The position numbers were made by a program, and so were the translations under genes. DNA of 64,000 bases from a virus. Taxonomy: Duplodnaviria > Heunggongvirae > Uroviricota > Caudoviricetes. A model generated the notes under the pieces. It did no database searches and had not been told where the DNA came from. It worked only from the letters and a program-made list of their open reading frames with translations. Shown piece by piece: positions 1 to 64,000 of this stretch; position 1 is the first letter of the stretch; the number at the start of each line of letters is the position of its first letter. The stretch is taken from positions 47,478-111,477 of IMG/VR virus record IMGVR_UViG_3300025913_000024. The stretch is one strand, 5' to 3'.

Positions 1-11
1 AGCGTCCCGAG

Positions 12-1586
12 GTGAACACCAAGATCTATCACGACAAGCTTGCCTTCTTTGAACAGAAGTTTCAAAACTTCTACTCTGGAAAAGCAAAGAACTGGAAACT
101 TTTCAGCATCAATAACTGGAACATGCCTGATGGAACTTACCAAGGTTCCTGTGTATTCGTTCGAATGGGACAGATTTTGTATCCTTTCGCTGAAGATCGG
201 ATTCAGGATGACTTTATCCGAAAGACCCTTTCCAACCAGTATCAGATGGTTCTTGATGTTCCCATCGGAACCTGTGACGTTGCTCCTTCCCGTGAGAAGC
301 TCAACTACGACGCCGAAACCATCTCCAATGTCAACAGTCTTCTCAAAGACGCAGTCGATGAGATGATGAGCATCTTCGACGAAGATCTTAAGACTAAGAC
401 TCTTTGGGAACAGGTTTCGTTCCTTCGGGACAAGAGAACCAAGTCAAATCACCCTGCCATCGTAGCTCTTCTTCACATGCCTGAAAGGGAGAAGTTCATC
501 ACCTCTTCTACCGGCATCGGTGTGAAGATGCTCAACGCAAGCGAACAGTGGAGACCTGTGAACTCCGTCATGGCCTACAACAGAAAGACCAGAAATGATG
601 GGTCTGTTCAACTTGGACGAAATGTGAACGCGTTCTCTGTTTATCCTGGTTCAGAAACCGTGGTAATGGACTTAACCGTTGACTTCTTAGTCAAGGGAAA
701 CAAGAAACCTCCGAAGACTCTTCCAGTTCCTCTTAGAGGAAGTCTTCGTGCTTACCTCGCCCAGAATCCTGGGGTCGAGAACATCATCACAGTTGTTAAC
801 GGCGACCAGACCGTCTTTGACGAGATGGGAAACCCTCCTACGATCAAAGGTTCTGACCTTCCTAAGCCTCTTAAGACTACTTACGTCAAGAGGATCAAGG
901 GTGGAAAGGACAAACCTTCAGTTGACGTTTGGGGAAGTCCAATTGAACAGGCTGTCATCGACGATGCAGATGAGATCGTAGTTCTTGAGTGGAATACTAC
1001 CACTCGCAGAATGGTGGTTGGAAACACGACTTGGAAACTTGGTGACTTCAGCGGTATGAACAACATGTTTCGGGATGTTGCTCATGTCACGAAATTGAAG
1101 ACGATCTTCACTCGTAGAACCACCTTGGAGATTGAAAAGGATGCCAAAAATCCTGTCAAGAATCCTAAAGTTCTGACTTACACTGAATGGGTTAACAAAC
1201 ACTATGACAGTGTTTACAAGGTTCTTGAGATCGCTTATGGTGAATCTAGAAATAGTACCATCCGAAATTCTTGGATTGGTAAGATGGTTTTTGAAAACTT
1301 GGTCGTTGCTAACTCTCACCCCATCTTGATGGCCATCAAGAACATGGATGATTCTCAGATCACCAAAAGAAACAACAACATCCATGGCCTGACCATGATC
1401 TTGAATAACTCAAACCTGAAGCTTCCTGAGGATTATCAGCCCAAGATCCTTGAACAATTGGAAAACATTCTTCCCTTGCTTCATGTAGCTTCCAGAACAC
1501 TTTACAGTGTGAGCATTTCTGTTGCTCAAGACATCGCTGCTTACATCAGATCCAAGAAGGATCAATTAGATACTTTGACTTTGTAA
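12..1586 (+). CDS. hypothetical protein (524 aa as called, probably 5'-partial)
   Basis: Long ORF starting with GTG at 12; the same frame stays open back to nt 3, so the gene likely starts upstream of the window. No recognisable motif. Confidence 0.55.
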   Translation: MNTKIYHDKLAFFEQKFQNFYSGKAKNWKLFSINNWNMPDGTYQGSCVFVRMGQILYPFAEDRIQDDFIRKTLSNQYQMVLDVPIGTCDVAPSREKLNYDAETISNVNSLLKDAVDEMMSIFDEDLKTKTLWEQVSFLRDKRTKSNHPAIVALLHMPEREKFITSSTGIGVKMLNASEQWRPVNSVMAYNRKTRNDGSVQLGRNVNAFSVYPGSETVVMDLTVDFLVKGNKKPPKTLPVPLRGSLRAYLAQNPGVENIITVVNGDQTVFDEMGNPPTIKGSDLPKPLKTTYVKRIKGGKDKPSVDVWGSPIEQAVIDDADEIVVLEWNTTTRRMVVGNTTWKLGDFSGMNNMFRDVAHVTKLKTIFTRRTTLEIEKDAKNPVKNPKVLTYTEWVNKHYDSVYKVLEIAYGESRNSTIRNSWIGKMVFENLVVANSHPILMAIKNMDDSQITKRNNNIHGLTMILNNSNLKLPEDYQPKILEQLENILPLLHVASRTLYSVSISVAQDIAAYIRSKKDQLDTLTL

Positions 1587-1613
1587 ACTTTGTTTTCGCC
1601 TTAGGAGCGAAAC

Positions 1614-1626
1614 GTATATTACTAAG
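1614..1626 (+). promoter_or_regulatory. weak variant (GTATATTACTAAG) of the recurrent TGAGATATTGTAG promoter-like motif
   Basis: Resembles the 37814 variant TGAGATATTACT; 23 nt upstream of the 1650 start codon. Confidence 0.3.
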
Positions 1627-1649
1627 TGAATTAGGAGGAGCACACCAAT

Positions 1650-2711
1650 ATGATTCGATTTGTGCAGACCCCGAAGGGAGTCTCAATCTATCTTGGCAAT
1701 GACACACTCATTGTCTCGAAGACCCATGAGAACTTCCAGGCGGTCATCAATGCCTTGGCCGACGATAAGACGACCGAGGAACAGGTTCGCGAACTCGCTG
1801 ACCTGAAGAAGAGCGTCGACCTATGGTCGAAGGGAGAGCTCAAGGTAGGAGACGACGATGTCGTTACCTACAAGGCCCGCGGCCTGAGTCCCAAGCTCAC
1901 GAGCAGGATCCTCAAGTTGGTCAAGGAAGTTTCGGCTAAGCCCGACAACGCCAAGACCCTCGAGATCCTCACCGCATTTCTGGGAAATCTTTTCCAGAAC
2001 CCTTCAAGGACCGCTGTCGAAGGTCTCTATGGCTTCTTGGAAGCCTGTGATCTTCCTTTGACCACTGACGGTTTCTTCCTCGCCTACAAGAAGGTTCGTC
2101 CGGACTACGGTTCGATTCGCGCCACGCCTGAAGGCATCCACCTGGACAACACTCCAGGAAAGGAAGTGACCATGGATCGAAACCTGGTTGACGAGAACCC
2201 CAACAACACCTGTTCTACCGGACTTCACGTGTGCTCGTACAACTACCTCACTCACTACGGTGACAGCGAGCTCGATCGTGTGGTTGTTGTCAAGGTCAAT
2301 CCGAGAGATGTTGTGGCGGTTCCTACCGACTACAGCAACCAGAAGATGCGCACCTGTGGGTACAACGTCATCGACGAGATCCCCAACAACGAGGGCGAGG
2401 TTCTTACCTCTTGGACCTACAGCGCCAAGCCTATCAATTGGATCCGAGACACTGTCGAGGAACTCAAGAAGGCTTACGCAGAAGCGTTCAAGATCAAGAT
2501 CGCCGATCTTGAGGTCAACACGGCTCTCTTTGGCTACGGTATCACCGATCGCCAGAAGAACGAGTTCCTCATCGGTCTAGTCAAGCAGTTCAAGCTCTCT
2601 ACCGGTCTTACGGACTCCAGTGCCGAAAAGATCATCGAGTGGGGTGCCAAGAACACCGGCTTTGGAAACATTCGAAGCATCCTTAAGTGGATCTCGAACT
2701 TCGCAGCCTAA
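1650..2711 (+). CDS. hypothetical protein (353 aa)
   Basis: RBS AGGAGG at 1633-1638 is 11 nt before ATG; terminator hairpins follow. No recognisable motif. Confidence 0.7.
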   Translation: MIRFVQTPKGVSIYLGNDTLIVSKTHENFQAVINALADDKTTEEQVRELADLKKSVDLWSKGELKVGDDDVVTYKARGLSPKLTSRILKLVKEVSAKPDNAKTLEILTAFLGNLFQNPSRTAVEGLYGFLEACDLPLTTDGFFLAYKKVRPDYGSIRATPEGIHLDNTPGKEVTMDRNLVDENPNNTCSTGLHVCSYNYLTHYGDSELDRVVVVKVNPRDVVAVPTDYSNQKMRTCGYNVIDEIPNNEGEVLTSWTYSAKPINWIRDTVEELKKAYAEAFKIKIADLEVNTALFGYGITDRQKNEFLIGLVKQFKLSTGLTDSSAEKIIEWGAKNTGFGNIRSILKWISNFAA

Positions 2712-2757
2712 AAAGTAAAGGTCTGCTACGCCTTTAGTAGAGACCTTGATTAAGTTG

Positions 2758-2797
2758 CCTCCTGGGAAACAGTTTAGACACCCAGGAGGATTTTTTA
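2758..2797 (+). terminator. rho-independent terminator
   Basis: CCTCCTGGG (2758-2766) pairs with CCCAGGAGG (2781-2789), followed by a T6 run at 2791-2796. Preceded by a second hairpin AAGGTCT/AGACCTT at 2718-2747. Confidence 0.7.
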
Positions 2798-2802
2798 TCT
2801 TC

Positions 2803-2814
2803 TGAGATATTGAG
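2803..2814 (+). promoter_or_regulatory. TGAGATATTGAG promoter-like motif (extended -10-like TGnGATATT)
   Basis: One of about 10 copies of TGAGATATTGTAG-like sequence, each 5-27 nt upstream of a start codon or RNA gene and often just after a terminator. Confidence 0.5.
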
Positions 2815-2828
2815 ATTAGGAGACGAAA

Positions 2829-3107
2829 ATGAAGACCCTTCTTTTGCTCATCGCTCTTGGTAACGGCCACTTTCAAGAACAGATCGTCTATCCTGACCAC
2901 ACGGTGGAAGGAGTTGTTTCTTTCGAAAAAGAGAACAAGGTCAATGTTCAGTTGAAAGGAAACACGATCCCGTCAAGCTACAAGGTCAAGAATGACATCT
3001 TGGTCGTGGAAGAGATGGGTTTTGCTGTGGAGAATCATGGCAAGGAGATCTGGTTGATCCCGTTGACTGAAACTCACTACAACAAGATCATCCTGAAGAA
3101 GAATTAA
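2829..3107 (+). CDS. hypothetical protein (92 aa)
   Basis: RBS AGGAGACG 8 nt upstream; ATG start. Confidence 0.55.
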   Translation: MKTLLLLIALGNGHFQEQIVYPDHTVEGVVSFEKENKVNVQLKGNTIPSSYKVKNDILVVEEMGFAVENHGKEIWLIPLTETHYNKIILKKN

Positions 3108-3592
3108 CGAGCGAAGTTGATAGGAACGATAGTGGCTCCGATCGAACCTTCTTTGCTGGTGAGTCGGAGTCCTTCTTCCATGAGTAAGAAGAGTTGTTCT
3201 TCAGAATCAACTTGGTGTTGGAAAGAATCAACGATGATTCTGAGGCATCGATTGACTTGGTCTGTCAACACAGTTTTTTGTTCTTGAAGTTCCTTGATGA
3301 CAGAACCAAGGCTCTCAAGATTAGCGGTGTCTGTCTTGACACCATTGATGTCCATGCTTGGAGTGTACATCAATCCAGGCAATCCAAGGTGAGCAGTGCC
3401 AACGTTGGCAGGTTTTGAGTACTTGTAGGTCAACTCTGCATACTTGGTCTCAGAATCAAGAAGGTCCTGAACTGCTTCATTGTACACAGGAAGAAGCTTA
3501 GAGACAAGCTCTAAGTTGCTGACAACATTTCCGTGATGTTGGTTGAACTCTGTCTTAAGTTGAGCAAGAAGCTCCTTGGCATTGACTGTCAT
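3104..3592 (-). CDS. hypothetical protein (162 aa)
   Basis: Minus-strand ORF whose end overlaps the next gene by 1 nt. Confidence 0.55.
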   Translation of the reverse strand: MTVNAKELLAQLKTEFNQHHGNVVSNLELVSKLLPVYNEAVQDLLDSETKYAELTYKYSKPANVGTAHLGLPGLMYTPSMDINGVKTDTANLESLGSVIKELQEQKTVLTDQVNRCLRIIVDSFQHQVDSEEQLFLLMEEGLRLTSKEGSIGATIVPINFAR

Positions 3593-4131
3593 TACTTTAC
3601 CTCGTAAAAGATCTTGGTTCCAGCTGGGTACTCAACACCTTCAAAGAAGGTAGATTGATTTAGTACCAAAAAAGGCAACTGAGGTTCGTGCTTAGGGTAC
3701 GGAGCCACAGGAGAACCAACGACATTGGCGAGATTTTCACTAGCAGATTGAACGTCTTCCAAGTTCTTCTTGGGATAGACAACGTTTAATTGAGCACTAC
3801 GATCATTCACCCCATCTCCACCAAACTCTGGTCCTAACTTTGCACCTTCAGGTGTGAAGAGGAAGTAATTGGCCCAAAATGAAAGGTCAGCTGCGTCAGA
3901 GTCAAAAGCTGTCTGTAGACCCTTGAGAGCACTCACGAGAGGGTTCTCTTGGATCATACCAAACTCTTCGCTGGTAGTTCCTTGTGAGGAATTTTGAGGA
4001 GATCCTGGGATCTGAGATGGTCGATCTACAAAGTATCGCTGAGCAAACTCATCAACGTTCTCTCCTGTAGGAGGAAGAAAGTTGACGTCTTTCAGGAACT
4101 CAGCGATCGTAGATTCCTTAAAGCCTTTCAT
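3592..4131 (-). CDS. hypothetical protein (179 aa)
   Basis: Minus-strand ORF in a three-gene block with overlapping stop and start codons. Confidence 0.55.
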   Translation of the reverse strand: MKGFKESTIAEFLKDVNFLPPTGENVDEFAQRYFVDRPSQIPGSPQNSSQGTTSEEFGMIQENPLVSALKGLQTAFDSDAADLSFWANYFLFTPEGAKLGPEFGGDGVNDRSAQLNVVYPKKNLEDVQSASENLANVVGSPVAPYPKHEPQLPFLVLNQSTFFEGVEYPAGTKIFYEVK

Positions 4132-5813
4132 TACTTGTAAGCTCCAGCCTTTCCTAAGAGTCCTTGACCTTCGAACTCGTCCTTGTATGCTTTGAAAGCA
4201 TACTGATCAAGTTCCTTGAGCCAAGCGTCATCGATCTCGTAGTACATGTTGTCAAGGCGATCTAACCATTTGTGATCTAGCTCACCTTCTTTGGCGTCTT
4301 CTTCTAATTGACCTTCTTCGTTACAATCATAGCAAGGAGCAGTTCCTTCACCGTGGCATTCTTCACAGTCGACTTGATCGATGTTTCCATCTTCGTCCTC
4401 GTCTTCAACTGTTCCTTCACCATCGCATTCTGGACACTTTACATATCTTTTGTTGTGGCAAGAGTAACATTCTTCATGAACACCTTGAACAACATCAGCA
4501 ATACTTTCAAAAATAGTGAAAACCTTTACTCCAGTATCGGTCTTAAAGATACCTTCTCTAGAAGCTAGTTCTAACATCTGGTCTTGAAGATCTGTGTCAT
4601 AAGAGTTGTTGCTAAAGTATCCTCGTTTCTCAGAGGCATACCCGTTATCAAGATACTGCATGATTCCACCATTACCGATCTGGTAGTTAGCAGCTCCAAA
4701 GAACACAACAATTGCTGCTTCATCTCCATAGGTATGTAGAATGTACTCAATGAACTCTCCCCAACTCTTGTCTTTAGCAGGACCGTTGTCTTGCCAATCT
4801 TCGTAACAAATGTCCATAATGGTCTGGAGGAAGCCGTGTTCTTCACCACTCTTTGGGGTTGCCTTTAATTTAGAGACAAGGTTTTGGGTGATCTTTTCTT
4901 GAAGTCTTTTATCGTTCATGTTTGTTCCTTTTGTGGATTCTTCAAAATCTTCATTCAAAAACTCATTAGGATTCACTGCATTCAAGAAGTCTTGAGCCAA
5001 AAGAGTTGCTGCAGAATGAACAATGCTTGCGTGGTCTTTTGCTAAGTGCCATCTTTTAGCATCTTCAATGAAAGAAACAATGGTTTCTAAGCTCACCATA
5101 TTGTTGATCCAATTTCTAGTTTTGTCTTGGTTGTAGTCATCTTCTGAAAGAAGTTCAACTGCGTCATCAATAACTTCATCGACAATTTCATCATGCTCAT
5201 GTCTAAATGAAGATTCTTCAAATCTAGTCTCGTGTTCAAAATCTTCAATCATGTCTTTTGGATCATTTAAGACTTCAAGAACTACTTCAGATAGCTCATC
5301 TGCATCAGACATGTTAGTAATTCTTTCTACATAACTTTTAACAAAACGATCCAAACTCTTAGAGTTTTTAACCTTAGTTTTGTTTTTTATGATCATCTTG
5401 AAAACTTTTTTAACGTTTCTAATGATGTCGGCCATGTAGTTATTCCACTCATCATTCCATTCATTTACATCGTCTTCGTCTTGCTCAAAGTCCATGTTTT
5501 CAATTTTTCTTTCATGAGACTTAAAGGCTTCGAGATCATCCTTAAGGGACTCGATAGCTATTTTGTCCAAGTTAGGTTGCATTCCGCCTCTAGCCTGCAT
5601 AAGGTTCACCATAGAGTCGGAACCAAGTGATTCTGAAAGGAGATTAGAAAGAAGAGAATCTAAGGTGTTAAGTGCTTCATGAGCCTTGAAACCATGTACA
5701 AACATAGCCTTTCTTTGCGCGTCAGCTTTCTTCTTTGAACGGAATTTGTGTGGATGTTTTGGAGGATTATCTCCAACATTTTCGTAGCCACCGTCAACTT
5801 TCTCTGTGCCCAT
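4131..5813 (-). CDS. acidic protein with C-terminal DnaJ-type cysteine-rich (CxxCxGxG repeat) zinc-finger domain
   Basis: C-terminus contains CYSCHNKR, CPECDGEG, CEECHGEG and CYDCNEEG, which is four CxxC(xGxG) repeats like the DnaJ CR domain. The rest is an acidic or basic low-complexity protein. Confidence 0.6.
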   Translation of the reverse strand: MGTEKVDGGYENVGDNPPKHPHKFRSKKKADAQRKAMFVHGFKAHEALNTLDSLLSNLLSESLGSDSMVNLMQARGGMQPNLDKIAIESLKDDLEAFKSHERKIENMDFEQDEDDVNEWNDEWNNYMADIIRNVKKVFKMIIKNKTKVKNSKSLDRFVKSYVERITNMSDADELSEVVLEVLNDPKDMIEDFEHETRFEESSFRHEHDEIVDEVIDDAVELLSEDDYNQDKTRNWINNMVSLETIVSFIEDAKRWHLAKDHASIVHSAATLLAQDFLNAVNPNEFLNEDFEESTKGTNMNDKRLQEKITQNLVSKLKATPKSGEEHGFLQTIMDICYEDWQDNGPAKDKSWGEFIEYILHTYGDEAAIVVFFGAANYQIGNGGIMQYLDNGYASEKRGYFSNNSYDTDLQDQMLELASREGIFKTDTGVKVFTIFESIADVVQGVHEECYSCHNKRYVKCPECDGEGTVEDEDEDGNIDQVDCEECHGEGTAPCYDCNEEGQLEEDAKEGELDHKWLDRLDNMYYEIDDAWLKELDQYAFKAYKDEFEGQGLLGKAGAYK

Positions 5814-5973
5814 TAGTGCCTATCTCCTTGCCAATGGTGAATTAGTACTTCAGATTCGTATATTATTAGAATCCGTAAATTGTGCAAAATCAGAAAAATC
5901 TAATCTAGAATTTTGGAATTTTGCACTCCACAAAACACTAATTAAGACTCGTGCACAGGAGCAAAAGTTCACC
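5814..5973. promoter_or_regulatory. divergent intergenic control region between the minus-strand block and the nrd operon
   Basis: 160-nt AT-rich spacer between divergent genes. Contains inverted repeat GTGCAAAAT (about 5879) and ATTTTGCAC (about 5924). Confidence 0.4.
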
Positions 5974-8298
5974 ATGCTGATCACCAAAAAAGATGGTTCT
6001 AACCAGCCTTTTGATGAGAACAAGGTTCTCAAAACCCTCAAGATAAGATCTGAGGGACTATCTGGAGTTAATCAAGATAAAATTTTCAAAGAGTTCACCA
6101 AGAACATCGCCGAAGGAATCTCAACGTCTGACCTAGAGAAGATGCTGATCCTTTCCGCGTCTTCATTGGCTGAAACTCACTTGGATTATGACAAGCTTGC
6201 CACTAGACTCTTCCTTCAGAAGATCTACAAAGAGGTTCTTGGCGGAACAGCTTCAGATGAAGAAAGAGACTCTGCTCACAAGCACGCTTTCATCCATTTC
6301 ATTGACTCCTCTCCTCTTCTTGACGATAGAATGAGAAACTGCTTCGACTTGGTCAGACTCTCCAATGCTCTTGATCTTGAACAAGACAAGAGGTTCAACT
6401 TCCTTGGTCTCACAAGCATCTACGAGAAGCTTCTCATTCGTGATGAAAACGGCTTCGTCAAAGAAACTCCACAGATGTTTTTCATGCGCGTCGCTATGGG
6501 TCTTTGTCTTGAAGACGTGGATGATTTCGTCCTTGATCTTTACGGGATCTACTCTCGTCATGAAGCCATCAGTTCAACCCCAACTCTCTTTGCTTCCGGC
6601 TTGAAGAAGGCTCAATTGTCTTCTTGTGCTGGTGGAGTCGTTACCGATACCACGGAGTCCATCTTCGGAACAGCTGAAGACTCTTTCAATCTTGGTAAGT
6701 GGAGCTATGGAATCGGTACCTCTGTTTCCAAGCTTCGTGCCATCGGAAGCACAGTTAAGTCCACAAGAATCCAATCCAGCGGAATCATCCCATTCCTTCA
6801 GATATACAACGCCATCTGTAACTCGGTCAATCGAGGAGGTCGTAAGAGAGGAGCCATGTGCTTCTACCTTGAGAACTGGCACTATGAGACTGAGGACTTC
6901 ATCAAGCTTCGCAGAAACTCTGGTGATGAGAGAATGAGAACCCACGATCTCAACACCGCTCTTTTCATCTCTGATGAGTTCATGAAGAGAGTTATGAGAG
7001 ACGAGCAATGGATGCTCATCGATCCTAAGGAAGCCATTGACAACGGTTACGACCTCACAGAGCTCTCTGGAAGAGCTTTCTCTCAAGCCTACAAAGAACT
7101 TGAGAACCTAGCTAAGGCCGGTAAGATCAAGCTCTTCAAGTTCATCAAGGCTAAGGACCTTTGGAAGCAACAGCTCCTTAGCCTCTTCGAGACCGGACAC
7201 CCTTGGGTCACGTTCAAGGATGCTATGAACGTCAGGAACCCAAACCAGAACTCAGGAAACATCTACTCCAGCAACCTCTGTACAGAGATCGCTCAGAACG
7301 TTCTTCCAGATGCCTCGGGAGCAGGAGAGTATTTCAACTGTTTCTTGGCTTCTGCTAACCTCGGTGAGATGTTTCATCCAGAGACCCAGTTCGATGTTGA
7401 GAAACTTACCCACGCTGTTCGAATCTTGGTACGAGCTTTGGACAATGCAAATGATTTGAACTATTACCCCACAGAAGGTGTAAGAGCCGGTTCACAACGA
7501 TACCGTTCTATCGGTGTTGGAGTTATGGGATGGCAAGACCTTCTATTTAAGAACAAGATTCCTTTTGATTCTCCTGAAGCTGTTGATCTTCTTGATCGAG
7601 TAGCTGAGGTTTGGAGTTACGCTGCAATTGATGCTTCTGCGGCTCTTGCTGTTGAAAGAGGAAGTTACCAGAACTTTGAAGGAAGTCTTTGGAGTCAAGG
7701 AATTCTTCCAGTTGACACCTTGGCCATGCTCTCAGAGTCAAGAGACCTTCCATTGACCGTAGAGTCAACCACTCGTCTGGATTGGGACGTCTTGAGAGAG
7801 AAGGTAAAGAAGGGCATGAGAAACGGTTACGTTATGTCTCCTGCTCCTAACGCTTCCACCGCTCTTTACTTGGGAGTTTATCCAGCTACTGAGGCTCAAT
7901 ATGCCAACATGTACTCCAAGGAGAACATGCTCGGTAAGTTCTCTATCATCAACGAGTATCTTGTAGATGATCTAGCTAAACTAGAGGGAATTGACGTTGA
8001 AGAAGTAGTTCAGAAGATCAAGAACTCTCGAGGAGATCTAGCAAAAGCTGGAATCAAGGACGAGAAGATCCTTGAGCTTTACAGAAATGCTTTTGAGGTA
8101 GATCCATTGGCACAGGTCGAACAAGCCAAGGTGCTTGCTAAGTGGATCGACCAATCACACTCCAGGAACATCTTCCTGGACACAAACAGTGGCAAGGTCT
8201 TGAATGATGTGTATCTTCAAGGTTGGTTGGGAGGTGTTAAGACCTTCTACTACTTGAGATCCAAGGCCGCCACATCAGCAGAGAACTCGACAGAATAA
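5974..8298 (+). CDS. nrdA: ribonucleoside-diphosphate reductase large subunit (class Ia, with ATP-cone)
   Basis: N-terminal ATP-cone (MLITKKDGSNQPFDENKVLKTLK) and catalytic motif SSNLCTEI. RBS AGGAG about 12 nt upstream of ATG 5974. The upstream in-frame extension to 5806 was rejected because it overlaps the divergent gene. Confidence 0.93.
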   Translation: MLITKKDGSNQPFDENKVLKTLKIRSEGLSGVNQDKIFKEFTKNIAEGISTSDLEKMLILSASSLAETHLDYDKLATRLFLQKIYKEVLGGTASDEERDSAHKHAFIHFIDSSPLLDDRMRNCFDLVRLSNALDLEQDKRFNFLGLTSIYEKLLIRDENGFVKETPQMFFMRVAMGLCLEDVDDFVLDLYGIYSRHEAISSTPTLFASGLKKAQLSSCAGGVVTDTTESIFGTAEDSFNLGKWSYGIGTSVSKLRAIGSTVKSTRIQSSGIIPFLQIYNAICNSVNRGGRKRGAMCFYLENWHYETEDFIKLRRNSGDERMRTHDLNTALFISDEFMKRVMRDEQWMLIDPKEAIDNGYDLTELSGRAFSQAYKELENLAKAGKIKLFKFIKAKDLWKQQLLSLFETGHPWVTFKDAMNVRNPNQNSGNIYSSNLCTEIAQNVLPDASGAGEYFNCFLASANLGEMFHPETQFDVEKLTHAVRILVRALDNANDLNYYPTEGVRAGSQRYRSIGVGVMGWQDLLFKNKIPFDSPEAVDLLDRVAEVWSYAAIDASAALAVERGSYQNFEGSLWSQGILPVDTLAMLSESRDLPLTVESTTRLDWDVLREKVKKGMRNGYVMSPAPNASTALYLGVYPATEAQYANMYSKENMLGKFSIINEYLVDDLAKLEGIDVEEVVQKIKNSRGDLAKAGIKDEKILELYRNAFEVDPLAQVEQAKVLAKWIDQSHSRNIFLDTNSGKVLNDVYLQGWLGGVKTFYYLRSKAATSAENSTE

Positions 8299-8320
8299 AG
8301 GAAAAGGAAGGAGAAGAGGT

Positions 8321-8614
8321 ATGGTTAAGATCTACACCACCAATAGCTGCGCTGTTTGCAAGCGAGCTAAGACTGATATGCTAGTTAAGGGCATTGCATA
8401 TGAGGAGCACAACGTCGAAGACAACGAACAAGACTTTGACGTGATGATTGAGGCGACTGGAAAAACTGCCGTTCCTCAATTTGACATCGATGGAGAGTGG
8501 GTGGTAGGTTACAACTCTTCGGTCATTGAGAAGGCTTCACGAGATGAAGACGACTTTGAACTTGTTGGAGTAGGTGGACAAGAGTACGCAACTTGCGAAT
8601 CTTGTGAAGGTTAA
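8321..8614 (+). CDS. nrdH: glutaredoxin/NrdH-like redoxin
   Basis: 97 aa with N-terminal CAVC (CxxC) motif in context YTTNSCAVCKRAK; located between nrdA and nrdB. Confidence 0.75.
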   Translation: MVKIYTTNSCAVCKRAKTDMLVKGIAYEEHNVEDNEQDFDVMIEATGKTAVPQFDIDGEWVVGYNSSVIEKASRDEDDFELVGVGGQEYATCESCEG

Positions 8615-8615
8615 C

Positions 8616-9617
8616 ATGGGAATTCTAGATATCCGAGATGAGATGGAGAACAAAGAACTCCATCGAAATCCATACCCACAATTTCTCAAACACTTTACCA
8701 ACGGTGTAGCCAACAACTGGACAGTTGCTGAGATCTCTCTTCAAGACGATCAAGAGCAATGGAACGTTCCTGGAAAGTTGACTGATGAAGAGAAGCAACT
8801 TGTTCTGAAGAACCTTAAGTTCTTCGGAGTTTGTGAAGCTCTTACCATGGACAACGTTGCTGTTGCTATCCTTCCTAGAATTCAAGACGGTTACGTGAGA
8901 ATGGCATTGATTCGCCAAGCTTATGAAGAAGCTCTTCACTCTCAAACCTTCTTGACCATCGCTGAGTCTCTTTCCATTAAGATCTCCGACATCTATCAAG
9001 AGTACAAGGACACGCCTTCTGTTAAGGCCAAGATTGATTTTGTTAATTATCTGATTGGACAAACAGAGAAAGACGGTTTTGATATCACAACGATTGAAGG
9101 TAAGCAAGATCTTCTTCAAGACATGATCGGGTTTTTCCAGATCCTTGAAGGAACCTTCTTCTTCACCAACTTTGCTCAATTGTTCTCTCTTCGTCGAAAG
9201 AACAAGATGAAAGGACTATCCAGCTTCATTGACTACATTGCAAGAGACGAATCTGTTCACATTGCTATCGGCCGAGACCTGATCAACATCATCATCAAAG
9301 AGTATCCCGAGATCTGGACTCCATCTTTTAGAGAAAAAATGAGTACATCTTTTGCAACCGCGGTTAGATTAGAAGATGCTTACTTAAACGATACTATTCC
9401 AGAGACTCTTCTAGGTCTTAATCGAGAATCGTTTAAGGATTACATTCGATTCATTGCCAATCGAAGAATGAAAGGTATTGGTCTAGAAGGTCTTTGGCCT
9501 AACATGAAAAATCCTTTCCCTTGGATGAGTACAGAGAATGATCTCCCTACTGAAACGAACTTCTTCGAGTCTAGACCAAAAGAGTACAAAACTGGCGATG
9601 TCAACATGGACTTCTAA
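8616..9617 (+). CDS. nrdB: ribonucleoside-diphosphate reductase small subunit
   Basis: Di-iron and tyrosyl-radical motifs EALHSQTF, ILEGTFFFTNFAQ and ARDESVHIAIG. ATG at 8616 overlaps the upstream stop codon. Confidence 0.9.
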   Translation: MGILDIRDEMENKELHRNPYPQFLKHFTNGVANNWTVAEISLQDDQEQWNVPGKLTDEEKQLVLKNLKFFGVCEALTMDNVAVAILPRIQDGYVRMALIRQAYEEALHSQTFLTIAESLSIKISDIYQEYKDTPSVKAKIDFVNYLIGQTEKDGFDITTIEGKQDLLQDMIGFFQILEGTFFFTNFAQLFSLRRKNKMKGLSSFIDYIARDESVHIAIGRDLINIIIKEYPEIWTPSFREKMSTSFATAVRLEDAYLNDTIPETLLGLNRESFKDYIRFIANRRMKGIGLEGLWPNMKNPFPWMSTENDLPTETNFFESRPKEYKTGDVNMDF

Positions 9618-9649
9618 CTCAGACTAATTGAGAAAATAGGAGAAACATT

Positions 9650-9916
9650 GTGAAATACACATTGACCTTAGACATGGCTTATGACGAAGCTGAAGACATC
9701 TTTGAATTTTTAGCACAAATTGCTCCCTTAGGAGTTTGGACAATTCTATCTGAACGTCATAGTGCAGGTGGAGGTTGGCCTTCTTTTACTTTCGCTGCTG
9801 AAGATAAAGAAGCCTTGAAGAAACTTTATAGGATCTACAACGGTGGAGAAGCTGATGAAGAAGATGATGATTTCGATTCAGACTTTGAAGAGTTTTTTGA
9901 ACAAGAGAACTCTTAG
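9650..9916 (+). CDS. hypothetical acidic protein (88 aa)
   Basis: GTG start with RBS AGGAGAAA; very acidic C-terminus (EADEEDDDFDSDFEEFFEQE). Confidence 0.5.
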   Translation: MKYTLTLDMAYDEAEDIFEFLAQIAPLGVWTILSERHSAGGGWPSFTFAAEDKEALKKLYRIYNGGEADEEDDDFDSDFEEFFEQENS

Positions 9917-9917
9917 T

Positions 9918-9929
9918 TGAGATATTGAA
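9918..9929 (+). promoter_or_regulatory. TGAGATATTGAA promoter-like motif
   Basis: Recurrent motif 15 nt upstream of ATG 9945. Confidence 0.45.
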
Positions 9930-9944
9930 TCCACGGAGGAGTTA

Positions 9945-10145
9945 ATGCCCGAAGAGACATTGACCGAACAGGACATCCGGAAAGCCTTCTCTGAAGGTAA
10001 GGTTGTCCAGGTGAAGATCCCCGGAGATTCTGGTGTGATCGATCAGCGACCTGGTTTCAAAGGGTCGGATCTGAACATCAAGTGGAACTCCGGAATGCGA
10101 ACGCCGTTCTTCATGAACAAAGACACGGTCTTCACGATCAAGTAA
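9945..10145 (+). CDS. hypothetical protein (66 aa)
   Basis: RBS GGAGGA 5 nt upstream; followed by a bidirectional terminator. Confidence 0.5.
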   Translation: MPEETLTEQDIRKAFSEGKVVQVKIPGDSGVIDQRPGFKGSDLNIKWNSGMRTPFFMNKDTVFTIK

Positions 10146-10151
10146 AAGAAA

Positions 10152-10177
10152 AGGTTCCCGAAAGGGAACCTTTTTCA
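10152..10177. terminator. bidirectional rho-independent terminator (GAAA tetraloop)
   Basis: AGGTTCCC-GAAA-GGGAACCT flanked by an A-run and a T-run; sits between convergent genes. Confidence 0.8.
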
Positions 10178-10178
10178 T

Positions 10179-12404
10179 TTATGGTCTTCGAAGACCCATG
10201 GTTTGTAATCTTTTCATGGTATCGATCTTGGCTTGTTCTGCCGTCTTTTCAACGATCTTGTCAGGGTCAAAGATCTCGTGCCCCAAGAACTCATACTTTC
10301 GTAAGAGCTCACAGTTGGCAGCTAGAACGTCTGCACCGTCTTTTGCATGGATGCCAATCATGCTGGTCAACCAGTTCTCGTCACCTTCGTAGACCAAGTC
10401 GCCGTTCGTGTGGTCGATCTTCATCGTACCAGTCTTGTGTCCTGTGGCATCTTTTCTCTTAACCATCTGAAGACTTCTCATGTTGTTCTTGGCGTGGATG
10501 TTGTGTCCCATCTTGAACCGACCCGTCTCAACTAGACCGACAAAACCAATGTAAGGCTCAATGGTCTTGTCTACTGAGAGAAACTCAACCTCAAGACCGC
10601 GACGAAGAAGACTTTGTACAGCGGGTTCAGATTGGAACCGGTCGAAAGAGACTTTGCTGATGGTCAACATTCCCTCATCGATCAAGTCTGTGATGAAACA
10701 TCTGATGGCGTCCAAGTTGATACGTCCACCAGCAGGCGTGATCATGATCAACATGTCGTTGATGTACACGTTCTCGTACAGATCTCCACCTGAAACCTCT
10801 GCTCCAGCTCGAATGGTCTTCATCTGTTTCTCAACATGAGAGACTCCAATAGCTGCAACGTCTCCAGAGATGGATTGGTCAACAGAAACCACACGAGGAA
10901 GGTGAGGGTTTCTCCAAAATCGATATCTATCCAAACTTCTGATGAAGAAGATGTCTTTCACTTGATTCCAGATCAACTTCTCAGGAGCATCCATAGAAGG
11001 AGCGGTCAAGTGTTTGTAGAAGGATCTAAGTTTTGGAACGAACACCCTATCCACCACACTTCCGTCGTAGAAGATCTTATCAGATGAACCAGCTGGGATA
11101 CCAGCTTGGTCCTTTAGAGCCTCAAAGAGGTTTTCTTCAAAGGTAGCTTGATAGTCCTTTCTAGCTCCGTCCTTCTCTTGAAGGATCTTAGGAACCTTGA
11201 TGACGTCAGGCATGTACTCAGGAACTGAGGCTCTGTCAATAACGATAGGTGGTTTACCTTTACCTCCGATGAACACGAAGAAGGCCTTGTCGTCTTTTAC
11301 TTCTCCCTTTTCATCAAAGGTGTCTTCAGGAAAGTCTCTTTTGTTGAAGTGCCAACGAGAACCTCGGACGATGTAGTTCTCAGGGTTCTTAGGAGCATCA
11401 TTGACGATCCAATCATCGATTGGATTCTCAAGGGAGTTAGGAGAGGAGTCTAGAACGAACCTACCAAAGTAGTTGCTCTTCATACGAGACTCAATACGAG
11501 ATCTGAGCTTGGTGAAGAACTTGAAGACGAAGTCGTCAGACTTTCCGGCATCAGAGAAGAAGCTCAACTCGGTCATGTTTCCAACGGCGATAGTCTGTCC
11601 CAAGAGTCCGTTAGGGTTTGAGATCAACTTGAAGTTGGCACCGCCAGAGAACTGAAGAGCAGAGGTTGGAACTGCCGTTGTCCAGTAGATCTTATCGATG
11701 TTTCCCATTCTTGAGAAGTCTCGGTCCCTTTCAAGCATGGCATCTTTTGAGTGAACCTTCTCAAAGAACTCTGAGGCTTGGAGCATGTTGAGCATTGGTT
11801 CAAGAAGCAACTCAGAAGACTTCTTCAAAGAGGTTGCTGCGTAAACTTGGGTGTAAACGGTAGCTGGAGAATGGCCTAGGTATCTCCAAGGAGCTCTCAT
11901 CATGGAGAAGTTCATCCCCAAGAAGAGGTTGACTAGAACTACCATGAAGGACTTACCGAAACCAATGTAAGGGTTCAGAACCAAAGTTCTGTAAGGCTTG
12001 AGAGGATCAAGGAACTCAATGAAAGCTTTTCTAACCCAAGGATAGATCGTGTTAGCAGTCTCTCCTAGGTATCGTGATGTCAAGAACTCTTCAGGCGTTG
12101 GTGGTTTATCTCTGAAGTTAACCCTCCAGCTGTTGGAGAGAAGATCCTGCTTCTCAGCGTTGGACATGTGAGGGTCTGTCAAGATGAAATCAAGAGCAGC
12201 TTTGATCTGAGGAAGGCTGATGCCTTTTACCTCTGGTCGTTCAAGTAGCGATGTGTCTCCAGCAAGGAGATCCTTGAGCATGAAGTCTAGTTCTTTCAAG
12301 ACACTAGGATCAATGGAAGACAGAGGGGCGGAAGGAAGTGCATCCAATAAAGTAGGATGCGGATTGACCAAATTTATTGGTTCTCGTTCTACATTCATAA
12401 TCAC
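10179..12404 (-). CDS. terminase large subunit (putative)
   Basis: 741 aa. Walker A-like GFGKS near the N-terminus. RNase-H-like nuclease motif VVSVDQSISGDVAAIGVSH in the C-terminal half. GTG start. Confidence 0.6.
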   Translation of the reverse strand: MIMNVEREPINLVNPHPTLLDALPSAPLSSIDPSVLKELDFMLKDLLAGDTSLLERPEVKGISLPQIKAALDFILTDPHMSNAEKQDLLSNSWRVNFRDKPPTPEEFLTSRYLGETANTIYPWVRKAFIEFLDPLKPYRTLVLNPYIGFGKSFMVVLVNLFLGMNFSMMRAPWRYLGHSPATVYTQVYAATSLKKSSELLLEPMLNMLQASEFFEKVHSKDAMLERDRDFSRMGNIDKIYWTTAVPTSALQFSGGANFKLISNPNGLLGQTIAVGNMTELSFFSDAGKSDDFVFKFFTKLRSRIESRMKSNYFGRFVLDSSPNSLENPIDDWIVNDAPKNPENYIVRGSRWHFNKRDFPEDTFDEKGEVKDDKAFFVFIGGKGKPPIVIDRASVPEYMPDVIKVPKILQEKDGARKDYQATFEENLFEALKDQAGIPAGSSDKIFYDGSVVDRVFVPKLRSFYKHLTAPSMDAPEKLIWNQVKDIFFIRSLDRYRFWRNPHLPRVVSVDQSISGDVAAIGVSHVEKQMKTIRAGAEVSGGDLYENVYINDMLIMITPAGGRINLDAIRCFITDLIDEGMLTISKVSFDRFQSEPAVQSLLRRGLEVEFLSVDKTIEPYIGFVGLVETGRFKMGHNIHAKNNMRSLQMVKRKDATGHKTGTMKIDHTNGDLVYEGDENWLTSMIGIHAKDGADVLAANCELLRKYEFLGHEIFDPDKIVEKTAEQAKIDTMKRLQTMGLRRP

Positions 12405-12512
12405 TTAGTAGCGCCACATTGAATAGTTATTTATTCAATAAAAAAATTCAATCTGTTTACTAGCTCCAAGCTGTACACTAATTATTTTACCCCATTTTAG
12501 AGGTTAAAAACC
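12405..12512. promoter_or_regulatory. divergent promoter region with perfect palindrome ATTGAATA-N6-TATTCAAT (12418-12439)
   Basis: 108-nt AT-rich spacer between divergently transcribed terminase and membrane-protein genes; palindrome read directly. Confidence 0.45.
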
Positions 12513-13553
12513 GTGTCTGACAGCAAAAAGGTAGGTCCAAATCGTTGGACCCGAAGGTTCTTTACAGCAGGAACCGCCGTGCTTGGATTCATTCTCATTC
12601 TGTTCACAGTCTTCTATGCTAAAACTGTGTCCTTGAAGGCTCAAGAAGAGGATTCTATCCTTAAACTTAGAAACCTTCAATTCAACTACGTTTCTGGTGT
12701 CTTAGCTGAAGAGTTAAGAGACGCTGACAAGTTCTCCAAGGAACTTACGTTGAACATCAGAAAGGACATTGTTTCTTACTACAGAGACCACCCTGGAAAA
12801 AGTTTGGCCTACGACTTGACCAACCTTAACCAGAACAACAACCCAGTTACCAACGCTATCGCTGATAACTTCAGGGGACAGTGGTTGAACAACATCGAGA
12901 ACGACAACAACGATCCATGGTCTGCTATGTCTGGTGTTGGTATCATCTCTGACTTGAGTGTTAACTGTTCTGCAGCCGGAAGAACAAGAAGCTTTGACGA
13001 AGAGTACAAGCTTCATGCTGTTCCAGAGCTTGCTAAGAAAGCTGTTGCAAGGATTCTTGATCAAGATCCTACTCTTGCATCAGAAGGTAGATTAGATCAC
13101 ATCATTGGTTGGAGCTTCTTGAAGCCAGCCAAACCTGAGTATGTAGTTGAAGACTTCACTCTTAAGAACTTAAGAGAAAAGTTTGTAAAGTATGGAACCC
13201 TGGACACTCTAGCAAGTTATGAGTTCTTGGTTCCACAATATATCGATCAAGATCAAGACTTGGTCGGAGTCAGAACGGTCTCAAACCGAGGTCTCAGAGA
13301 GGCTAGAGTTCATCAGATCGTTATCGTTTCTGGATTTAATTTGGTAGATCAGTTTAAAGCTGTCGACGCACACCTCTACGCATACAACAACTTTGAAACT
13401 GACATCGCGACGATCAAAGATCATTATGACTTTGATATCTTCATGGAACAGATCTTCAGTTTCATCATCGCGGTTGTTTTCTTCATCTGTTTTGGTGCAG
13501 TTTACTCTTTGGAAGGTACGCTAGAAGACAAGCTTCGCTCATCTGACGAATAA
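12513..13553 (+). CDS. membrane protein (N- and C-terminal TM helices), 346 aa
   Basis: GTG start. Hydrophobic N-terminal segment FTAGTAVLGFILILFTVFY and C-terminal segment IFSFIIAVVFFICFGAVYSL. Confidence 0.6.
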   Translation: MSDSKKVGPNRWTRRFFTAGTAVLGFILILFTVFYAKTVSLKAQEEDSILKLRNLQFNYVSGVLAEELRDADKFSKELTLNIRKDIVSYYRDHPGKSLAYDLTNLNQNNNPVTNAIADNFRGQWLNNIENDNNDPWSAMSGVGIISDLSVNCSAAGRTRSFDEEYKLHAVPELAKKAVARILDQDPTLASEGRLDHIIGWSFLKPAKPEYVVEDFTLKNLREKFVKYGTLDTLASYEFLVPQYIDQDQDLVGVRTVSNRGLREARVHQIVIVSGFNLVDQFKAVDAHLYAYNNFETDIATIKDHYDFDIFMEQIFSFIIAVVFFICFGAVYSLEGTLEDKLRSSDE

Positions 13554-13578
13554 CTAATTTTTGCTTGAGGTGAGCAGT

Positions 13579-13914
13579 ATGATAAATCTTGATAGTTTCC
13601 TACAGAGTTTTTTGTGCGTTATGTTCACCTTGGCTGGAATTGTCATTCGAGACTTTTTTCTAAAGTCTAGCAGAAAGAAACACTGGCGCCACAAGATGGT
13701 TCTTAGTTTTGTTCTAGGCCTTCTTCTTTTTTTCGGAAAGAGCTTGATGTTCCCTCAAGTTAAGGATGAGTTTGCCATAGCTTTTGTTGCTGTGCTCGTA
13801 GGTCTAATTGGAGATATGCTCTTCTTAACCTTCCTTAACAAACCTTTCAAGTTCTTTGAGTTGATGAAAGGGATGAAGGAGCTCTCGAAAGACGAAGATG
13901 AAAAGAAGAAATGA
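13579..13914 (+). CDS. small membrane protein
   Basis: ATG with RBS GAGGTG; three hydrophobic segments. Confidence 0.5.
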   Translation: MINLDSFLQSFLCVMFTLAGIVIRDFFLKSSRKKHWRHKMVLSFVLGLLLFFGKSLMFPQVKDEFAIAFVAVLVGLIGDMLFLTFLNKPFKFFELMKGMKELSKDEDEKKK

Positions 13915-14666
13915 CCCTTTTAGAAATAACAGAACCTGTCGTCACAGCAGCCACCACAACCAACACCGACGTTAACTCGGCTCTCACCTCTATCTGGAAT
14001 GGGTTCAGTGCCCTTTACAATTCTAGTCCAGCCTTTCAAACCATCATTCTCGCGAGTTTTTGGGGTATAGTTCTACTCATCTTGTTAGGTGTTATCTCGA
14101 AAAAAGACAAGGATAAGAAAACAGCTTCTGGTCCAACAGATCCTAAGAACATCTACTGGAAGAACAAGAAAGACCTATACGACAAGCTAAGAAAGACCAC
14201 AAGAGATTTTGGAAACTCTTATAGTACTTTGTTGAACTCTGAGTTTTACAGACGAGCTCTTGAGGTTGGGGTTCCATCCAAGTATCTCTTCTCGTGGGAA
14301 GAAGCAAAAGACTGGAACTCCTTTTTCTCTGCTCTTGGAACAAGGGTCTTGACCCAACTCTTTGATGATATCGAGAACAATGGCTTCGAGACCATAGCTG
14401 ATGAAGAGGTTGAAAGTTTCCTGTCGCATAAGGTAGCTCTTCAACGAGGAAAGATCTACCAAGCTGTGACCGAAGAGTTTCAACAGGAGATCTTTCACAG
14501 AGGGCCTCAAGGCGACTTCTACTCAAGAACAAGGATCATGACTTACGGAGAGATCTCATTGATCATAGAGAAAGCCATGTCTTTTCTTGAACTTGAGGTC
14601 AGAAAGATCTATAAGACAGCCATCGACGAGGCCAAAAAGGTCCAAAGACTGATCGAAGAAGACTAA
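13911..14666 (+). CDS. membrane-anchored protein (251 aa)
   Basis: Start overlaps the upstream stop (ATGA); TM segment IILASFWGIVLLILLGVI. Confidence 0.55.
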   Translation: MTLLEITEPVVTAATTTNTDVNSALTSIWNGFSALYNSSPAFQTIILASFWGIVLLILLGVISKKDKDKKTASGPTDPKNIYWKNKKDLYDKLRKTTRDFGNSYSTLLNSEFYRRALEVGVPSKYLFSWEEAKDWNSFFSALGTRVLTQLFDDIENNGFETIADEEVESFLSHKVALQRGKIYQAVTEEFQQEIFHRGPQGDFYSRTRIMTYGEISLIIEKAMSFLELEVRKIYKTAIDEAKKVQRLIEED

Positions 14667-14736
14667 GCACTTTTTGATCATTTGACACTAATTGAACATC
14701 TTAAGGTAAGCGCTTTAGTCCTTAAGAAATCTTGGA

Positions 14737-14758
14737 AAATATGCCGAATATGCCAAAC
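14737..14758 (+). promoter_or_regulatory. AAAATATGCCGAATATGCCAAA motif in the 236-nt leader of a head-gene operon
   Basis: ATATGCCGA(A/G)xATxG also occurs at 19924-19939 upstream of the capsid gene. Confidence 0.3.
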
Positions 14759-14902
14759 CTAAATGAAGAGGCCAATGGTGCTGGCCAAACGTCTCGACCC
14801 TTATATGTTGAGCAAAAACCAAGCAACTCCGTATGGTGTTGCATACACTTTCATCGTCCTCTAATCTTATAAGCGCAAAAGATCAAGACACAAGGGAAAC
14901 TA

Positions 14903-16153
14903 ATGAGTTTCAACGTAAAAGAATTTAAGGAGCGCGCAAAGGCCGCTGCTCTTAAGGAAGCTGCTGCCGCTGGCAGAGCTCCAGCACAGGCTCCTGCTCC
15001 TGCAGCAAAGCCTACTAACGACAAGATCGCTTCTCTCAAAGAAAAGATCCAGACCAAGCTCGCTGAGAAGAAGGCTGCTCAAGCCGCTGCACCAGCAGGA
15101 GATGCTGATCGACAAGCTAGACTCAAGGCTTTCAAGGAAAACTTGATTACTAAGAGGAGAGCCGCTAAGCTCCAAGAGAATCGTGTTGCAAGAAACACCG
15201 CAGCCAAGGAAACCGGACGCAACCTCAAGGAAGAGACTCTTCTTCTTAAGAAGAGAGTTCAGAACTTGAAGAACTGGTTCAAGGAGAACGAAGGAGTTCT
15301 CGGAGCCGGTGTAGATCCTTACGCAGCAGGAACCATCCCAGGTCAAGCTGTTCCAGGTCTAGAACCTTCCATGGATCCTAACGCTCCAGCTCAACCTCCT
15401 GTTCAGCTTCCTCCAGAAGTCGTTGCAGAGATTCAGAGCATCGCAACCGCAGCAGAGTCTTTGGCTCAGCTCGCCGGTATCGAACCTGCTACCAACCTCG
15501 GTGCAGAACCTGGTTCTGATGTTCCAGCAACCACTGCAGATGGAGAAGGCGGAGCTCTTCCTCAGGCACAACCTGGTGTAAACCCTGTTCTTGAGTCCAT
15601 CAGGAAGAGAAAGATCGACTCTATCAAGGAGAAGCTTGCTGCTCGTAAGGCAGAGAGCCTCGCTGAGAAGAAGACCACTGAAGATGACGAGATCGCCGCT
15701 CTTCAGGAAAAGGCTGCAAAGCGCAGAGCTGCTCTTCAAGAGCTTCGTGCTAAGGTCATGGCAGAGTCTTTCAATGATCAAGAAGCAACTGATGACCTCG
15801 TTCAGGCTCTTGAGATCAACCCTTCTTACCCTTACCCTACCGCTCCAAAGTACACCGACCGCTCTGAAGTTCTTCCAACCGCAGGAACTAAGAGAGGCAA
15901 CGAGACAGGTTCCTTTACCCCCGGTAAGAACACTCTCAAGCCTGGTCATGTCTGGAAGCCTGGCACCTTGAAGGTCTCTGGTTCTACCAAGGAACTTCAG
16001 ATCCACAACCAATCCGCAGACGCTCCTGAGGGAACCGCTCTTCGTGAAGATGGTCAGTTGGATCCTGAGAACTGGGCAGATCGCCACGTTCTTAAGATGA
16101 CTGAGAGCAAGGTTGACTTCCAAGCTCTTCTTAAGAAGGGACTTCTCGGTTAA
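14903..16153 (+). CDS. Ala/Pro/Lys/Glu-rich coiled-coil protein (putative scaffolding or internal head protein)
   Basis: 416 aa low-complexity protein with coiled-coil character, upstream of head genes; assignment is by position only. Confidence 0.4.
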   Translation: MSFNVKEFKERAKAAALKEAAAAGRAPAQAPAPAAKPTNDKIASLKEKIQTKLAEKKAAQAAAPAGDADRQARLKAFKENLITKRRAAKLQENRVARNTAAKETGRNLKEETLLLKKRVQNLKNWFKENEGVLGAGVDPYAAGTIPGQAVPGLEPSMDPNAPAQPPVQLPPEVVAEIQSIATAAESLAQLAGIEPATNLGAEPGSDVPATTADGEGGALPQAQPGVNPVLESIRKRKIDSIKEKLAARKAESLAEKKTTEDDEIAALQEKAAKRRAALQELRAKVMAESFNDQEATDDLVQALEINPSYPYPTAPKYTDRSEVLPTAGTKRGNETGSFTPGKNTLKPGHVWKPGTLKVSGSTKELQIHNQSADAPEGTALREDGQLDPENWADRHVLKMTESKVDFQALLKKGLLG

Positions 16154-16177
16154 TCAATCGTTAGTCTGATGTTAAAA

Positions 16178-16208
16178 CCTCCACCCTAGGGTGGAGGTTT
16201 TCTTTTTT
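16178..16208 (+). terminator. rho-independent terminator
   Basis: CCTCCACC/GGTGGAGG stem followed by TTTTCTTTTTT. Confidence 0.8.
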
Positions 16209-16238
16209 CAAAGCACTAACTAAGAATAAGGAATCATT

Positions 16239-18230
16239 ATGGGACAACTTCAGAGATTTAGAGAATCCTTCACCATGCAACAAGGTCAATTCGAAAGAAT
16301 TCCTTTGACCGAAGCTCTCCAAGAAAAGTATCACATTCCTGAGACCGTCAAGAGACTTACTGAATCTACCAAATATCAAGAGGCTACGACTAGACTTGTT
16401 GAAAAGGCTTTCAAAGACCTTGAGGAATCAGGTACTTCAGTAGAACTTATCTCTAGATTACGAGAAGCTCTAAAAGTAACACTTCCTGAAAACAGGAACC
16501 TTTACAAGTTTCCAGTCTCAAAGTACGACAACCTAAACATCAACAAGCGCCGATACCCAAAGAAACTTTGGGAAAGAGTTATTCATGATCAAGAAGATCG
16601 TTGGAAAGGACTCTCAGGTCTTGCTGACCACCCATCTGACGATTCTGATGGAGAGTTCAAGAACTCATCTATCGTTTGGTTGGACATGGAGATCGACCCA
16701 AAAACTAACCTAGTTTGGGGTGTGGGTGTTTTTGTTGGTCCTTACGGAAGACTTGCACAAGAGATCATTGACGTTGGTGGACGTGTTGGATTCAGCTCTT
16801 CAGGTTTTGGAGAGCTTGGTTATGACGGTGAGACCGTTGATCCAGAGTCCTACATCATCGAGCGTGTTGCAGACCTAGTTCTAAACCCTTCTCAAGGTGT
16901 TTATGGTGCTTCTGACAACAACTTGAATGTAGAGTACTCGTCTCAGAAACCTGTTAAAGAAAATTCTACTAATTCTCTAGAAACCCTTTCTCGGGTGGAG
17001 GAAAAACACCGAATGTCTGAACAAACTAAACCTGCTATTAGCAAGATCGAGGAGAAGAAGTTCCGAAGAGACGTTGAGTCTCTCTTGAACGACGCTTCTA
17101 AGTTAGCCGACCCTCAGGTTCGTCTTGTAGAACTCACAGAGATCCTCGACGCCTTTGAGGAAGGAATTGCTCCTGATCTTAGAGAAAAGGTTGAGACCGA
17201 GATCTTAGCTGAGAAGCTCAAGATCGAGACCATGCTTCGTGAAACAAGCGAGACCCTTTCCGCTTTTGGAGCTACTAGCCCTGATGCTATCAAGGCCGGA
17301 GTTGCTCTTCTTGCCGAAGAGGTTAACCTAGTCGCTGCTGAGGCAAAAGACTGGGAGAAGATCGCTATTGCCCTAAGAGACAGCAACAAGTCTCTTAAGG
17401 AAGAGAACCAGAAGCTCTCTGCAGAGCTTTCTATCCGTCCTTCTGTTGATGCTTTCGGAAAACTCACTGAGAAGGTCAAGGTTCTTGAAGAACAAAAGCA
17501 CAAGTTCGCTACTAAGTATCTTCAGGAAGCTGAAGAAGAGAACGAAACATCAGAAGAGATGGAAAAGAAGATGGAGTCTCTTAACAATGAGATCTCTGGT
17601 CTTAAGTCCAAGATTCTTGAGTTCGTCTCCCAAGAGAAGAAGTTCGCTTCTGCTCATGCTGCCGAGATCACCGAGTCCAAGAAAGAAGTTGAGTCAGCTA
17701 AGAAGTTGGCCGAGGAATCTAAGCTTGCTCTAGAAGAAGCCGAGACCACCATCGACCTTCAGGAACAACAGATCACCAGACTTCAGAACAGTCTCAAGGA
17801 AACTAGAGTCGCTGCTCAGAAGCTTGAGGAAGAATACGTAAACTTCCAGAATCAAGTTAAGCTTGAGAGTGCACCTCCTAAGATCGTTCCTCGCTTTGAG
17901 GAGAGAGTCAATGGACTCTTGAACTTCAGAGAGAACAACGGTGTTGAAGTTGAAGCTCTTTGGCAGACCTTGACCGATCGTCACGGTTCTGCTATTAAGC
18001 CTTTTGAGAAGAACATCAGAGGAGCCAAGACCATCAGAGAGGCTACCTCAGCTTACTACCGAGCACTTCCTGAGTTTGAAGAGAACAACATCGCTCTTCA
18101 CGAAGCTGAACTTCCAGATTCTACCTCTGTTACCAGACAAGAAAGAGTTGAGATGTTCGAGCGCCAAGGTGTTAAGTTTGGTGGAAAGACCTTGATCGAC
18201 AGAGTCCTTGAGAGAAAGGGCTACCAGTAA
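16239..18230 (+). CDS. head-assembly protein, N-terminal globular domain plus long C-terminal coiled coil (putative prohead core/scaffold)
   Basis: 663 aa. The C-terminal approximately 350 aa are heptad-like and E/K-rich. Located between the scaffold-like and capsid genes. Confidence 0.4.
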   Translation: MGQLQRFRESFTMQQGQFERIPLTEALQEKYHIPETVKRLTESTKYQEATTRLVEKAFKDLEESGTSVELISRLREALKVTLPENRNLYKFPVSKYDNLNINKRRYPKKLWERVIHDQEDRWKGLSGLADHPSDDSDGEFKNSSIVWLDMEIDPKTNLVWGVGVFVGPYGRLAQEIIDVGGRVGFSSSGFGELGYDGETVDPESYIIERVADLVLNPSQGVYGASDNNLNVEYSSQKPVKENSTNSLETLSRVEEKHRMSEQTKPAISKIEEKKFRRDVESLLNDASKLADPQVRLVELTEILDAFEEGIAPDLREKVETEILAEKLKIETMLRETSETLSAFGATSPDAIKAGVALLAEEVNLVAAEAKDWEKIAIALRDSNKSLKEENQKLSAELSIRPSVDAFGKLTEKVKVLEEQKHKFATKYLQEAEEENETSEEMEKKMESLNNEISGLKSKILEFVSQEKKFASAHAAEITESKKEVESAKKLAEESKLALEEAETTIDLQEQQITRLQNSLKETRVAAQKLEEEYVNFQNQVKLESAPPKIVPRFEERVNGLLNFRENNGVEVEALWQTLTDRHGSAIKPFEKNIRGAKTIREATSAYYRALPEFEENNIALHEAELPDSTSVTRQERVEMFERQGVKFGGKTLIDRVLERKGYQ

Positions 18231-18262
18231 TAGATAAAAGAGACAGCGCCCAAGTCGTCTCG

Positions 18263-18293
18263 AGCCTTCTCGTAAGAGAAGGCTTTTTTTTTG
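18263..18293 (+). terminator. rho-independent terminator (GTAA loop)
   Basis: AGCCTTCTC-GTAA-GAGAAGGCT followed by T9. Confidence 0.8.
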
Positions 18294-18319
18294 CTCTTAA
18301 CTAATTACCTAAAGGAACA

Positions 18320-19834
18320 ATGATGCAAAAGAAAGCTTCATCATTCGATGAACTCTGGGACAGGGTTTACTCACAGTACCAAGAAGACGCTGCCATAGAG
18401 CTCGGACACAACCCTCAAGCAAAACCTGGGGATGAAGAAGCTACCGCTTGGTTCAGAAACACGAAGAACGGGCAGTATGACATCCCAAGCTCTGAGAACT
18501 ACATCAAGACCGTTGCCAATCAATTGAAGATGGGTCCAACCCCTTTGCCACAAGACTTTGTGGCCTTTCTTAACTCTGCTGTCAAGCAATTTGGTCCTCA
18601 GATGCCTGATGTCATTGTTTATGACCAGTTAGACCAAAAGACCATCAACAACATCAACTCAAGATTCCCTAATTTCTTCATCACAAGTGTCGTTCAGATC
18701 AAGGACCATAACACAGGAAAACCTGTTGGTGTTTGGGGAGTCTTCAAACCTTCTAGCAACGCTACCGCAGCTTATGACAACACTAGAGTCATGAAAAGAC
18801 TTGACACCATGAAAGAAGCCGGAGGCCCTTTGAGCATTGGAAACAGCTTCTTAGGTTCACTCTATGGTGCAGCAGGAAACATGATCACCAAAGGTGTTGG
18901 AAAGCTCTTCAATAAAGACGCAAGCAAGCCAACCACTCCAGTCAGTCCTCAACCTCAACAAGTCTCTACTGCTCAACAAACCGACAACCCAGCTTCTCCT
19001 AACAGACCTGGTATCTCCGTCCAAGGTGTGACCGCTGGTCCTGAAGAGTACCAGAAGGTTGATCAACTTGTTCAAGCTTTGATCAAGACCTTTGGTTCTC
19101 AACCAAAGAAAGAAGACTTGTCCTCTGAAGCCAGAGAGTTCATCAAGGCTTATGGTCTTGAAAAGATGTTTGAAGCAGACCTTCGTTCTGGTCTTCAAAG
19201 TGTCCAGACCTTCTTAAGAACCCTTCAGGGAAAAGGAAGCTCTCAAAAGTGGGGACTTCAAGATTTCCAGAACCTCTCCACTCTTCTTGATGATCCAGAT
19301 GTTCAAGCTCTTCTAAAACAAAAGAAGATCGTCTCAAACTTGAACAAAGCTGACTTCCAGATCTTGATTCAAACTGTTGAACAAAAGACCGGTAAAGATC
19401 AAGGCAACAAACAGAACCAAGCCATCAAAACAAGCTCAGACCCTAGAGTTGTGGCAGCTGGATACACGGATCTCTTCAAGAAACTCGCTATGGATCCAAA
19501 AGCCAAAGGTGAAGCCGTCAATCTTTGGAGAGCTAACCACCAATCTACAGATTTAACCACTTGGTCTGTTAATGACCTCAAGACAATCGACAACTTAGCT
19601 GCAACCTTCTTAGGTCCTAACATGGTGATCAACGCTAATCTAGTTAAGAACTCTGAGAACCCATCTTTGACTCTTGGTGGAAAACAAGTTCAATCAGCAC
19701 CTGTTCCACAAGCAACTCCAGGAGCAAATAAAGCTACAGTTGATGCCATTACTAAATACATGAATACACATAAGATGATAGCTGCAGACAAAGAAGCCTT
19801 TTCTAGAGTTCTTAGATTGTTGAAATCTAATTAA
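18320..19834 (+). CDS. hypothetical head-region protein (504 aa)
   Basis: Large ORF between the scaffold-like and capsid genes; no motif recognised. Confidence 0.55.
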   Translation: MMQKKASSFDELWDRVYSQYQEDAAIELGHNPQAKPGDEEATAWFRNTKNGQYDIPSSENYIKTVANQLKMGPTPLPQDFVAFLNSAVKQFGPQMPDVIVYDQLDQKTINNINSRFPNFFITSVVQIKDHNTGKPVGVWGVFKPSSNATAAYDNTRVMKRLDTMKEAGGPLSIGNSFLGSLYGAAGNMITKGVGKLFNKDASKPTTPVSPQPQQVSTAQQTDNPASPNRPGISVQGVTAGPEEYQKVDQLVQALIKTFGSQPKKEDLSSEAREFIKAYGLEKMFEADLRSGLQSVQTFLRTLQGKGSSQKWGLQDFQNLSTLLDDPDVQALLKQKKIVSNLNKADFQILIQTVEQKTGKDQGNKQNQAIKTSSDPRVVAAGYTDLFKKLAMDPKAKGEAVNLWRANHQSTDLTTWSVNDLKTIDNLAATFLGPNMVINANLVKNSENPSLTLGGKQVQSAPVPQATPGANKATVDAITKYMNTHKMIAADKEAFSRVLRLLKSN

Positions 19835-19923
19835 AATAGAAGAGTTTTTATCTTTTTCGAAAGCTGCTACTAACTTATCAGGATTAGCGATACTAACTAA
19901 ATCGTAAGCTAATAATTCGGCTT

Positions 19924-19939
19924 TATATGCCGAGAATTG
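19924..19939 (+). promoter_or_regulatory. TATATGCCGAGAATTG motif in the 230-nt capsid-gene leader
   Basis: Shares the ATATGCCGA core with 14737-14758; sits in a CGGC-TTTATAT-GCCG hairpin context. Confidence 0.3.
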
Positions 19940-20066
19940 ATAATGGGATACCTTAAACTGCCCAACAACGGATCTGTCAACAACATATGGACAACGAGAA
20001 TTGCCGGATGTGCTTCGAGTCACTTTTACTCAGACGTTTTTACAATACACGCAAAAGGAAAACATT

Positions 20067-21845
20067 ATGTCAGGTGGAATCACCGGAAGAATGAACAGCG
20101 AATTGCGCGAAGCTATCACTGATAAGCTTTACCGCGATGAGCGCTCCTACCGCGACGACAAGCTCGTTGAAAAGTGGAACAGAATTCCCGAGGTAGGAAA
20201 GAATATTAAGAAGCTCGACGAAGGAACCGCAAGGCTCTTGGCTCGTCACTTGGAAAACCAAGCTCGCTTCATGGGTCGCTTGACTGAGGCCCAACTCTCT
20301 AGCGGATTCCAGGGTTTCTCCCCTGAGAACATGCTTCGTTTGGTTCGTTTGGCATACCCAAACACCATCAGAAACAAGCTCTTCACCGAGTTCGCAATGG
20401 AATCCGCAAAGGACTCCATCAAGTATATCCGCCCTGTCTACACCACCACCGCTAACGGTCAGAACTTGAACGATCGTACCTTCGGTGTTCCTGGTTGGTC
20501 AAACGCTGGCGATGCCTACGATCCTGCCGATCCTTGGAACCTTAACGGTTCGAACGACATCAACAACAGCGACTACCGCAGAGCAATGTACGAAACCAAC
20601 GAAGATCGTTACACCAACCCAATGGCTAACGCTCTTGTTGCAACTTTCGACGGAACTCACACTTGGACCGTTTACGACTCTGTTAAGGCAGTTCAGACGT
20701 TCTCTGCCGTTACCGACACATCAGCTGTTGCTAACGTTGGTGGAACCACTCTAACCCTTAACACCACCGGAACTTGGGTCATCTATGGTACTCTTACCAT
20801 CGGTACCACCCACGCCGCAGTCGGTTCTTCTGCCTTCTCTCTCGGCTACGTCGATGGATACGCTTCTCTCTTCACTGCAGCAGACAGCTATCCTCCTTCC
20901 GCCGGAACTGGTTGGCACCTTCAGGAGCAGAACGTCATCGCTACTCAGAACAAGACTGGCGCTGCTCTCTCCGTTAACGGATCTTGGATGATCAAGTCTG
21001 GATCCACTCTCACCATCACCGCAACCTCCCTCGTTGGTGTGTTCGCTCTCGGTGGTGCAGATGCCGCAAACGTCCGCGGTGGTTATGGCCGTTTTAACCC
21101 AGAAGGTGACTTCCAGGGTAACTTCCTTGGTGAAGTTGAGTTGATCATGACCGACTACTGGTTCAGACCACAGCCAACTACCATTGGTGTTACGTGGAGC
21201 CAGTTGACCGAGCTTGTTCTCGACACCTCCTTCGGAGTTGCCGCTGAGGAGCTCTTGGTTGACTACGCTGGCCAGGAAATCAAGAGATCTCTCGACGTTC
21301 GCGCCGTAAAGATCGCTTACCAAGCCGCCAAGATGAACCCAAGCTACTACACGATCACCTTTGATGCATCCTCTGGAAATAGCACGGACGACTCTTACCT
21401 CTCTACCGCTCAGACCTTCACTCAGGCTATCGCCCGTGTTGCAGACGTTCAATTGAACGATATCAACCGTGGTGGAGTTAGCCGAATGGTTGGTGGACCT
21501 GCAGCAATGACTTACCTCCGCATGGTCGGTGGTTTCTCTGCTAAGGGCCAGATGACCCCAGTCGGTGGTCACCAGATTGGAGAGCTTCAGGGCATTCCAT
21601 TGTTCAAGGTTCCTTCTAACGTCATCCCTGATGACGAGATCCTTTGTGTTTGGAAGAACGACGAGAACGAGGCAGACGTTGCAGTTGCCTTCGGTACCTT
21701 GGTTCCTTTCTTCAGCACTGGTATCATCCAGAGGAAGAACTTCTACAAGGAAGCAGGTCTTTCGACCTACGGTGACTGGAACGTTCTAAACAGACGTTAC
21801 CTTGGTCTTATCAAGATCACCGGTCTCCGCCAGCTCCAGAACTAA
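20067..21845 (+). CDS. major capsid protein, T4 gp23-like
   Basis: N-terminal region (KWNRIPEVGKNIKKLDEGTARLLARHLENQARFMG, then VRLAYPNT) aligns by eye with the T4 gp23 Delta-region (KWKPLLEGEGLPEIANSKQAIIAKIFENQEKDF, then VRRAIPNL). Strong RBS AAAAGGAAAAC; about 592 aa; followed by a terminator. Confidence 0.7.
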   Translation: MSGGITGRMNSELREAITDKLYRDERSYRDDKLVEKWNRIPEVGKNIKKLDEGTARLLARHLENQARFMGRLTEAQLSSGFQGFSPENMLRLVRLAYPNTIRNKLFTEFAMESAKDSIKYIRPVYTTTANGQNLNDRTFGVPGWSNAGDAYDPADPWNLNGSNDINNSDYRRAMYETNEDRYTNPMANALVATFDGTHTWTVYDSVKAVQTFSAVTDTSAVANVGGTTLTLNTTGTWVIYGTLTIGTTHAAVGSSAFSLGYVDGYASLFTAADSYPPSAGTGWHLQEQNVIATQNKTGAALSVNGSWMIKSGSTLTITATSLVGVFALGGADAANVRGGYGRFNPEGDFQGNFLGEVELIMTDYWFRPQPTTIGVTWSQLTELVLDTSFGVAAEELLVDYAGQEIKRSLDVRAVKIAYQAAKMNPSYYTITFDASSGNSTDDSYLSTAQTFTQAIARVADVQLNDINRGGVSRMVGGPAAMTYLRMVGGFSAKGQMTPVGGHQIGELQGIPLFKVPSNVIPDDEILCVWKNDENEADVAVAFGTLVPFFSTGIIQRKNFYKEAGLSTYGDWNVLNRRYLGLIKITGLRQLQN

Positions 21846-21871
21846 TCTAGACTAGATTCTTAAGTCAAGAA

Positions 21872-21899
21872 AAACCCTCTCGAAAGAGAGGGTTTTTTA
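21872..21899 (+). terminator. rho-independent terminator (GAAA tetraloop)
   Basis: CCCTCTC-GAAA-GAGAGGG followed by T6. Confidence 0.85.
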
Positions 21900-21927
21900 T
21901 TTTATACTTAGACATAAGGAAAACTAT

Positions 21928-22458
21928 ATGACACACTACTTCAGCACAGAAGATCTAGAACGACTCATGATGAATCAGATCCAATACCAAAAGGATCTAG
22001 ATGAAGAATTTAAGGTTCCTCTTCTTGACATTGGTTCAACTCTTGAACGTCACCTTCGAAGCATTGAGATCCCATCGGATAGAGTCAAGATCTTGGTGAT
22101 GAACACCTCTGTTGAGAAGTTCACCATCAACAACACTGAGGTGATCATCCATGCAAAGCCGATCCCAACTCTGGAGTCAAAGGATCTCGAGTTCTTTCCA
22201 GAGCAAAAGAGATACATTGAAGAAAACATTCAAGACGTGTTTGATACTCTGACAGAGTTCGACTTCTTGGTCTTCGGTCTTTTCATCCCATATGTGTTGA
22301 ATGGAACCATGACTTGGAACACTGACATCAATGAACAACCTAACGCTCTTAAGACCTCAGCCTTCTTGGGAGGTTACATGGTCTTAACCACAAAGACATC
22401 TCCTTACTCGTTGGATGCTTACTCCAAGGAATGGAGAAAGATGCTTGACAATAGTTAG
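21928..22458 (+). CDS. capsid-protein-terminus mimic family member A (176 aa)
   Basis: N-terminal LERLMMNQIQYQKDL and C-terminal FLVFGLFIPYVLNGT motifs shared with the major capsid protein and three tandem paralogues. Confidence 0.6.
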   Translation: MTHYFSTEDLERLMMNQIQYQKDLDEEFKVPLLDIGSTLERHLRSIEIPSDRVKILVMNTSVEKFTINNTEVIIHAKPIPTLESKDLEFFPEQKRYIEENIQDVFDTLTEFDFLVFGLFIPYVLNGTMTWNTDINEQPNALKTSAFLGGYMVLTTKTSPYSLDAYSKEWRKMLDNS

Positions 22459-22487
22459 GTTTATACTATGTTGATTAGGAGATCCTT

Positions 22488-23030
22488 ATGATCGAAGTTC
22501 CAGAAACAGAACTCTATGGAATGTTTCAAAACCAACTTAAGTTCCAAGAAAGACTTCCTGAGACTAACACTTTTCTAAAGTTCCTTCCTCCGATCGATGT
22601 GGGAACTAAGATTAGAAAGGTCTTTGGAACTCTAAATGTTCCTGAGAATACTAAAATCATCTCTTTGGATACAGCCAAAGCTGCCTATTCTTACAAAAAA
22701 GATGCTCTAGATAAAGCTCTTTTCTTTCCAGAAGAAGGAGATTCTGTCTACTACTTCAGAGTTAGACCAATCTCCTTACTAGGTGAAGTTTACACCCATC
22801 CTTCAGATCAAGAAAGAGACTTTTTCTTAGATTTCAAGAACAATCTAGAAAACTTCATTAACGAGATCTCAAACAAAACAAATGATCCTTCTAAAAAGAT
22901 AGTTCTAGGAATTCTAGTTCCATTCTTCCTTACTGGAGCTATTCAAAGAGAGAACTTCTTCAAGGACTCTCAATTGGCTCTGTATGGGGATTGGACCACT
23001 ATTGATGTTCAGGTAAAATCAGATGATTGA
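22488..23030 (+). CDS. capsid-protein-terminus mimic family member B (180 aa)
   Basis: N-terminal MFQNQLKFQERL. C-terminal VLGILVPFFLTGAIQRENFFKDSQLALYGDW is nearly identical in pattern to the capsid C-terminus GTLVPFFSTGIIQRKNFYKEAGLSTYGDW. Confidence 0.65.
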   Translation: MIEVPETELYGMFQNQLKFQERLPETNTFLKFLPPIDVGTKIRKVFGTLNVPENTKIISLDTAKAAYSYKKDALDKALFFPEEGDSVYYFRVRPISLLGEVYTHPSDQERDFFLDFKNNLENFINEISNKTNDPSKKIVLGILVPFFLTGAIQRENFFKDSQLALYGDWTTIDVQVKSDD

Positions 23031-23529
23031 AGAGACTTTGATAAAGGTGATCTCCCAATCTCAGCTTGATCAACTTTACGAGAACCAAAAAAACTATTAC
23101 TACACCCTAAACGACCATCATCCTTTGGTAGATGCTCTCCCTCTCTATAAGGTCAAAGAAGCCTTGGAACAAGTCTTTCAAGGTCTCAATGTTCCAAATA
23201 ATGTTGATTTTCATGTTGTAAGTAACCCAAACGGATTGAATGATCCAGGAGATTGGTACAACTATGATAGGTTTACCGATGAAGGAGAGAAGGTCTCAGT
23301 TCAATATTGGTTTAGACTTTATCCTGGAAAGGTCATAGTAGAGTTGACTCCATCGTTCTTAGATGATTACAAGAAAGAGTTTCAGAACTACATCAACAAG
23401 AACTTAGCAGAGATTAAGAGATGGCATCCTAGAAAAAAGATGGTCATGACGATTGCCATTTGGATTCCTTTCTGGTTTAACACTTCAAGTAGAAATGTGA
23501 ACTTGTTCGGCGACCATCTCATTCATTAA
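23023..23529 (+). CDS. capsid-protein-terminus mimic family member C (168 aa)
   Basis: N-terminal LDQLYENQKNYYYTL and C-terminal MTIAIWIPFWFNTSSRNVNLFGDHL. Confidence 0.6.
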   Translation: MIEETLIKVISQSQLDQLYENQKNYYYTLNDHHPLVDALPLYKVKEALEQVFQGLNVPNNVDFHVVSNPNGLNDPGDWYNYDRFTDEGEKVSVQYWFRLYPGKVIVELTPSFLDDYKKEFQNYINKNLAEIKRWHPRKKMVMTIAIWIPFWFNTSSRNVNLFGDHLIH

Positions 23530-23538
23530 GGAAAAAGT

Positions 23539-24492
23539 ATGAAACTATCTTATGAACAAAAGATTCAAATCTTAATTGATAATCAACTAAAGTACATGAA
23601 AACTCTTAAAGACGAAGACAAGAAACGTTTTCCCTTTAAAGAAGAACATGTAGAAAAGATGGTAAGAACCATCTTCAAAGAAGATGGTGTGATCAATCAA
23701 ATGTTTGATTGGACAACTTCTCCTGTAGGAGAACCATTAACCACAGATTACCTGGTAACATCTATGTCTGGTCCAGAAGATGGGATTCCAGAAGTTACTC
23801 TTGATATAAAAACCCATACGTTCACAAAGGGTCATCATTCTTATCTAGTAACATCGTCATCTAAACTTGACGAGATTAAAGAAAGTATGAAAATATGGGG
23901 AGAAGAAGTTCTTATTCAGATTGTAGCTGAAGCACTACGAAACAGTTTAGGGTCTCGTTTCATCAAAGAGATTCAAAAAATCATTGAGTTGAATCCTTAT
24001 TACAAAAGCCTATTTGATATACCTTTCTCTATAGAAGAGACAGAGGGAAGATCGTTTGTTAAATCGGTAGACGTTTCATTCGTTCAAAATTATGTTCATG
24101 CTGAAGCAAGTATGTACAGACAACTCACTAGAGGTGGAGTTACTCATATTTTATCAGGTGTTTTAATGGATTCTTATTGGAGAGTCCACCAGCAATTTGA
24201 TTGGAGATCTGCTACTCAACCAGTTTTTATTCATAGAACGGGATCTATCCAAGGAATCCAGATGTGGAGAGGCCCAAAACATCTTATTGAAGAAAGTTCT
24301 GGTTATTTTCTTTGGAAAAATCCAGATATAGAAGAAGATAAGCTAATGACTCTCGCTATTCAAACCCCTTTTATTTTAAGTAACAGATCAAACGATTTCT
24401 CTTCTAACGAGTTCTTCTTTGACGGAGACTTAGTAGTCTTTCAACCAGGATACGTAAGAGAGATTAAACTCTTAGGTTTGCCATCCATCTAA
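23539..24492 (+). CDS. capsid-protein-terminus mimic family member D (317 aa)
   Basis: N-terminal ILIDNQLKYMKTL and C-terminal LMTLAIQTPFILSNRSNDFSSNEFFFDGDLV. Confidence 0.6.
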   Translation: MKLSYEQKIQILIDNQLKYMKTLKDEDKKRFPFKEEHVEKMVRTIFKEDGVINQMFDWTTSPVGEPLTTDYLVTSMSGPEDGIPEVTLDIKTHTFTKGHHSYLVTSSSKLDEIKESMKIWGEEVLIQIVAEALRNSLGSRFIKEIQKIIELNPYYKSLFDIPFSIEETEGRSFVKSVDVSFVQNYVHAEASMYRQLTRGGVTHILSGVLMDSYWRVHQQFDWRSATQPVFIHRTGSIQGIQMWRGPKHLIEESSGYFLWKNPDIEEDKLMTLAIQTPFILSNRSNDFSSNEFFFDGDLVVFQPGYVREIKLLGLPSI

Positions 24493-24509
24493 CTATTAAC
24501 TAATTTAAC

Positions 24510-24761
24510 ATGCCACTAAAACCTCGAATCGGTGTCCACTACGAAAGCATCAGGCCACAAGAAACCGCTGAGATGGCCATTCAACGACTTAAGATCAGAC
24601 CTAAGGATTGGGTCATTCTTCCTATCATCAAACTTTCTGGATCTCAAAAGATCCTTCCACTTAAGTTCTCAGGTATCTCAGACTCGATGACTAAGATCGA
24701 AGGACCTGGTTTTATCATTGAAAAAATGTACGATCTTTTGACTAAATCCCAAATCTCTTAA
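24510..24761 (+). CDS. hypothetical protein (83 aa)
   Basis: ORF co-oriented with neighbours. Confidence 0.45.
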   Translation: MPLKPRIGVHYESIRPQETAEMAIQRLKIRPKDWVILPIIKLSGSQKILPLKFSGISDSMTKIEGPGFIIEKMYDLLTKSQIS

Positions 24762-24772
24762 GATATTGTAAG
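24759..24772 (+). promoter_or_regulatory. TAAGATATTGTAAG promoter-like motif
   Basis: Variant of the recurrent motif, 13 nt before ATG 24786, at the start of a GC-rich island. Confidence 0.4.
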
Positions 24773-24785
24773 ACGAGAGGTGAAC

Positions 24786-25082
24786 ATGATCGGAAAACTG
24801 ATTGGTGGTGTGGTCCTCGTGATCATCGCTGCTATTCTGTTCTGGCTGATTTGGGGTCTTCTGACCCCCTGGATCGTCAATTCCATCCCCGCTGGGGAGT
24901 GGAAAGCTTTCATGGGTGTGGTGGTCACCATCGTCGTGGGTTGGTTTGGAGGAATCGTTCTTCCTCTGGTCCCCCTGATTGCTGGTATCGTCTTCATCTT
25001 CAAGTTCTTCGGTCAGGCTTTTGCCTTGGCCACCGGTTCGAACATCGGTAAGTATCGTTACCGTGGTCGTCCCTACCAGTAA
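24786..25082 (+). CDS. small integral membrane protein (3 TM), on a GC-rich island
   Basis: RBS GAGAGG; hydrophobic throughout; noticeably higher GC than the flanks; followed by a terminator. Confidence 0.6.
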   Translation: MIGKLIGGVVLVIIAAILFWLIWGLLTPWIVNSIPAGEWKAFMGVVVTIVVGWFGGIVLPLVPLIAGIVFIFKFFGQAFALATGSNIGKYRYRGRPYQ

Positions 25083-25103
25083 GAACTTTCAGTTTTGTTA
25101 AAG

Positions 25104-25129
25104 ATCCTCCCGAAAGGGAGGATTTTTTA
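25104..25129 (+). terminator. rho-independent terminator (GAAA tetraloop)
   Basis: ATCCTCCC-GAAA-GGGAGGAT followed by T6. Confidence 0.85.
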
Positions 25130-25149
25130 TTGTCTTCTAGATATACTAC

Positions 25150-25162
25150 TGAGATATTGTAG
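25150..25162 (+). promoter_or_regulatory. TGAGATATTGTAG promoter-like motif (only 5 nt before ATG, so a leaderless transcript is possible)
   Basis: Exact consensus copy. No Shine-Dalgarno sequence lies between the motif and ATG 25168. Confidence 0.45.
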
Positions 25163-25167
25163 CCATC

Positions 25168-25392
25168 ATGGATGAACTTACTTGGGAACAGGTGAAAGAC
25201 GGTAAGCACGAAGAGTGGAACGCCGTCCAGAAAGATCACGTTCAGGCTTACATCAAGAGACTCTCTGCTTTTCGTCTCGATGTGAAGTTTCGGAACCCGA
25301 CCATTGAGGACTTTGAGTTCCTCGGTTCTTTGGGAGAAGCTAAGTCTTTGACCCGAGAAGAACTGGCTAAGGTCGAACCCATCTCAAAGTAG
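25168..25392 (+). CDS. hypothetical protein (74 aa)
   Basis: GC-rich island ORF with no RBS. Confidence 0.45.
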   Translation: MDELTWEQVKDGKHEEWNAVQKDHVQAYIKRLSAFRLDVKFRNPTIEDFEFLGSLGEAKSLTREELAKVEPISK

Positions 25393-25399
25393 GAATAAC

Positions 25400-25612
25400 A
25401 TGGCCGAAGTTCACGCCGAGATTGAATATATCCATCCCACCGAAGGACACTCTGTCCACAGTGACATCTGTCCTCCTGATTGTGACTCTGAAGGACTTTC
25501 TGATCTTGAGTATCGGAAGTTTCTTCATGATTGTCTTGACGAGTGGTTGGACAAGTCCAAAGGCACTGGCATCTTCTACATCAAGAATGTCGATGCTAAG
25601 ATTGATTTTTAA
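25400..25612 (+). CDS. hypothetical Cys/His-containing protein (70 aa)
   Basis: RBS GGAATAAC; contains HSVHSDICPPDCD. Confidence 0.45.
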   Translation: MAEVHAEIEYIHPTEGHSVHSDICPPDCDSEGLSDLEYRKFLHDCLDEWLDKSKGTGIFYIKNVDAKIDF

Positions 25613-25632
25613 CCTGTAAAGGAACTAGAAGA

Positions 25633-25881
25633 ATGAGTCAGTATGTCAACGAAAACGTTGCCATTGAGTTTGCCCAGACGGGTACCTTGATTGGCAAGAC
25701 CGAGCCTTCCAGGGAAACCAAGTGGACCTGGTGGGAAGTTTATACCAAGGACGACAGAATCGTCGCTTGTGTTGTCGATGAAGAGAACGGAATCATCTGC
25801 GGAGAAGAGATCTCCAGGCAGGAACTCCCTGGATACGTTGACGATATCGAGAATGCCCTAGAGACCCTCGTGGAGGCCTAA
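25633..25881 (+). CDS. hypothetical protein (82 aa)
   Basis: RBS GGAACTAGAAGA region; GC-rich island. Confidence 0.45.
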   Translation: MSQYVNENVAIEFAQTGTLIGKTEPSRETKWTWWEVYTKDDRIVACVVDEENGIICGEEISRQELPGYVDDIENALETLVEA

Positions 25882-25882
25882 C

Positions 25883-26164
25883 ATGCCCGCAGTTCGATTT
25901 GAGTCCAATCTGGACGTCCTGAAAGGAAAGATAGGTGGAACCTTTGATCATTGGGAAGGAGAACTTCCTAAGGTTGGAGATCAACTAAGGATCACCACTC
26001 AGAAAGGAGAACTCAGATTCGAGATCTTGTCAAAGACATGGTTTCTTGGATCCTCTCCTACTTGTGTCTTTTACGTGAGTGTTCCTACCGATCTCTACAA
26101 GGAAGAAGGAACTTCTAAGATGAAGACTCTTCCTAAAGAATGGACTGACGTCTACTACAAGTAA
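25883..26164 (+). CDS. hypothetical protein (93 aa)
   Basis: Start adjacent to the upstream stop. Confidence 0.45.
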   Translation: MPAVRFESNLDVLKGKIGGTFDHWEGELPKVGDQLRITTQKGELRFEILSKTWFLGSSPTCVFYVSVPTDLYKEEGTSKMKTLPKEWTDVYYK

Positions 26165-26173
26165 GGAGATTCT

Positions 26174-26374
26174 ATGGACTTCGGAAAGTACTTTCAGAGC
26201 ATGTTGGACATCAATGCACAACGATGGAAGTTGGCTCTTACTCCTGAAGGGATCGTAATAGACATTGCCGCAATCCTTTTGATCGTAGGAATCACACTTT
26301 GGATCAAGTGGGATGACGTTCGAGATGTCTTCAGTACTCTTAAGAAGATGAGAGATCTTAAAAAGAAAAAGTAA
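26174..26374 (+). CDS. small membrane protein (66 aa)
   Basis: RBS AAGGAG; one TM helix. Confidence 0.45.
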   Translation: MDFGKYFQSMLDINAQRWKLALTPEGIVIDIAAILLIVGITLWIKWDDVRDVFSTLKKMRDLKKKK

Positions 26375-26381
26375 CAACATC

Positions 26382-26873
26382 ATGAAAAAATTTATCTTCC
26401 TCGATATTGACGGAGTTCTCGCAACCACTTGGCACAAACGCCTTGAGGATGGAGAGCTCTGTTTCAATGAGGCACCAGTCAGAAACTTTAACGATCTTTG
26501 TACGGCGGTACCTGATGCAAAGATCATCATCACCTCAACATGGCGTCTTGGTAGAACTGTTGATGAGTTGAGAGCTATCTTCAAGTTTAGAGGTTTTCTT
26601 TATCCTGAGAGGATCATCGATAAAACTCTCAGATTCTTCTACAACTACGACCTCAGCGATGGAACCTCTGCATCTAAAGGAGTTCCTAGAGGTGTTGAGA
26701 TCGCTCATTGGATGGATCATCATCTCATTGATGAGGATGAGATCTCCTACTTGATTCTTGATGACGACTCAGACATGATGCTCCGTCAAGGCAACCATTT
26801 CCTTCGAACCAATAGTTCTAGAGGTTTGACTTCGACAAACGTCAAAAGAGCGATTAAGATCCTAAATGGCTAG
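26382..26873 (+). CDS. HAD-superfamily phosphatase (polynucleotide-phosphatase or 5'-nucleotidase-like)
   Basis: Motif I FLDIDGVLA (DxDGV), motif II ITSTW, motif IV LILDDDSD. Confidence 0.55.
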   Translation: MKKFIFLDIDGVLATTWHKRLEDGELCFNEAPVRNFNDLCTAVPDAKIIITSTWRLGRTVDELRAIFKFRGFLYPERIIDKTLRFFYNYDLSDGTSASKGVPRGVEIAHWMDHHLIDEDEISYLILDDDSDMMLRQGNHFLRTNSSRGLTSTNVKRAIKILNG

Positions 26874-27060
26874 AACGATCCTCATCACCGGAAATTTTCC
26901 TATCTACAAAAACGGTCACAAGACTGGAAAGACTGAGTTCGTTGTCTCTCATGGAGTCAACGAAGAGACAGGAAGGAACGTGATTCTTCCCTGTGAACAC
27001 CCTGCCATGCTCGGTGCAAAGTTCGACTCACAACTTCAAGAGTGGGTGTTGGAGAATTAA
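26866..27060 (+). CDS. hypothetical protein (64 aa)
   Basis: Overlapping start. Confidence 0.4.
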   Translation: MARTILITGNFPIYKNGHKTGKTEFVVSHGVNEETGRNVILPCEHPAMLGAKFDSQLQEWVLEN

Positions 27061-27061
27061 T

Positions 27062-27256
27062 ATGCAAAGTCTCTACGATTGGTTTGATCCCAGTCTTATT
27101 ACTCATCTTCGTGCTTTACGGTATGCAGATGAACATGGCCATTTTCCTGAAGATTTCATCGTAAATGGTGTTGAGGTCGGGCCTACTGACATCATTGGTA
27201 TCTACGCTAAGGTAGCTCAAGCTCACCTTACCGAGAAGCTTGGACCAAGGAAATAA
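27062..27256 (+). CDS. hypothetical protein (65 aa)
   Basis: RBS GGAG 8 nt upstream of ATG 27062. Confidence 0.45.
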   Translation: MQSLYDWFDPSLITHLRALRYADEHGHFPEDFIVNGVEVGPTDIIGIYAKVAQAHLTEKLGPRK

Positions 27257-27258
27257 CC

Positions 27259-27705
27259 ATGTTCAGATTTTCAAAACCAAAAGAAGCTCCTACTCGTCAC
27301 GAAGTAGAAGAAGCCCAAGAACTTTACGACAAAGATCCTGAAGGTTTGGTCTTTTTCCGTAAACTCCAGTCCATGGAGCCACCCTACACTCTTAAGAGAC
27401 ACTTTGGATTTTTCTTCGGCGGAAACTCTTCCATCATGTACCAAGATACCCGAATTCATACTATGCAGGACTTGAGTGCTAAGGCAACAGTTCTCATAGC
27501 CAATGGTGCTTACAGAGAAGGTATGCTCCATCAATGGAATGAGACTCGAACCAAGGTTGATGAACTCATCTCTACTTTGAAGAAGACAGCTAAGAATCTC
27601 AAAGATGATACTTTGGTCTCAATGGCCGAAGGAATGGCCAACGAGATAATTGCCAAGACCATTGAAGAAGTGATCATTCAAGAGATCAAGAAACTTCGAT
27701 CATGA
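27259..27705 (+). CDS. hypothetical protein (148 aa)
   Basis: ORF in a co-oriented block. Confidence 0.5.
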   Translation: MFRFSKPKEAPTRHEVEEAQELYDKDPEGLVFFRKLQSMEPPYTLKRHFGFFFGGNSSIMYQDTRIHTMQDLSAKATVLIANGAYREGMLHQWNETRTKVDELISTLKKTAKNLKDDTLVSMAEGMANEIIAKTIEEVIIQEIKKLRS

Positions 27706-28082
27706 TGGCTCCTGTGTTTCCTTTTTTTATGTTCGCTGGACTCTTTTCTAAAAAGAAAGAAGAGACTAAGGTACCAGAGGTTCAAACTTATCCTGATCGA
27801 TTCTTCGCTTTAGATCAATCAGAGACTGAAAGACTCATGAAGGATCATGAAAATGGAGATCCTCATATCTCTTTCCGGGTCTACAAGAATCTTCAATACT
27901 ACCGAAAGTTGGTAGCTAATTACAACGAAAAGTACCAGATGTCAGTAGTCATTTCTCCTAACGAGATGAAGTTATTCAAGAAAGAAAGAGACGATGATCT
28001 AGAAGTACTCAGGGAGTACTCTCGTCAGATCATTGCTCATTTACGGGAAGAAGCTTTTACAGGATTTTATTGGAAAAAATGA
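27702..28082 (+). CDS. hypothetical protein (126 aa)
   Basis: ATGA start/stop overlap. Confidence 0.5.
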   Translation: MMAPVFPFFMFAGLFSKKKEETKVPEVQTYPDRFFALDQSETERLMKDHENGDPHISFRVYKNLQYYRKLVANYNEKYQMSVVISPNEMKLFKKERDDDLEVLREYSRQIIAHLREEAFTGFYWKK

Positions 28083-28223
28083 TGTCTAAAATTAAAACGT
28101 GTGATGAAAAAATTGTCTTTTGAACGATTTTTGCTCTTGTAGCAAGATCCAAATCTCTCCTCTTTATCTAGTTGTCATAGCAATCGGATTAGCTATAGGA
28201 ATTGCTTTGATCAAGGTTTTTAT

Positions 28224-28652
28224 ATGAGATTCACTCAAGAATGGTTTAGAAACTCACCACAAGAAGAAGTCAAGCTATTGAATGGTGAGGAAGTTTGGGT
28301 CTGCGATTACAGATTCACCTCATTAGGCAACAAGCCTATTCGAGTCATTGTTCCGACTCTTTGTATCATCCACGTCAGTTTTTACGTGGACAAGTACTAT
28401 CCTAGAGGAAACCCGATTCCTGTTGTAGAACTCAAGATCAAGAAGAACGGAAAAGATCTTAAGGTAGAAGACAACACAACGGCCTACAACAACTGGCTGA
28501 AGATCTTTAACGATGAACAAGAGTGCAGAGCTTTCTTCAGAGAACAAATGACCGAAAACCTTGATGACCTAGACGAGTGGGAAAAAGGTCAGATAGAAAG
28601 AGCTGCAGAACTCAGAGCTACAATGCACAAGCTCCTAAAGGAACACGGATGA
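28224..28652 (+). CDS. hypothetical protein (142 aa)
   Basis: Preceded by a 140-nt AT-rich spacer. Confidence 0.5.
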   Translation: MRFTQEWFRNSPQEEVKLLNGEEVWVCDYRFTSLGNKPIRVIVPTLCIIHVSFYVDKYYPRGNPIPVVELKIKKNGKDLKVEDNTTAYNNWLKIFNDEQECRAFFREQMTENLDDLDEWEKGQIERAAELRATMHKLLKEHG

Positions 28653-29449
28653 GCAACAAATTTAAGAACGATTCACTTGGAACAAGGATGAAGGAGAACT
28701 ATGAGAACAGATCAAAGATCTTTCTCCCTCGTAGAACCTACATCATCCTTCGTGTGGATGGCAAAGCTTTTCACACATACACGCGTGGTCTATTAAGGCC
28801 TTTCGACCAGGGTTTGGTCGAAGACATGGACGCTACGGCAATCTACCTTTGCAAGAACATCATGGGTGCTCAGTTCGCCTATGTACAGTCTGACGAGATC
28901 TCTATTCTTCTCACAGACTTTGACACCAACGAGACCCAATCTTGGTTTGACAACAATGTCCAGAAGCTTGCCTCAGTCTCTGCTTCTATGGCAACCTCAG
29001 CTTTCAACAAGGCCAGGATTTCAAGGTTCATGGCTACTACGACAGCAGTTCCTCTCGAGGATGCTGTGGACAAATTGACTTGGGCAGAGTTTGACTCTCG
29101 TGCCTTCCAGATCCCTCAGAAAGTTGAAGTAGAGAACTACTTCATCTGGCGTCAGCAGGATGCTACAAGAAACGCCATCTCCAGTGCTGCTCAATCTGTC
29201 TACTCCCACAAAGAACTTGAGGGAAAGTCTGGAGATGAGAAGCAAGAGATGATGTTTCAGAGAGGCATCAACTTCAACGACTATGATCCTAAGTACAAAA
29301 GAGGTCGTTTGATCGTTACAGAAACTTTTCCAAGTATCTCAGTTACATCAGGTGACATGGCAATTAGAACAAAATGGGTCTCCACGGCCGCTCCTATCTT
29401 CACTCAAGATAGAGATGATCTCTCTGATAGAATTCCAGAAAGTAGGTAA
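28649..29449 (+). CDS. Thg1-like protein (tRNA-His guanylyltransferase family 3'-5' nucleotidyltransferase)
   Basis: Start ATGA overlaps the upstream stop. Motifs ILRVDGKAFHTYTRG, YVQSDEISILL and QKLASVSASMATSAF match the Thg1 signatures VVRLDGRNFHRF, YGQSDEYSFVF and SKFMTHVASQFAS. Confidence 0.75.
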   Translation: MSNKFKNDSLGTRMKENYENRSKIFLPRRTYIILRVDGKAFHTYTRGLLRPFDQGLVEDMDATAIYLCKNIMGAQFAYVQSDEISILLTDFDTNETQSWFDNNVQKLASVSASMATSAFNKARISRFMATTTAVPLEDAVDKLTWAEFDSRAFQIPQKVEVENYFIWRQQDATRNAISSAAQSVYSHKELEGKSGDEKQEMMFQRGINFNDYDPKYKRGRLIVTETFPSISVTSGDMAIRTKWVSTAAPIFTQDRDDLSDRIPESR

Positions 29450-29452
29450 GAC

Positions 29453-29782
29453 ATGGAACGAGACACAGGTCCATTTAGGATCGAAGACGAAGAAGAACCA
29501 GACCTCGGACCAACCTCTGAGATTGAAGTAGTTGAAGGAGCTAGTTCTTCTGCTGAAGATAGCGAAGATTACTCCCCAAATGTCAAGATCTTCATTGACA
29601 AGGACTACTCTGGAGCCCTTTGGGTTCCTGAGAGAGATCTTCTTGAGAACATGAGTGTGGACCAGTTGGTTCTTTATTGGAGTGATCCTTATGCTCCTAT
29701 CGAAGTTCCTGCTCATGTGGTAGCTCAGCTTAAAGCCAAGGCTCACAGCCAGCTAGGATACTTGAACAAGAAACGAAGGTAA
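29453..29782 (+). CDS. hypothetical acidic protein (109 aa)
   Basis: ORF immediately after Thg1-like. Confidence 0.45.
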   Translation: MERDTGPFRIEDEEEPDLGPTSEIEVVEGASSSAEDSEDYSPNVKIFIDKDYSGALWVPERDLLENMSVDQLVLYWSDPYAPIEVPAHVVAQLKAKAHSQLGYLNKKRR

Positions 29783-29786
29783 GAAC

Positions 29787-30020
29787 ATGAGCTGTTTAGT
29801 TTGTGGCCAAAATGCGTTTGATAGGATTGACATCACTATCCCTGGAGTTCCCAGAGTATATTTGAAATCCTCTAGAGGAGAAGTTGATCTTTCATTTTGC
29901 ACGATCTGCGGAACTGTCAAAGCTGACGTGCCCTTCCCATCTACAACTAGAGCTGCTTTGTTAGAAGATAGATATAAAAAGATCTTAGAAAGAAACAGTG
30001 GTTTGTCCACAGATCCTTGA
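29787..30020 (+). CDS. small zinc-ribbon protein (CxxC...CxxC)
   Basis: CLVCG ... CTICG. Confidence 0.45.
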   Translation: MSCLVCGQNAFDRIDITIPGVPRVYLKSSRGEVDLSFCTICGTVKADVPFPSTTRAALLEDRYKKILERNSGLSTDP

Positions 30021-30030
30021 GATATTGTAG
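30018..30030 (+). promoter_or_regulatory. TGAGATATTGTAG promoter-like motif
   Basis: Exact consensus, 21 nt before ATG 30052 (RBS AAGGAGG between); starts a GC-rich island. Confidence 0.5.
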
Positions 30031-30051
30031 TCAACTCAAGGAGGTTTCATC

Positions 30052-30282
30052 ATGCCCGCTATTTCGGATATGGTCGAGAAGTACAAGGAACGAGTGATCG
30101 TTCTGGAACGGAAGATCTCGAACGCTGGTTACGGTGGATCCTCTGACTACACGTCGGAGACTGAACGTGAGACCTTGATTGAGGTCATCAATGATCTCGA
30201 GGCCATGTCTGGTCTCGAAAGAACCATCTTCCCTGAACCCTTCAAGGAAGGTTGGCACGGAATGATTGGAGGTCCGAACTAA
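30052..30282 (+). CDS. hypothetical protein (76 aa)
   Basis: Strong RBS AAGGAGG; GC-rich island. Confidence 0.55.
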   Translation: MPAISDMVEKYKERVIVLERKISNAGYGGSSDYTSETERETLIEVINDLEAMSGLERTIFPEPFKEGWHGMIGGPN

Positions 30283-30666
30283 ATGGACGACACTGCTAAG
30301 GCATTTTCAGGACTTGCGATTCTTCTTCTGCTCATCTTGTGGTGTTGTGGAAGTTGCATCGGGACGGTCAGCAATCAGGCTGACATGACCGCTACTGTTA
30401 TCAAAGCAGAACGGATTAACAATAGGTCCAACAACGGATCTCGTTACTTGGTCTTTACCAAGGACGTGAAGAGTCTGAGCGGAGACAGCTCTGCAACTGA
30501 AGAGGTCTTCGAAGACACCGATGAGTGGGTCTTCGGAAAGTTCAACTCTTCGGATCTGTACGGAAGCCTGACTCCCGGTACTCGTTATCAGTTCCACGTG
30601 TCTGGTGTTCGTAACCAGATGTTCTCGTGGTATCGCAACATCATCAAAGCTGAAGAGGTGAAGTAA
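30283..30666 (+). CDS. putative lipoprotein or secreted protein (127 aa)
   Basis: N-terminal LAILLLLILWCCGSC signal/lipobox-like segment. Confidence 0.5.
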   Translation: MDDTAKAFSGLAILLLLILWCCGSCIGTVSNQADMTATVIKAERINNRSNNGSRYLVFTKDVKSLSGDSSATEEVFEDTDEWVFGKFNSSDLYGSLTPGTRYQFHVSGVRNQMFSWYRNIIKAEEVK

Positions 30667-30667
30667 C

Positions 30668-31126
30668 ATGTCCAAGACTCCTGCTGAACAACTTTCCATT
30701 GCGATCTCGATCGCTTCGAAGGGCCATGAAGGGGTCTTGGATAAGGGCGGCTCGCCCTACATCCTTCATCCTCTTCACGTGATGAACGCTGTTGCCCATC
30801 TTGGCTATCTGTGCATGGCTGCTGGTGTTCTTCATGACACTATTGAAGACACTGACACCACTGCTCAGAATCTGCGTGACGCTGGTCTCGAAGAGAACGT
30901 GGTCATGACTGTCTTGGCCGTCTCTCGCCCTAATGGAGTTCTCTATGATGACTTCATCAAGGCGATTGGAGCTACCCCCGGTATCGTAGGAACTTGGGCT
31001 CGGGCCATCAAGTTGGCTGACATCGAACACAACTCTACCGTCACTCGCCTCAAGGGTGTGGCTAAGAAGGACTTCGATCGTCTTCAGAAGTATGTCTATG
31101 CATACCAGTATCTGAAGGAAGTGTAA
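30668..31126 (+). CDS. small alarmone hydrolase (RelA/SpoT-type HD domain, Mesh1-like (p)ppGpp hydrolase)
   Basis: HD-domain motifs YILHPLHV and LHDTIEDT match the SpoT/Mesh1 hydrolase signature (HxxxHD...ED). 152 aa is the stand-alone SAH size. Confidence 0.7.
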   Translation: MSKTPAEQLSIAISIASKGHEGVLDKGGSPYILHPLHVMNAVAHLGYLCMAAGVLHDTIEDTDTTAQNLRDAGLEENVVMTVLAVSRPNGVLYDDFIKAIGATPGIVGTWARAIKLADIEHNSTVTRLKGVAKKDFDRLQKYVYAYQYLKEV

Positions 31127-31127
31127 G

Positions 31128-31310
31128 ATGAGTTTCAACTCTGTGGTTACTGCTGTTACTCCTACCTCTCCTCTCAACAAGAAGAACAAGACCAACTTTG
31201 GTTTGGAATTCTGGAAGAAGCTAGCTTCCAAACAGAAGGAAGCAGATCCTGAACGTCACGAATCCAAAGAATACCTTCAGCAACACACCGAAGGATGGGA
31301 GGATCTCTAA
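31128..31310 (+). CDS. hypothetical protein (60 aa)
   Basis: Small ORF. Confidence 0.4.
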   Translation: MSFNSVVTAVTPTSPLNKKNKTNFGLEFWKKLASKQKEADPERHESKEYLQQHTEGWEDL

Positions 31311-31552
31311 TGAGTAAAGGTACTCTTTTCATCCAAGGTAGTGTTGGCCAGGTCTCTGATGCTGATAAGGCTTGGGACCTCGTGGTCAAGGCTGGCGAAG
31401 AGAAGATGGATTTAGCTGATCGTCTTATTGGCTACAAAGAAAAGTCCATCATGTATGGCTTTGCTTTGAAAGAGATCCGTAAGCTCATCGCTGGTAAGAA
31501 AGATACTACCTCGATGGCCATCCGAAAGATCATCCTAGAAATTCAATCATGA
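31310..31552 (+). CDS. hypothetical protein (80 aa)
   Basis: RBS GGGAGGA 6 nt before ATG 31310 (TAATG overlap). Confidence 0.5.
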   Translation: MSKGTLFIQGSVGQVSDADKAWDLVVKAGEEKMDLADRLIGYKEKSIMYGFALKEIRKLIAGKKDTTSMAIRKIILEIQS

Positions 31553-31860
31553 GTTCTGCTACTATTGACGTAGATCCTAAAGATTTGAAAGTCATGAACT
31601 CTCATGGCTATGACAACGTTTTCTTCTGGGATGAAATTCCTTGTACGTGCGACGCCTGTCGACATGTGGTCTCACGTAAGACTCTTGTGAGATCCCAAGA
31701 ACAAGGGGTCTTTCTTTTGATCCACCCTACGAAGTACAGTGAGTACAGCACCATTGTGAACTCCATCTTTCTCAACAGAGTTTTCACTGGAAATGAGATC
31801 TGGTTAAGATCTGAGTGCAAACGATATGGGATCAAGATCCTCAAAGAGATTCGACTATGA
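31549..31860 (+). CDS. hypothetical Cys-containing protein (103 aa)
   Basis: ATGA overlap; CTCDACRH. Confidence 0.45.
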   Translation: MSSATIDVDPKDLKVMNSHGYDNVFFWDEIPCTCDACRHVVSRKTLVRSQEQGVFLLIHPTKYSEYSTIVNSIFLNRVFTGNEIWLRSECKRYGIKILKEIRL

Positions 31861-32189
31861 CAAACAAAAAGAAAAGTATCAAAGATCAAATGAATGATTT
31901 GATTTTATCAGACTCTAACACCATTCAAGGAAAGTTCAAGATCATCAAAAGCATCAATTGGGATAAATTCCAAGATCATCTTCGACTTGGAATCTTTATC
32001 TTTTTGGGAGTTTGGTGTGTCTTTTCTTTTGTCTGGTGGTGCTTTCACATTCATGGTTGGGGACAAGACCGATCCTTCTTTGGGTTTGCTTGGGCCATTA
32101 CAGTCAGCATGGAAGGCGTAATAGCTGGAATTGGAGCATTCGTTCTTTTTGTCATGTTTGTTCTGTGGCTATTTAAGGTAAACAAATGA
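31857..32189 (+). CDS. small membrane protein (2 TM)
   Basis: ATGA overlap; hydrophobic segments. Confidence 0.45.
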   Translation: MTNKKKSIKDQMNDLILSDSNTIQGKFKIIKSINWDKFQDHLRLGIFIFLGVWCVFSFVWWCFHIHGWGQDRSFFGFAWAITVSMEGVIAGIGAFVLFVMFVLWLFKVNK

Positions 32190-32768
32190 AGATTGCAGAA
32201 GCCCGTGAAAAAGTCAAAGATCTCATCTGGAACCAAGCTAATGTCTATGGTGACCAGATCATGAGTCGAGATACTCTCGACGCCATTCGTGCTGTTTTGA
32301 AAGACAGCCAGAGAAAAAGTCAAAGATCTCATCTGGAACCAAGCTAATGTCTATGGTGACCAGATCATGAGTCGAGATACTCTCGACGCCATTCGTGCTG
32401 TTTTGAAAGACAGCCAGAGAAACGCAAAGAAGACTCCCAAGATTGTCAAGACTCCTAATTTCATGGTAGGTCTTCCTAAGTTTGAAGGAAAGATCGGTGA
32501 AGAGATTCCTGTAAAGTTTGGAAACAAAGTTTACAAGACTAGAATCGACCACATGGGAACTCAAAGATTTCTCCCCATCCCCGGCTACGAAAAGTACGCT
32601 GAAGACTTCATGATCGATGGTGGACCTAACGAGTGGATAGCCCGTATGTACAAGGGAGAACTTACTAGTCAGGAAGTTTTCAATCGTAGAATCGGTGGTT
32701 ATAGTATCAGTGGTTTCTGTGATTGCTACCCTAGCTACCAGTGCATCAATCCTCTTTGGGAGACCTGA
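32186..32768 (+). pseudogene. gene disrupted by a perfect 106-bp tandem duplication (N-terminal 43-codon fragment plus restart at 32367)
   Basis: ATG 32186 reads MKIAEAREKVKDLIWNQANVYGDQIMSRDTLDAIRAVLKDSQR and then shifts frame into a stop. The second repeat copy restores the same protein from the internal Met 32367. Removing one copy gives a single intact 168-aa ORF. Confidence 0.7.
32211..32422 (+). repeat. perfect 2 x 106-bp direct tandem duplication
   Basis: 32211-32316 is identical to 32317-32422, read directly. The unit length is not a multiple of 3. Confidence 0.95.
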
Positions 32769-32774
32769 AGTTCA

Positions 32775-33017
32775 ATGAGAATCAAACCTCCTGTTCCAGA
32801 CCCTTACGAACACATTCATGGAAAGTTCGTCCCCTTCTTCTACAGAACTTGTTTAGATTGTAAAGACAAGGTTAAGGGAGAACCTGTGTGGCAGGTTATC
32901 ATCCATGAGTTCCACGGTTTCGAAGATCCTCGTGTACCAAAGACAAAGTACATTTGCTTTCAATGTGCTCCTGACATTGCCAAAGCTAATAAAATAAGAA
33001 AGGAACATAGCAGATGA
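32775..33017 (+). CDS. small zinc-finger protein (80 aa)
   Basis: CLDCKDK ... CFQC. Confidence 0.45.
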   Translation: MRIKPPVPDPYEHIHGKFVPFFYRTCLDCKDKVKGEPVWQVIIHEFHGFEDPRVPKTKYICFQCAPDIAKANKIRKEHSR

Positions 33018-33217
33018 AAGATCTTATCGAAGCTCTCCAGATTTTCCTAAAGTACAGTGATACAGACTACCCAACTAACTGTACTCATGATTGTCTTTAT
33101 GTCGATGTGGATCCTGAACTTGTATCAGATGAAGACAAAGTTCATCTTAGCGAACTAAGCTTTGATCCTGATGAGGATAGTCCAGGATTTTACTCTTATC
33201 GTTTTGGGTCTTGCTAA
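33014..33217 (+). CDS. hypothetical protein (67 aa)
   Basis: ATGA overlap. Confidence 0.4.
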   Translation: MKDLIEALQIFLKYSDTDYPTNCTHDCLYVDVDPELVSDEDKVHLSELSFDPDEDSPGFYSYRFGSC

Positions 33218-33652
33218 ATGACTTTAGTTTGGAAGGACCTAGGTCCCATCGATGATCGTAAACCTAACGCTGTAGATCGTTGGGATGCTACTAAGGTTTA
33301 TACTCTTGGTAACATCGTAAACTATCAAGCTCACTTCTACAAAGTAAAGTACTTTATGGAAGGAGAGGAAGAACCTCCTGAAGCTACAGTTGTCCAAGTA
33401 GGTCTTCCTCCTGGAACTAAGATAGAGAAAGGTCCTCTTCTTGGACTATTAGAGAAGATGAGAGCCGAGGCCATGAACTCCTTAACTTCGAGTTCCAAAG
33501 TGCTAGAACGTCTCACTTCTACCAATCTCAACTTTCCTAGACTTGGTGCGATCAACGACATAATGATTGAACGAAGTAATGTCTTGGAAAGAATCAGAAC
33601 CATCGATGAGATTGTCATCGAGGCACAATACTTAGGATTGATCAAAATATGA
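33218..33652 (+). CDS. hypothetical protein (144 aa)
   Basis: ORF in a co-oriented block. Confidence 0.5.
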   Translation: MTLVWKDLGPIDDRKPNAVDRWDATKVYTLGNIVNYQAHFYKVKYFMEGEEEPPEATVVQVGLPPGTKIEKGPLLGLLEKMRAEAMNSLTSSSKVLERLTSTNLNFPRLGAINDIMIERSNVLERIRTIDEIVIEAQYLGLIKI

Positions 33653-33948
33653 AAGCACTAGATCAAAATTCAGAAGAACTTAATCCTGGAGACAGGATCG
33701 CTTGGGCCTCTCAGCATGGTCACACTTGCTATCTCAAGATTGGCAAGATCATCTCTGTCGAGATGAAGAAGGTTAATGAGTGGTCTGATCGGGTCAAGTG
33801 CGTGATCAAGGCCGAGACCACAATGGTTGAACCTTGGACCTGGAATGGTCAAGACCAACGTAAGACTTACGTTGGAAGAGTGGAGAGCACTCGACTTATT
33901 TCTGACGATAGCTCAGACTATTACTTTGCACAGGCGGTGAAACTATGA
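33649..33948 (+). CDS. hypothetical protein (99 aa)
   Basis: ATGA overlap. Confidence 0.45.
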   Translation: MKALDQNSEELNPGDRIAWASQHGHTCYLKIGKIISVEMKKVNEWSDRVKCVIKAETTMVEPWTWNGQDQRKTYVGRVESTRLISDDSSDYYFAQAVKL

Positions 33949-34334
33949 AGAAGATTCTCTTAGCTCTTGCTGTCTTTCTTTTGGTCTCTTTTCAAGCTAC
34001 GGCTTCTATTGCTCCGCCTGAGAAGTTGACCAATCCAAACCCAGATCCACAAACAGAAGCTCCTGAACCTCAAGTTCAAGGAGAAGATGATCAACAAGTT
34101 CCGGATGACGGAATAGAAGATCTTGTGGTTATCTGGGCAGAGAAGCTTGAAGATCTTAAGGACATGGTCCATGAGTTCTTCGACAAAGGTTATGTCGCTA
34201 TCGACACGATAAAAGAAGCCATGATGGCTGAACGAGACGAGAATGGCAATATGACAGGAAACGTTCTGTACGTGTACATTCAAAAGATGGTGAAGTTCAA
34301 GACTCCACCTCAAACCCCTCCTGAGGTAGATTAA
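33945..34334 (+). CDS. secreted Pro-rich protein (129 aa)
   Basis: Signal-peptide-like N-terminus MKKILLALAVFLLVSFQATAS. Confidence 0.5.
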   Translation: MKKILLALAVFLLVSFQATASIAPPEKLTNPNPDPQTEAPEPQVQGEDDQQVPDDGIEDLVVIWAEKLEDLKDMVHEFFDKGYVAIDTIKEAMMAERDENGNMTGNVLYVYIQKMVKFKTPPQTPPEVD

Positions 34335-34335
34335 G

Positions 34336-34674
34336 ATGGATCCTTCTGAAAAGTTCATCGATGAGTTCAAGTCTAATGCTCAAGACATCGTAAGGAAGTG
34401 GCTTCCTGGCCAGAGCTATGGTTACAACGAAGTTGTCATTGAACTCGAAGAGATCCTTAGGATCACTATCGACAACATCGCTGGAGTTTGGCGCGTTGAA
34501 GATGACACCATCAAGTCAAAGCGTCGTGATATGGTCAAGATTCTTGCTCACTACTCTCAAAGAGATATGGACGTTGGTTTCTTTAACCAAGGACCACATG
34601 AATTGGCTAGAAAGGCCAAAGCTCTTGTAGATGAAGTGTACAAGATCACCGACCAAAAGTCTAAGCTAACTTAA
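34336..34674 (+). CDS. hypothetical protein (112 aa)
   Basis: ORF in a co-oriented block. Confidence 0.5.
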   Translation: MDPSEKFIDEFKSNAQDIVRKWLPGQSYGYNEVVIELEEILRITIDNIAGVWRVEDDTIKSKRRDMVKILAHYSQRDMDVGFFNQGPHELARKAKALVDEVYKITDQKSKLT

Positions 34675-34703
34675 CTCAGTTTACAAATTCTAACTAAGTT
34701 AAG

Positions 34704-35351
34704 ATGAGATTTACTATGAAAAAGCTATTCATCACAGTGATGATCTCTCTTTTCTTGTGGGGTTGTACGGTAACCAAGACCGTTGAGGTCTCTCCTACAC
34801 CTACACCAGATCCTATCGCAGTACAACCTCCAACTTTCATTCCTCAAACCATCGAGATGCCCTTGGAGTTTCAACTTCCCATGAAGGACCCTATCGTTAC
34901 AAGCCGTTTTGGATATCGAAATGACTTGAAGAAAGGTCCAATGGGTGGTGGAGACTCTATTCACATGGGACTCGACATGATCCCGAAGAATAGAAAGTTG
35001 ATCCATGCTCCTATCTTGGCAGCAGCGGATGGAGAGGTTGTTATTGTTTATCCTCCTCCGAGCAAGAAGTTCAAAGGTCATGTCGTTTTTGGTGGTTGTA
35101 TTCAGATCAAGAGTGACTCCGGCTGGAGAACCAAGTCTGGAAAGATCATTTGGGCGTACACCTTGTACGGACACATGAGTGATGTTTGGATGACAGAAGG
35201 CACCATGGTCAAAGCTGGTCAAGTCATAGGTCTGATGGGAAACACAGGACAAGCTGAAGGCTATCACCTCCACTTCGAGGTCTCATTTGACCCTGAAGAC
35301 TTTCTTCCAGAGCTTGATGCTCTTCCTACTCTACGAAAGGCTCAAGACTAA
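34704..35351 (+). CDS. lipoprotein M23-family (LytM-like) peptidase, a candidate endolysin or cell-wall hydrolase
   Basis: Lipobox-like LFLWGC signal. M23 signature HMGLD ... GNTGQAEGYHLHFEV (HxH motif). An alternative start at 34716 (MKKLF) is possible. Confidence 0.65.
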   Translation: MRFTMKKLFITVMISLFLWGCTVTKTVEVSPTPTPDPIAVQPPTFIPQTIEMPLEFQLPMKDPIVTSRFGYRNDLKKGPMGGGDSIHMGLDMIPKNRKLIHAPILAAADGEVVIVYPPPSKKFKGHVVFGGCIQIKSDSGWRTKSGKIIWAYTLYGHMSDVWMTEGTMVKAGQVIGLMGNTGQAEGYHLHFEVSFDPEDFLPELDALPTLRKAQD

Positions 35352-35352
35352 C

Positions 35353-35847
35353 ATGTCAGACGAAAAGAAAGTCTACGAAGAAAAGAGAGTTTACATCTAC
35401 GTCCAAGAACCTGGTCAATATTGCATGAGATGCCCAGAGTGTCATGAAGAACATGATCTTCTTTGGTCGGAGTTCAAGAGCTCTATCTGGTGTAACAAGT
35501 GCCAGAAGGATCAGTATCTTCCATTGGACTCTACAGATAGTGGAGTCTTCTCTGGTCCGATCATGCTTCATACCTCTGAGCTCTTAGGCATGCGATTTGA
35601 TCGTCTCTACATTGAACAAGACAAGATCCTTGTTCAAGAGGTCTACATCGACATGACAGACTCAGAGGATGAGATCGTAGAGAAGATCAAGAAGGGAGAG
35701 ATCGAACTTCTTGATGGACCACAGTACCTTGAGTACTTGGACAAACGAAGAAAACATCTTGAGAGCCAAATGTCTACTGGACTGAAGGCTGAGATCAAGG
35801 ATACTAGGGAACAACAAAATGACACCGATGATTCAAAAGTTGATTGA
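35353..35847 (+). CDS. zinc-ribbon protein (CxxC x2), 164 aa
   Basis: CMRCPECHEEHD ... CNKCQKD. Confidence 0.5.
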   Translation: MSDEKKVYEEKRVYIYVQEPGQYCMRCPECHEEHDLLWSEFKSSIWCNKCQKDQYLPLDSTDSGVFSGPIMLHTSELLGMRFDRLYIEQDKILVQEVYIDMTDSEDEIVEKIKKGEIELLDGPQYLEYLDKRRKHLESQMSTGLKAEIKDTREQQNDTDDSKVD

Positions 35848-36130
35848 GAAAAGAGATCGTCAACTCCAACAAAAGAAAGACAAAGATAAGAAAGACAAGC
35901 AAAAGGGAACCATCAAGGTTATCAAGATGATTGAGAAGATCATCCGAAAAGGACGATTTCCACTACCTGATTGGAACCCAAATTACTTGGGTGGGTTCGA
36001 TCTTTCTAATCTTCCTAAGTTTAGTTTGAAGAAGGTTCAGGAAAAGTTTCCTGATCTTAATCTTTCATGGAACTCTAATGAGACTAGTAGTGACGAGTAT
36101 TCTTTAGACATCTATTTGAAGAGAGTCTAA
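35819..36130 (+). CDS. hypothetical basic protein (103 aa)
   Basis: Overlaps the upstream gene by 29 nt; lysine-rich. Confidence 0.4.
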   Translation: MTPMIQKLIEKRDRQLQQKKDKDKKDKQKGTIKVIKMIEKIIRKGRFPLPDWNPNYLGGFDLSNLPKFSLKKVQEKFPDLNLSWNSNETSSDEYSLDIYLKRV

Positions 36131-36307
36131 ATGAAAAAACCAAAAGAACAAAAACCTAAAGTTGAAGTTGAAGAACATGTAACTGGATCCGTGTTCTCTT
36201 TCCAGTTACCAGACTCTTTCTATGAGTCTGAGATCTACAAGAACAACTCTGGTGGTACAATGACCACAGAACAGTGTCAAAGAGCCAGAGAGAACTATCG
36301 TTGGTAA
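36131..36307 (+). CDS. hypothetical protein (58 aa, below ORF-track cutoff)
   Basis: ATG immediately after the upstream stop; ends 1 nt before the next start. Confidence 0.35.
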   Translation: MKKPKEQKPKVEVEEHVTGSVFSFQLPDSFYESEIYKNNSGGTMTTEQCQRARENYRW

Positions 36308-36308
36308 C

Positions 36309-36638
36309 ATGAAAAAACTTTATCACAGAATCAAAAAAGTCTATGGTGTTTTTCCCAAGTATGATCTTCACACCTTTCAATTTGAAGGTTCAGAAACTAC
36401 TATTTTTTTCAGAGTAGTTTCTGATAGTCCTAGAGTCAATGGAATTTTCACTTTCTTAGATTTTCTCCAAAAGAATGGAGATCTTTTGGTGATTGAAGAG
36501 ATCACCAAGAAAAAGTTCAAACCTCTTCCTGATCATCTTTGCGATGGTTGTGGGGAAGAACGAAAATATCACCATGCTGGAACTTTGTGTAGTGATAACA
36601 ACGGTGGTTTCACTCTTAAAGAAGAAGATATGATATGA
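36309..36638 (+). CDS. hypothetical zinc-binding protein (109 aa)
   Basis: CDGCGEERKYHHAGTLC. Confidence 0.45.
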   Translation: MKKLYHRIKKVYGVFPKYDLHTFQFEGSETTIFFRVVSDSPRVNGIFTFLDFLQKNGDLLVIEEITKKKFKPLPDHLCDGCGEERKYHHAGTLCSDNNGGFTLKEEDMI

Positions 36639-36901
36639 GTGGTCCAGCTCCAAAGCATGGACAACCTACCCACCATGAAGCTGTTCATCACGTTTATCTT
36701 ACTGTAGAACAGATGGAGAAGATGACAACTCAACGTCTTCTAGCTTACTTCAAGAAACACTTGATGCATGATCCATTCTATCCTTCCAGTGAAAAAGAAA
36801 AACATGACGAGTGGGAGATGGTTAGAGCTAAAGCTCAAAGTATACTATCAAGTAGAGAACATGTTCCTTCTAAGAGGGAACTCCAAAAGAGAAAGAAATG
36901 A
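36635..36901 (+). CDS. hypothetical protein (88 aa)
   Basis: ATGA overlap. Confidence 0.45.
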   Translation: MSGPAPKHGQPTHHEAVHHVYLTVEQMEKMTTQRLLAYFKKHLMHDPFYPSSEKEKHDEWEMVRAKAQSILSSREHVPSKRELQKRKK

Positions 36902-37320
36902 CACGATACGTTTTAGGTTTTCTTTTTGATGACGAAAAGAACACGGTCGTCTTGATCAAGAAAAACAAGCCTGTTTGGCAAAAAGGTCTCTTGAACGGTG
37001 TTGGTGGGAAGATCGAAGAAGGTGAACTTCCTATAGTCGCTATGGTAAGAGAGTTTGAAGAGGAAACGTCTGTGAAAACAGACAACCTTGATTGGAAGCA
37101 CTTTGCTGGTGTTGAAGGCGAAGGTTACTCCATCGCTTGTTTCTACACCATCAGTTCTGACTACATGAAAAACGTCAAGACCATGGAAGAAGAAGTGATC
37201 GAGATTCGTAGGATTCGAGATCTTCAAGATCTTCCTATAGTCTCCAATCTTCTTTGGTTGGTTCACCTTGCAAAAGATGAAAACAATGGTAACCATCCTA
37301 CTGTTCAAGTAAAGTACTAA
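36898..37320 (+). CDS. Nudix hydrolase
   Basis: Nudix box GGKIEEGELPIVAMVREFEEETSV fits Gx5Ex7REUxEExGU with G replaced by S in the last position. Confidence 0.65.
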   Translation: MTRYVLGFLFDDEKNTVVLIKKNKPVWQKGLLNGVGGKIEEGELPIVAMVREFEEETSVKTDNLDWKHFAGVEGEGYSIACFYTISSDYMKNVKTMEEEVIEIRRIRDLQDLPIVSNLLWLVHLAKDENNGNHPTVQVKY

Positions 37321-37354
37321 ATGACTGTTATTCTTCTGTGTGTACTAATTGTAC

Positions 37355-37816
37355 ATGAGAAGAACCTATAGAATAGAAAAGTCTTTAGATATTGAGGAGT
37401 TCATTAGAATAACTAATGAATCGTTAACCATGAAACAAGCTGCTGTGAAACTTGGTCTTCATTTTAATAGTTTCAGAAGAATAGCAGTAAAGTATGGAGT
37501 TTATCGACCTAATCGTGGAGGCAAAGGAACCCATAAGCATAAAGAAAATGGGACTACACCTCTTACTGAAATTTTGGAAGGAAACCATCCATCATATCAA
37601 ACGTTTAGATTAAAACTTAGATTAATTTCAGAAGGAATTTTTATTCCAGAATGTTCTGAATGCAAAAATACTCAATGGAATAAAAAAGAAATTCCTTTAG
37701 AGTTAGATCACATAGATGGAAATTCTTCTAACCATCTTTTAGACAACTTACGATTGTTATGTCCAAATTGTCATGCACAAACTGAGACGTATAGAGGAAA
37801 AAACAAAAAGTTTTGA
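37355..37816 (+). CDS. free-standing HNH homing endonuclease
   Basis: C-terminal HIDGNSSNHLLDNLRLLCPNCHAQTE (HNH with CxxC). N-terminal HTH-like segment. The gene is markedly AT-rich relative to its flanks. The ORF track starts at TTG 37349; the first ATG is at 37355. Confidence 0.7.
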   Translation: MRRTYRIEKSLDIEEFIRITNESLTMKQAAVKLGLHFNSFRRIAVKYGVYRPNRGGKGTHKHKENGTTPLTEILEGNHPSYQTFRLKLRLISEGIFIPECSECKNTQWNKKEIPLELDHIDGNSSNHLLDNLRLLCPNCHAQTETYRGKNKKF

Positions 37817-37825
37817 GATATTACT
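37814..37825 (+). promoter_or_regulatory. TGAGATATTACT promoter-like motif upstream of the tRNA-like gene
   Basis: Motif variant 11 nt before the tRNA-like 5' end; overlaps the HNH stop codon. Confidence 0.4.
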
Positions 37826-37836
37826 CAAGCAAGTGA

Positions 37837-37947
37837 GCGGGAGTGGAGAAATGGTGAGACTCAGCGGACTTATGAATGCATTCTAACTAGTGCATTGAAT
37901 AAATCCGCTGCTTAAGAGGCGTGCCGGTTCGAGTCCGGTCTCCCGCA
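37837..37947 (+). tRNA. tRNA-like gene with a long variable arm and a roughly 28-nt hairpin insertion in the anticodon loop (possible intron-containing or degenerate tRNA)
   Basis: Acceptor GCGGGAG pairs with CTCCCGC followed by discriminator A. Canonical T-arm GCCGG-TTCGAGT-CCGGT. D-arm GAG/CTC with a GG-containing loop. Anticodon stem GCGGA/TCCGC is separated by 35 nt instead of 7; the first 7 nt CTTATGA would give anticodon UAU. A 14-nt variable region is present. Confidence 0.4.
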
Positions 37948-37995
37948 GAAGTTGGACCGTAGAGTTCAACGATTTCCCAAAGAGGAGGATAACCA

Positions 37996-38448
37996 ATGAG
38001 TTATCTCACTGCTACTACTCAGGACATTCAGGACGTCGCTAAGACCCTGATTTATGCCACTGACAAGACCACGTCCCGCGACATTCTGGAGAAGATGCGC
38101 GCCGACAATTACTGGATCAACCAGACCGAGGTCGCTGCTGCGCTTCGTGATCTTCTGGCCACGGATCCTTCCTACGTTCGGACCTTTCAGCCCGATGCCT
38201 CGGTTCCTACCGGTGGCTACTTCATCTACGGCCTTGCGAGCGTGATCAAGACCACGGCCTCTGCCCCTGTCTACCCTGCGAAGGTGAAGAAGGTTCAGAC
38301 TGTTGGTGACTACGAAGCTCGTGACAAGAACGATCCCAACTGGACCCTCGTTCGTTACGACAACGTCACCGAGAACCAGGCCAAGCATCTCTTCTCCGAA
38401 GAGTACGGCGTCGCCTACACTGACGTTCGCGTCAAGAAGGCTGTCTAA
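37996..38448 (+). CDS. hypothetical protein on a GC-rich island (150 aa)
   Basis: RBS AGAGGAGGA. Codon usage and GC differ strongly from the flanks. Followed by a hairpin at 38456-38476. Confidence 0.6.
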   Translation: MSYLTATTQDIQDVAKTLIYATDKTTSRDILEKMRADNYWINQTEVAAALRDLLATDPSYVRTFQPDASVPTGGYFIYGLASVIKTTASAPVYPAKVKKVQTVGDYEARDKNDPNWTLVRYDNVTENQAKHLFSEEYGVAYTDVRVKKAV

Positions 38449-38476
38449 GAAAAAAGTTTCTCTTGAAAAGAGAGGC

Positions 38477-38489
38477 TGAGATATTGTAT
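38477..38489 (+). promoter_or_regulatory. TGAGATATTGTAT promoter-like motif
   Basis: Directly after the hairpin and upstream of an ORF-less 140-nt segment ending in a terminator. Confidence 0.45.
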
Positions 38490-38656
38490 ACGTAATGACC
38501 TAGAGCTTGAGCATAGGTTAAGCCAAACGGTAAAGTAAAGGCCGCCAAATAGCAAAAGGGAGGGTTTCTATCTTCTAAAGATCTAAACCACTATATTTTG
38601 TTTTTTTAATAGATTGTTTTTCGAAAAGGGAACCTGTTGGTTCCCTTTTCCTTTTT
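38490..38656 (+). ncRNA. candidate small non-coding RNA (promoter motif, then about 135 nt with no ORF, then an intrinsic terminator)
   Basis: No ORF longer than a few codons. Terminator AAGGGAACC-TGTT-GGTTCCCTT plus TTCCTTTTT at 38626-38656. Confidence 0.3.
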
Positions 38657-38666
38657 GTGAAGAGAA

Positions 38667-38679
38667 TGAGATATTGTAG
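38667..38679 (+). promoter_or_regulatory. TGAGATATTGTAG promoter-like motif upstream of the PARP-like gene
   Basis: Exact consensus, 27 nt before ATG 38707. Confidence 0.5.
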
Positions 38680-38706
38680 ACAACTTATAGTTCATGGAGA
38701 CTACAG

Positions 38707-39917
38707 ATGGCCCGTATTGAAAAGCTGATCATGGTGACCGGTGAAGAGAATCACAACAAGGTCTATGAGCTGATCGACAACGAGAACGGTACTTGTACCG
38801 CCAAGTGGGGTCGGGTTGGCGCTGCTCTTCAGGAGTGCAACTACCCCATCAGCGAGTTTGAAAAGAAGCTCAAGGAAAAGGTCAAGAAGGGCTATCGCGT
38901 GATCACCGATCTTCTGTCTGTCGAGAAAAGTGATGGTAAGACCACCACTACGGACGACGAAGAGGTAAAGATCCAGAACATGTCCCGTGAGGCCATGGAG
39001 TTGATCAACTTCCTCCAGAGTTGTGCTAAGGCATCGTCAAGCAGAACTACACCGTCAAAGTTGCCGACGTTACTCAGAAGCAGATCGACGCTGCTCAGGC
39101 CATCCTGGACGGACTGGTTGCTCTGTCCAACCAGAACTGGTCTCGTGAAGAGGCCAACAAGATCCTTTTGGATCTTTACAACACCATCCCCCGGAAGATG
39201 AGCAACACCAAGAACTTCCTCATCCAGATCGACAACATCACGAAGAAGCGCCTTCAGGAGTTGATCTCCAGTGAAGCCGATCTTCTTGACGTTATGCGCG
39301 GTCAGGTTCAGACCACGAACGTTGCTCCCAAGTCTTCCACTGGCGAAGTCAAGTTGGATATTGAGATTCGTCTCGCTACTCCCGATGAGATCGATGAGAT
39401 CTCCAAGAAGACTGACTTTGATGTTCGTAGTGCTGCAAGGATCTATCGGGTGGAGAACACCAAGACCAAGAATCGCTACGAAAGTATCAACAAGCAGAAT
39501 GAACAGCTTCTCTACCACGGTTCTCGCAGCCAGAACTGGTGGTCGATCATCAACGGCGGTTTGAAGATTCGTCCGACCAACGCCGTTCACACTGGCTCGA
39601 TGTTCTCCGATGGTATCTACGCTGCTGACAAAGCTCAGAAGTCTCTCGGTTACACCGACGGTGGTTATTGGACTGGTAGCAGTGGTTCCTCGAAGAGGTT
39701 CCTCGGCATCTACAGTTTCAACCTCGGTCGTCAGTGGGATCTGTTCGCTGGTGGTCAGCGTCATGCCAGCTGGATGATGCAGCTCAACCTGAAGAAGATC
39801 AACGACAAGGGTTTTGACTCTCTGTTCGCTAAGGGTGGAGCAGATCTTCGCAACAATGAGATGATCGTGTTCGAAGAGGCTCGCTGCACCATCAAGTATC
39901 TGATCGAGATGCGTTAA
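38707..39917 (+). pseudogene. PARP-like ADP-ribosyltransferase (WGR domain, helical region, H-Y-E catalytic domain), split by a -1 frame change near 39027-39032
   Basis: N-terminal WGR motif TAKWGRVGA. C-terminal LLYHGSRSQNWWSIINGGLKIRP ... GSMFSDGIYAADKAQKS ... NEMIVFEEARCTIKYLIE parallels PARP1 [23 protein letters not shown] ... GYMFGKGIYFADMVSKS ... NEYIVYDIAQVNLKYLLK. Frame 1 turns into Ser/Thr/Arg-rich nonsense after ...FLQSCAK. Frame 0 is open from 39030 and reads as sensible protein. A single continuous 403-codon gene needs a 1-nt change. Confidence 0.75.
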
Positions 39918-39919
39918 CC

Positions 39920-40156
39920 ATGTCAAAGTTTGAGATCTCCATCGAAGCTGGTCTCCTTATGAAAGGTCAGGTTAGACGTCTCCTTGAAAAAACCAAGAGA
40001 GATCTTCTTTGGAACAATCCTCAAGCTTACGTTGAGATCTACGAAGAATCATACTTTCTTGAATCTGAATTTACCTTCAGGGTCAAGAACATCAACGAAG
40101 TCGAACGTCTTGCTCTTCTGAAGTATTTTCAGAAGATCGACCAGGAGACCTTATGA
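39920..40156 (+). CDS. hypothetical protein (78 aa)
   Basis: ORF immediately after PARP-like; GC drops back to background. Confidence 0.45.
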   Translation: MSKFEISIEAGLLMKGQVRRLLEKTKRDLLWNNPQAYVEIYEESYFLESEFTFRVKNINEVERLALLKYFQKIDQETL

Positions 40157-40299
40157 GAACTTCTTGGCAAAGAGGCTACGATGCCTATTGGGACTATCCT
40201 GAGATGGTTCCTGATTTGAGCTCTCCTAGAGAGTTCAGAATGGGCTGGTGGGCAGCCTACGACGATGATCATGATTGGGGAGTTTGGTATGCCTACTGA
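40153..40299 (+). CDS. hypothetical Trp-rich small protein (48 aa, below ORF-track cutoff)
   Basis: ATGA overlap with the upstream gene. Confidence 0.3.
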   Translation: MRTSWQRGYDAYWDYPEMVPDLSSPREFRMGWWAAYDDDHDWGVWYAY

Positions 40300-40564
40300 A
40301 AAGATCTCTCATTTCCTTGTCTTCCACCAAGAAGACGAACACTTCGGTATCTATGGAGTGTTTAACTCCATGGAAGACATCTTCGTCTCCATCAACAAAG
40401 AATCTCCGATGACCAAAGTTCGTTTGATCCACATGGGCCGAATCCATGAGATGGACGGTACCGAGATCGTTGATGAGATCTACATCGACGAGGTGAAAGA
40501 GTTCATCGATGTTGGTCTTGAAGAACTCACCATTGCTCAAGAGAATGGGATGGAGGAGATCTGA
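40265..40564 (+). CDS. hypothetical acidic protein (99 aa)
   Basis: ORF in a co-oriented block. Confidence 0.45.
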   Translation: MIMIGEFGMPTEKISHFLVFHQEDEHFGIYGVFNSMEDIFVSINKESPMTKVRLIHMGRIHEMDGTEIVDEIYIDEVKEFIDVGLEELTIAQENGMEEI

Positions 40565-40785
40565 TGATCAAGATTGAGATTGAAGGTTACGAACCTGACT
40601 CGGTTGAGTTCCTTCGTAAGGAACATGGTCTCTACCATCATCTGAGAGATCTTTTCAACAAAGGTGAGCTCACCATTTGGGAGATGAACACGGTCGACAA
40701 GATCATGAATGGTCATCTCAGAGACATCAAGAGAGGCCTCATTGAAAGAGGTCTCATGACCGAAAAAGAAGTAGAAAAGGTTTAA
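40564..40785 (+). CDS. hypothetical protein (73 aa)
   Basis: ATGA overlap. Confidence 0.45.
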   Translation: MIKIEIEGYEPDSVEFLRKEHGLYHHLRDLFNKGELTIWEMNTVDKIMNGHLRDIKRGLIERGLMTEKEVEKV

Positions 40786-40787
40786 CC

Positions 40788-41027
40788 ATGCCTCTTGTTT
40801 TTGTTTACGTTCCGATCTTTCCTCATCCAATGTATCGAAGTGGAGGTGGAGGCGATCCTAGGATCGTATTTGTTTGCCTTGGAGCTATTCTTCTTTCTGT
40901 TGTACTTTGTCTTTTGGCCAAATGGGCCTTTGACACGTACGAAAAAATGAAAGACAACAGAAAGTTCCGAAGGTTCTCTCCTCCTAAAAGGAACAACAAG
41001 AGAGTTCCTAGAAAGTGGTTGAGTTAA
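40788..41027 (+). CDS. small membrane protein (79 aa)
   Basis: TM segment VFVCLGAILLSVVLCLLA. Confidence 0.45.
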   Translation: MPLVFVYVPIFPHPMYRSGGGGDPRIVFVCLGAILLSVVLCLLAKWAFDTYEKMKDNRKFRRFSPPKRNNKRVPRKWLS

Positions 41028-41039
41028 GGAAGTTTTGAA

Positions 41040-41372
41040 ATGAGTCTTTTTCTTTCAGACAGTCGATCATCTTTTGATGAAAATTCTCCTGTCCAAGCCA
41101 ACACCTACTCTCCCCGCCTTGGAAAGAAACTTAGCGGAAAGGTTCATGTTGGAAACCTGGAGATTGACAACAGCGATTTTTGCGAGTTGGTCCTTTACTT
41201 TTTGACCAACACAGACCTTGATCCTGAACATGATTCCAGAGAGTCTCTTTTGAAGACTCTCAAAGAGTTGAATATCACGGAACACGGCTACAATCAGGGC
41301 TATCGAAGGATCATCTGGAACCCAACCAACGATCCTAACGCCGGTAAATGGGTCGACAACGAGAACCAGTAG
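41040..41372 (+). CDS. hypothetical protein (110 aa)
   Basis: ORF in a co-oriented block. Confidence 0.45.
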   Translation: MSLFLSDSRSSFDENSPVQANTYSPRLGKKLSGKVHVGNLEIDNSDFCELVLYFLTNTDLDPEHDSRESLLKTLKELNITEHGYNQGYRRIIWNPTNDPNAGKWVDNENQ

Positions 41373-41378
41373 TATACT

Positions 41379-41951
41379 ATGACCATGGAATTTTACGAAG
41401 CAAACTACCAAATCCAGATGGACCCAGTGTTCCTAGAGAACATCAAATGGGGAAAGCCCAGGTCTGGTCACGATGAAGGAACCATTCACGCTCACATCGA
41501 CGAACTTTGTCGAAACCTTGAGAAAGTAGAGAAGATCTCTGATCTGGAGAAGAACAAGCTTCTCTTCATGATCCTTGTTCACGACACTTTTAAGAAGGAT
41601 GCCACTCCGGACTCTGCGATTGAGGATCCTAACTCTCATGCCTCTTTGGCTGTCCAGTACGCCAAGAAGTTCACAGATGACAAGGATGTTTTGACGATCC
41701 TTCAGTACCACGATCTGAACTTCTCTTTGTCCAAGTCTTTCCAGAAGACAGGCTCCTACAACGTAGGAAGGCTCTACAACCTTATTGGAAAGTTAACAGA
41801 TGATGGAGTCAAGCTTCTTATCATCTTCACCTACATTGATGGGTGGACCAAAGGTAAGGACCATAGCAAACTTCCTTGGTTCAAGGATGAGATCCTGAAC
41901 AAGAGGGCCATTCACTGGTCAGAACAATGGATCGAACAATTTAAGGACTAA
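41379..41951 (+). CDS. possible HD-domain phosphohydrolase (190 aa)
   Basis: GHDEGTIHAHIDEL ... ILVHDTFKKD suggests an H...HD...D metal-binding pattern; weak. Confidence 0.35.
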   Translation: MTMEFYEANYQIQMDPVFLENIKWGKPRSGHDEGTIHAHIDELCRNLEKVEKISDLEKNKLLFMILVHDTFKKDATPDSAIEDPNSHASLAVQYAKKFTDDKDVLTILQYHDLNFSLSKSFQKTGSYNVGRLYNLIGKLTDDGVKLLIIFTYIDGWTKGKDHSKLPWFKDEILNKRAIHWSEQWIEQFKD

Positions 41952-41953
41952 CA

Positions 41954-42445
41954 ATGAAAACTGTAGCAGAATATACGAAGATTCGATTTAAGAACCCAAT
42001 GGTTCCAGCATACGGAGACGTCATCTCTGTAGTCTTGTCAGATGCTAAGAACATCGCCATCGCTGACGGTAAACGAGAGGTCAGCAACAACGATCTTCTT
42101 GTTGCTGCTAGGAAGTATCTCATTGATCTCTATGAGACTTGCCTCTCTATCTCTGTTGCCACTGGTCATCACGGAGCTCTTGGTCCTTCTGTTCCTGATG
42201 AACTAAAGTCCAAGATCGCAGTTGCCTATCATGTGTTCTTTCCTGACGTGAAGACGCCTGACGAGACCAACAAACTTGTGGAGTCTTACATGGCCTCCAA
42301 TGGTCTCTCTTATGAGATCAAGAATCTCAACCAGATCAAGAACGCTTTTGCTCTTGATGAAACCCTAGACTGGGTGGCCTTTAGACTTTGGACTAGCGCT
42401 AACCTCGCTATCCCTGAAAAGAAAGACAAAAAGAAAAAGGAATAA
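41954..42445 (+). CDS. hypothetical protein (163 aa)
   Basis: ORF in a co-oriented block. Confidence 0.5.
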   Translation: MKTVAEYTKIRFKNPMVPAYGDVISVVLSDAKNIAIADGKREVSNNDLLVAARKYLIDLYETCLSISVATGHHGALGPSVPDELKSKIAVAYHVFFPDVKTPDETNKLVESYMASNGLSYEIKNLNQIKNAFALDETLDWVAFRLWTSANLAIPEKKDKKKKE

Positions 42446-42448
42446 AGT

Positions 42449-42685
42449 ATGGAAGTTAAGATCAAGCTCCTAGACGGTACAGACGTTACCTACGCTATCC
42501 CCGACGAAGGAAAGGGAACCCCAAATTGTCAAGGTATCTGTGTGATCCTCACACCTGATGACAAGAAGAACATTGAGGCCATGCCTGCCGAATCAAGGAA
42601 GTATCTTCTGTTTGACAATGAGAAGATGACCGAAGATGAAGCAAGAACTTTCATCGGTTCTGCCGGCTTCACAGAACTCGTATGA
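42449..42685 (+). CDS. hypothetical protein (78 aa)
   Basis: RBS AAGGAATAAAG. Confidence 0.45.
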   Translation: MEVKIKLLDGTDVTYAIPDEGKGTPNCQGICVILTPDDKKNIEAMPAESRKYLLFDNEKMTEDEARTFIGSAGFTELV

Positions 42686-42855
42686 CACATCTTGTCTGCC
42701 CAGCATGTGAAGCACTAGTAGAAGAAAAAGATTGGATTAAGGTTGAGATCAAAAATGCTCAGTATGAAAATTATAGTGACGTAGGTCCTATAGTTGCATG
42801 TCCAATCTGTGGGAGTATCAAACTAAAGTTCCTCCCAGATAGGAAACAGAAATGA
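42682..42855 (+). CDS. small zinc-ribbon protein (57 aa, below ORF-track cutoff)
   Basis: CPAC ... CPIC; ATGA overlaps on both sides. Confidence 0.35.
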   Translation: MTHLVCPACEALVEEKDWIKVEIKNAQYENYSDVGPIVACPICGSIKLKFLPDRKQK

Positions 42856-43781
42856 GTGACGCAGTAGAAAAGAAAGAACCCACGTATGATGAGATCGTCA
42901 AAAGCGCTAAAGAGTACTTTGAAGAACTCAAAGCCAAGATCAAGGTCTCTAACGATGAGCTTCTTGACCAGATCTCCACAAACTCAGCTCAGCTCTTTGC
43001 TCAGCTAGAGAGAACTGGACAGATTCAGGCCATGAAGAAACTTGTGGCTCACATTGCCTTGATTGAAAAGGAACACGAGATCATCAAGTCTGGGATCAAC
43101 ACCTTTGTGACCACAGATGAGATCAAAGAGTTCATTGACAAGGTTGATGGACGTGTGGTGAATCTCATTGAGCTGCATAAGTATGAGCGTGAGGTTCCTG
43201 AGAACGTGATCCAGAAGTACGAGAAGGTCAAACATCTTTTCACCACCTTCTTCGTTCTTTTCACTGACTACACAAAAGAACACGCCAAAAAGATCGCCAA
43301 GGAAAGAGATCCTATTCTCTTTGGTATGCTTCAAGACGCTGGAACCAAGGCCACGACTCAGCGTATGTATGTGATCGGTGACTGGGAAGATGAGTATTGT
43401 GATCTTACTTTGGACCGACTTGTGTCCGAAGCCGCTGGTCTCTTTGACAGACCGATCGCTATTCAGTTCAGAGATCCTTTGTCCCTTGACGAGATGAGAG
43501 CTAAGCTCAAGATGTTGGATGGAGAGTCCAAATCTGATAACTCTAGATGGGCAATGAACAATGTCGTGGTTACCGGAACCACTGCTTCCATGCAAAACAT
43601 CTACGTTCCTGTAGTTCCATCAGAACAGGATTTTAAAGATAAGAGCATTCCTGATGAAGTTCAAGAAGTCGCAAAAGACGTTGTTGAAGAGGAAGAAACT
43701 CGAAGTCTTCTCACTAAAGATTCTGAGATTGACACCATGATTCTCCAAGAGACCAAGAAGCCTTGGTGGAAGTTCTGGTAA
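42852..43781 (+). CDS. hypothetical protein (309 aa)
   Basis: Long ORF with no recognised motif. Confidence 0.55.
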   Translation: MSDAVEKKEPTYDEIVKSAKEYFEELKAKIKVSNDELLDQISTNSAQLFAQLERTGQIQAMKKLVAHIALIEKEHEIIKSGINTFVTTDEIKEFIDKVDGRVVNLIELHKYEREVPENVIQKYEKVKHLFTTFFVLFTDYTKEHAKKIAKERDPILFGMLQDAGTKATTQRMYVIGDWEDEYCDLTLDRLVSEAAGLFDRPIAIQFRDPLSLDEMRAKLKMLDGESKSDNSRWAMNNVVVTGTTASMQNIYVPVVPSEQDFKDKSIPDEVQEVAKDVVEEEETRSLLTKDSEIDTMILQETKKPWWKFW

Positions 43782-43784
43782 ACT

Positions 43785-44201
43785 ATGCTCTCAGACGTAG
43801 ACCTGACCAGAGATAGAATCTTAGGTCAAGAACCTACATCAGCAAAGGACAACTTCATACAGATCTTAGAAGGGCCTTCTAGACATAGACTTTCAATTGG
43901 AAGAAAACATGCCTCAGTCCTTTTTTACGATCTTATTGGAGAAGAGCTCCCTAAAGAACAAGATCACTTTAGAACTGATGAAAAGTTTGGGGATTGGTGG
44001 CAAGGTGGAACTTACAAAGACATCTTGAAAAGACGCGTTGATCCGTTCCATGAACAGAAAGACGATAGTTGTTACCGATGTGGAACCACGTTACTCCTAT
44101 GGGAGAAACACTCAGAACTTTGTCCAGAGTGTGAACGGACCATGTCCATTCAACCCAGAAGTTCTGATGAGACTATTGAAGGGATCTTAGGTTTAAGATA
44201 A
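43785..44201 (+). CDS. zinc-ribbon protein (138 aa)
   Basis: CYRCG ... CPEC. Confidence 0.45.
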   Translation: MLSDVDLTRDRILGQEPTSAKDNFIQILEGPSRHRLSIGRKHASVLFYDLIGEELPKEQDHFRTDEKFGDWWQGGTYKDILKRRVDPFHEQKDDSCYRCGTTLLLWEKHSELCPECERTMSIQPRSSDETIEGILGLR

Positions 44202-44211
44202 GGAGAAGACT

Positions 44212-44424
44212 ATGTTCTTCAAGATACTTTGTGCAGTGTTTCTTAACATTGCTCTAGGAATTGCTTTCTATGGCGTGGCTGTTCCGTATGCAGTCAATGA
44301 GCTTCCAGGAGGCTCTGGTTTCATCTTGGTCGGAGTAGGAATCATCCTACAGCTCTGGATCAACTGGACCATTTTCAAGAAGCCTCTCAAGGCTCTTGGT
44401 GAAAAGATTAAGGAGGACTTCTAA
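44212..44424 (+). CDS. small membrane protein (70 aa, 2 TM)
   Basis: RBS AAGGAGAAG; hydrophobic. Confidence 0.5.
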   Translation: MFFKILCAVFLNIALGIAFYGVAVPYAVNELPGGSGFILVGVGIILQLWINWTIFKKPLKALGEKIKEDF

Positions 44425-44427
44425 AAT

Positions 44428-45291
44428 ATGAGAAGTTTCAAGTTCATTTCGTTGCTGGCAGTTGTTCTGTTGGCACTGGCAAGCTGTTCTCAGCTCCAGG
44501 TTAAGGCAGGTCACGTTGGTATCATCGTTGACCAGTACGGATCTGGTTCTGGTGTTGAACAGCAGGTCGTAGGTGTAGGTTATCACAGTCTTGGCTGGAA
44601 TCAGCAAGGATATGACTACCCGATCTATAAGATCCAGTACCAGTTCAAGAACAATGGCAAAGAAGGAGTGGATGAATCGATCCCCTTCCAATCTAAGGAA
44701 GGTGTGAAGTGCTCGGCTGATGTGGCCATTCAGGTCCAGGTCGAGAACGATAACAAGTCGATCATCAACTTGTTCACCAGTTACCGAGAGGACATCGAGA
44801 CCGTCGTCCATACCCAGGTTCATAATCGACTTCGTGACTACATGGGTCTCTACGCATCCAAGATGACCGTAGATGATCTGTATGGAAACAAGCGCTTTGA
44901 CATGTTGATTGATGTTACCAAGGCCCTAGCGGACGAGTTCTCCAAGCAAGGTCTGATCATTGACAACCTTAGCTTCTTGGGTGTTGTTGAGTTCCCTGAG
45001 ACTATCAAGTCTGCCATTGATGCAAAGATGGCTGCTACTCAAAAGGCTCAGCAGAGAGACAACGAGATCGCGACTGCTCAGGCAAGTGCTGCTATCCAGG
45101 TCACCCAGGCTAAAGGTGAGGCCGATTCTAACCGAATCTTGGCTGCTTCGATCAGTCCTGAGATCCTGAAGCTCAAGGAGCTCCAGAACCAAGAGAAGTT
45201 CATCGAGGCTCTTTCCACAGGAAAGGCTACGATGCCTACCACGTATGTGGCAGGTGGTTCTAACTCCCAGACCTTCATTCCTTTGAAGTAA
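44428..45291 (+). CDS. SPFH/band-7 (prohibitin/HflK-like) domain lipoprotein
   Basis: Lipobox LALASC. SPFH-like core followed by an Ala/Gln-rich coiled segment (EIATAQASAAIQVTQAKGEADSNRILAAS). Confidence 0.6.
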   Translation: MRSFKFISLLAVVLLALASCSQLQVKAGHVGIIVDQYGSGSGVEQQVVGVGYHSLGWNQQGYDYPIYKIQYQFKNNGKEGVDESIPFQSKEGVKCSADVAIQVQVENDNKSIINLFTSYREDIETVVHTQVHNRLRDYMGLYASKMTVDDLYGNKRFDMLIDVTKALADEFSKQGLIIDNLSFLGVVEFPETIKSAIDAKMAATQKAQQRDNEIATAQASAAIQVTQAKGEADSNRILAASISPEILKLKELQNQEKFIEALSTGKATMPTTYVAGGSNSQTFIPLK

Positions 45292-45310
45292 GTCATTTGA
45301 TTTACTGATC

Positions 45311-45336
45311 AAGGCCCTCGTAAGAGGGCCTTTTTA
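45311..45336 (+). terminator. rho-independent terminator (GTAA loop)
   Basis: GGCCCTC-GTAA-GAGGGCC followed by T5. Confidence 0.85.
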
Positions 45337-45350
45337 TTTACTAATTGATC

Positions 45351-45689
45351 ATGCCATTCAAGAAATCTTTAGACGTTCCTATCATCATTCGAAGAGCAAC
45401 CTCGCTTTATCATCAGATCTCTGAGAAATTTCCAAATGAGTCCGGAGTCTACAGCACAGCCTTCTTTCAATATGGTCTTCAAGTAGATGTGATGTTTGAG
45501 CCAGCTGAAGGTAAAGACTCTCCTGCAATTGAAGCTTGGGGAATTTATACTGTAAAGAGAAAGAATGGAAAAGGTTACACGTCTGGGACCTTCCCCATCT
45601 TCTATCCTGAAGCTTACAAGCTAGGTATAGTTCCAAGAGACGAGGCAGTAAATGTCCATGAACAGCTCCCTGTGGGAGCACACAGCTAA
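45351..45689 (+). CDS. hypothetical protein (112 aa)
   Basis: First ATG; the ORF track starts at TTG 45345. Confidence 0.45.
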   Translation: MPFKKSLDVPIIIRRATSLYHQISEKFPNESGVYSTAFFQYGLQVDVMFEPAEGKDSPAIEAWGIYTVKRKNGKGYTSGTFPIFYPEAYKLGIVPRDEAVNVHEQLPVGAHS

Positions 45690-45690
45690 A

Positions 45691-46119
45691 ATGAAAAAAG
45701 CTGCCGATAAATGGGCAGCTAAACAAAAACCCCAATGGGGTGATGAAAAATGGCAAAGAGATCTAGACGAGTTTGGTGGTCTTGGTTACGATATCGTTCA
45801 AGACATAGTAGATGATCTAGATCGGAAGCACCAAAAGAGTGAAGACAACAAGAAGAGCATCTTCTACGAGTCTAAGTTGATCCACAAACTTGATGATAGT
45901 TTGTTCTGGGCTTTAGATAATAAATTACCTGTTGGATGGGTAGAAGTCTCACCTGATGTTTGGGATGGTTTACAACTAAGTCCTAACTTTGTTAGGCTTG
46001 ATTCAACCATGGCCAATTATAGAGGCTTTGTCATTTACAGAGTGAATGAAGGAAAAGAGCTTTGTTCTCTTCATCCTGGAGATGAAGCTCCCCCAGGATT
46101 TCAATTACAGAAACAGTGA
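45691..46119 (+). CDS. hypothetical protein (142 aa)
   Basis: ATG directly after the upstream stop; the track ORF starts earlier at 45652 inside the previous gene. Confidence 0.45.
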   Translation: MKKAADKWAAKQKPQWGDEKWQRDLDEFGGLGYDIVQDIVDDLDRKHQKSEDNKKSIFYESKLIHKLDDSLFWALDNKLPVGWVEVSPDVWDGLQLSPNFVRLDSTMANYRGFVIYRVNEGKELCSLHPGDEAPPGFQLQKQ

Positions 46120-46359
46120 TTACCTACTGAAACTTCTAGCTAGAACATCTACGAACCAATCGCAAGCTTGTTCATACTCACGTTCGTTAGAAACTTTATC
46201 TAGTCTCATTCTTAGTTGAGGAACTATGTTAGAGTCGATAGCGTAGACAGTATCTAAAATAACTCTGATGACTTCTTCATTGACCTCGTTTGAATCAAAT
46301 CCTTCGAGTTGATCAAGGTCTTCTTCTAATTTCTTCAAAGTCTGAATGGGATCTTTCAT
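46120..46359 (-). CDS. hypothetical protein (79 aa)
   Basis: First gene of the minus-strand block. Confidence 0.45.
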   Translation of the reverse strand: MKDPIQTLKKLEEDLDQLEGFDSNEVNEEVIRVILDTVYAIDSNIVPQLRMRLDKVSNEREYEQACDWFVDVLARSFSR

Positions 46360-46361
46360 TC

Positions 46362-47753
46362 TTATAATACCTCTAATTGATCAGCAATGGTTCTAAAAAA
46401 TTGTTTCAAAGTTGATATGTACTTGTCTCTTGGTTCATTTTTAACCGTAAGAACATCACTACCCTCATAATGAAGATCAATGAACTCTTCAGCATCTTTG
46501 TCGTATTCTTCTTTGAAGAAGTTAAAAAAGGAACCTTGAGGATCATCAGAAGCCTTTTCTGCGGCAGAAACTAATACCTTTAGAATATTTACACCTGCCC
46601 AAACTTCACCATCTCCCATCATGTCTCTAGCATTTTCTAGAGGCAGTAATATAGAAACGTTCTCTTCATCAAAAAGTGCTGGAGTATCTCCTTTCTCAGG
46701 ATCTTCAATGATGTTTCCCTTTGTAGTTGCTTTGGATACATCATAGTCTACTCTATTAAGAACTTCATCCAATCTGTTCAGTACGTTAATCATCTTGTTC
46801 ATTTTGCTTTCCTTTAGGTATGGGTTATCTTTAACCTTTGTAGCCATGTCCTCAATCTCTTCATCAGACATCCAGTCTGCCCAAAAGACCTTAGAGTTTA
46901 CATCTTTGATGATCTCAGGAATAGAAGTTCCTCTTCTGACTTCATCGGCGATGAACTTTTGAAGTCTGTCTAGATTTTCAGTAACATCTTTTTTGAAGTC
47001 TTCACTCTCAAAATCCATGTAGTCGATAGTCTTTCCTAGGATCTTCTTAAGCTCTGAGCGAGAAAACTTGTACTTCTTCTCAAGACGATCAAGGATATCT
47101 TCTCGTGGAAAACCTTCATCAATCAAACCTTCGAACTCATCTTCAATTTGACCGTTCGTGATCTCTTTGTTCTTTGGATCACGATCATTTAACCAATCAT
47201 TGTAAGCTTCCATAGCACTAGACATCTCAGAACCCATGAGATCTTGTAGAGCGATAAGCATGTCCTCTCTATCGTAACCACCACGCTTCATATCGTCGAG
47301 GATCTCGTTTAGTTCGTCTTGATAAGTCATACTTTCCTCCAGTTTAGAGTTCTCTTTAAGAGAAGAATTCCACGTAGAACTACCTTCTTTCTTCCAAGAC
47401 CAATCAATTTTTCCAGTGGTCTCGTTTTGAATTCCTCTGTAGATGAAGTCACATAGACTGTAGAACTCGATACCTTTGATACTTGGAAGTTTAGTGGTTC
47501 TTGGGCTATCAGGAGCCTTATCCATTATATCCCGATAAGGATCATCATTGTTGTAGTAGTGGATGAAGTTAGGGTGTTCTTCAATACCTGCGCAGTCTCC
47601 CCCTGAGATCAACTTATCTGCTTTTTTTGCAGATATATAGTACTTGGTGAGAATCCTATAAGTAAATTCAGGAAAACCGTCTCCATGAGAATAGATAGAT
47701 TTATAACTATCCCAATCTTTCAGTTTTAAGAAGATCGCTGCTCTTGTTGCCAT
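46362..47753 (-). CDS. hypothetical acidic protein (463 aa)
   Basis: Long minus-strand ORF with no motif. Confidence 0.55.
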   Translation of the reverse strand: MATRAAIFLKLKDWDSYKSIYSHGDGFPEFTYRILTKYYISAKKADKLISGGDCAGIEEHPNFIHYYNNDDPYRDIMDKAPDSPRTTKLPSIKGIEFYSLCDFIYRGIQNETTGKIDWSWKKEGSSTWNSSLKENSKLEESMTYQDELNEILDDMKRGGYDREDMLIALQDLMGSEMSSAMEAYNDWLNDRDPKNKEITNGQIEDEFEGLIDEGFPREDILDRLEKKYKFSRSELKKILGKTIDYMDFESEDFKKDVTENLDRLQKFIADEVRRGTSIPEIIKDVNSKVFWADWMSDEEIEDMATKVKDNPYLKESKMNKMINVLNRLDEVLNRVDYDVSKATTKGNIIEDPEKGDTPALFDEENVSILLPLENARDMMGDGEVWAGVNILKVLVSAAEKASDDPQGSFFNFFKEEYDKDAEEFIDLHYEGSDVLTVKNEPRDKYISTLKQFFRTIADQLEVL

Positions 47754-49228
47754 TATTCAGTTCCTTCTGGGTTTTGAATATAGTTCTCAAGAATGTTTCT
47801 AGTGTAAGAGTCTCCGCCTATTGTTTCAACGAACTCTTGGTTCTCTTGGAAGGTCTTAAGATCTTTCTCATAAGAGATGAAAGCTCTTTCCAAAGACTCT
47901 TTGTACTCTTTGGACTCCATCTTCTCACCACAATCTGGGCAAACGTAAGTTCCGCCACCTTCATTCAAGAAGTCTTGAAGAAGTCCGGCACAACCTGGGC
48001 AAGCACCTTCATTCTTGAAAAACTTGGTGTCGTGATTGAAGACCTTATCTTCTGGAGCAGATGGATAATGTGGATCATCCCAATGAGACTTAGACTTGAG
48101 AAGTTTTTCATTCAACTTGCTCTTTTTGGCTTGACTAAGAACTGATTCTGCGAAGGACACGTCATCTGCATCCCAAAGTACCAAACTTGGTTCAAACTCT
48201 TTGGTGATGAACTCAGAGGCCTTAGTAGCTGGCCAACCAAGACCATTCATAAGAAGTTGCTTGGCTCTTTCAATCACGATGTCCACATCTTCAGGAGAGA
48301 CTTTCAAAGCTTCTGTTAAAGAAACAGATTCGTTGATCTCGTTTACTTTTTTAGCAAGATTCTTGATGACCTTGTTTCTACCTTGAGCAGAAACATATCG
48401 TTGAATATAAAAAGGGTTGTATTCTTTCTTCAAAGAATCTTCTAACTTGTTAGCTAGATCCCCTGTAACTCCAAGTTCATTCAAGATTCCTTGAATGATC
48501 TCCTCATATAACTTTTGTGTCTTCTCGTCTGCTTTGATTGTTTCGGTAATAGGACCATGAGTTTCTGGATAGTTGATCTCAGCTAATCCTCCTGGAGAGT
48601 TCCAGGGATCACTGTTAGTGTCTTCTCTGTCTTGTAATTTTTCTTTAACAGATTCAACCCAATCGTTGATCTGATAAACAACATCTTCAAAGGATGCGTT
48701 AAAACTTTCTGGGTATCCTTCATTTAAGATGTTATTAATACCGTCGCCTAAGGATCCTTCAGCAGTATCAAAAGCAAGTGAAGCCCAGAATCCGTTGACC
48801 TCAAAAGCAGCAGAAGCAAAATTTTCTAAAGCTTCAACCAATTCAGGAATTCTTTCTTTATCAAATATGTCAAACGAGGGATTAAAACTAGATTCCTTAA
48901 GAGGACTTTTCTTTTTACTTCCCTGGTACTCATCGTACCAAGAGAGAACACCTTCAAGGATTTTGTAAGGAGACTTCTTAGCCTCTTCGTTCAAGTTCAC
49001 TCGAACAGGCATCTTGTCGTTGGTGATCCAAGAGCTAACAGCTTCTAAAACCTTATCTAGGTCCGTCTCTGTCTTACTAGCTTTCTCAACAACCTTGATT
49101 AGAGAAGCAACACCTCTCCAATCCATTCCCCACTCTTTGAACTTTCCTAGATCTTTACCTGAGTTCTTAAACTCAAAGGTGAGACCGTTGATCTTGTCTA
49201 CTAAAATATTTCCGCTATCACTTGGCAT
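47753..49228 (-). CDS. hypothetical acidic protein with a zinc ribbon (491 aa)
   Basis: CPGCAG ... CPDCGEK near the N-terminus. Confidence 0.55.
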   Translation of the reverse strand: MPSDSGNILVDKINGLTFEFKNSGKDLGKFKEWGMDWRGVASLIKVVEKASKTETDLDKVLEAVSSWITNDKMPVRVNLNEEAKKSPYKILEGVLSWYDEYQGSKKKSPLKESSFNPSFDIFDKERIPELVEALENFASAAFEVNGFWASLAFDTAEGSLGDGINNILNEGYPESFNASFEDVVYQINDWVESVKEKLQDREDTNSDPWNSPGGLAEINYPETHGPITETIKADEKTQKLYEEIIQGILNELGVTGDLANKLEDSLKKEYNPFYIQRYVSAQGRNKVIKNLAKKVNEINESVSLTEALKVSPEDVDIVIERAKQLLMNGLGWPATKASEFITKEFEPSLVLWDADDVSFAESVLSQAKKSKLNEKLLKSKSHWDDPHYPSAPEDKVFNHDTKFFKNEGACPGCAGLLQDFLNEGGGTYVCPDCGEKMESKEYKESLERAFISYEKDLKTFQENQEFVETIGGDSYTRNILENYIQNPEGTE

Positions 49229-49293
49229 GGATTCATTCCTCCGAGATTCTTTATCAATTAGTGCAAATAACTCGTAAGTTTATAGGAACGCAT

Positions 49294-49322
49294 AAAAAAA
49301 GCACCCCGAAGGGTGCTTTTTC
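49294..49322. terminator. bidirectional rho-independent terminator
   Basis: A7-GCACCC-CGAA-GGGTGC-T5. Confidence 0.8.
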
Positions 49323-49338
49323 AATCGAAAGAGATTGA

Positions 49339-49869
49339 TTAGATCTCAAGAGCGGTTGCGGTAACTCCGGTGACGGTAACCGTACCACCCGTAACAGCGA
49401 GCTGAGAGAAGTCGAACCAGTAAGAGGTACCTGGAACAACGGTAGCAAAACCGTGAAGAACGAATCCGACGGTTTGAGCAGCGACGGCCTCGACGAAGGT
49501 CTGAGCAATACCAACCAAGGTACCAGCGACTGCGGCACCGTTAGCAGGAGCAGCACCAGTTCCAATTCTGGCATCAAGAGTTGCACCATCAGAGATGGTT
49601 CCGTTCTTAACAACACCAGTGATGGTGATCTCTACCTGAGTAGAGAAAGCTGGGGTGATGGATCCTGCAAGTCCACCCATGACTGCGGTAGCAGAGGTAG
49701 TTCCGGCTGGTGAAGCTGCGGTTACCTGAGCTGCGACTCTTCCGGAAGCTGGACCAAAGGCTGGTGACCATCTACCAACCTCGCCACCTTGGTTCTGCAA
49801 GAACATACCAATGTGGAGATCACTTGCTGCCTCAACAACTGTTGGGACTAAAGACTGTACTTGTGACAT
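49339..49869 (-). CDS. Gly/Ala/Thr-rich structural protein (176 aa), GC-rich
   Basis: Low-complexity G/A/T/V composition typical of fibre or decoration proteins; GC clearly above background; sits between the terminator and the fibre genes. Confidence 0.5.
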   Translation of the reverse strand: MSQVQSLVPTVVEAASDLHIGMFLQNQGGEVGRWSPAFGPASGRVAAQVTAASPAGTTSATAVMGGLAGSITPAFSTQVEITITGVVKNGTISDGATLDARIGTGAAPANGAAVAGTLVGIAQTFVEAVAAQTVGFVLHGFATVVPGTSYWFDFSQLAVTGGTVTVTGVTATALEI

Positions 49870-49918
49870 AAAGACTCCTTAGAAAATCTCCATGTTACTC
49901 ATGGGTTTTCTACCCTAG

Positions 49919-50119
49919 TTAGTGGGAAGGGGTCACTACGGTTCGGTCTAAAAACTCGCTTCTAGCAGTTTGCATAAGAATATTCACTTCACCTTCGTCA
50001 TAAAAACGATTCTTCTTGGCATAGGTCTTAACCCAAGAGTAAACCGTCCAATAATACACGAAAGGTTGTTGGTGAAATTCTTTGATAAAGAGATCGATCT
50101 GATCTTTTGAGACACTCAT
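49919..50119 (-). CDS. hypothetical protein (66 aa)
   Basis: Small ORF between fibre genes. Confidence 0.4.
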   Translation of the reverse strand: MSVSKDQIDLFIKEFHQQPFVYYWTVYSWVKTYAKKNRFYDEGEVNILMQTARSEFLDRTVVTPSH

Positions 50120-50125
50120 GATAAG

Positions 50126-52123
50126 TTAGTTTCCTAGTCTAGTGATTTGAGCCCAGTCGTTAGATCCACCACCATTTGTTCCGGTGATGTCCCTAAATTG
50201 GATTGCATCTCCTGCTAAGAGCTGGAGTTTTATTGCACTGTGGTAAGTTCCAGTGGTTGGAGGACTCATCATAACTCTTAAGTTAGATCCATTCTTCACA
50301 AGCTCAATAACGTGGTTAGTAGTAGTTCCGTTCACAATGGAACATTCATATAATCCTGAGACCGGTATGGTAAAAGTACCGGCGCTATACATGTTATGAG
50401 TATCTACTACTTTGGTAGTATACAAGATCGGGTTGTTAATCGTTGCAGCAGAAGACCCAATGTAGTCTGCATGAACAAGAGCTGGTTGTTCTGCTGTGTT
50501 TCCATTAGAGATCTTTCTGATTCTCCAGAGAAAAGTTGAGAAAGTTGACCAATCGTCTCCTGCTCCACCATAAGCAGCACCAGAAGCAGGTCTTGCATAA
50601 CGAGCAAAGCCAACTGTGACGTCAGTTCCTGTGATTCCGTTGAACCTAGTTCCAAAGTCAACCGTGTTTTGTCTCAAGTAATAAAGACCTAAGTTTCCTC
50701 TATCAGCACTGACCCAAGTTTTTCCAGAGTCAACAGAGTACTCAAAGGTTAGAATGTCACTAGGTTGAACATTTCTTTGAAATCTAACCACTTTGCTTCT
50801 AGCAACTGTCAATGTTACAGGGAACAAAGATCCTGCTGGACCAGGAACTGATGTAGAAACTGTTGCGTCAGAGTCAGCAGTAGCTGAGTTAGATGCGTAC
50901 TCAGTAAAGTCTGTGTAAAGATTTATATTGACTGGCCAAGTAGAGATAGGTATGGTACACTCAAGAGAAACTCGAATCACAGTAGTTGATAGCGCAAAGT
51001 TTGCACTGTTCCAATAACCAAGACCAACAGCAGACCCGTTTGTGTTAAGATCGGAGATCAACAATCTTGTTGAATCAAAAGCGCTAACTGAACCACTTCC
51101 GTAAGACGTACCATTGAAGATCTTAACAGCTCCAAGAACTGTACCGTTAAAGTTTACACCATCATCCAACACAATGTTTGTGGTGTCTATCGTGTATCCA
51201 GAAGGAAGAGAGATGAGATAAACACCTGAACCTGCAGAGCCTGCTGCTGTTTGATTCAAAGTCCAGAACAATCTCATTTTAGAACCAATTCGACTCCAAG
51301 AAGCTTTTTGAGTGTTTGTTCCAAGAGTAGGGTTGCTTGTTACTCCTGTGAGAGTTGGAGTGTAAGTACTTTCTGATCCAATGGCAGCAGCTTGAATTTG
51401 AACGTAAGAGCTAACCTGGATCTTAGCTAAGTTCACTGTATAAGCTAAAGCAGAGGTTGAGGCCACATGGAAGATAACACGATAACTTAAAGAAGATGAT
51501 GCAAAGAACGAACAAGAGAACTTAGCTGGTTGAGTAGCTGTGCTAGGTAGAGATGACAATGAAAGAGGAATTAAGACTGAGTTTGTGATGTCATATAAAA
51601 AGACGGCCATGTCATTGTCAGCATAATTTGAAGAGGTCTTGTAAGACAATGTGAAGGTAAGTTGTTGACCTCTATCTGAGTTTGAGATTTGGAAGGTCTC
51701 AGAGACACCTTGACCTTGACGATTCGCCGCATCTTTAGTAAAGAGAAAATCACTTGTGAGATCTAGAGGAGTTGTGGTGTTGACAGCCACTGTCACGTTT
51801 GGAGAACCACCGGTACCATCAACTGGAGAAGTCGATGCAGCGTCGGCGTAAGTTGAGACGTTTGTTAAACCTTGACCACCTGAAGGGTTTGAAATGTATC
51901 CAGTTGATCCTGATCCACTTGAGACTGTGGTCCAATAAGTTTGAGAGGTATCTAAGAGAGGGTCTTGTCCTGTGTTTGCTTGAACAGCTTCGAACAAAGA
52001 TCCGTTTCTGTTGACAATGGCTTGAATTGGATAAGGAACTCCAGCGGACCAGAGAGCAACTTGAATGTCTGATTGCCTGATAGCAGGAGAAAGGGCAATT
52101 GGCCAACCTAAGGATCTTGACAT
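50126..52123 (-). CDS. tail fibre / receptor-binding protein (665 aa) with a C1q-like C-terminal tip
   Basis: S/T/G/N-rich. Shares a central module (LFTKDAANRQGQGVSETF ... YKTSSNYA ... FLYDITNS) and a roughly 110-aa C-terminal domain (...GGSNDWAQITRLGN) with the 1472-aa fibre. Confidence 0.6.
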   Translation of the reverse strand: MSRSLGWPIALSPAIRQSDIQVALWSAGVPYPIQAIVNRNGSLFEAVQANTGQDPLLDTSQTYWTTVSSGSGSTGYISNPSGGQGLTNVSTYADAASTSPVDGTGGSPNVTVAVNTTTPLDLTSDFLFTKDAANRQGQGVSETFQISNSDRGQQLTFTLSYKTSSNYADNDMAVFLYDITNSVLIPLSLSSLPSTATQPAKFSCSFFASSSLSYRVIFHVASTSALAYTVNLAKIQVSSYVQIQAAAIGSESTYTPTLTGVTSNPTLGTNTQKASWSRIGSKMRLFWTLNQTAAGSAGSGVYLISLPSGYTIDTTNIVLDDGVNFNGTVLGAVKIFNGTSYGSGSVSAFDSTRLLISDLNTNGSAVGLGYWNSANFALSTTVIRVSLECTIPISTWPVNINLYTDFTEYASNSATADSDATVSTSVPGPAGSLFPVTLTVARSKVVRFQRNVQPSDILTFEYSVDSGKTWVSADRGNLGLYYLRQNTVDFGTRFNGITGTDVTVGFARYARPASGAAYGGAGDDWSTFSTFLWRIRKISNGNTAEQPALVHADYIGSSAATINNPILYTTKVVDTHNMYSAGTFTIPVSGLYECSIVNGTTTNHVIELVKNGSNLRVMMSPPTTGTYHSAIKLQLLAGDAIQFRDITGTNGGGSNDWAQITRLGN

Positions 52124-52518
52124 TATGAACCTATCCTAGTGATCTGAATATAGCTGGCCGTAGGACTGCTTGACGCAGTTCCTGTAGTGTCACGCACATC
52201 GATAGTATCATTGACTGCCAGACGAACAGTCGTCACCAATTGTACACGACCTGAACTACTACCGTCAGAGCCTTGCTTGAATGCACTACCATTTTTGTAA
52301 AGAGTCACAATATGACCTGACGATACTATGCAAAGAGCTGTGATTTGATACACACCAGCTTTAGGCGCGGTAAACTTCCAGGTACCTGTACCTGTGGTTA
52401 CACATGAATCTGTATCTTCAACGAGTGTGGACCAGTTGATCGGAGTGTTAATTGTTGCTGCATCTGAGTTTGAATACTCAGCACGAATGAGGGATGTTTC
52501 CATCCATAGTTTAGCCAT
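52123..52518 (-). CDS. stand-alone C1q-like fibre-tip domain protein (131 aa)
   Basis: Whole protein matches the C-terminal domains of both fibre proteins (WKFTAPKAGVYQITA ... LYKNGSAFK ... SYIQITRIGS); start and stop overlap the neighbours. Confidence 0.55.
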   Translation of the reverse strand: MAKLWMETSLIRAEYSNSDAATINTPINWSTLVEDTDSCVTTGTGTWKFTAPKAGVYQITALCIVSSGHIVTLYKNGSAFKQGSDGSSSGRVQLVTTVRLAVNDTIDVRDTTGTASSSPTASYIQITRIGS

Positions 52519-55500
52519 TAGCTACCGATCCTTGTGATCTGGATCCACACGTTAACGTCTGATGGTTGAGAAGCAGCACTGTCGTTTTGAAGCCAGATCT
52601 GATCTCCTACTACCAATCGAAGAGTGATGTTTGAAGAACCAGAGGTTGCTGTTACTGGAGTGGTACCAAAGTACCTCCATCTAGAACCATTCTTAAAGAT
52701 CTGACAGTTACCTGCTGTTCCTGTGGTATAGGAGTTGGTTTCTACCAAATAGAGTCCAGCAACTGGACAAACGAACTTCCAGCTTGCTCCTGTTGTGACA
52801 GCACTGTGAGTATCTTCCACTTTCGTTTGAAAGTTAAGAACTACGTTAGTTGCCGTGGAAGGAACAGAGATGTACTCAGCTCTAACCATGGATGGTTGTT
52901 CAGCCATGTTTCCATTGCTGACTTTTCTAACTCGCCACTTAACAGTAGAAAACGCACTCCAAGCTGAACCGTTATTGGTTCCATAAGTTGATCCAGGATA
53001 AATACCGCTGTTTCCTATTTCTACTAGAGCTCGTTTCTTGTTGGTTGTGTCTCGTCTTACTTGAACACCATATCTGGCGTTACCTTGAACAGCAAATTCC
53101 ATAAAAGCATAAAGAGGTCCCCAACCTATTCCGTTATCGTTTATCTCTAGAATAAGTTGGTCTGTAGATTGAATCTCTCTAGCAAAGTCAACAGCGTACT
53201 TTGTGGAGAATCCGTTAGAGAAGTCTGTACTGACAACAGCAACAAAAGCACTTCCATCTTGACCAGTTTTTTGTCCTGTGGTAAAGGTGGTGTTGGTAGT
53301 TGTTCCTCCAGATCCATCGTTAGATGCATACTCTGTGAAATCGCTTGCTAGGTTTACATTTGACGACCATTGAGAGATCTTAGCCTGGAAGTAAACTGTG
53401 ATGACGTCTGTAGACGCCCATGTGATTGGGGTGGTTGCTGTCCATGCTGTAGCTCCGTTACCACCAAAGGGGTAACGATACTCCAAGTTAAATCCGATTC
53501 CTCCGCCTAGAAGACCAGGAGATAAATCACCACCATAACGTGAAGATGAGTGGGTTCCTATTGCATATCCAACAGGCCTGAAGGTTGAGGTTAATCCTGA
53601 AGGGAAAAGAACGTTGATCTGACCAGTAACTGCTCCAGATAAGGTGATAGCTATGACACCTTCCAAAAGATCGCCTTTACGCCAAACGTGAGAGTTTGCT
53701 AGGTCGATAGTTCCAGGAACGTTTTGGAAAGACATTTGACCGGCGTACTCTCCACCAATTGCTGCTCCAAGAACTGGAATGAATGGAGTGATAGTAACTT
53801 GATCGATGTTCATGGTCCAAGCAAGAGCGTTTGTTGTGGCAACATGGAAAACCAAACGATAACTTGTTGATGTCGAAGCTGGCCAGAAGGTAGCTGAGAA
53901 ATAGGTTCCAGCTGAAGCAGTTGGAAGAGAGTTTATTGAGATCGGAATGAAGTTCGAGTTTGTCTTATCATATAGATAGGCTAGAATGTCTCCTGCAGCG
54001 TAGTTTGTTGATGTCTTGAAGTAGAAGGACAAACCTAGAGTGGAACCTAGAACAGCCGGATCCAAGGTAAAGTCATATGAGATTCCTTGACCTTGTCTGT
54101 TGGCAGCATCTTTGGTAATTAGACCATCGCCTGTTCCAATGAGAGGTGTTGTTCCATTTCTAGCTAGAGTAAGGACAGCTGTTCCACCAGTTCCATCAAC
54201 TGGCGTTGCTGAAGCTCCATCGTTGTATGTTGCCCAGCCAGAGATATCACTCTCAAATGTTCCATTAGAAATGTAGTTCAATCCACTGGACGGGTTGGTG
54301 AAGATGACGCTAGGGTTGTTCAACAAAACTGTATCAGGGAAAGCTTGAACTGTCCAAAAAGAGATCACTGTTCCAGTTGAGTCTTTTACACTTAAAGAGG
54401 AAAGATCTGGAATGTTAAAGGTGGTTGAACCATCTCCAACTCCATAAGAAGTTCCCCACAATGAGAACAACTGAGAATAAAAAGATCTACCAACAGCAGC
54501 TCCGTTCAATTGTAAGAGGTTTCCTGGAAGAGATCCAACAGAACCTGTCCAAAGAGTTGTTCTTCCAAGTCCTACAAGAGCCGTTGTTCCTGTGATGACT
54601 TGAACAGGCTCACCAATGGTGATCAAGAGGTCGGTGGCGTTGACAGCGATACCGATAGCAACTCTGAAGCTTCCAATGGTGATGGTGTTAGGATCTGTGA
54701 TGACTTGGCCATTTGTACCAAGATAGTAAAAGGTTCCAGGTGTCATTCCTGATCCGAAACCAACCATGATCGAGCCAGAGGCTTGCCAAACAATGGTAGC
54801 TGCAGAAGCTCCTCCATTGAAAGCTATTCCAATAGCAGTAGCTGTTGTCTCGGTGTCGTTGCTAGCGTGTTGAAGTGTTCCAGAGGACGTGATGTAGACC
54901 ACTCTCTTGGTGGTGACTGCGTTTGTTCCTACGGTTCCTGTAGATGAAGCAGAACCTCCAACAGGAGTCCAGTTTGCGTGGGTTGTGTCTGTTGATGGAT
55001 CGTGGTTTAGGTTACCGTTGGCGTTAGAAGAATAGGCAACACCTAATCTGTTGATGATCGCGTATTGGGTGTAGGTAACGTTTGATTGCCAAAGAGGAAG
55101 AGACGAGATTCTAAAAGCTTCTTTGACTGAAGCTTGAGAAGGCGGTTGAGTAGTGGAGTTTGATGCGAAGGTAGCATCATCTATGGCAGCAAGACCAGAC
55201 AAAGCTGAACTGAGACCCGTGACATTAGCTATGACTACGTTAGCAAACACTCCTGAAGCTGATAAAAATTTACCTGCTGCAGTATCACCAGAAGCTGGTG
55301 CAGGAACCACACCTTGAGTTCCACCAGATCCTGAATCTCCTATGAAAGTAGGAAGATGAACCATAACTGAAGAAGGACTGTTAGCTTGAGGAATAGCAGA
55401 ACTTCCTGAAAAGTTACTGAGGATAGCATTGTTTGGTATGCTAGCCATCTTAGTAAGAGTTACTGCTCCGTTTGAGATCGTTGTAGAAAGAGATCCGGCA

Positions 55501-56936
55501 GAGTTTGTTACATCTCCAGTTAAGGCAGGAAACTGAGCAGCCTGTAAGGTTCCTGATACATCAGAGCTAAGAGAGATAGACAAGAGGGTCTTAACTTGAG
55601 AAGGCGTTAATGCGGCTGGAGTGGCTGGAGATCCCGTGTTGTTTCCGATGATAGAGTTGGCTGCCAGGTTTGCCATCTTGGAAAGACCAACTGCTCCAGC
55701 AGAGATGGTAACAGACAATGAGCCTGATGTTGTGGTAGCATCTCCTGTTAAGGCCGGAAATTGAGCAGCTTGAAGAGTTCCAGAGACATCTGTAGAAAGA
55801 GAGATCGCTAGTAAGGTTTTAACTTGAGTTGAGGTCAACTCAGATGGTGCTGCTGAAGAACCTGAAACGTTGCCTAAGATCGATGAGTTGGAGATGTTAG
55901 CCAACATTGACAAGGTGACTTGACTAGCTCCGATTGAGAACTGAGTTCCAGTAAGTGTTAAACCAGAGCCTGCTGTGTAACTAGGAACAGCGGAGAACTG
56001 GACGAAAGTGATGTTTGTGGTTCCTACGGTCAAACCTGAAGTAGGTGTTGTACAAACCCATCCTGTTGAAGCATTTATTGTACCAGAAAGAACTAGAGAG
56101 AAAGCACCGAAGAACTCCGTAGGAGCATCCATACCAACAGATCTTGTAAGAACTACAAAGAGTCCAGCTCCACCGGCGTTGGTGACTGTATAAAGACCAT
56201 TGTGAGGTTGATTTCCTCCTGTCTCGTTCTTAACTAGAACAACATCGCCTAACGAAAGAACAACGCCATCTATGGTTAAGGTTCCACTTCCGTTCATGGT
56301 GATCGTAGCACCGACTCCTGAGGTTCCGTTGGAGTAGGTGTTGGAAGGAAGAGCCGTTGTTGTGGCTACTTTAGCAGAAGATTTGACAGACAAGCCTTGA
56401 GCTGTCATGTCAACGTAGTTCTTGGTAGCGATGTCTTGAGCAGCAGAAGGATCAACGACTTGAGCTCGGCCAGATCCATCTCTTAGAACTGGTTGGTTTA
56501 CTGTTGCTGAAGAGGTTCCTACTACCACCCAAGTTCCACCAGCTGATAAGAACTTATGACTAGAGAAATCTCCAGAGGCTGGAGCTGGAACTAGACCAGC
56601 TGTTCCTCCAGAACCTGAGTCTCCAACCAAGATAGAAAGGTAAGCTGTGATGGCTGAGATCGCTGTAGCGACAGGTATTGCTGGAGACCCTGTGACGTTG
56701 GCTAGAACAGTGTGAGACGCTATGTTTCCTAGACCACCTGCTGCTAAAGCATCTTCTAGGTCTGGGATATCTGAGATCTGAGGATAAGGTTGGTTGTCTC
56801 TCTTGATCCCGTTCTCAGGATCAAACTCCATGGACCTACCATTCTGAGAAATGGTGATCTTAGCTCCGGCCGTGATCTGTCCGGTTGTTTTGAGAGTACC
56901 GGTAAGGATGGATGGAACTAGGAGAGGATTTGCCAT
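52518..56936 (-). CDS. large tail fibre protein (1472 aa) with internal repeats and a C1q-like C-terminal tip
   Basis: Three roughly 72-aa tandem repeats (residues about 336-520). Duplicated FIGDSGSGGTQGVVPAPASGD segment. Central ANRQGQG module. C-terminal ...NVWIQITRIGS. Confidence 0.65.
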   Translation of the reverse strand: MANPLLVPSILTGTLKTTGQITAGAKITISQNGRSMEFDPENGIKRDNQPYPQISDIPDLEDALAAGGLGNIASHTVLANVTGSPAIPVATAISAITAYLSILVGDSGSGGTAGLVPAPASGDFSSHKFLSAGGTWVVVGTSSATVNQPVLRDGSGRAQVVDPSAAQDIATKNYVDMTAQGLSVKSSAKVATTTALPSNTYSNGTSGVGATITMNGSGTLTIDGVVLSLGDVVLVKNETGGNQPHNGLYTVTNAGGAGLFVVLTRSVGMDAPTEFFGAFSLVLSGTINASTGWVCTTPTSGLTVGTTNITFVQFSAVPSYTAGSGLTLTGTQFSIGASQVTLSMLANISNSSILGNVSGSSAAPSELTSTQVKTLLAISLSTDVSGTLQAAQFPALTGDATTTSGSLSVTISAGAVGLSKMANLAANSIIGNNTGSPATPAALTPSQVKTLLSISLSSDVSGTLQAAQFPALTGDVTNSAGSLSTTISNGAVTLTKMASIPNNAILSNFSGSSAIPQANSPSSVMVHLPTFIGDSGSGGTQGVVPAPASGDTAAGKFLSASGVFANVVIANVTGLSSALSGLAAIDDATFASNSTTQPPSQASVKEAFRISSLPLWQSNVTYTQYAIINRLGVAYSSNANGNLNHDPSTDTTHANWTPVGGSASSTGTVGTNAVTTKRVVYITSSGTLQHASNDTETTATAIGIAFNGGASAATIVWQASGSIMVGFGSGMTPGTFYYLGTNGQVITDPNTITIGSFRVAIGIAVNATDLLITIGEPVQVITGTTALVGLGRTTLWTGSVGSLPGNLLQLNGAAVGRSFYSQLFSLWGTSYGVGDGSTTFNIPDLSSLSVKDSTGTVISFWTVQAFPDTVLLNNPSVIFTNPSSGLNYISNGTFESDISGWATYNDGASATPVDGTGGTAVLTLARNGTTPLIGTGDGLITKDAANRQGQGISYDFTLDPAVLGSTLGLSFYFKTSTNYAAGDILAYLYDKTNSNFIPISINSLPTASAGTYFSATFWPASTSTSYRLVFHVATTNALAWTMNIDQVTITPFIPVLGAAIGGEYAGQMSFQNVPGTIDLANSHVWRKGDLLEGVIAITLSGAVTGQINVLFPSGLTSTFRPVGYAIGTHSSSRYGGDLSPGLLGGGIGFNLEYRYPFGGNGATAWTATTPITWASTDVITVYFQAKISQWSSNVNLASDFTEYASNDGSGGTTTNTTFTTGQKTGQDGSAFVAVVSTDFSNGFSTKYAVDFAREIQSTDQLILEINDNGIGWGPLYAFMEFAVQGNARYGVQVRRDTTNKKRALVEIGNSGIYPGSTYGTNNGSAWSAFSTVKWRVRKVSNGNMAEQPSMVRAEYISVPSTATNVVLNFQTKVEDTHSAVTTGASWKFVCPVAGLYLVETNSYTTGTAGNCQIFKNGSRWRYFGTTPVTATSGSSNITLRLVVGDQIWLQNDSAASQPSDVNVWIQITRIGS
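55377..55931 (-). repeat. intragenic imperfect tandem repeats (about 216 bp x 2.5) within the large fibre gene
   Basis: Visible at nucleotide level (GCCATCTTAGTAAGAG... / GCCATCTTGGAAAGAC... / GCCAACATTGACAAGG...) and at protein level (...QVKTLLAISLSTDVSGTLQAAQFPALTGD appears twice). Confidence 0.7.
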
Positions 56937-56960
56937 AACTTTGATAATTAGTCAAATTTT

Positions 56961-56973
56961 TGAGATATTTTAG
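56961..56973 (+). promoter_or_regulatory. TGAGATATTTTAG promoter-like motif
   Basis: 18 nt before ATG 56992, in the divergent spacer next to the fibre gene start. Confidence 0.4.
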
Positions 56974-56991
56974 ACGAAAGAGGTACGCTAA

Positions 56992-57327
56992 ATGATCCGT
57001 ACTGAGCGCGAGCTCTGCTCATACATCCACAATGAGATGAACTTTAATCTCAATGCCCAGTTCGGTGACTTCAAGAGAGTCGTCCTTCAGAAGGATCACT
57101 CTATTGATGACAACGAGATCAAGATCACGTACTCATCCAATGACTCCAAGACCAAGAGAACCATCGATACTCTGATCGCCAAGAAGAAACCTTACGGAGA
57201 GTACATTCTCCAGATCAAGGATCTTCCGTCGGCGATTTACTTCCTCAGCTGCATCAACGAGTTTGATACTCTTGATGAAAAGCATCGGGTGAGCATGATC
57301 GACCAGCTCTTTAGGAGCGTTCAATGA
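56992..57327 (+). CDS. hypothetical protein, paralogue pair member 1 (111 aa)
   Basis: MIRTERELCSYI ... SAIYFLSCINEFDTL ... IDQLFRSVQ matches MIQSEADLCRFI ... SAMIFLTQVNSMQEPL ... ISDLFESVK in the next gene. Confidence 0.5.
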   Translation: MIRTERELCSYIHNEMNFNLNAQFGDFKRVVLQKDHSIDDNEIKITYSSNDSKTKRTIDTLIAKKKPYGEYILQIKDLPSAIYFLSCINEFDTLDEKHRVSMIDQLFRSVQ

Positions 57328-57671
57328 TTCAATCAGAAGCTGACCTTTGCCGGTTTATCCGTTTCGGTCAGATGCCTTCTTGGCCTGCTGGACGCTTTCA
57401 AACCTATTTTGAAAGCAATAATCTTTTGATCGTAACTTACCATCCTTACCATCCTCAGGCAAGTTCAGATCTTATTAAAGTACTATCTATCGAGTATTTT
57501 CCAAGCGAGTTTGCTTCTGGAATCCTTGGTGGTTGTCGTCTCTCTGTTCATGACAAAGCCAGTGCTATGATCTTCTTGACTCAAGTGAATTCAATGCAAG
57601 AGCCTCTTTACCTGGAAGAAGAAATCAAGCGTCTTAAGGACATCTCTGATCTTTTTGAGAGTGTAAAATGA
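57324..57671 (+). CDS. hypothetical protein, paralogue pair member 2 (115 aa)
   Basis: Tandem paralogue of 56992-57327 with ATGA overlap. Confidence 0.5.
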   Translation: MIQSEADLCRFIRFGQMPSWPAGRFQTYFESNNLLIVTYHPYHPQASSDLIKVLSIEYFPSEFASGILGGCRLSVHDKASAMIFLTQVNSMQEPLYLEEEIKRLKDISDLFESVK

Positions 57672-58447
57672 GCTCAGAACTTGCTAACCTCGCAGTCTAT
57701 AACGCTGGCATGAAGAAGTCGATGATGGACAAGATGTTCTTCATCGACAAAGTCGATGCCCATGTTTTCATCGACTATGGCTGTGCCGACGGAACTCTCA
57801 TTCACTTTCTTCGAGGTCTCTTTCCTGAGTTCATCTACTATGGCTTTGACATCTCTGAAGACATGATCCAGGAAGCCAAGAAGAAGAACCCTGAGATCGC
57901 TCACAACTTCACCTCCGACTGGAGTTACATCTCTGACAGAATTCCTTCTCTTAGAGGAGAGGGAAAGATCTCTGTTCTCTTGTCCTCGATCATCCACGAG
58001 GTCTACAGCTACGGAACCGGAAACGATGTTGAGACTTTCTGGGATCGAATCTTCAATGATGGTTTTGACTACATCGTTATCAGAGACATGATGCCCAGCA
58101 CGAGTATGAACCGCCAGGCTGACATCAACGACGTAGCCAAGATCTACCGTAAGGCTGATAAAGAAAAGCTCTACGAGTTCCAGCAGACTTGGGGTTCTAT
58201 CGAGAACAACAAGAGCATGATCCACTGGTTCCTCAAGTATCGTTACGACGACAACTGGGAACGTGAAGTCAAAGAGAACTATCTCCCTTTGAATCGGGAA
58301 CAGTTCTTGAGCATGCTTCCAGACAACTACGACATCACCTTTCATGAGCACTTCATTCTTCCTTACCTCCTCACTCAGGTTCAGAAAGACTTTGGAGTCG
58401 TGATCAAGGATAACACTCACTTGAAATTGATCTTAAGGAAAGCATGA
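57668..58447 (+). CDS. class I SAM-dependent methyltransferase (putative)
   Basis: Motif I-like VFIDYGCADGTL and motif II-like YGFDISEDM. Confidence 0.45.
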   Translation: MSSELANLAVYNAGMKKSMMDKMFFIDKVDAHVFIDYGCADGTLIHFLRGLFPEFIYYGFDISEDMIQEAKKKNPEIAHNFTSDWSYISDRIPSLRGEGKISVLLSSIIHEVYSYGTGNDVETFWDRIFNDGFDYIVIRDMMPSTSMNRQADINDVAKIYRKADKEKLYEFQQTWGSIENNKSMIHWFLKYRYDDNWEREVKENYLPLNREQFLSMLPDNYDITFHEHFILPYLLTQVQKDFGVVIKDNTHLKLILRKA

Positions 58448-58749
58448 TGGAAGTAGGAATTTTCATAGTGATCTTGTCTGCGGCTTTCCTAGTTTGTGTT
58501 CTTCTTTGCGTTGTTGCCACGTGCTCAGGTAACATCAAAAAATTTTATGAAAAAGAAGAAAAAGAACTTAAGGATAAGATTCTACTTTTATTGTCCTCTG
58601 GTCTAAAAGAAGAAGCTTTCCAAAAGTTCTGGTGGGATAGTCCGGAATGTATGGTGTTGAGTCCGGACATTTACAACCCCACTGACAAGATCTCAGAAGA
58701 TGAAGCTAAAGAACTCTTTTTCCAAAAGTACAATGTGAGATTTTCGTGA
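58444..58749 (+). CDS. membrane-anchored protein (101 aa)
   Basis: N-terminal TM segment IFIVILSAAFLVCVLLCVVATC. Confidence 0.45.
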   Translation: MMEVGIFIVILSAAFLVCVLLCVVATCSGNIKKFYEKEEKELKDKILLLLSSGLKEEAFQKFWWDSPECMVLSPDIYNPTDKISEDEAKELFFQKYNVRFS

Positions 58750-58997
58750 AGAACAATGATGAACTCTTGAGACTTTTGATGTCTGCCAACCAAGGCTTAG
58801 GCGGACAAATCTTTGAAAAAGCTATCGTCAACATTCAGGTAGGACTTTGTCCTACTTGTGGAGAAGCTTACAAAGGTTTTAGAGATCGAGCATCTATTGA
58901 AGAGTACAGAATCAGTAGAATGTGTCAGGATTGTCAAGACTCCGTTTTCAAAGAGCCTGACGATGACGAAATGTTTTACGATCCTCCGGAAAATTAA
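58746..58997 (+). CDS. zinc-ribbon protein (83 aa)
   Basis: CPTCG ... CQDCQD. Confidence 0.45.
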   Translation: MKNNDELLRLLMSANQGLGGQIFEKAIVNIQVGLCPTCGEAYKGFRDRASIEEYRISRMCQDCQDSVFKEPDDDEMFYDPPEN

Positions 58998-58998
58998 G

Positions 58999-59430
58999 AT
59001 GGTTACAAGAAAAATTTGGCGTTTTGAAAACGAAAAAGGTGAAGGTCCTTATAACGGACACCCTAGTCCAAAATTTCTCTTTAAGTCTACTCATGACGGA
59101 GAGTCTAAGAAACATCCTCATCCCAAGTATGACTTTAAGAACTCTAAGATCATTAGATTCTTAAACAACATGAACACTAAAGATCACTTTAGATGTGGAT
59201 TTTCTACAAAGAAACAGGCATTTGAGTGGTTTACTGAACGAGAAAGAAAGATCTTGAAAAATAATGGCTACAATTTAGTCCGTAAAAATGCAGATAGAAT
59301 CTTTAAAGGAAACAAACAAGTTATCTATATTCGTGAAGGTCATTTAGAAGAACTTGTTAAAGTTTTTCGTTTTGATCATTCTGTTCCAAAAACATTAACA
59401 TCAATATATTCAATCAGGAGCTCAACATGA
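58999..59430 (+). CDS. hypothetical basic protein (143 aa)
   Basis: ATG after the upstream stop; the track ORF starts earlier at 58858 inside the previous gene. Confidence 0.45.
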   Translation: MVTRKIWRFENEKGEGPYNGHPSPKFLFKSTHDGESKKHPHPKYDFKNSKIIRFLNNMNTKDHFRCGFSTKKQAFEWFTERERKILKNNGYNLVRKNADRIFKGNKQVIYIREGHLEELVKVFRFDHSVPKTLTSIYSIRSST

Positions 59431-59978
59431 TGCTACAGACCATTGAAGGAAACCTAATCACTCTCGCCCTTGAAGGCAAGTTCGACATGATCGCTCATGG
59501 TTGTAACTGCTTCCATACCATGGGAGGAGGGATCGCCAAGTCTATTTCTGAGACTTTTCCTGAAGCTCTTCAAGCCGACAGGGTCTTTGGAGAAAGAGGA
59601 AACGTTTGGAAGCTTGGTCAGGCTTCCAAGGCTACGATCTTTCGTGGAGACACTCAGTTTGTTGTGGTGAACCTCTATACTCAGTTTGAGCCTGGAGCCA
59701 ACTTTGAATACTTGGCCTTGATCAACTCTTTAGAGCATCTCAAGAAATACTTGGATATTCATCTCTACGATCGAGTGTCCGATAAACCTTACCGTCTTGG
59801 TTTTCCCAAGATCGGAGCTGGTATTGGTGGTGGAGATTGGGACCAGATCTACCAGATCATTGACCAGTCTCTTGACGAGAAGTATCGTGAGGAACAGGGA
59901 GTCGAAATCACGGTTGTCGAGTTCATTCCTCCTAATCCTCTTCAGGAGATCGTTGTTCGTTCTCTTCAGAAGAAGTAA
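59427..59978 (+). CDS. Macro domain protein (ADP-ribose binding / ADP-ribosyl hydrolase family)
   Basis: N-terminal FDMIAHGCNCFHTMGGGIAKSI parallels the macro motif NAAN..L.GGGV..AI. C-terminal YRLGFPKIGAGIGGGDW parallels the macro motif SIAFPAISTGIYGYP. RBS CAGGAG 6 nt upstream. Confidence 0.7.
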   Translation: MMLQTIEGNLITLALEGKFDMIAHGCNCFHTMGGGIAKSISETFPEALQADRVFGERGNVWKLGQASKATIFRGDTQFVVVNLYTQFEPGANFEYLALINSLEHLKKYLDIHLYDRVSDKPYRLGFPKIGAGIGGGDWDQIYQIIDQSLDEKYREEQGVEITVVEFIPPNPLQEIVVRSLQKK

Positions 59979-59981
59979 GCC

Positions 59982-60146
59982 ATGGAAACAATAGAAGAAC
60001 AGATTGAAAATATGCTCATCATGGCCTCGGCTATGAGAGTTTCCAATCTTCCTATCTCAATCAAGATTGCAGCACTCGAAGTTGAAGTAGCCCTTAGAAA
60101 ATTAGGGCTAGAGATTCTCAAAGCAAAGGTAGAAGAACCTGTATGA
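59982..60146 (+). CDS. hypothetical protein (54 aa, below ORF-track cutoff)
   Basis: ATG 4 nt after the Macro stop; ends overlapping the next start. Confidence 0.3.
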   Translation: METIEEQIENMLIMASAMRVSNLPISIKIAALEVEVALRKLGLEILKAKVEEPV

Positions 60147-60448
60147 AAAAGATCATTACTCTTTTGATCCTCTTGGTAGGACTCACTCTCTCCGTTGGAG
60201 CTGAAAAGGCTGATATCAGTGGAACTGTGTCTAGACCTGGATATAGTTCTTACGACTATCATCTAGATATTACTCAGGTTCCTCAGGCTCCTGCTGAGTA
60301 CAAGCTCGTAGAAGCCAAGGATGCTGCTGAGCTCACTCATTTGATCACCGAGATGGTGAAGATCGGTTGGGTTCCTCTTGGTCAGGCGTTTATGAGCAAC
60401 ACTGGAAACCACTTTTACCAGACCATGGTGAAGTACGGAAGGTACTAA
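60143..60448 (+). CDS. secreted protein (101 aa)
   Basis: Signal-peptide-like MKKIITLLILLVGLTLSVGA. Confidence 0.5.
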   Translation: MKKIITLLILLVGLTLSVGAEKADISGTVSRPGYSSYDYHLDITQVPQAPAEYKLVEAKDAAELTHLITEMVKIGWVPLGQAFMSNTGNHFYQTMVKYGRY

Positions 60449-60449
60449 C

Positions 60450-60743
60450 ATGCCCCCAGAATTCGATTCAATCAAAAGGTACTCCGAGATCGAAGATGGT
60501 ATCGTAGATAGAATGGCCGTCTCAGCTTTTGGAGAAGCCACAACTCGAATGGAGAAAGATGGAGACGATGCCTCAGAGTGGCTCGCTCTTGATCTTTCAG
60601 ATTCTCTACTCTATCTTCTCAAGTCTGACTCGATCCTCAAGAAACTTAAGAAGGCTCTCGGGACTCCTTTCAATGAAGAGCTTTATCTTGATCAGTTAGA
60701 AGCCATCAGAGACCAGGTGAGACAATTTTACGAGATCATGTAA
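60450..60743 (+). CDS. hypothetical acidic protein (97 aa)
   Basis: ORF in a co-oriented block. Confidence 0.45.
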   Translation: MPPEFDSIKRYSEIEDGIVDRMAVSAFGEATTRMEKDGDDASEWLALDLSDSLLYLLKSDSILKKLKKALGTPFNEELYLDQLEAIRDQVRQFYEIM

Positions 60744-60991
60744 TGTCCACCGAAAAAGAGTTCTCCGACATCATCAAGAAGACTCAAGAAGACGAAGCGA
60801 CTTACCAATTTTTGAAGTCAAGAAATAAGGCTCAAAGGATCTACGTTTGGAACTGGATCTATCGAGGTTTTTGTTTTCTTCCACTTCAAGCTGTTGCTCC
60901 TTTCATGTTTTGGTTTGTCTTTTTATCAAATCATGGAATGTTTCAAAACCCTGAAGACATAAATTGGTTCGGGCCGTTCTCATGCTCTTGA
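60743..60991 (+). CDS. small membrane protein (82 aa)
   Basis: TM segment FCFLPLQAVAPFMFWFVFL. Confidence 0.45.
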   Translation: MSTEKEFSDIIKKTQEDEATYQFLKSRNKAQRIYVWNWIYRGFCFLPLQAVAPFMFWFVFLSNHGMFQNPEDINWFGPFSCS

Positions 60992-61503
60992 TGTTAGGTG
61001 TTTTAGCTTTCTTTGTCGGATGGATGTGTATCGATGGCCTTCGTAAGATCATGATGGACTCTTTCTTGGAAAGATTCGATGACGTTGATGACGATGATGA
61101 TGTCGAGGATGCAGATTTTGTTTGGCCAGACTATAAAGCTCCTGATAGAAAAGTTTCTTTCTTGGGAAAACAGTTCTCAGCTACAAATGCCATGCTTTGG
61201 TTGACAGCTAGACAAGAAAGAATTCCAGCTGAAAAACGTCAAAGACAGATTGAACGAGATGTCAAGAGAAACCAAAGAAATGCAGAGCTCATGCGAAAGC
61301 AGGAGTTGTTGAGTGCTAAACAAAAGGTCCGAAATGAAGAGAAAAGAATCTTCAAAACCTCTAGAAAACGAAAAGCTGTTCTTGAGTGGATCAAAGAAGT
61401 CGGTGCTATCAACGATCCTGAGATCTACAAGAAAGTTATCAATGATCTAAAGATCGCTTTGAACGAAGGAAAAGAAAATGTGGGTCAAACAAGTCAGTCC
61501 TGA
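60991..61503 (+). CDS. membrane-anchored protein (about 170 aa)
   Basis: TGATG overlap; N-terminal TM segment; basic coiled C-terminus. Confidence 0.45.
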   Translation: MLGVLAFFVGWMCIDGLRKIMMDSFLERFDDVDDDDDVEDADFVWPDYKAPDRKVSFLGKQFSATNAMLWLTARQERIPAEKRQRQIERDVKRNQRNAELMRKQELLSAKQKVRNEEKRIFKTSRKRKAVLEWIKEVGAINDPEIYKKVINDLKIALNEGKENVGQTSQS

Positions 61504-61690
61504 TCCGAAACTAGTGTTGTATCACGGAATCTGTGATTACTGCGGTGATCCTAACGCTCAGGTCTATCGAGCACATGTTTCTGCTGGAGGGCCTTTAAGG
61601 TACGACTCATCTAACCACGATGATATCAAAAGATGCCTTCATTATCTCAAGAAAAGAGTAGAGTCTTTAGAGAAAAATCAAAAAGACTAA
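61478..61690 (+). CDS. hypothetical Cys-containing protein (70 aa)
   Basis: CDYCGD motif. Confidence 0.4.
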   Translation: MWVKQVSPDPKLVLYHGICDYCGDPNAQVYRAHVSAGGPLRYDSSNHDDIKRCLHYLKKRVESLEKNQKD

Positions 61691-61696
61691 TTCCTT

Positions 61697-62392
61697 ATGC
61701 ACCAAAATCTTAGCTATCTCAAATGGTGGTTCAAGTACCGTCCGAGCGTCTTCTGGTTTAGCATCAGGGACGCTTTCAAGTATCCAAAACATACCATAAG
61801 AAATCTTATCACCTTCTTCTCAAACGATGGAGTCCGTCACTCAGATTCTTGGAGTCCATACTCTGCTCTGTCTGAGAAATTCTTGAGGATGACCAAGACT
61901 TTTAGACAAAAAGTTCATGGGTACCCTGGAATCGAAGGTGACTCAAACTGTGATACTTACGAGCACTGGCAAGACACCATCAAGAAGATCAGACTTGCAC
62001 ACTTTTGGATTTGGTGGCAGGACAACGATCCATCTTGGATGATCGAGTCTTCTGAAGATCGTAAGAATGTCTATCTCTGGTTAAAGAAAAAGTACCCTTT
62101 TGCTGCAGAGTTCATAACTCCAAGGTTCTTGAAAAGATGGCACACCGATGTGCATCTTGAGTGGAACTTGGAGATCGATTGGAACGAGATAGAAGATCAC
62201 ACGGTTGAAGGCACTTATTATCACTCTGATTTTAAGTTTATCAACAAGAAAACTGGTGAGATCTTTCCTTGCGTCAATGCTCTAGATGAACCTGATGGTT
62301 GGGGAAACAACGAACTTCGTCAAGAGATGGAGAAAAAGTACTTAGAAGGGAGTGATCTCTTTCATAAGTACTACAGGAACCTTTGGGACTAA
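61697..62392 (+). CDS. hypothetical Trp-rich protein (231 aa)
   Basis: Long ORF with no motif. Confidence 0.5.
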   Translation: MHQNLSYLKWWFKYRPSVFWFSIRDAFKYPKHTIRNLITFFSNDGVRHSDSWSPYSALSEKFLRMTKTFRQKVHGYPGIEGDSNCDTYEHWQDTIKKIRLAHFWIWWQDNDPSWMIESSEDRKNVYLWLKKKYPFAAEFITPRFLKRWHTDVHLEWNLEIDWNEIEDHTVEGTYYHSDFKFINKKTGEIFPCVNALDEPDGWGNNELRQEMEKKYLEGSDLFHKYYRNLWD

Positions 62393-62398
62393 CTTTCA

Positions 62399-62986
62399 AT
62401 GGGAAAGACTGCAGTTTTTACATTTGCAAGAATGAATCCTCCAACTTTAGGTCATGAACTATTGCTCTCAGAACTTGTCATTCAAGCCTTAGAAAAGAAA
62501 GCTGATCCATTTCTTTTCCTTTCCCACACAGAAGACTCTAAGAAAAACCCTATTCCTTACGGGAACAAAGTTAAATTTGTCAAAGAACTTTTCAAAGATA
62601 AGTTCCCTGAACTCCATATCTACTCAGGAGAGAGCTGCAAGAACCCTAGAGAAGCTCTCTCTTTCCTTTACAATCTTGACGATTACTCTGAGGTGATTGG
62701 AGTCTTTGGTAGTGATCGAGTGGATGACATGTACGATCTTATGACCAGAGGAAACGGAAAAGAAGGTCTTTCATCTGGTTTCTATCTCTTCAACAAACTC
62801 TCTGTCACATCAGCCGGAGAACGAGACCCAGAACAAGATGGAGTTGAAGGTGTTTCTGCCACTAAACTCCGTGAGTACGCTCTAGAAAATGACTTTGAGT
62901 CCTTCAAAAAAGGTCTTCCAGAGGCTGACGAAACACTAATTAATAACATCTTTCTAACGACCCAACGAGGACTTGAACGTGCCTGA
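62399..62986 (+). CDS. NMN adenylyltransferase-like nucleotidyltransferase (archaeal NadM-type HxGH fold)
   Basis: FARMNPPTLGHELLL parallels GRMQPFHRGHLQVI ((H/T)xGH motif). FLFLSHTEDSKKNPIPYGNKVKFVKELF parallels [38 protein letters not shown] resembles the C-terminal ATP motif. Confidence 0.55.
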   Translation: MGKTAVFTFARMNPPTLGHELLLSELVIQALEKKADPFLFLSHTEDSKKNPIPYGNKVKFVKELFKDKFPELHIYSGESCKNPREALSFLYNLDDYSEVIGVFGSDRVDDMYDLMTRGNGKEGLSSGFYLFNKLSVTSAGERDPEQDGVEGVSATKLREYALENDFESFKKGLPEADETLINNIFLTTQRGLERA

Positions 62987-64000
62987 AAAAACTATCCCTA
63001 ACTCTGGAGCGGTCTCTTCTGATCGAATCCTTCAAAAGAACGTTTTTCCAACCATTGAGGTCTTTGTTGATAAGATCTTGAACTTGGTTCCTCACCAGAA
63101 GTATGGCGTGATCGGATCTACTGGAAAGAAACAAGACAACGGAGATATCGACCTAGGCCTTGAAACCTCTTTGACCTTAGATCAAGTGAGTGCTGTCCTA
63201 AACGACCTTGACGTTGATCATGTGGTTCAAAAAGGACTTAATGAGATCAATTGTCGATTTCCTCAGTATGAGAACGGAGCTCACAAGTTAGATCTTTGGG
63301 TTCAGGTTGACTTGATGTTAGGAAATTTGGATTGGTTGGAGTTCGTGTTCTACGTGGACAAGGACACCAAGTACAAGCCGATGGCTAGAACTGGTCTTCT
63401 CTTCGGTCTACTCAAAGTAGCTGCTATGCCTATCGCTGGCCAAAACACACCTCAAGGTCCATCTAATGAAGTTTGGTCTTTTGCTCCTACTCGTGGTATG
63501 TTCACCAAGGTTGGAACCAAAAGAACTAACAGAAAAGGTGAAGAAGTCATCGATTGGACCAACTCGTCTTCTTATACCCCTGACCCAAACAAGTTTTGTG
63601 AGATCGCCTTTGAACAAGCTAGGCGCGCTGTAAAACCCTCTGAACTAGAAACTTCCTTTGAAGGTTGTTGGAAGGTTATGACAGACGTTTTCTCTAACAA
63701 CCCTACTCTCTTAGGTCAACTCGCAGAGTATGTCATGAACTTCTGTAAGGACAAGGGAGTCTCACCGGTTCCTGAGCTTGAACAATGGACCAAAGCCTTG
63801 AAGGTTCAAGAGTCTATTGAACAACTTCTTGAATACGTTGAGTACATCAAGGGTCACAAAAACTCCTCTGGAGAATCTGCTCCTTGGGTCATCAAACAAC
63901 ATAACACTGGAAAGATCCTCTCAAGCCACTCCTCTGAGGCCAAGGCTAAGGCTCACCTCGGTCAGATGGAGATGCACAAACATCTGGAAGAAAAGTATGA
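62979..64000 (+). CDS. Pol-beta-superfamily nucleotidyltransferase (partial, runs off the window end)
   Basis: GTG start with RBS GAGGA 7 nt upstream. YGVIGSTGKKQDNGDIDLGLE matches the hG[GS]x(9-13)DhD nucleotidyltransferase motif. The ORF is open to nt 64000 (not in the ORF track because it lacks an in-window stop). Confidence 0.5.
   Translation, partial: MPEKTIPNSGAVSSDRILQKNVFPTIEVFVDKILNLVPHQKYGVIGSTGKKQDNGDIDLGLETSLTLDQVSAVLNDLDVDHVVQKGLNEINCRFPQYENGAHKLDLWVQVDLMLGNLDWLEFVFYVDKDTKYKPMARTGLLFGLLKVAAMPIAGQNTPQGPSNEVWSFAPTRGMFTKVGTKRTNRKGEEVIDWTNSSSYTPDPNKFCEIAFEQARRAVKPSELETSFEGCWKVMTDVFSNNPTLLGQLAEYVMNFCKDKGVSPVPELEQWTKALKVQESIEQLLEYVEYIKGHKNSSGESAPWVIKQHNTGKILSSHSSEAKAKAHLGQMEMHKHLEEKY

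What the first reader, a model, noticed from the sequence alone, without database searches (positions are those of the whole stretch)
59427..59978. Macro domain protein: an ADP-ribose reader or eraser partner to the PARP-like writer
The GGG(I) loop and the second glycine-rich loop (GAGIGGGDW) of the macrodomain fold are visible directly. Macro domains hydrolyse or bind mono- and poly-ADP-ribose. This gene is 20 kb from the PARP-like gene, which implies that the phage carries both ends of an ADP-ribosylation cycle. The Nudix hydrolase at 36898-37320 could act as an ADP-ribose pyrophosphatase, and the NMN adenylyltransferase at 62399-62986 could regenerate NAD+. This resembles the vibriophage KVP40 NadV/NatV logic, but with different components.
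Basis: partly seen in the sequence, partly recalled or inferred. Interest (0 to 1): 0.7.

Follow-up and report, generated by a model that had tools for sequence, protein, structure and literature searches.

The report
Phage Tk.4/AdfM-type macrodomain gene
This gene does encode an ADP-ribose-removing macrodomain, but it belongs to a very common phage family (T4 Tk.4/AdfM) whose studied member protects the phage from a bacterial DNA-ADP-ribosylating toxin, so it is more likely a counter-defence enzyme than the partner of the phage's own PARP-like gene.

Summary

It is ordinary. It falls in PHROG 335 with T4-type Tk.4 (41% identity). Relatives occur in 2,710 of 50,697 phage records and in at least 403 bacterial loci.

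It belongs to the TARG1/DarG/Poa1p/SCO6735 group of macrodomains. An invariant Gln86 replaces the catalytic Lys of TARG1 and DarG, as in SCO6735, which cleaves thymidine-linked ADP-ribose on ssDNA. A T4 tk.4 knockout becomes sensitive to DarTG2 (preprint, gene renamed AdfM). My best explanation is therefore an orphan anti-DarT2 DNA de-ADP-ribosylase (confidence 0.5).

The writer/eraser idea is only partly supported:
- A WGR-PARP gene is present at 38707-39917, but it is split by a frameshift and lies 20 kb away.
- In 69 of 80 other phage PARP loci the partner is an adjacent macrodomain, Lys-type (TARG1-like) in all but one.
- None of 82 Tk.4-like macro loci has a PARP within 10 kb.

The Nudix gene is generic. 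The "NMNAT" is a HIGH-motif nucleotidyltransferase with only fold-level resemblance to NadD/NMNAT. No NadV was found in the window.

Verdict: new member of a known kind, low interest.

The parts
59427..59978 (+). Macrodomain gene (183 aa) of the phage Tk.4/AdfM family (phrog_335). It is a Gln-type member of the TARG1/DarG/Poa1p/SCO6735 group of macrodomains.
   Evidence: ORF. Pfam Macro above the gathering score. phrog_335 E=2.8e-53. 41% identity and E=5e-39 to RB14 Tk.4. AF2 model pLDDT 89.7. Foldseek hits to TARG1, Poa1p and DarG.
59416..59420 (+). Shine-Dalgarno-like AGGAG, 6 nt upstream of the ATG.
   Evidence: Read directly from the sequence.
59496..59510 (+). H24-G-C-N27-C motif. Asn27 aligns with the catalytically important Asn22 of T. 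aquaticus DarG. His24 and Asn27 align with H24 and N27 of SCO6735.
   Evidence: Family alignment A1: N27 invariant, H24 at least 90% conserved. Profile alignment to 5m31 and 5e3b. Motif table. Literature.
59520..59537 (+). First glycine loop, M32-G-G-G-I-A37 (phosphate-binding loop 1).
   Evidence: G33 and G35 conserved.
59670..59684 (+). N82-L-Y-T-Q86 strand. The invariant Gln86 occupies the position of catalytic Lys84 of TARG1 and Lys80 of DarG, as Gln85 does in SCO6735.
   Evidence: The role of Gln85 in SCO6735 is from PMC9411070.
59805..59840 (+). Second glycine loop, P127-K-I-G-A-G-I-G-G-G-D-W138. Gly134 sits where TARG1 has Asp125.
58999..59430 (+). Upstream gene (143 aa; phrog_1106, Pfam Phage_T4_Y00F). 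Its stop overlaps the macro start (ATGA), so the two are probably co-transcribed and translationally coupled. Its function is unknown, and it is not a conserved neighbour of macro homologs.
   Evidence: No homolog next to macro genes in 82 viral loci.
38707..39917 (+). Context only: a WGR-PARP gene split into two overlapping ORFs (38707-39201 with WGR; 39168-39917 with the regulatory and catalytic parts) by a 1-nt frameshift near 39027-39033. The H117-Y151-E231 triad is intact. No macro gene is adjacent to it.
   Evidence: Relatives have a single ORF of 383-442 aa.
36898..37320 (+). Context only: a Nudix hydrolase of unknown specificity.
   Evidence: PF00293 E=6.7e-11. NCBIfam best matches are MutT-type, far below their cut-offs.
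62399..62986 (+). Context only: a HIGH-motif (PF01467-type) nucleotidyltransferase. NMN adenylyltransferase is possible but not shown.
   Evidence: phrog_3041 'cytidyltransferase' E=5.7e-44. Homologs carry PF01467. AF2 model pLDDT 93.8. Best PDB folds are NadD/NMNAT at E=4e-6, TM about 0.6. No NCBIfam hit and only noise-level PDB sequence matches (E>=0.55).

Best explanation
The gene encodes a small, stand-alone ADP-ribosyl hydrolase of the macrodomain fold. It belongs to the family typified by phage T4 Tk.4, recently renamed AdfM.

Proposed mechanism (inferred, by analogy with SCO6735):
- The two glycine loops hold the diphosphate of ADP-ribose.
- His24 and Asn27 (the HGCNC motif) and the invariant Gln86 line the distal-ribose site.
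- Because Gln86 replaces the nucleophilic Lys of TARG1 and DarG, catalysis would run through a positioned or activated water molecule rather than a Lys-ribose adduct.

Most likely biological role: counter-defence. When a host DarT2-type toxin ADP-ribosylates thymidines in single-stranded phage DNA and blocks replication, the enzyme removes the ADP-ribose. It would thus act as an orphan 'antitoxin' carried by the phage.

Shown here: the gene, the fold, family membership and the active-site residue pattern. Inferred: the hydrolase activity, the DNA-thymidine substrate and the anti-DarT2 role.
For: Identity as a macrodomain: Pfam Macro above threshold; confident model; top PDB folds are TARG1, Poa1p and DarG.

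Family:
- It has the same best PHROG (335) as RB14 Tk.4: 2.8e-53 against 6.8e-66.
- It is 41% identical over 168 aa, E=5e-39, to RB14 Tk.4. This is clearly closer than to SCO6735 (7e-10), DarG (2e-9) or TARG1 (4e-5).
- It shares the HGCNC, NLYTQF and IGAGIGxGxW motifs with Tk.4.
- The only match in NCBIfam and in PADLOC is DarG (8.3e-6 and 2.6e-7).

Function of relatives:
- A clean tk.4 knockout sensitises T4 to DarTG2. The gene was the single significant hit in a transposon screen (bioRxiv 10.1101/2025.11.20.689424).
- SCO6735 has Gln at the same position. It hydrolyses thymidine-linked ADP-ribose on ssDNA, rescues cells from DarT toxicity, and is inactivated by Q85A (PMC9411070).
- A DarG2-like macrodomain of PhiKZ removes T-ADPr from DNA and counters DarTG2 (PMC13309987).

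Distribution fits a mobile counter-defence gene:
- It occurs in 2,710 phage records across many genera.
- Its neighbourhood is not conserved.
- It sits in a tightly packed cluster of small genes of unknown function.
Against: - No activity was measured for this protein or for T4 Tk.4. Enzymatic removal is only inferred in the preprint.
- Identity to Tk.4 is only about 40%, and substrate choice can shift within macrodomain families.
- Lys34 and the Lys-rich mobile loop, which help SCO6735 bind DNA, are absent here: position 34 is Gly and the loop is short.
- Bacterial homologs of this family are not next to DarT. Some sit next to ARH-type ADP-ribosylglycohydrolases, which hints at other or broader substrates.
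- The host of this phage is unknown, and so is whether it carries DarTG2.
- The same genome carries its own PARP-type transferase. SCO6735-type enzymes can also reverse PARP-made protein modification.
Confidence: 0.5

Rival explanations
1. The macrodomain is the eraser for the phage's own WGR-PARP. It would remove Glu/Asp-linked (or nucleic-acid-linked) ADP-ribose written by that enzyme, either to limit self-damage or to recycle the modification.
For: - A PARP gene with an intact H-Y-E triad lies in the same window.
- Phage PARPs nearly always travel with a macrodomain eraser: 69 of 80 loci.
- This PARP lacks the usual adjacent one, and 59427 is the only macrodomain in the 64 kb.
- One PARP locus (L145) has a Gln-type macro in the partner slot.
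- Klebsiella phage FBKp34 and uncultured phage LR756500.1 have a Tk.4-like macro 2.4 kb and about 10 kb from their PARP.
- Gln-type SCO6735 removes ADP-ribose from automodified PARP1 E988Q.
Against: - The two genes are 20 kb apart in different gene clusters, separated by a block of minus-strand genes (46362-56936).
- None of 82 Tk.4-like macro loci has a PARP within 10 kb.
- Tk.4-like macros are about 170 times more frequent among phage records than PARP.
- About 56% of jumbo phages carry a macrodomain anyway (PMC9503650), so co-occurrence in a 306-kb genome is expected by chance.
- 68 of the 69 PARP-adjacent macros carry Lys at the catalytic position.
- The window's PARP reading frame is broken.
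- XacN1, CM1 and Cellulophaga phi17:2 have a PARP with no TARG1/Tk.4-group macro nearby.
Confidence: 0.17
2. It is a hydrolase of small ADP-ribose derivatives. Candidates are ADP-ribose-1''-phosphate (Poa1p-like 'phosphatase', as PHROG names the family), O-acetyl-ADP-ribose, or ADP-ribose-derived immune signals or toxic metabolites made by TIR/SIR2/RES-type defences.
For: - The HxCNC motif and the first Gly loop resemble yeast Poa1p (4.7e-5).
- PHROG and many annotators call the family 'phosphatase' or 'O-acetyl-ADP-ribose deacetylase'.
- The comparative-genomics survey PMC9503650 argues that phage macrodomains mainly target soluble ADP-ribose derivatives.
- RNA-repair-type genes lie in the window and just beyond it: Thg1-like, HAD_SAK_2 and Rnl1.
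Against: - The annotations are name transfers, not tests.
- No Tpt1/KptA-type enzyme that would generate ADP-ribose-1''-phosphate was found. The PARP's weak match to PTS_2-RNA is below threshold.
- The only genetic phenotype known for the family is DarTG2 sensitivity.
- The Gln-type relative SCO6735 acts on macromolecule-linked ADP-ribose.
Confidence: 0.15
3. It reverses ADP-ribosylation of RNA (for example uracil-linked or phosphate-linked) imposed by host RNA-targeting ADP-ribosyltransferase defences.
For: - TARG1-group macrodomains have been reported to reverse RNA ADP-ribosylation. This rests on titles and abstracts seen (PMC13036486, PMC11833690); I did not read those papers in full.
- N3 of uracil is chemically analogous to N3 of thymine (my inference).
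Against: There is no direct evidence for any Tk.4-family member, and nothing in the window points to it.
Confidence: 0.1
4. It is a non-catalytic ADP-ribose reader or sponge, or it inhibits a toxin simply by binding it.
For: - The canonical Lys/Asp catalytic residues of TARG1 are absent.
- Catalytically dead SCO6735, DarG and TARG1 still inhibit DarT by interaction.
Against: - The Gln, Asn and His positions examined by mutagenesis in SCO6735 (Q85A and Q85E abolish activity) are invariant or nearly so across the family. That argues for selection on catalysis.
- The protein is a single small domain with no partner-binding extension.
Confidence: 0.05

Closest known systems
Phage T4 Tk.4 = AdfM (anti-DarT factor Macrodomain), PHROG 335
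   Same: Same best PHROG. 41% identity over the whole domain. Same HGCNC, NLYTQF and IGAGIGxGxW motifs. Stand-alone protein of about 150-180 aa in a cluster of small genes of a large myovirus-type phage.
   Different: The window protein has a 16-residue insertion around residues 106-121 and a C-terminal helix of about 15 residues that Tk.4 lacks. The neighbours differ: T4 has vs and tk.3. The anti-DarTG2 phenotype is known only for T4.
Streptomyces coelicolor SCO6735 (PDB 5E3B) and Bacteroides BT1257 (2FG1/2AFC): Gln-type orphan macrodomains
   Same: Gln sits at the position of the catalytic Lys. His24 and Asn27 have equivalents. They are orphan genes, not in a DarTG operon. The family profile matches them best among solved structures (1e-16 to 4e-13).
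   Different: Only 22-23% identity. SCO6735's Lys34 and its long Lys-rich mobile loop are missing. The strand motif is GQH rather than YTQ, and the second loop is GCGLAGG rather than GAGIGGG.
DarG antitoxin macrodomain (T. aquaticus 5M31/5M3E, M. tuberculosis 5M3I) and chimallivirus AdfM (PhiKZ gp104)
   Same: Same fold (target-normalised TM 0.80-0.81). The Asn (DarG N22) is conserved. The second loop is similar (GAGNGG against GAGIGGG). DarG is the only NCBIfam and PADLOC match. The presumed task is the same: removing thymidine-linked ADP-ribose from DNA.
   Different: Catalytic Lys80 is replaced by Gln86. There is no C-terminal DarT-binding domain and no adjacent DarT. The NCBIfam score is 25 against a cut-off of 250.
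Human TARG1 (OARD1) and the TARG1-like macrodomains encoded next to phage WGR-PARP genes
   Same: Best Foldseek match (7e-11). Same subgroup of macrodomains.
   Different: TARG1's Lys84/Asp125 dyad corresponds to Gln86/Gly134 here. In 69 of 80 phage PARP loci a macrodomain lies directly upstream of the PARP, Lys-type in 68 of them. This gene does not.
Yeast Poa1p, ADP-ribose-1''-phosphate phosphatase (6LFQ-6LFU)
   Same: Shares the HxCNC...GGGIA segment. It is the best single-sequence PDB hit (4.7e-5) and the source of the 'phosphatase' label.
   Different: Similarity is confined mostly to the first 80 residues. No pathway that would produce Appr1p is evident in the window.

Membership tests
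Macro domain superfamily (Pfam PF01661) | Profile match above the curated gathering score. | tested here: met
   26.6 bits against a cut-off of 22, E=6.3e-6, covering profile positions 2-117 of 118.
Macro domain superfamily (Pfam PF01661) | Three-layer alpha/beta/alpha macro fold. | tested here: met
   AF2 model with pLDDT 89.7. All top Foldseek hits in PDB and in the viral library are macrodomains.
Macro domain superfamily (Pfam PF01661) | Two glycine-rich ADP-ribose/phosphate-binding loops. | tested here: met
   MGGGIA (32-37) and GAGIGGGDW (130-138), conserved across the family.
Phage T4 Tk.4 / AdfM family (PHROG 335) | Best profile match to phrog_335, the same family as a T4-type Tk.4. | tested here: met
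   Window protein 2.8e-53; RB14 Tk.4 6.8e-66. Both have phrog_335 as the top hit.
Phage T4 Tk.4 / AdfM family (PHROG 335) | Full-length similarity and shared motifs (HGCNC, NxYTQ, GAGIGxGxW). | tested here: met
   41% identity over 168 aa, E=5e-39; motifs identical.
Phage T4 Tk.4 / AdfM family (PHROG 335) | Protects the phage against DarTG2. | not testable with these tools
   This phenotype is known only for T4 tk.4. It needs plaque assays.
DarG antitoxin (DarTG2 toxin-antitoxin system) | Catalytic Lys (Lys80 in T. aquaticus DarG). | tested here: not met
   Gln86 aligns with Lys80.
DarG antitoxin (DarTG2 toxin-antitoxin system) | Conserved Asn (Asn22 in T. aquaticus DarG). | tested here: met
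   Asn27 aligns with Asn22 and is invariant in the family.
DarG antitoxin (DarTG2 toxin-antitoxin system) | C-terminal DarT-binding domain, and full-length match to the DarG equivalog model. | tested here: not met
   The protein is a single 183-aa domain. NF048014 scores 25.3 bits against a cut-off of 250, matching profile positions 4-138 of 338 only.
DarG antitoxin (DarTG2 toxin-antitoxin system) | Encoded next to a DarT toxin gene. | tested here: not met
   The flanking genes (58999-59430 and 59982-60146) match no ADP-ribosyltransferase family. No DarT family appears among the 25 most frequent Pfam families of the same-strand neighbours of 80 bacterial homologs.
TARG1 (OARD1) type | Lys84/Asp125 catalytic dyad. 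| tested here: not met
   Gln86 and Gly134 occupy these positions. Its numbering reproduces K84 and D125.
SCO6735/BT1257 Gln-type orphan macrodomains | Gln at the catalytic-Lys position, plus His24 and Asn27 equivalents. | tested here: met
   H24, N27 and Q86 are present. Their roles in SCO6735 are described.
SCO6735/BT1257 Gln-type orphan macrodomains | Lys34 and a long Lys-rich mobile loop used for DNA binding. | tested here: not met
   Position 34 is Gly. The loop after Gln86 is short (FEPGAN) and has no Lys.
MacroD type (MacroD1/2, YmdB, viral nsP3 macrodomains) | Closest structural and sequence similarity to MacroD-type domains. | tested here: not met
   MacroD, YmdB and nsP3 hits are much weaker: Foldseek E about 1e-6 with rmsd 7-9 A, and profile E>=1e-3, than hits to the TARG1/DarG/Poa1p group.
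Phage macro-PARP writer/eraser cassette | Macro gene directly upstream of the WGR-PARP gene on the same strand. | tested here: not met
   69 of 80 phage PARP loci have this arrangement. In the window the macro gene is 20 kb from the PARP, and nothing macro-like lies next to the PARP.
NMN adenylyltransferase (claimed for 62399-62986) | Significant match to a NadD/NadM/NadR model or structure. | tested here: inconclusive
   No NCBIfam hit. The PDB profile search gives E about 0.03 to archaeal NMNAT. Fold search gives NadD/NMNAT as best hits, but at TM about 0.6.

The most novel reading that the evidence does not exclude
In PARP-carrying jumbo phages that have lost the usual adjacent TARG1-like eraser, the Gln-type Tk.4-like macrodomain may have taken over as a trans-acting eraser of the phage's own PARP products. 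One enzyme would then serve both self-regulation of a viral ADP-ribosylation system and counter-defence against host DarT.
Probability: 0.12. Interest if true: 0.55.

Novelty: new member of a known kind. Interest (0 to 1): 0.25.

Why it matters
The gene adds one more metagenomic member to a very large phage and bacterial macrodomain family, so by itself it changes little.

It is useful in three ways:
- It corrects a plausible but unsupported story. Two ADP-ribose-related genes in one large phage genome do not make a cycle.
- It gives a better annotation for PHROG 335 than 'phosphatase': AdfM-like, probable DNA de-ADP-ribosylase with a Gln-type active site.
- It exposes a contrast. The regular partner of phage PARPs is an adjacent, almost always Lys-type (TARG1-like) macrodomain, a conserved cassette that the literature I read does not describe.

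If the protein were shown to act both on DarT-modified DNA and on PARP products, it would illustrate how one eraser can serve both offence and defence in phage-host conflict.

Tried and rejected
- DNA-level search of 57000-63500 against GenBank phages: no match. The window comes from a 305,853-bp metagenome contig with no close cultured relative.
- Promoter and terminator scan of 56500-64000: counts no higher than in shuffled sequence. One plausible promoter-like site at 56941-56969 precedes the plus-strand cluster. No expression timing can be deduced.
- Conserved neighbours of Tk.4-like macros in 82 viral loci: none found.
- DarT next to bacterial homologs: not found. Neighbours are heterogeneous: tRNA synthetases, rpoC, ARH-type hydrolases.
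- A second macrodomain in the window, especially next to the PARP: none.
- Sequence-level support for NMNAT (Pfam, NCBIfam, PDB phmmer): none or marginal.
- Membership of DarG proper and of TARG1 proper: rejected because the catalytic Lys (and Asp) are absent.
- Whole-genome co-occurrence of PARP and Tk.4-like macros: I could check only +/-20 kb (+/-8 kb for Cellulophaga phi17:2) around the PARP in five GenBank phages. Two of the five have a Tk.4-like macro nearby. That is too few for statistics.
Full report
**1. The observation**

An ORF runs from 59427 to 59978 on the + strand (ATG start, 183 aa). AGGAG lies 6 nt upstream of the start. The start overlaps the stop of the preceding gene (ATGA).

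The statistical support is strong:
- Pfam Macro (PF01661) scores 26.6 bits, above its gathering score of 22, over almost the whole profile.
- PHROG 335 matches at 2.8e-53.
- An AlphaFold2 model built on 20 homologs has mean pLDDT 89.7.
- Its best PDB matches are TARG1 (7e-11), Poa1p, and DarG with target-normalised TM 0.80-0.81.

**2. The family**

tblastn finds relatives in 2,710 of 50,697 GenBank phage records. The top hits are the tk.4 gene of T4-type phages, next to vs. Further hits come from Felix-O1-like, PAK_P1-like, Acinetobacter, Vibrio, Aeromonas and Campylobacter phages.
- RB14 Tk.4 has the same best PHROG (6.8e-66).
- It is 41% identical to the window protein over 168 residues (E=5e-39). 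SCO6735, DarG and TARG1 score only 7e-10, 2e-9 and 4e-5.
- An exhaustive HMMER scan of 1.84 billion cluster representatives gives 4,941 relatives at E<=1e-3 and 1,688 at E<=1e-10.
- At least 403 loci in bacterial species genomes encode homologs at 40-47% identity.

The family is therefore very large and is shared by phages and bacteria. A published survey found macrodomains in 41% of myoviruses and 56% of jumbo phages (PMC9503650). The window is part of a 305,853-bp metagenome contig, that is, a jumbo phage. It also carries rIIA/rIIB and ribonucleotide reductase genes.

**3. The active site**

The family alignment has these invariant or nearly invariant residues: H24, G25, N27, C28, G33, G35, A37, N82, Y84, T85, Q86, P127, G130 and W138.

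Profile alignment to solved structures and a joint alignment give these correspondences:
- Asn27 sits on Asn22 of T. aquaticus DarG. That residue is catalytically important, and the equivalent N23A mutation was tested in PhiKZ AdfM.
- Gln86 sits on the catalytic Lys80 of DarG and Lys84 of TARG1.
- Gly134 sits on TARG1 Asp125.

The protein is therefore neither a TARG1-type nor a DarG-type enzyme in the strict sense. The same Lys-to-Gln replacement is found in SCO6735 and BT1257. For SCO6735 it was shown that Gln85 is essential and that the enzyme efficiently cleaves thymidine-linked ADP-ribose from ssDNA. It also cleaves Glu-linked ADP-ribose from automodified PARP1, and it protects Streptomyces from DarT. 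A water-mediated mechanism was proposed (PMC9411070). Unlike SCO6735, the window protein lacks Lys34 and the Lys-rich mobile loop.

**4. Function of the nearest studied relative**

A transposon screen of T4 found tk.4 as the single significant gene needed on a DarTG2-expressing host. A clean knockout became sensitive to DarTG2, and the gene was named AdfM (bioRxiv 10.1101/2025.11.20.689424). Enzymatic reversal was inferred there, not shown.

Independently, a DarG2-like (Lys-type) macrodomain of PhiKZ removes T-ADPr from DNA and counters DarTG2 (PMC13309987). Earlier work had predicted an unknown anti-DarTG2 factor in T4 (PMC11825919). The only NCBIfam and PADLOC models that the window protein touches are DarG.

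On this basis the best-supported role is an orphan, phage-borne de-ADP-ribosylase that undoes DarT2-type modification of phage DNA. I put this at 0.5. Neither the activity nor the host's defences are known.

**5. The writer/eraser hypothesis**

The PARP-like gene is real:
- PF00644 matches at 2.4e-22 for 39168-39917, and a WGR domain lies in 38707-39201.
- Both ORFs match one 383-aa PHROG.
- His117, Tyr151 and Glu231 are conserved.

However, the two parts are in different frames. Homologs are single ORFs of 383-442 aa, and the spacing fits a 1-nt deletion near 39027-39033. I cannot tell whether this is a true pseudogene, a population variant or an assembly error.

I then asked what phage PARPs are normally paired with.
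- Of 80 IMG/VR loci with a PARP homolog, 69 have a macrodomain ORF ending a few bases before the WGR-PARP start, on the same strand.
- 68 of these carry Lys at the catalytic position, and many carry the TARG1-like GxGLD. One example is 37% identical to human TARG1.
- One locus (L145) has a Gln-type macro there instead.

Phage PARPs thus do have a conserved eraser, but it is an adjacent, almost always Lys-type (TARG1-like) gene. The window has no macro next to its PARP and only one macro in 64 kb. Its closest PARP relatives (L087, L088, L109) also lack an adjacent macro.

The converse test also fails. None of 82 loci with a Tk.4-like macro has a PARP, WGR, Nudix or nucleotidyltransferase homolog of the window within 10 kb. 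PARP homologs occur in only 16 GenBank phage records.

Two PARP-positive phages without an adjacent macro do have a Tk.4-like macro nearby: FBKp34 at 2.4 kb and LR756500.1 at about 10 kb. Three others have none within the stretch examined. That keeps the idea alive at low probability (0.17) but does not establish it.

**6. The other claimed components**

- The Nudix protein is a generic Nudix fold. Its best NCBIfam resemblance is MutT-type and far below threshold.
- The protein at 62399-62986 has the HIGH motif (RMNPPTLGH), and its homologs carry PF01467. It has no NCBIfam hit, and its PDB sequence matches are only marginal (E>=0.003). A confident model (pLDDT 93.8) resembles NaMN/NMN adenylyltransferases best, but only at TM about 0.6. 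NMNAT is possible but not shown.
- No Nampt/NadV was seen among the window ORFs tested. A KVP40-like NAD+ salvage logic is therefore not demonstrated in this window.

**7. Bacterial homologs**

Same-strand neighbours of 80 bacterial homologs were scanned against Pfam. No DarT family appeared among the 25 most frequent families. Neighbours are heterogeneous: class I tRNA synthetases, rpoC in Rhodobacteraceae, and transporters. Six are ARH-type ADP-ribosylglycohydrolases. Cellular members are thus orphan enzymes, like SCO6735. The ARH association hints that the family may handle more than one kind of ADP-ribose conjugate.

**8. Verdict**

This is a genuine but ordinary macrodomain gene: a new metagenomic member of the T4 Tk.4/AdfM family with a Gln-type active site. 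It most likely acts in counter-defence against DNA ADP-ribosylation.

Noticed in passing
IMG/VR loci L004 and L089-L165 (for example L004:8233-10786, L105:9112-10771): A conserved two-gene cassette in phages. A macrodomain gene (Lys at the catalytic position in 68 of 69 cases, often with the TARG1-like GxGLD) lies directly upstream of a single-ORF WGR-PARP gene on the same strand. This is seen in 69 of 80 PARP loci. In about 44 of the 80 loci the cassette follows a replication module (primase, PD-(D/E)XK, PolIII-alpha-like, LigA-like genes). The papers I read do not describe it.
   Followed up: partly
window 38707-39917 (frameshift near 39027-39033): The WGR-PARP gene is split into two overlapping ORFs by what looks like a 1-nt deletion (gctaag|gcatc) relative to single-ORF homologs. 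The H-Y-E triad is intact. It could be a pseudogene, a population variant or an assembly error.
   Followed up: partly
L145:9082-9549: This is the only PARP locus where the adjacent macrodomain is Gln-type (LFGQ...GCGLAGGSW, like SCO6735) rather than Lys-type. It suggests that Gln-type macros can occupy the PARP-partner slot.
   Followed up: no
L167:16527-17042 (Klebsiella phage FBKp34 gp105) and L166:30678-31460 (uncultured phage LR756500.1): Two PARP-carrying phages without an adjacent macro have a Tk.4-like macro 2.4 kb upstream and about 10 kb downstream of their PARP. XacN1 and CM1 (within +/-20 kb) and Cellulophaga phi17:2 (within +/-8 kb) have none.
   Followed up: partly
window 26382-26873, 28577-29449, 30668-31126; L002:19920-20552 (beyond the window end): A set of RNA-repair-type genes: the HAD domain of 'Swiss Army Knife' RNA repair proteins, a Thg1-like 3'-5' nucleotidyltransferase, an HD-domain protein, and a T4 Rnl1-type RNA ligase about 10 kb downstream of the macro gene. 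CCA-adding enzymes lie next to or near the PARP in Cellulophaga phage phi17:2, L004 and XacN1.
   Followed up: no
window 58999-59430: The gene translationally coupled to the macro gene (ATGA overlap) belongs to phrog_1106 / Pfam Phage_T4_Y00F. Its function is unknown, and it is not a conserved neighbour of macro homologs elsewhere.
   Followed up: partly
bacterial loci L170-L249: Bacterial homologs of the Tk.4-like macro are orphan genes of about 151 aa. Six of the 102 same-strand neighbours scanned (from 80 loci) are ARH-type ADP-ribosylglycohydrolases (PF03747). Five homologs sit just downstream of rpoC in Rhodobacteraceae. None has DarT next to it.
   Followed up: partly
window 37349-37816 and L004:8767-9447: Homing-endonuclease-type genes sit beside the ADP-ribose genes: an HNH gene between the Nudix and PARP genes in the window, and a probable GIY-YIG-type ORF (judged by eye from its sequence, not scanned) between the macro and PARP genes in L004. 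This suggests these regions are hotspots for mobile insertions.
   Followed up: no
window 44428-45291 and 34704-35351: An SPFH/Band-7 protein and an M23 peptidase are encoded in the same long plus-strand gene region. They are unrelated to the finding.
   Followed up: no
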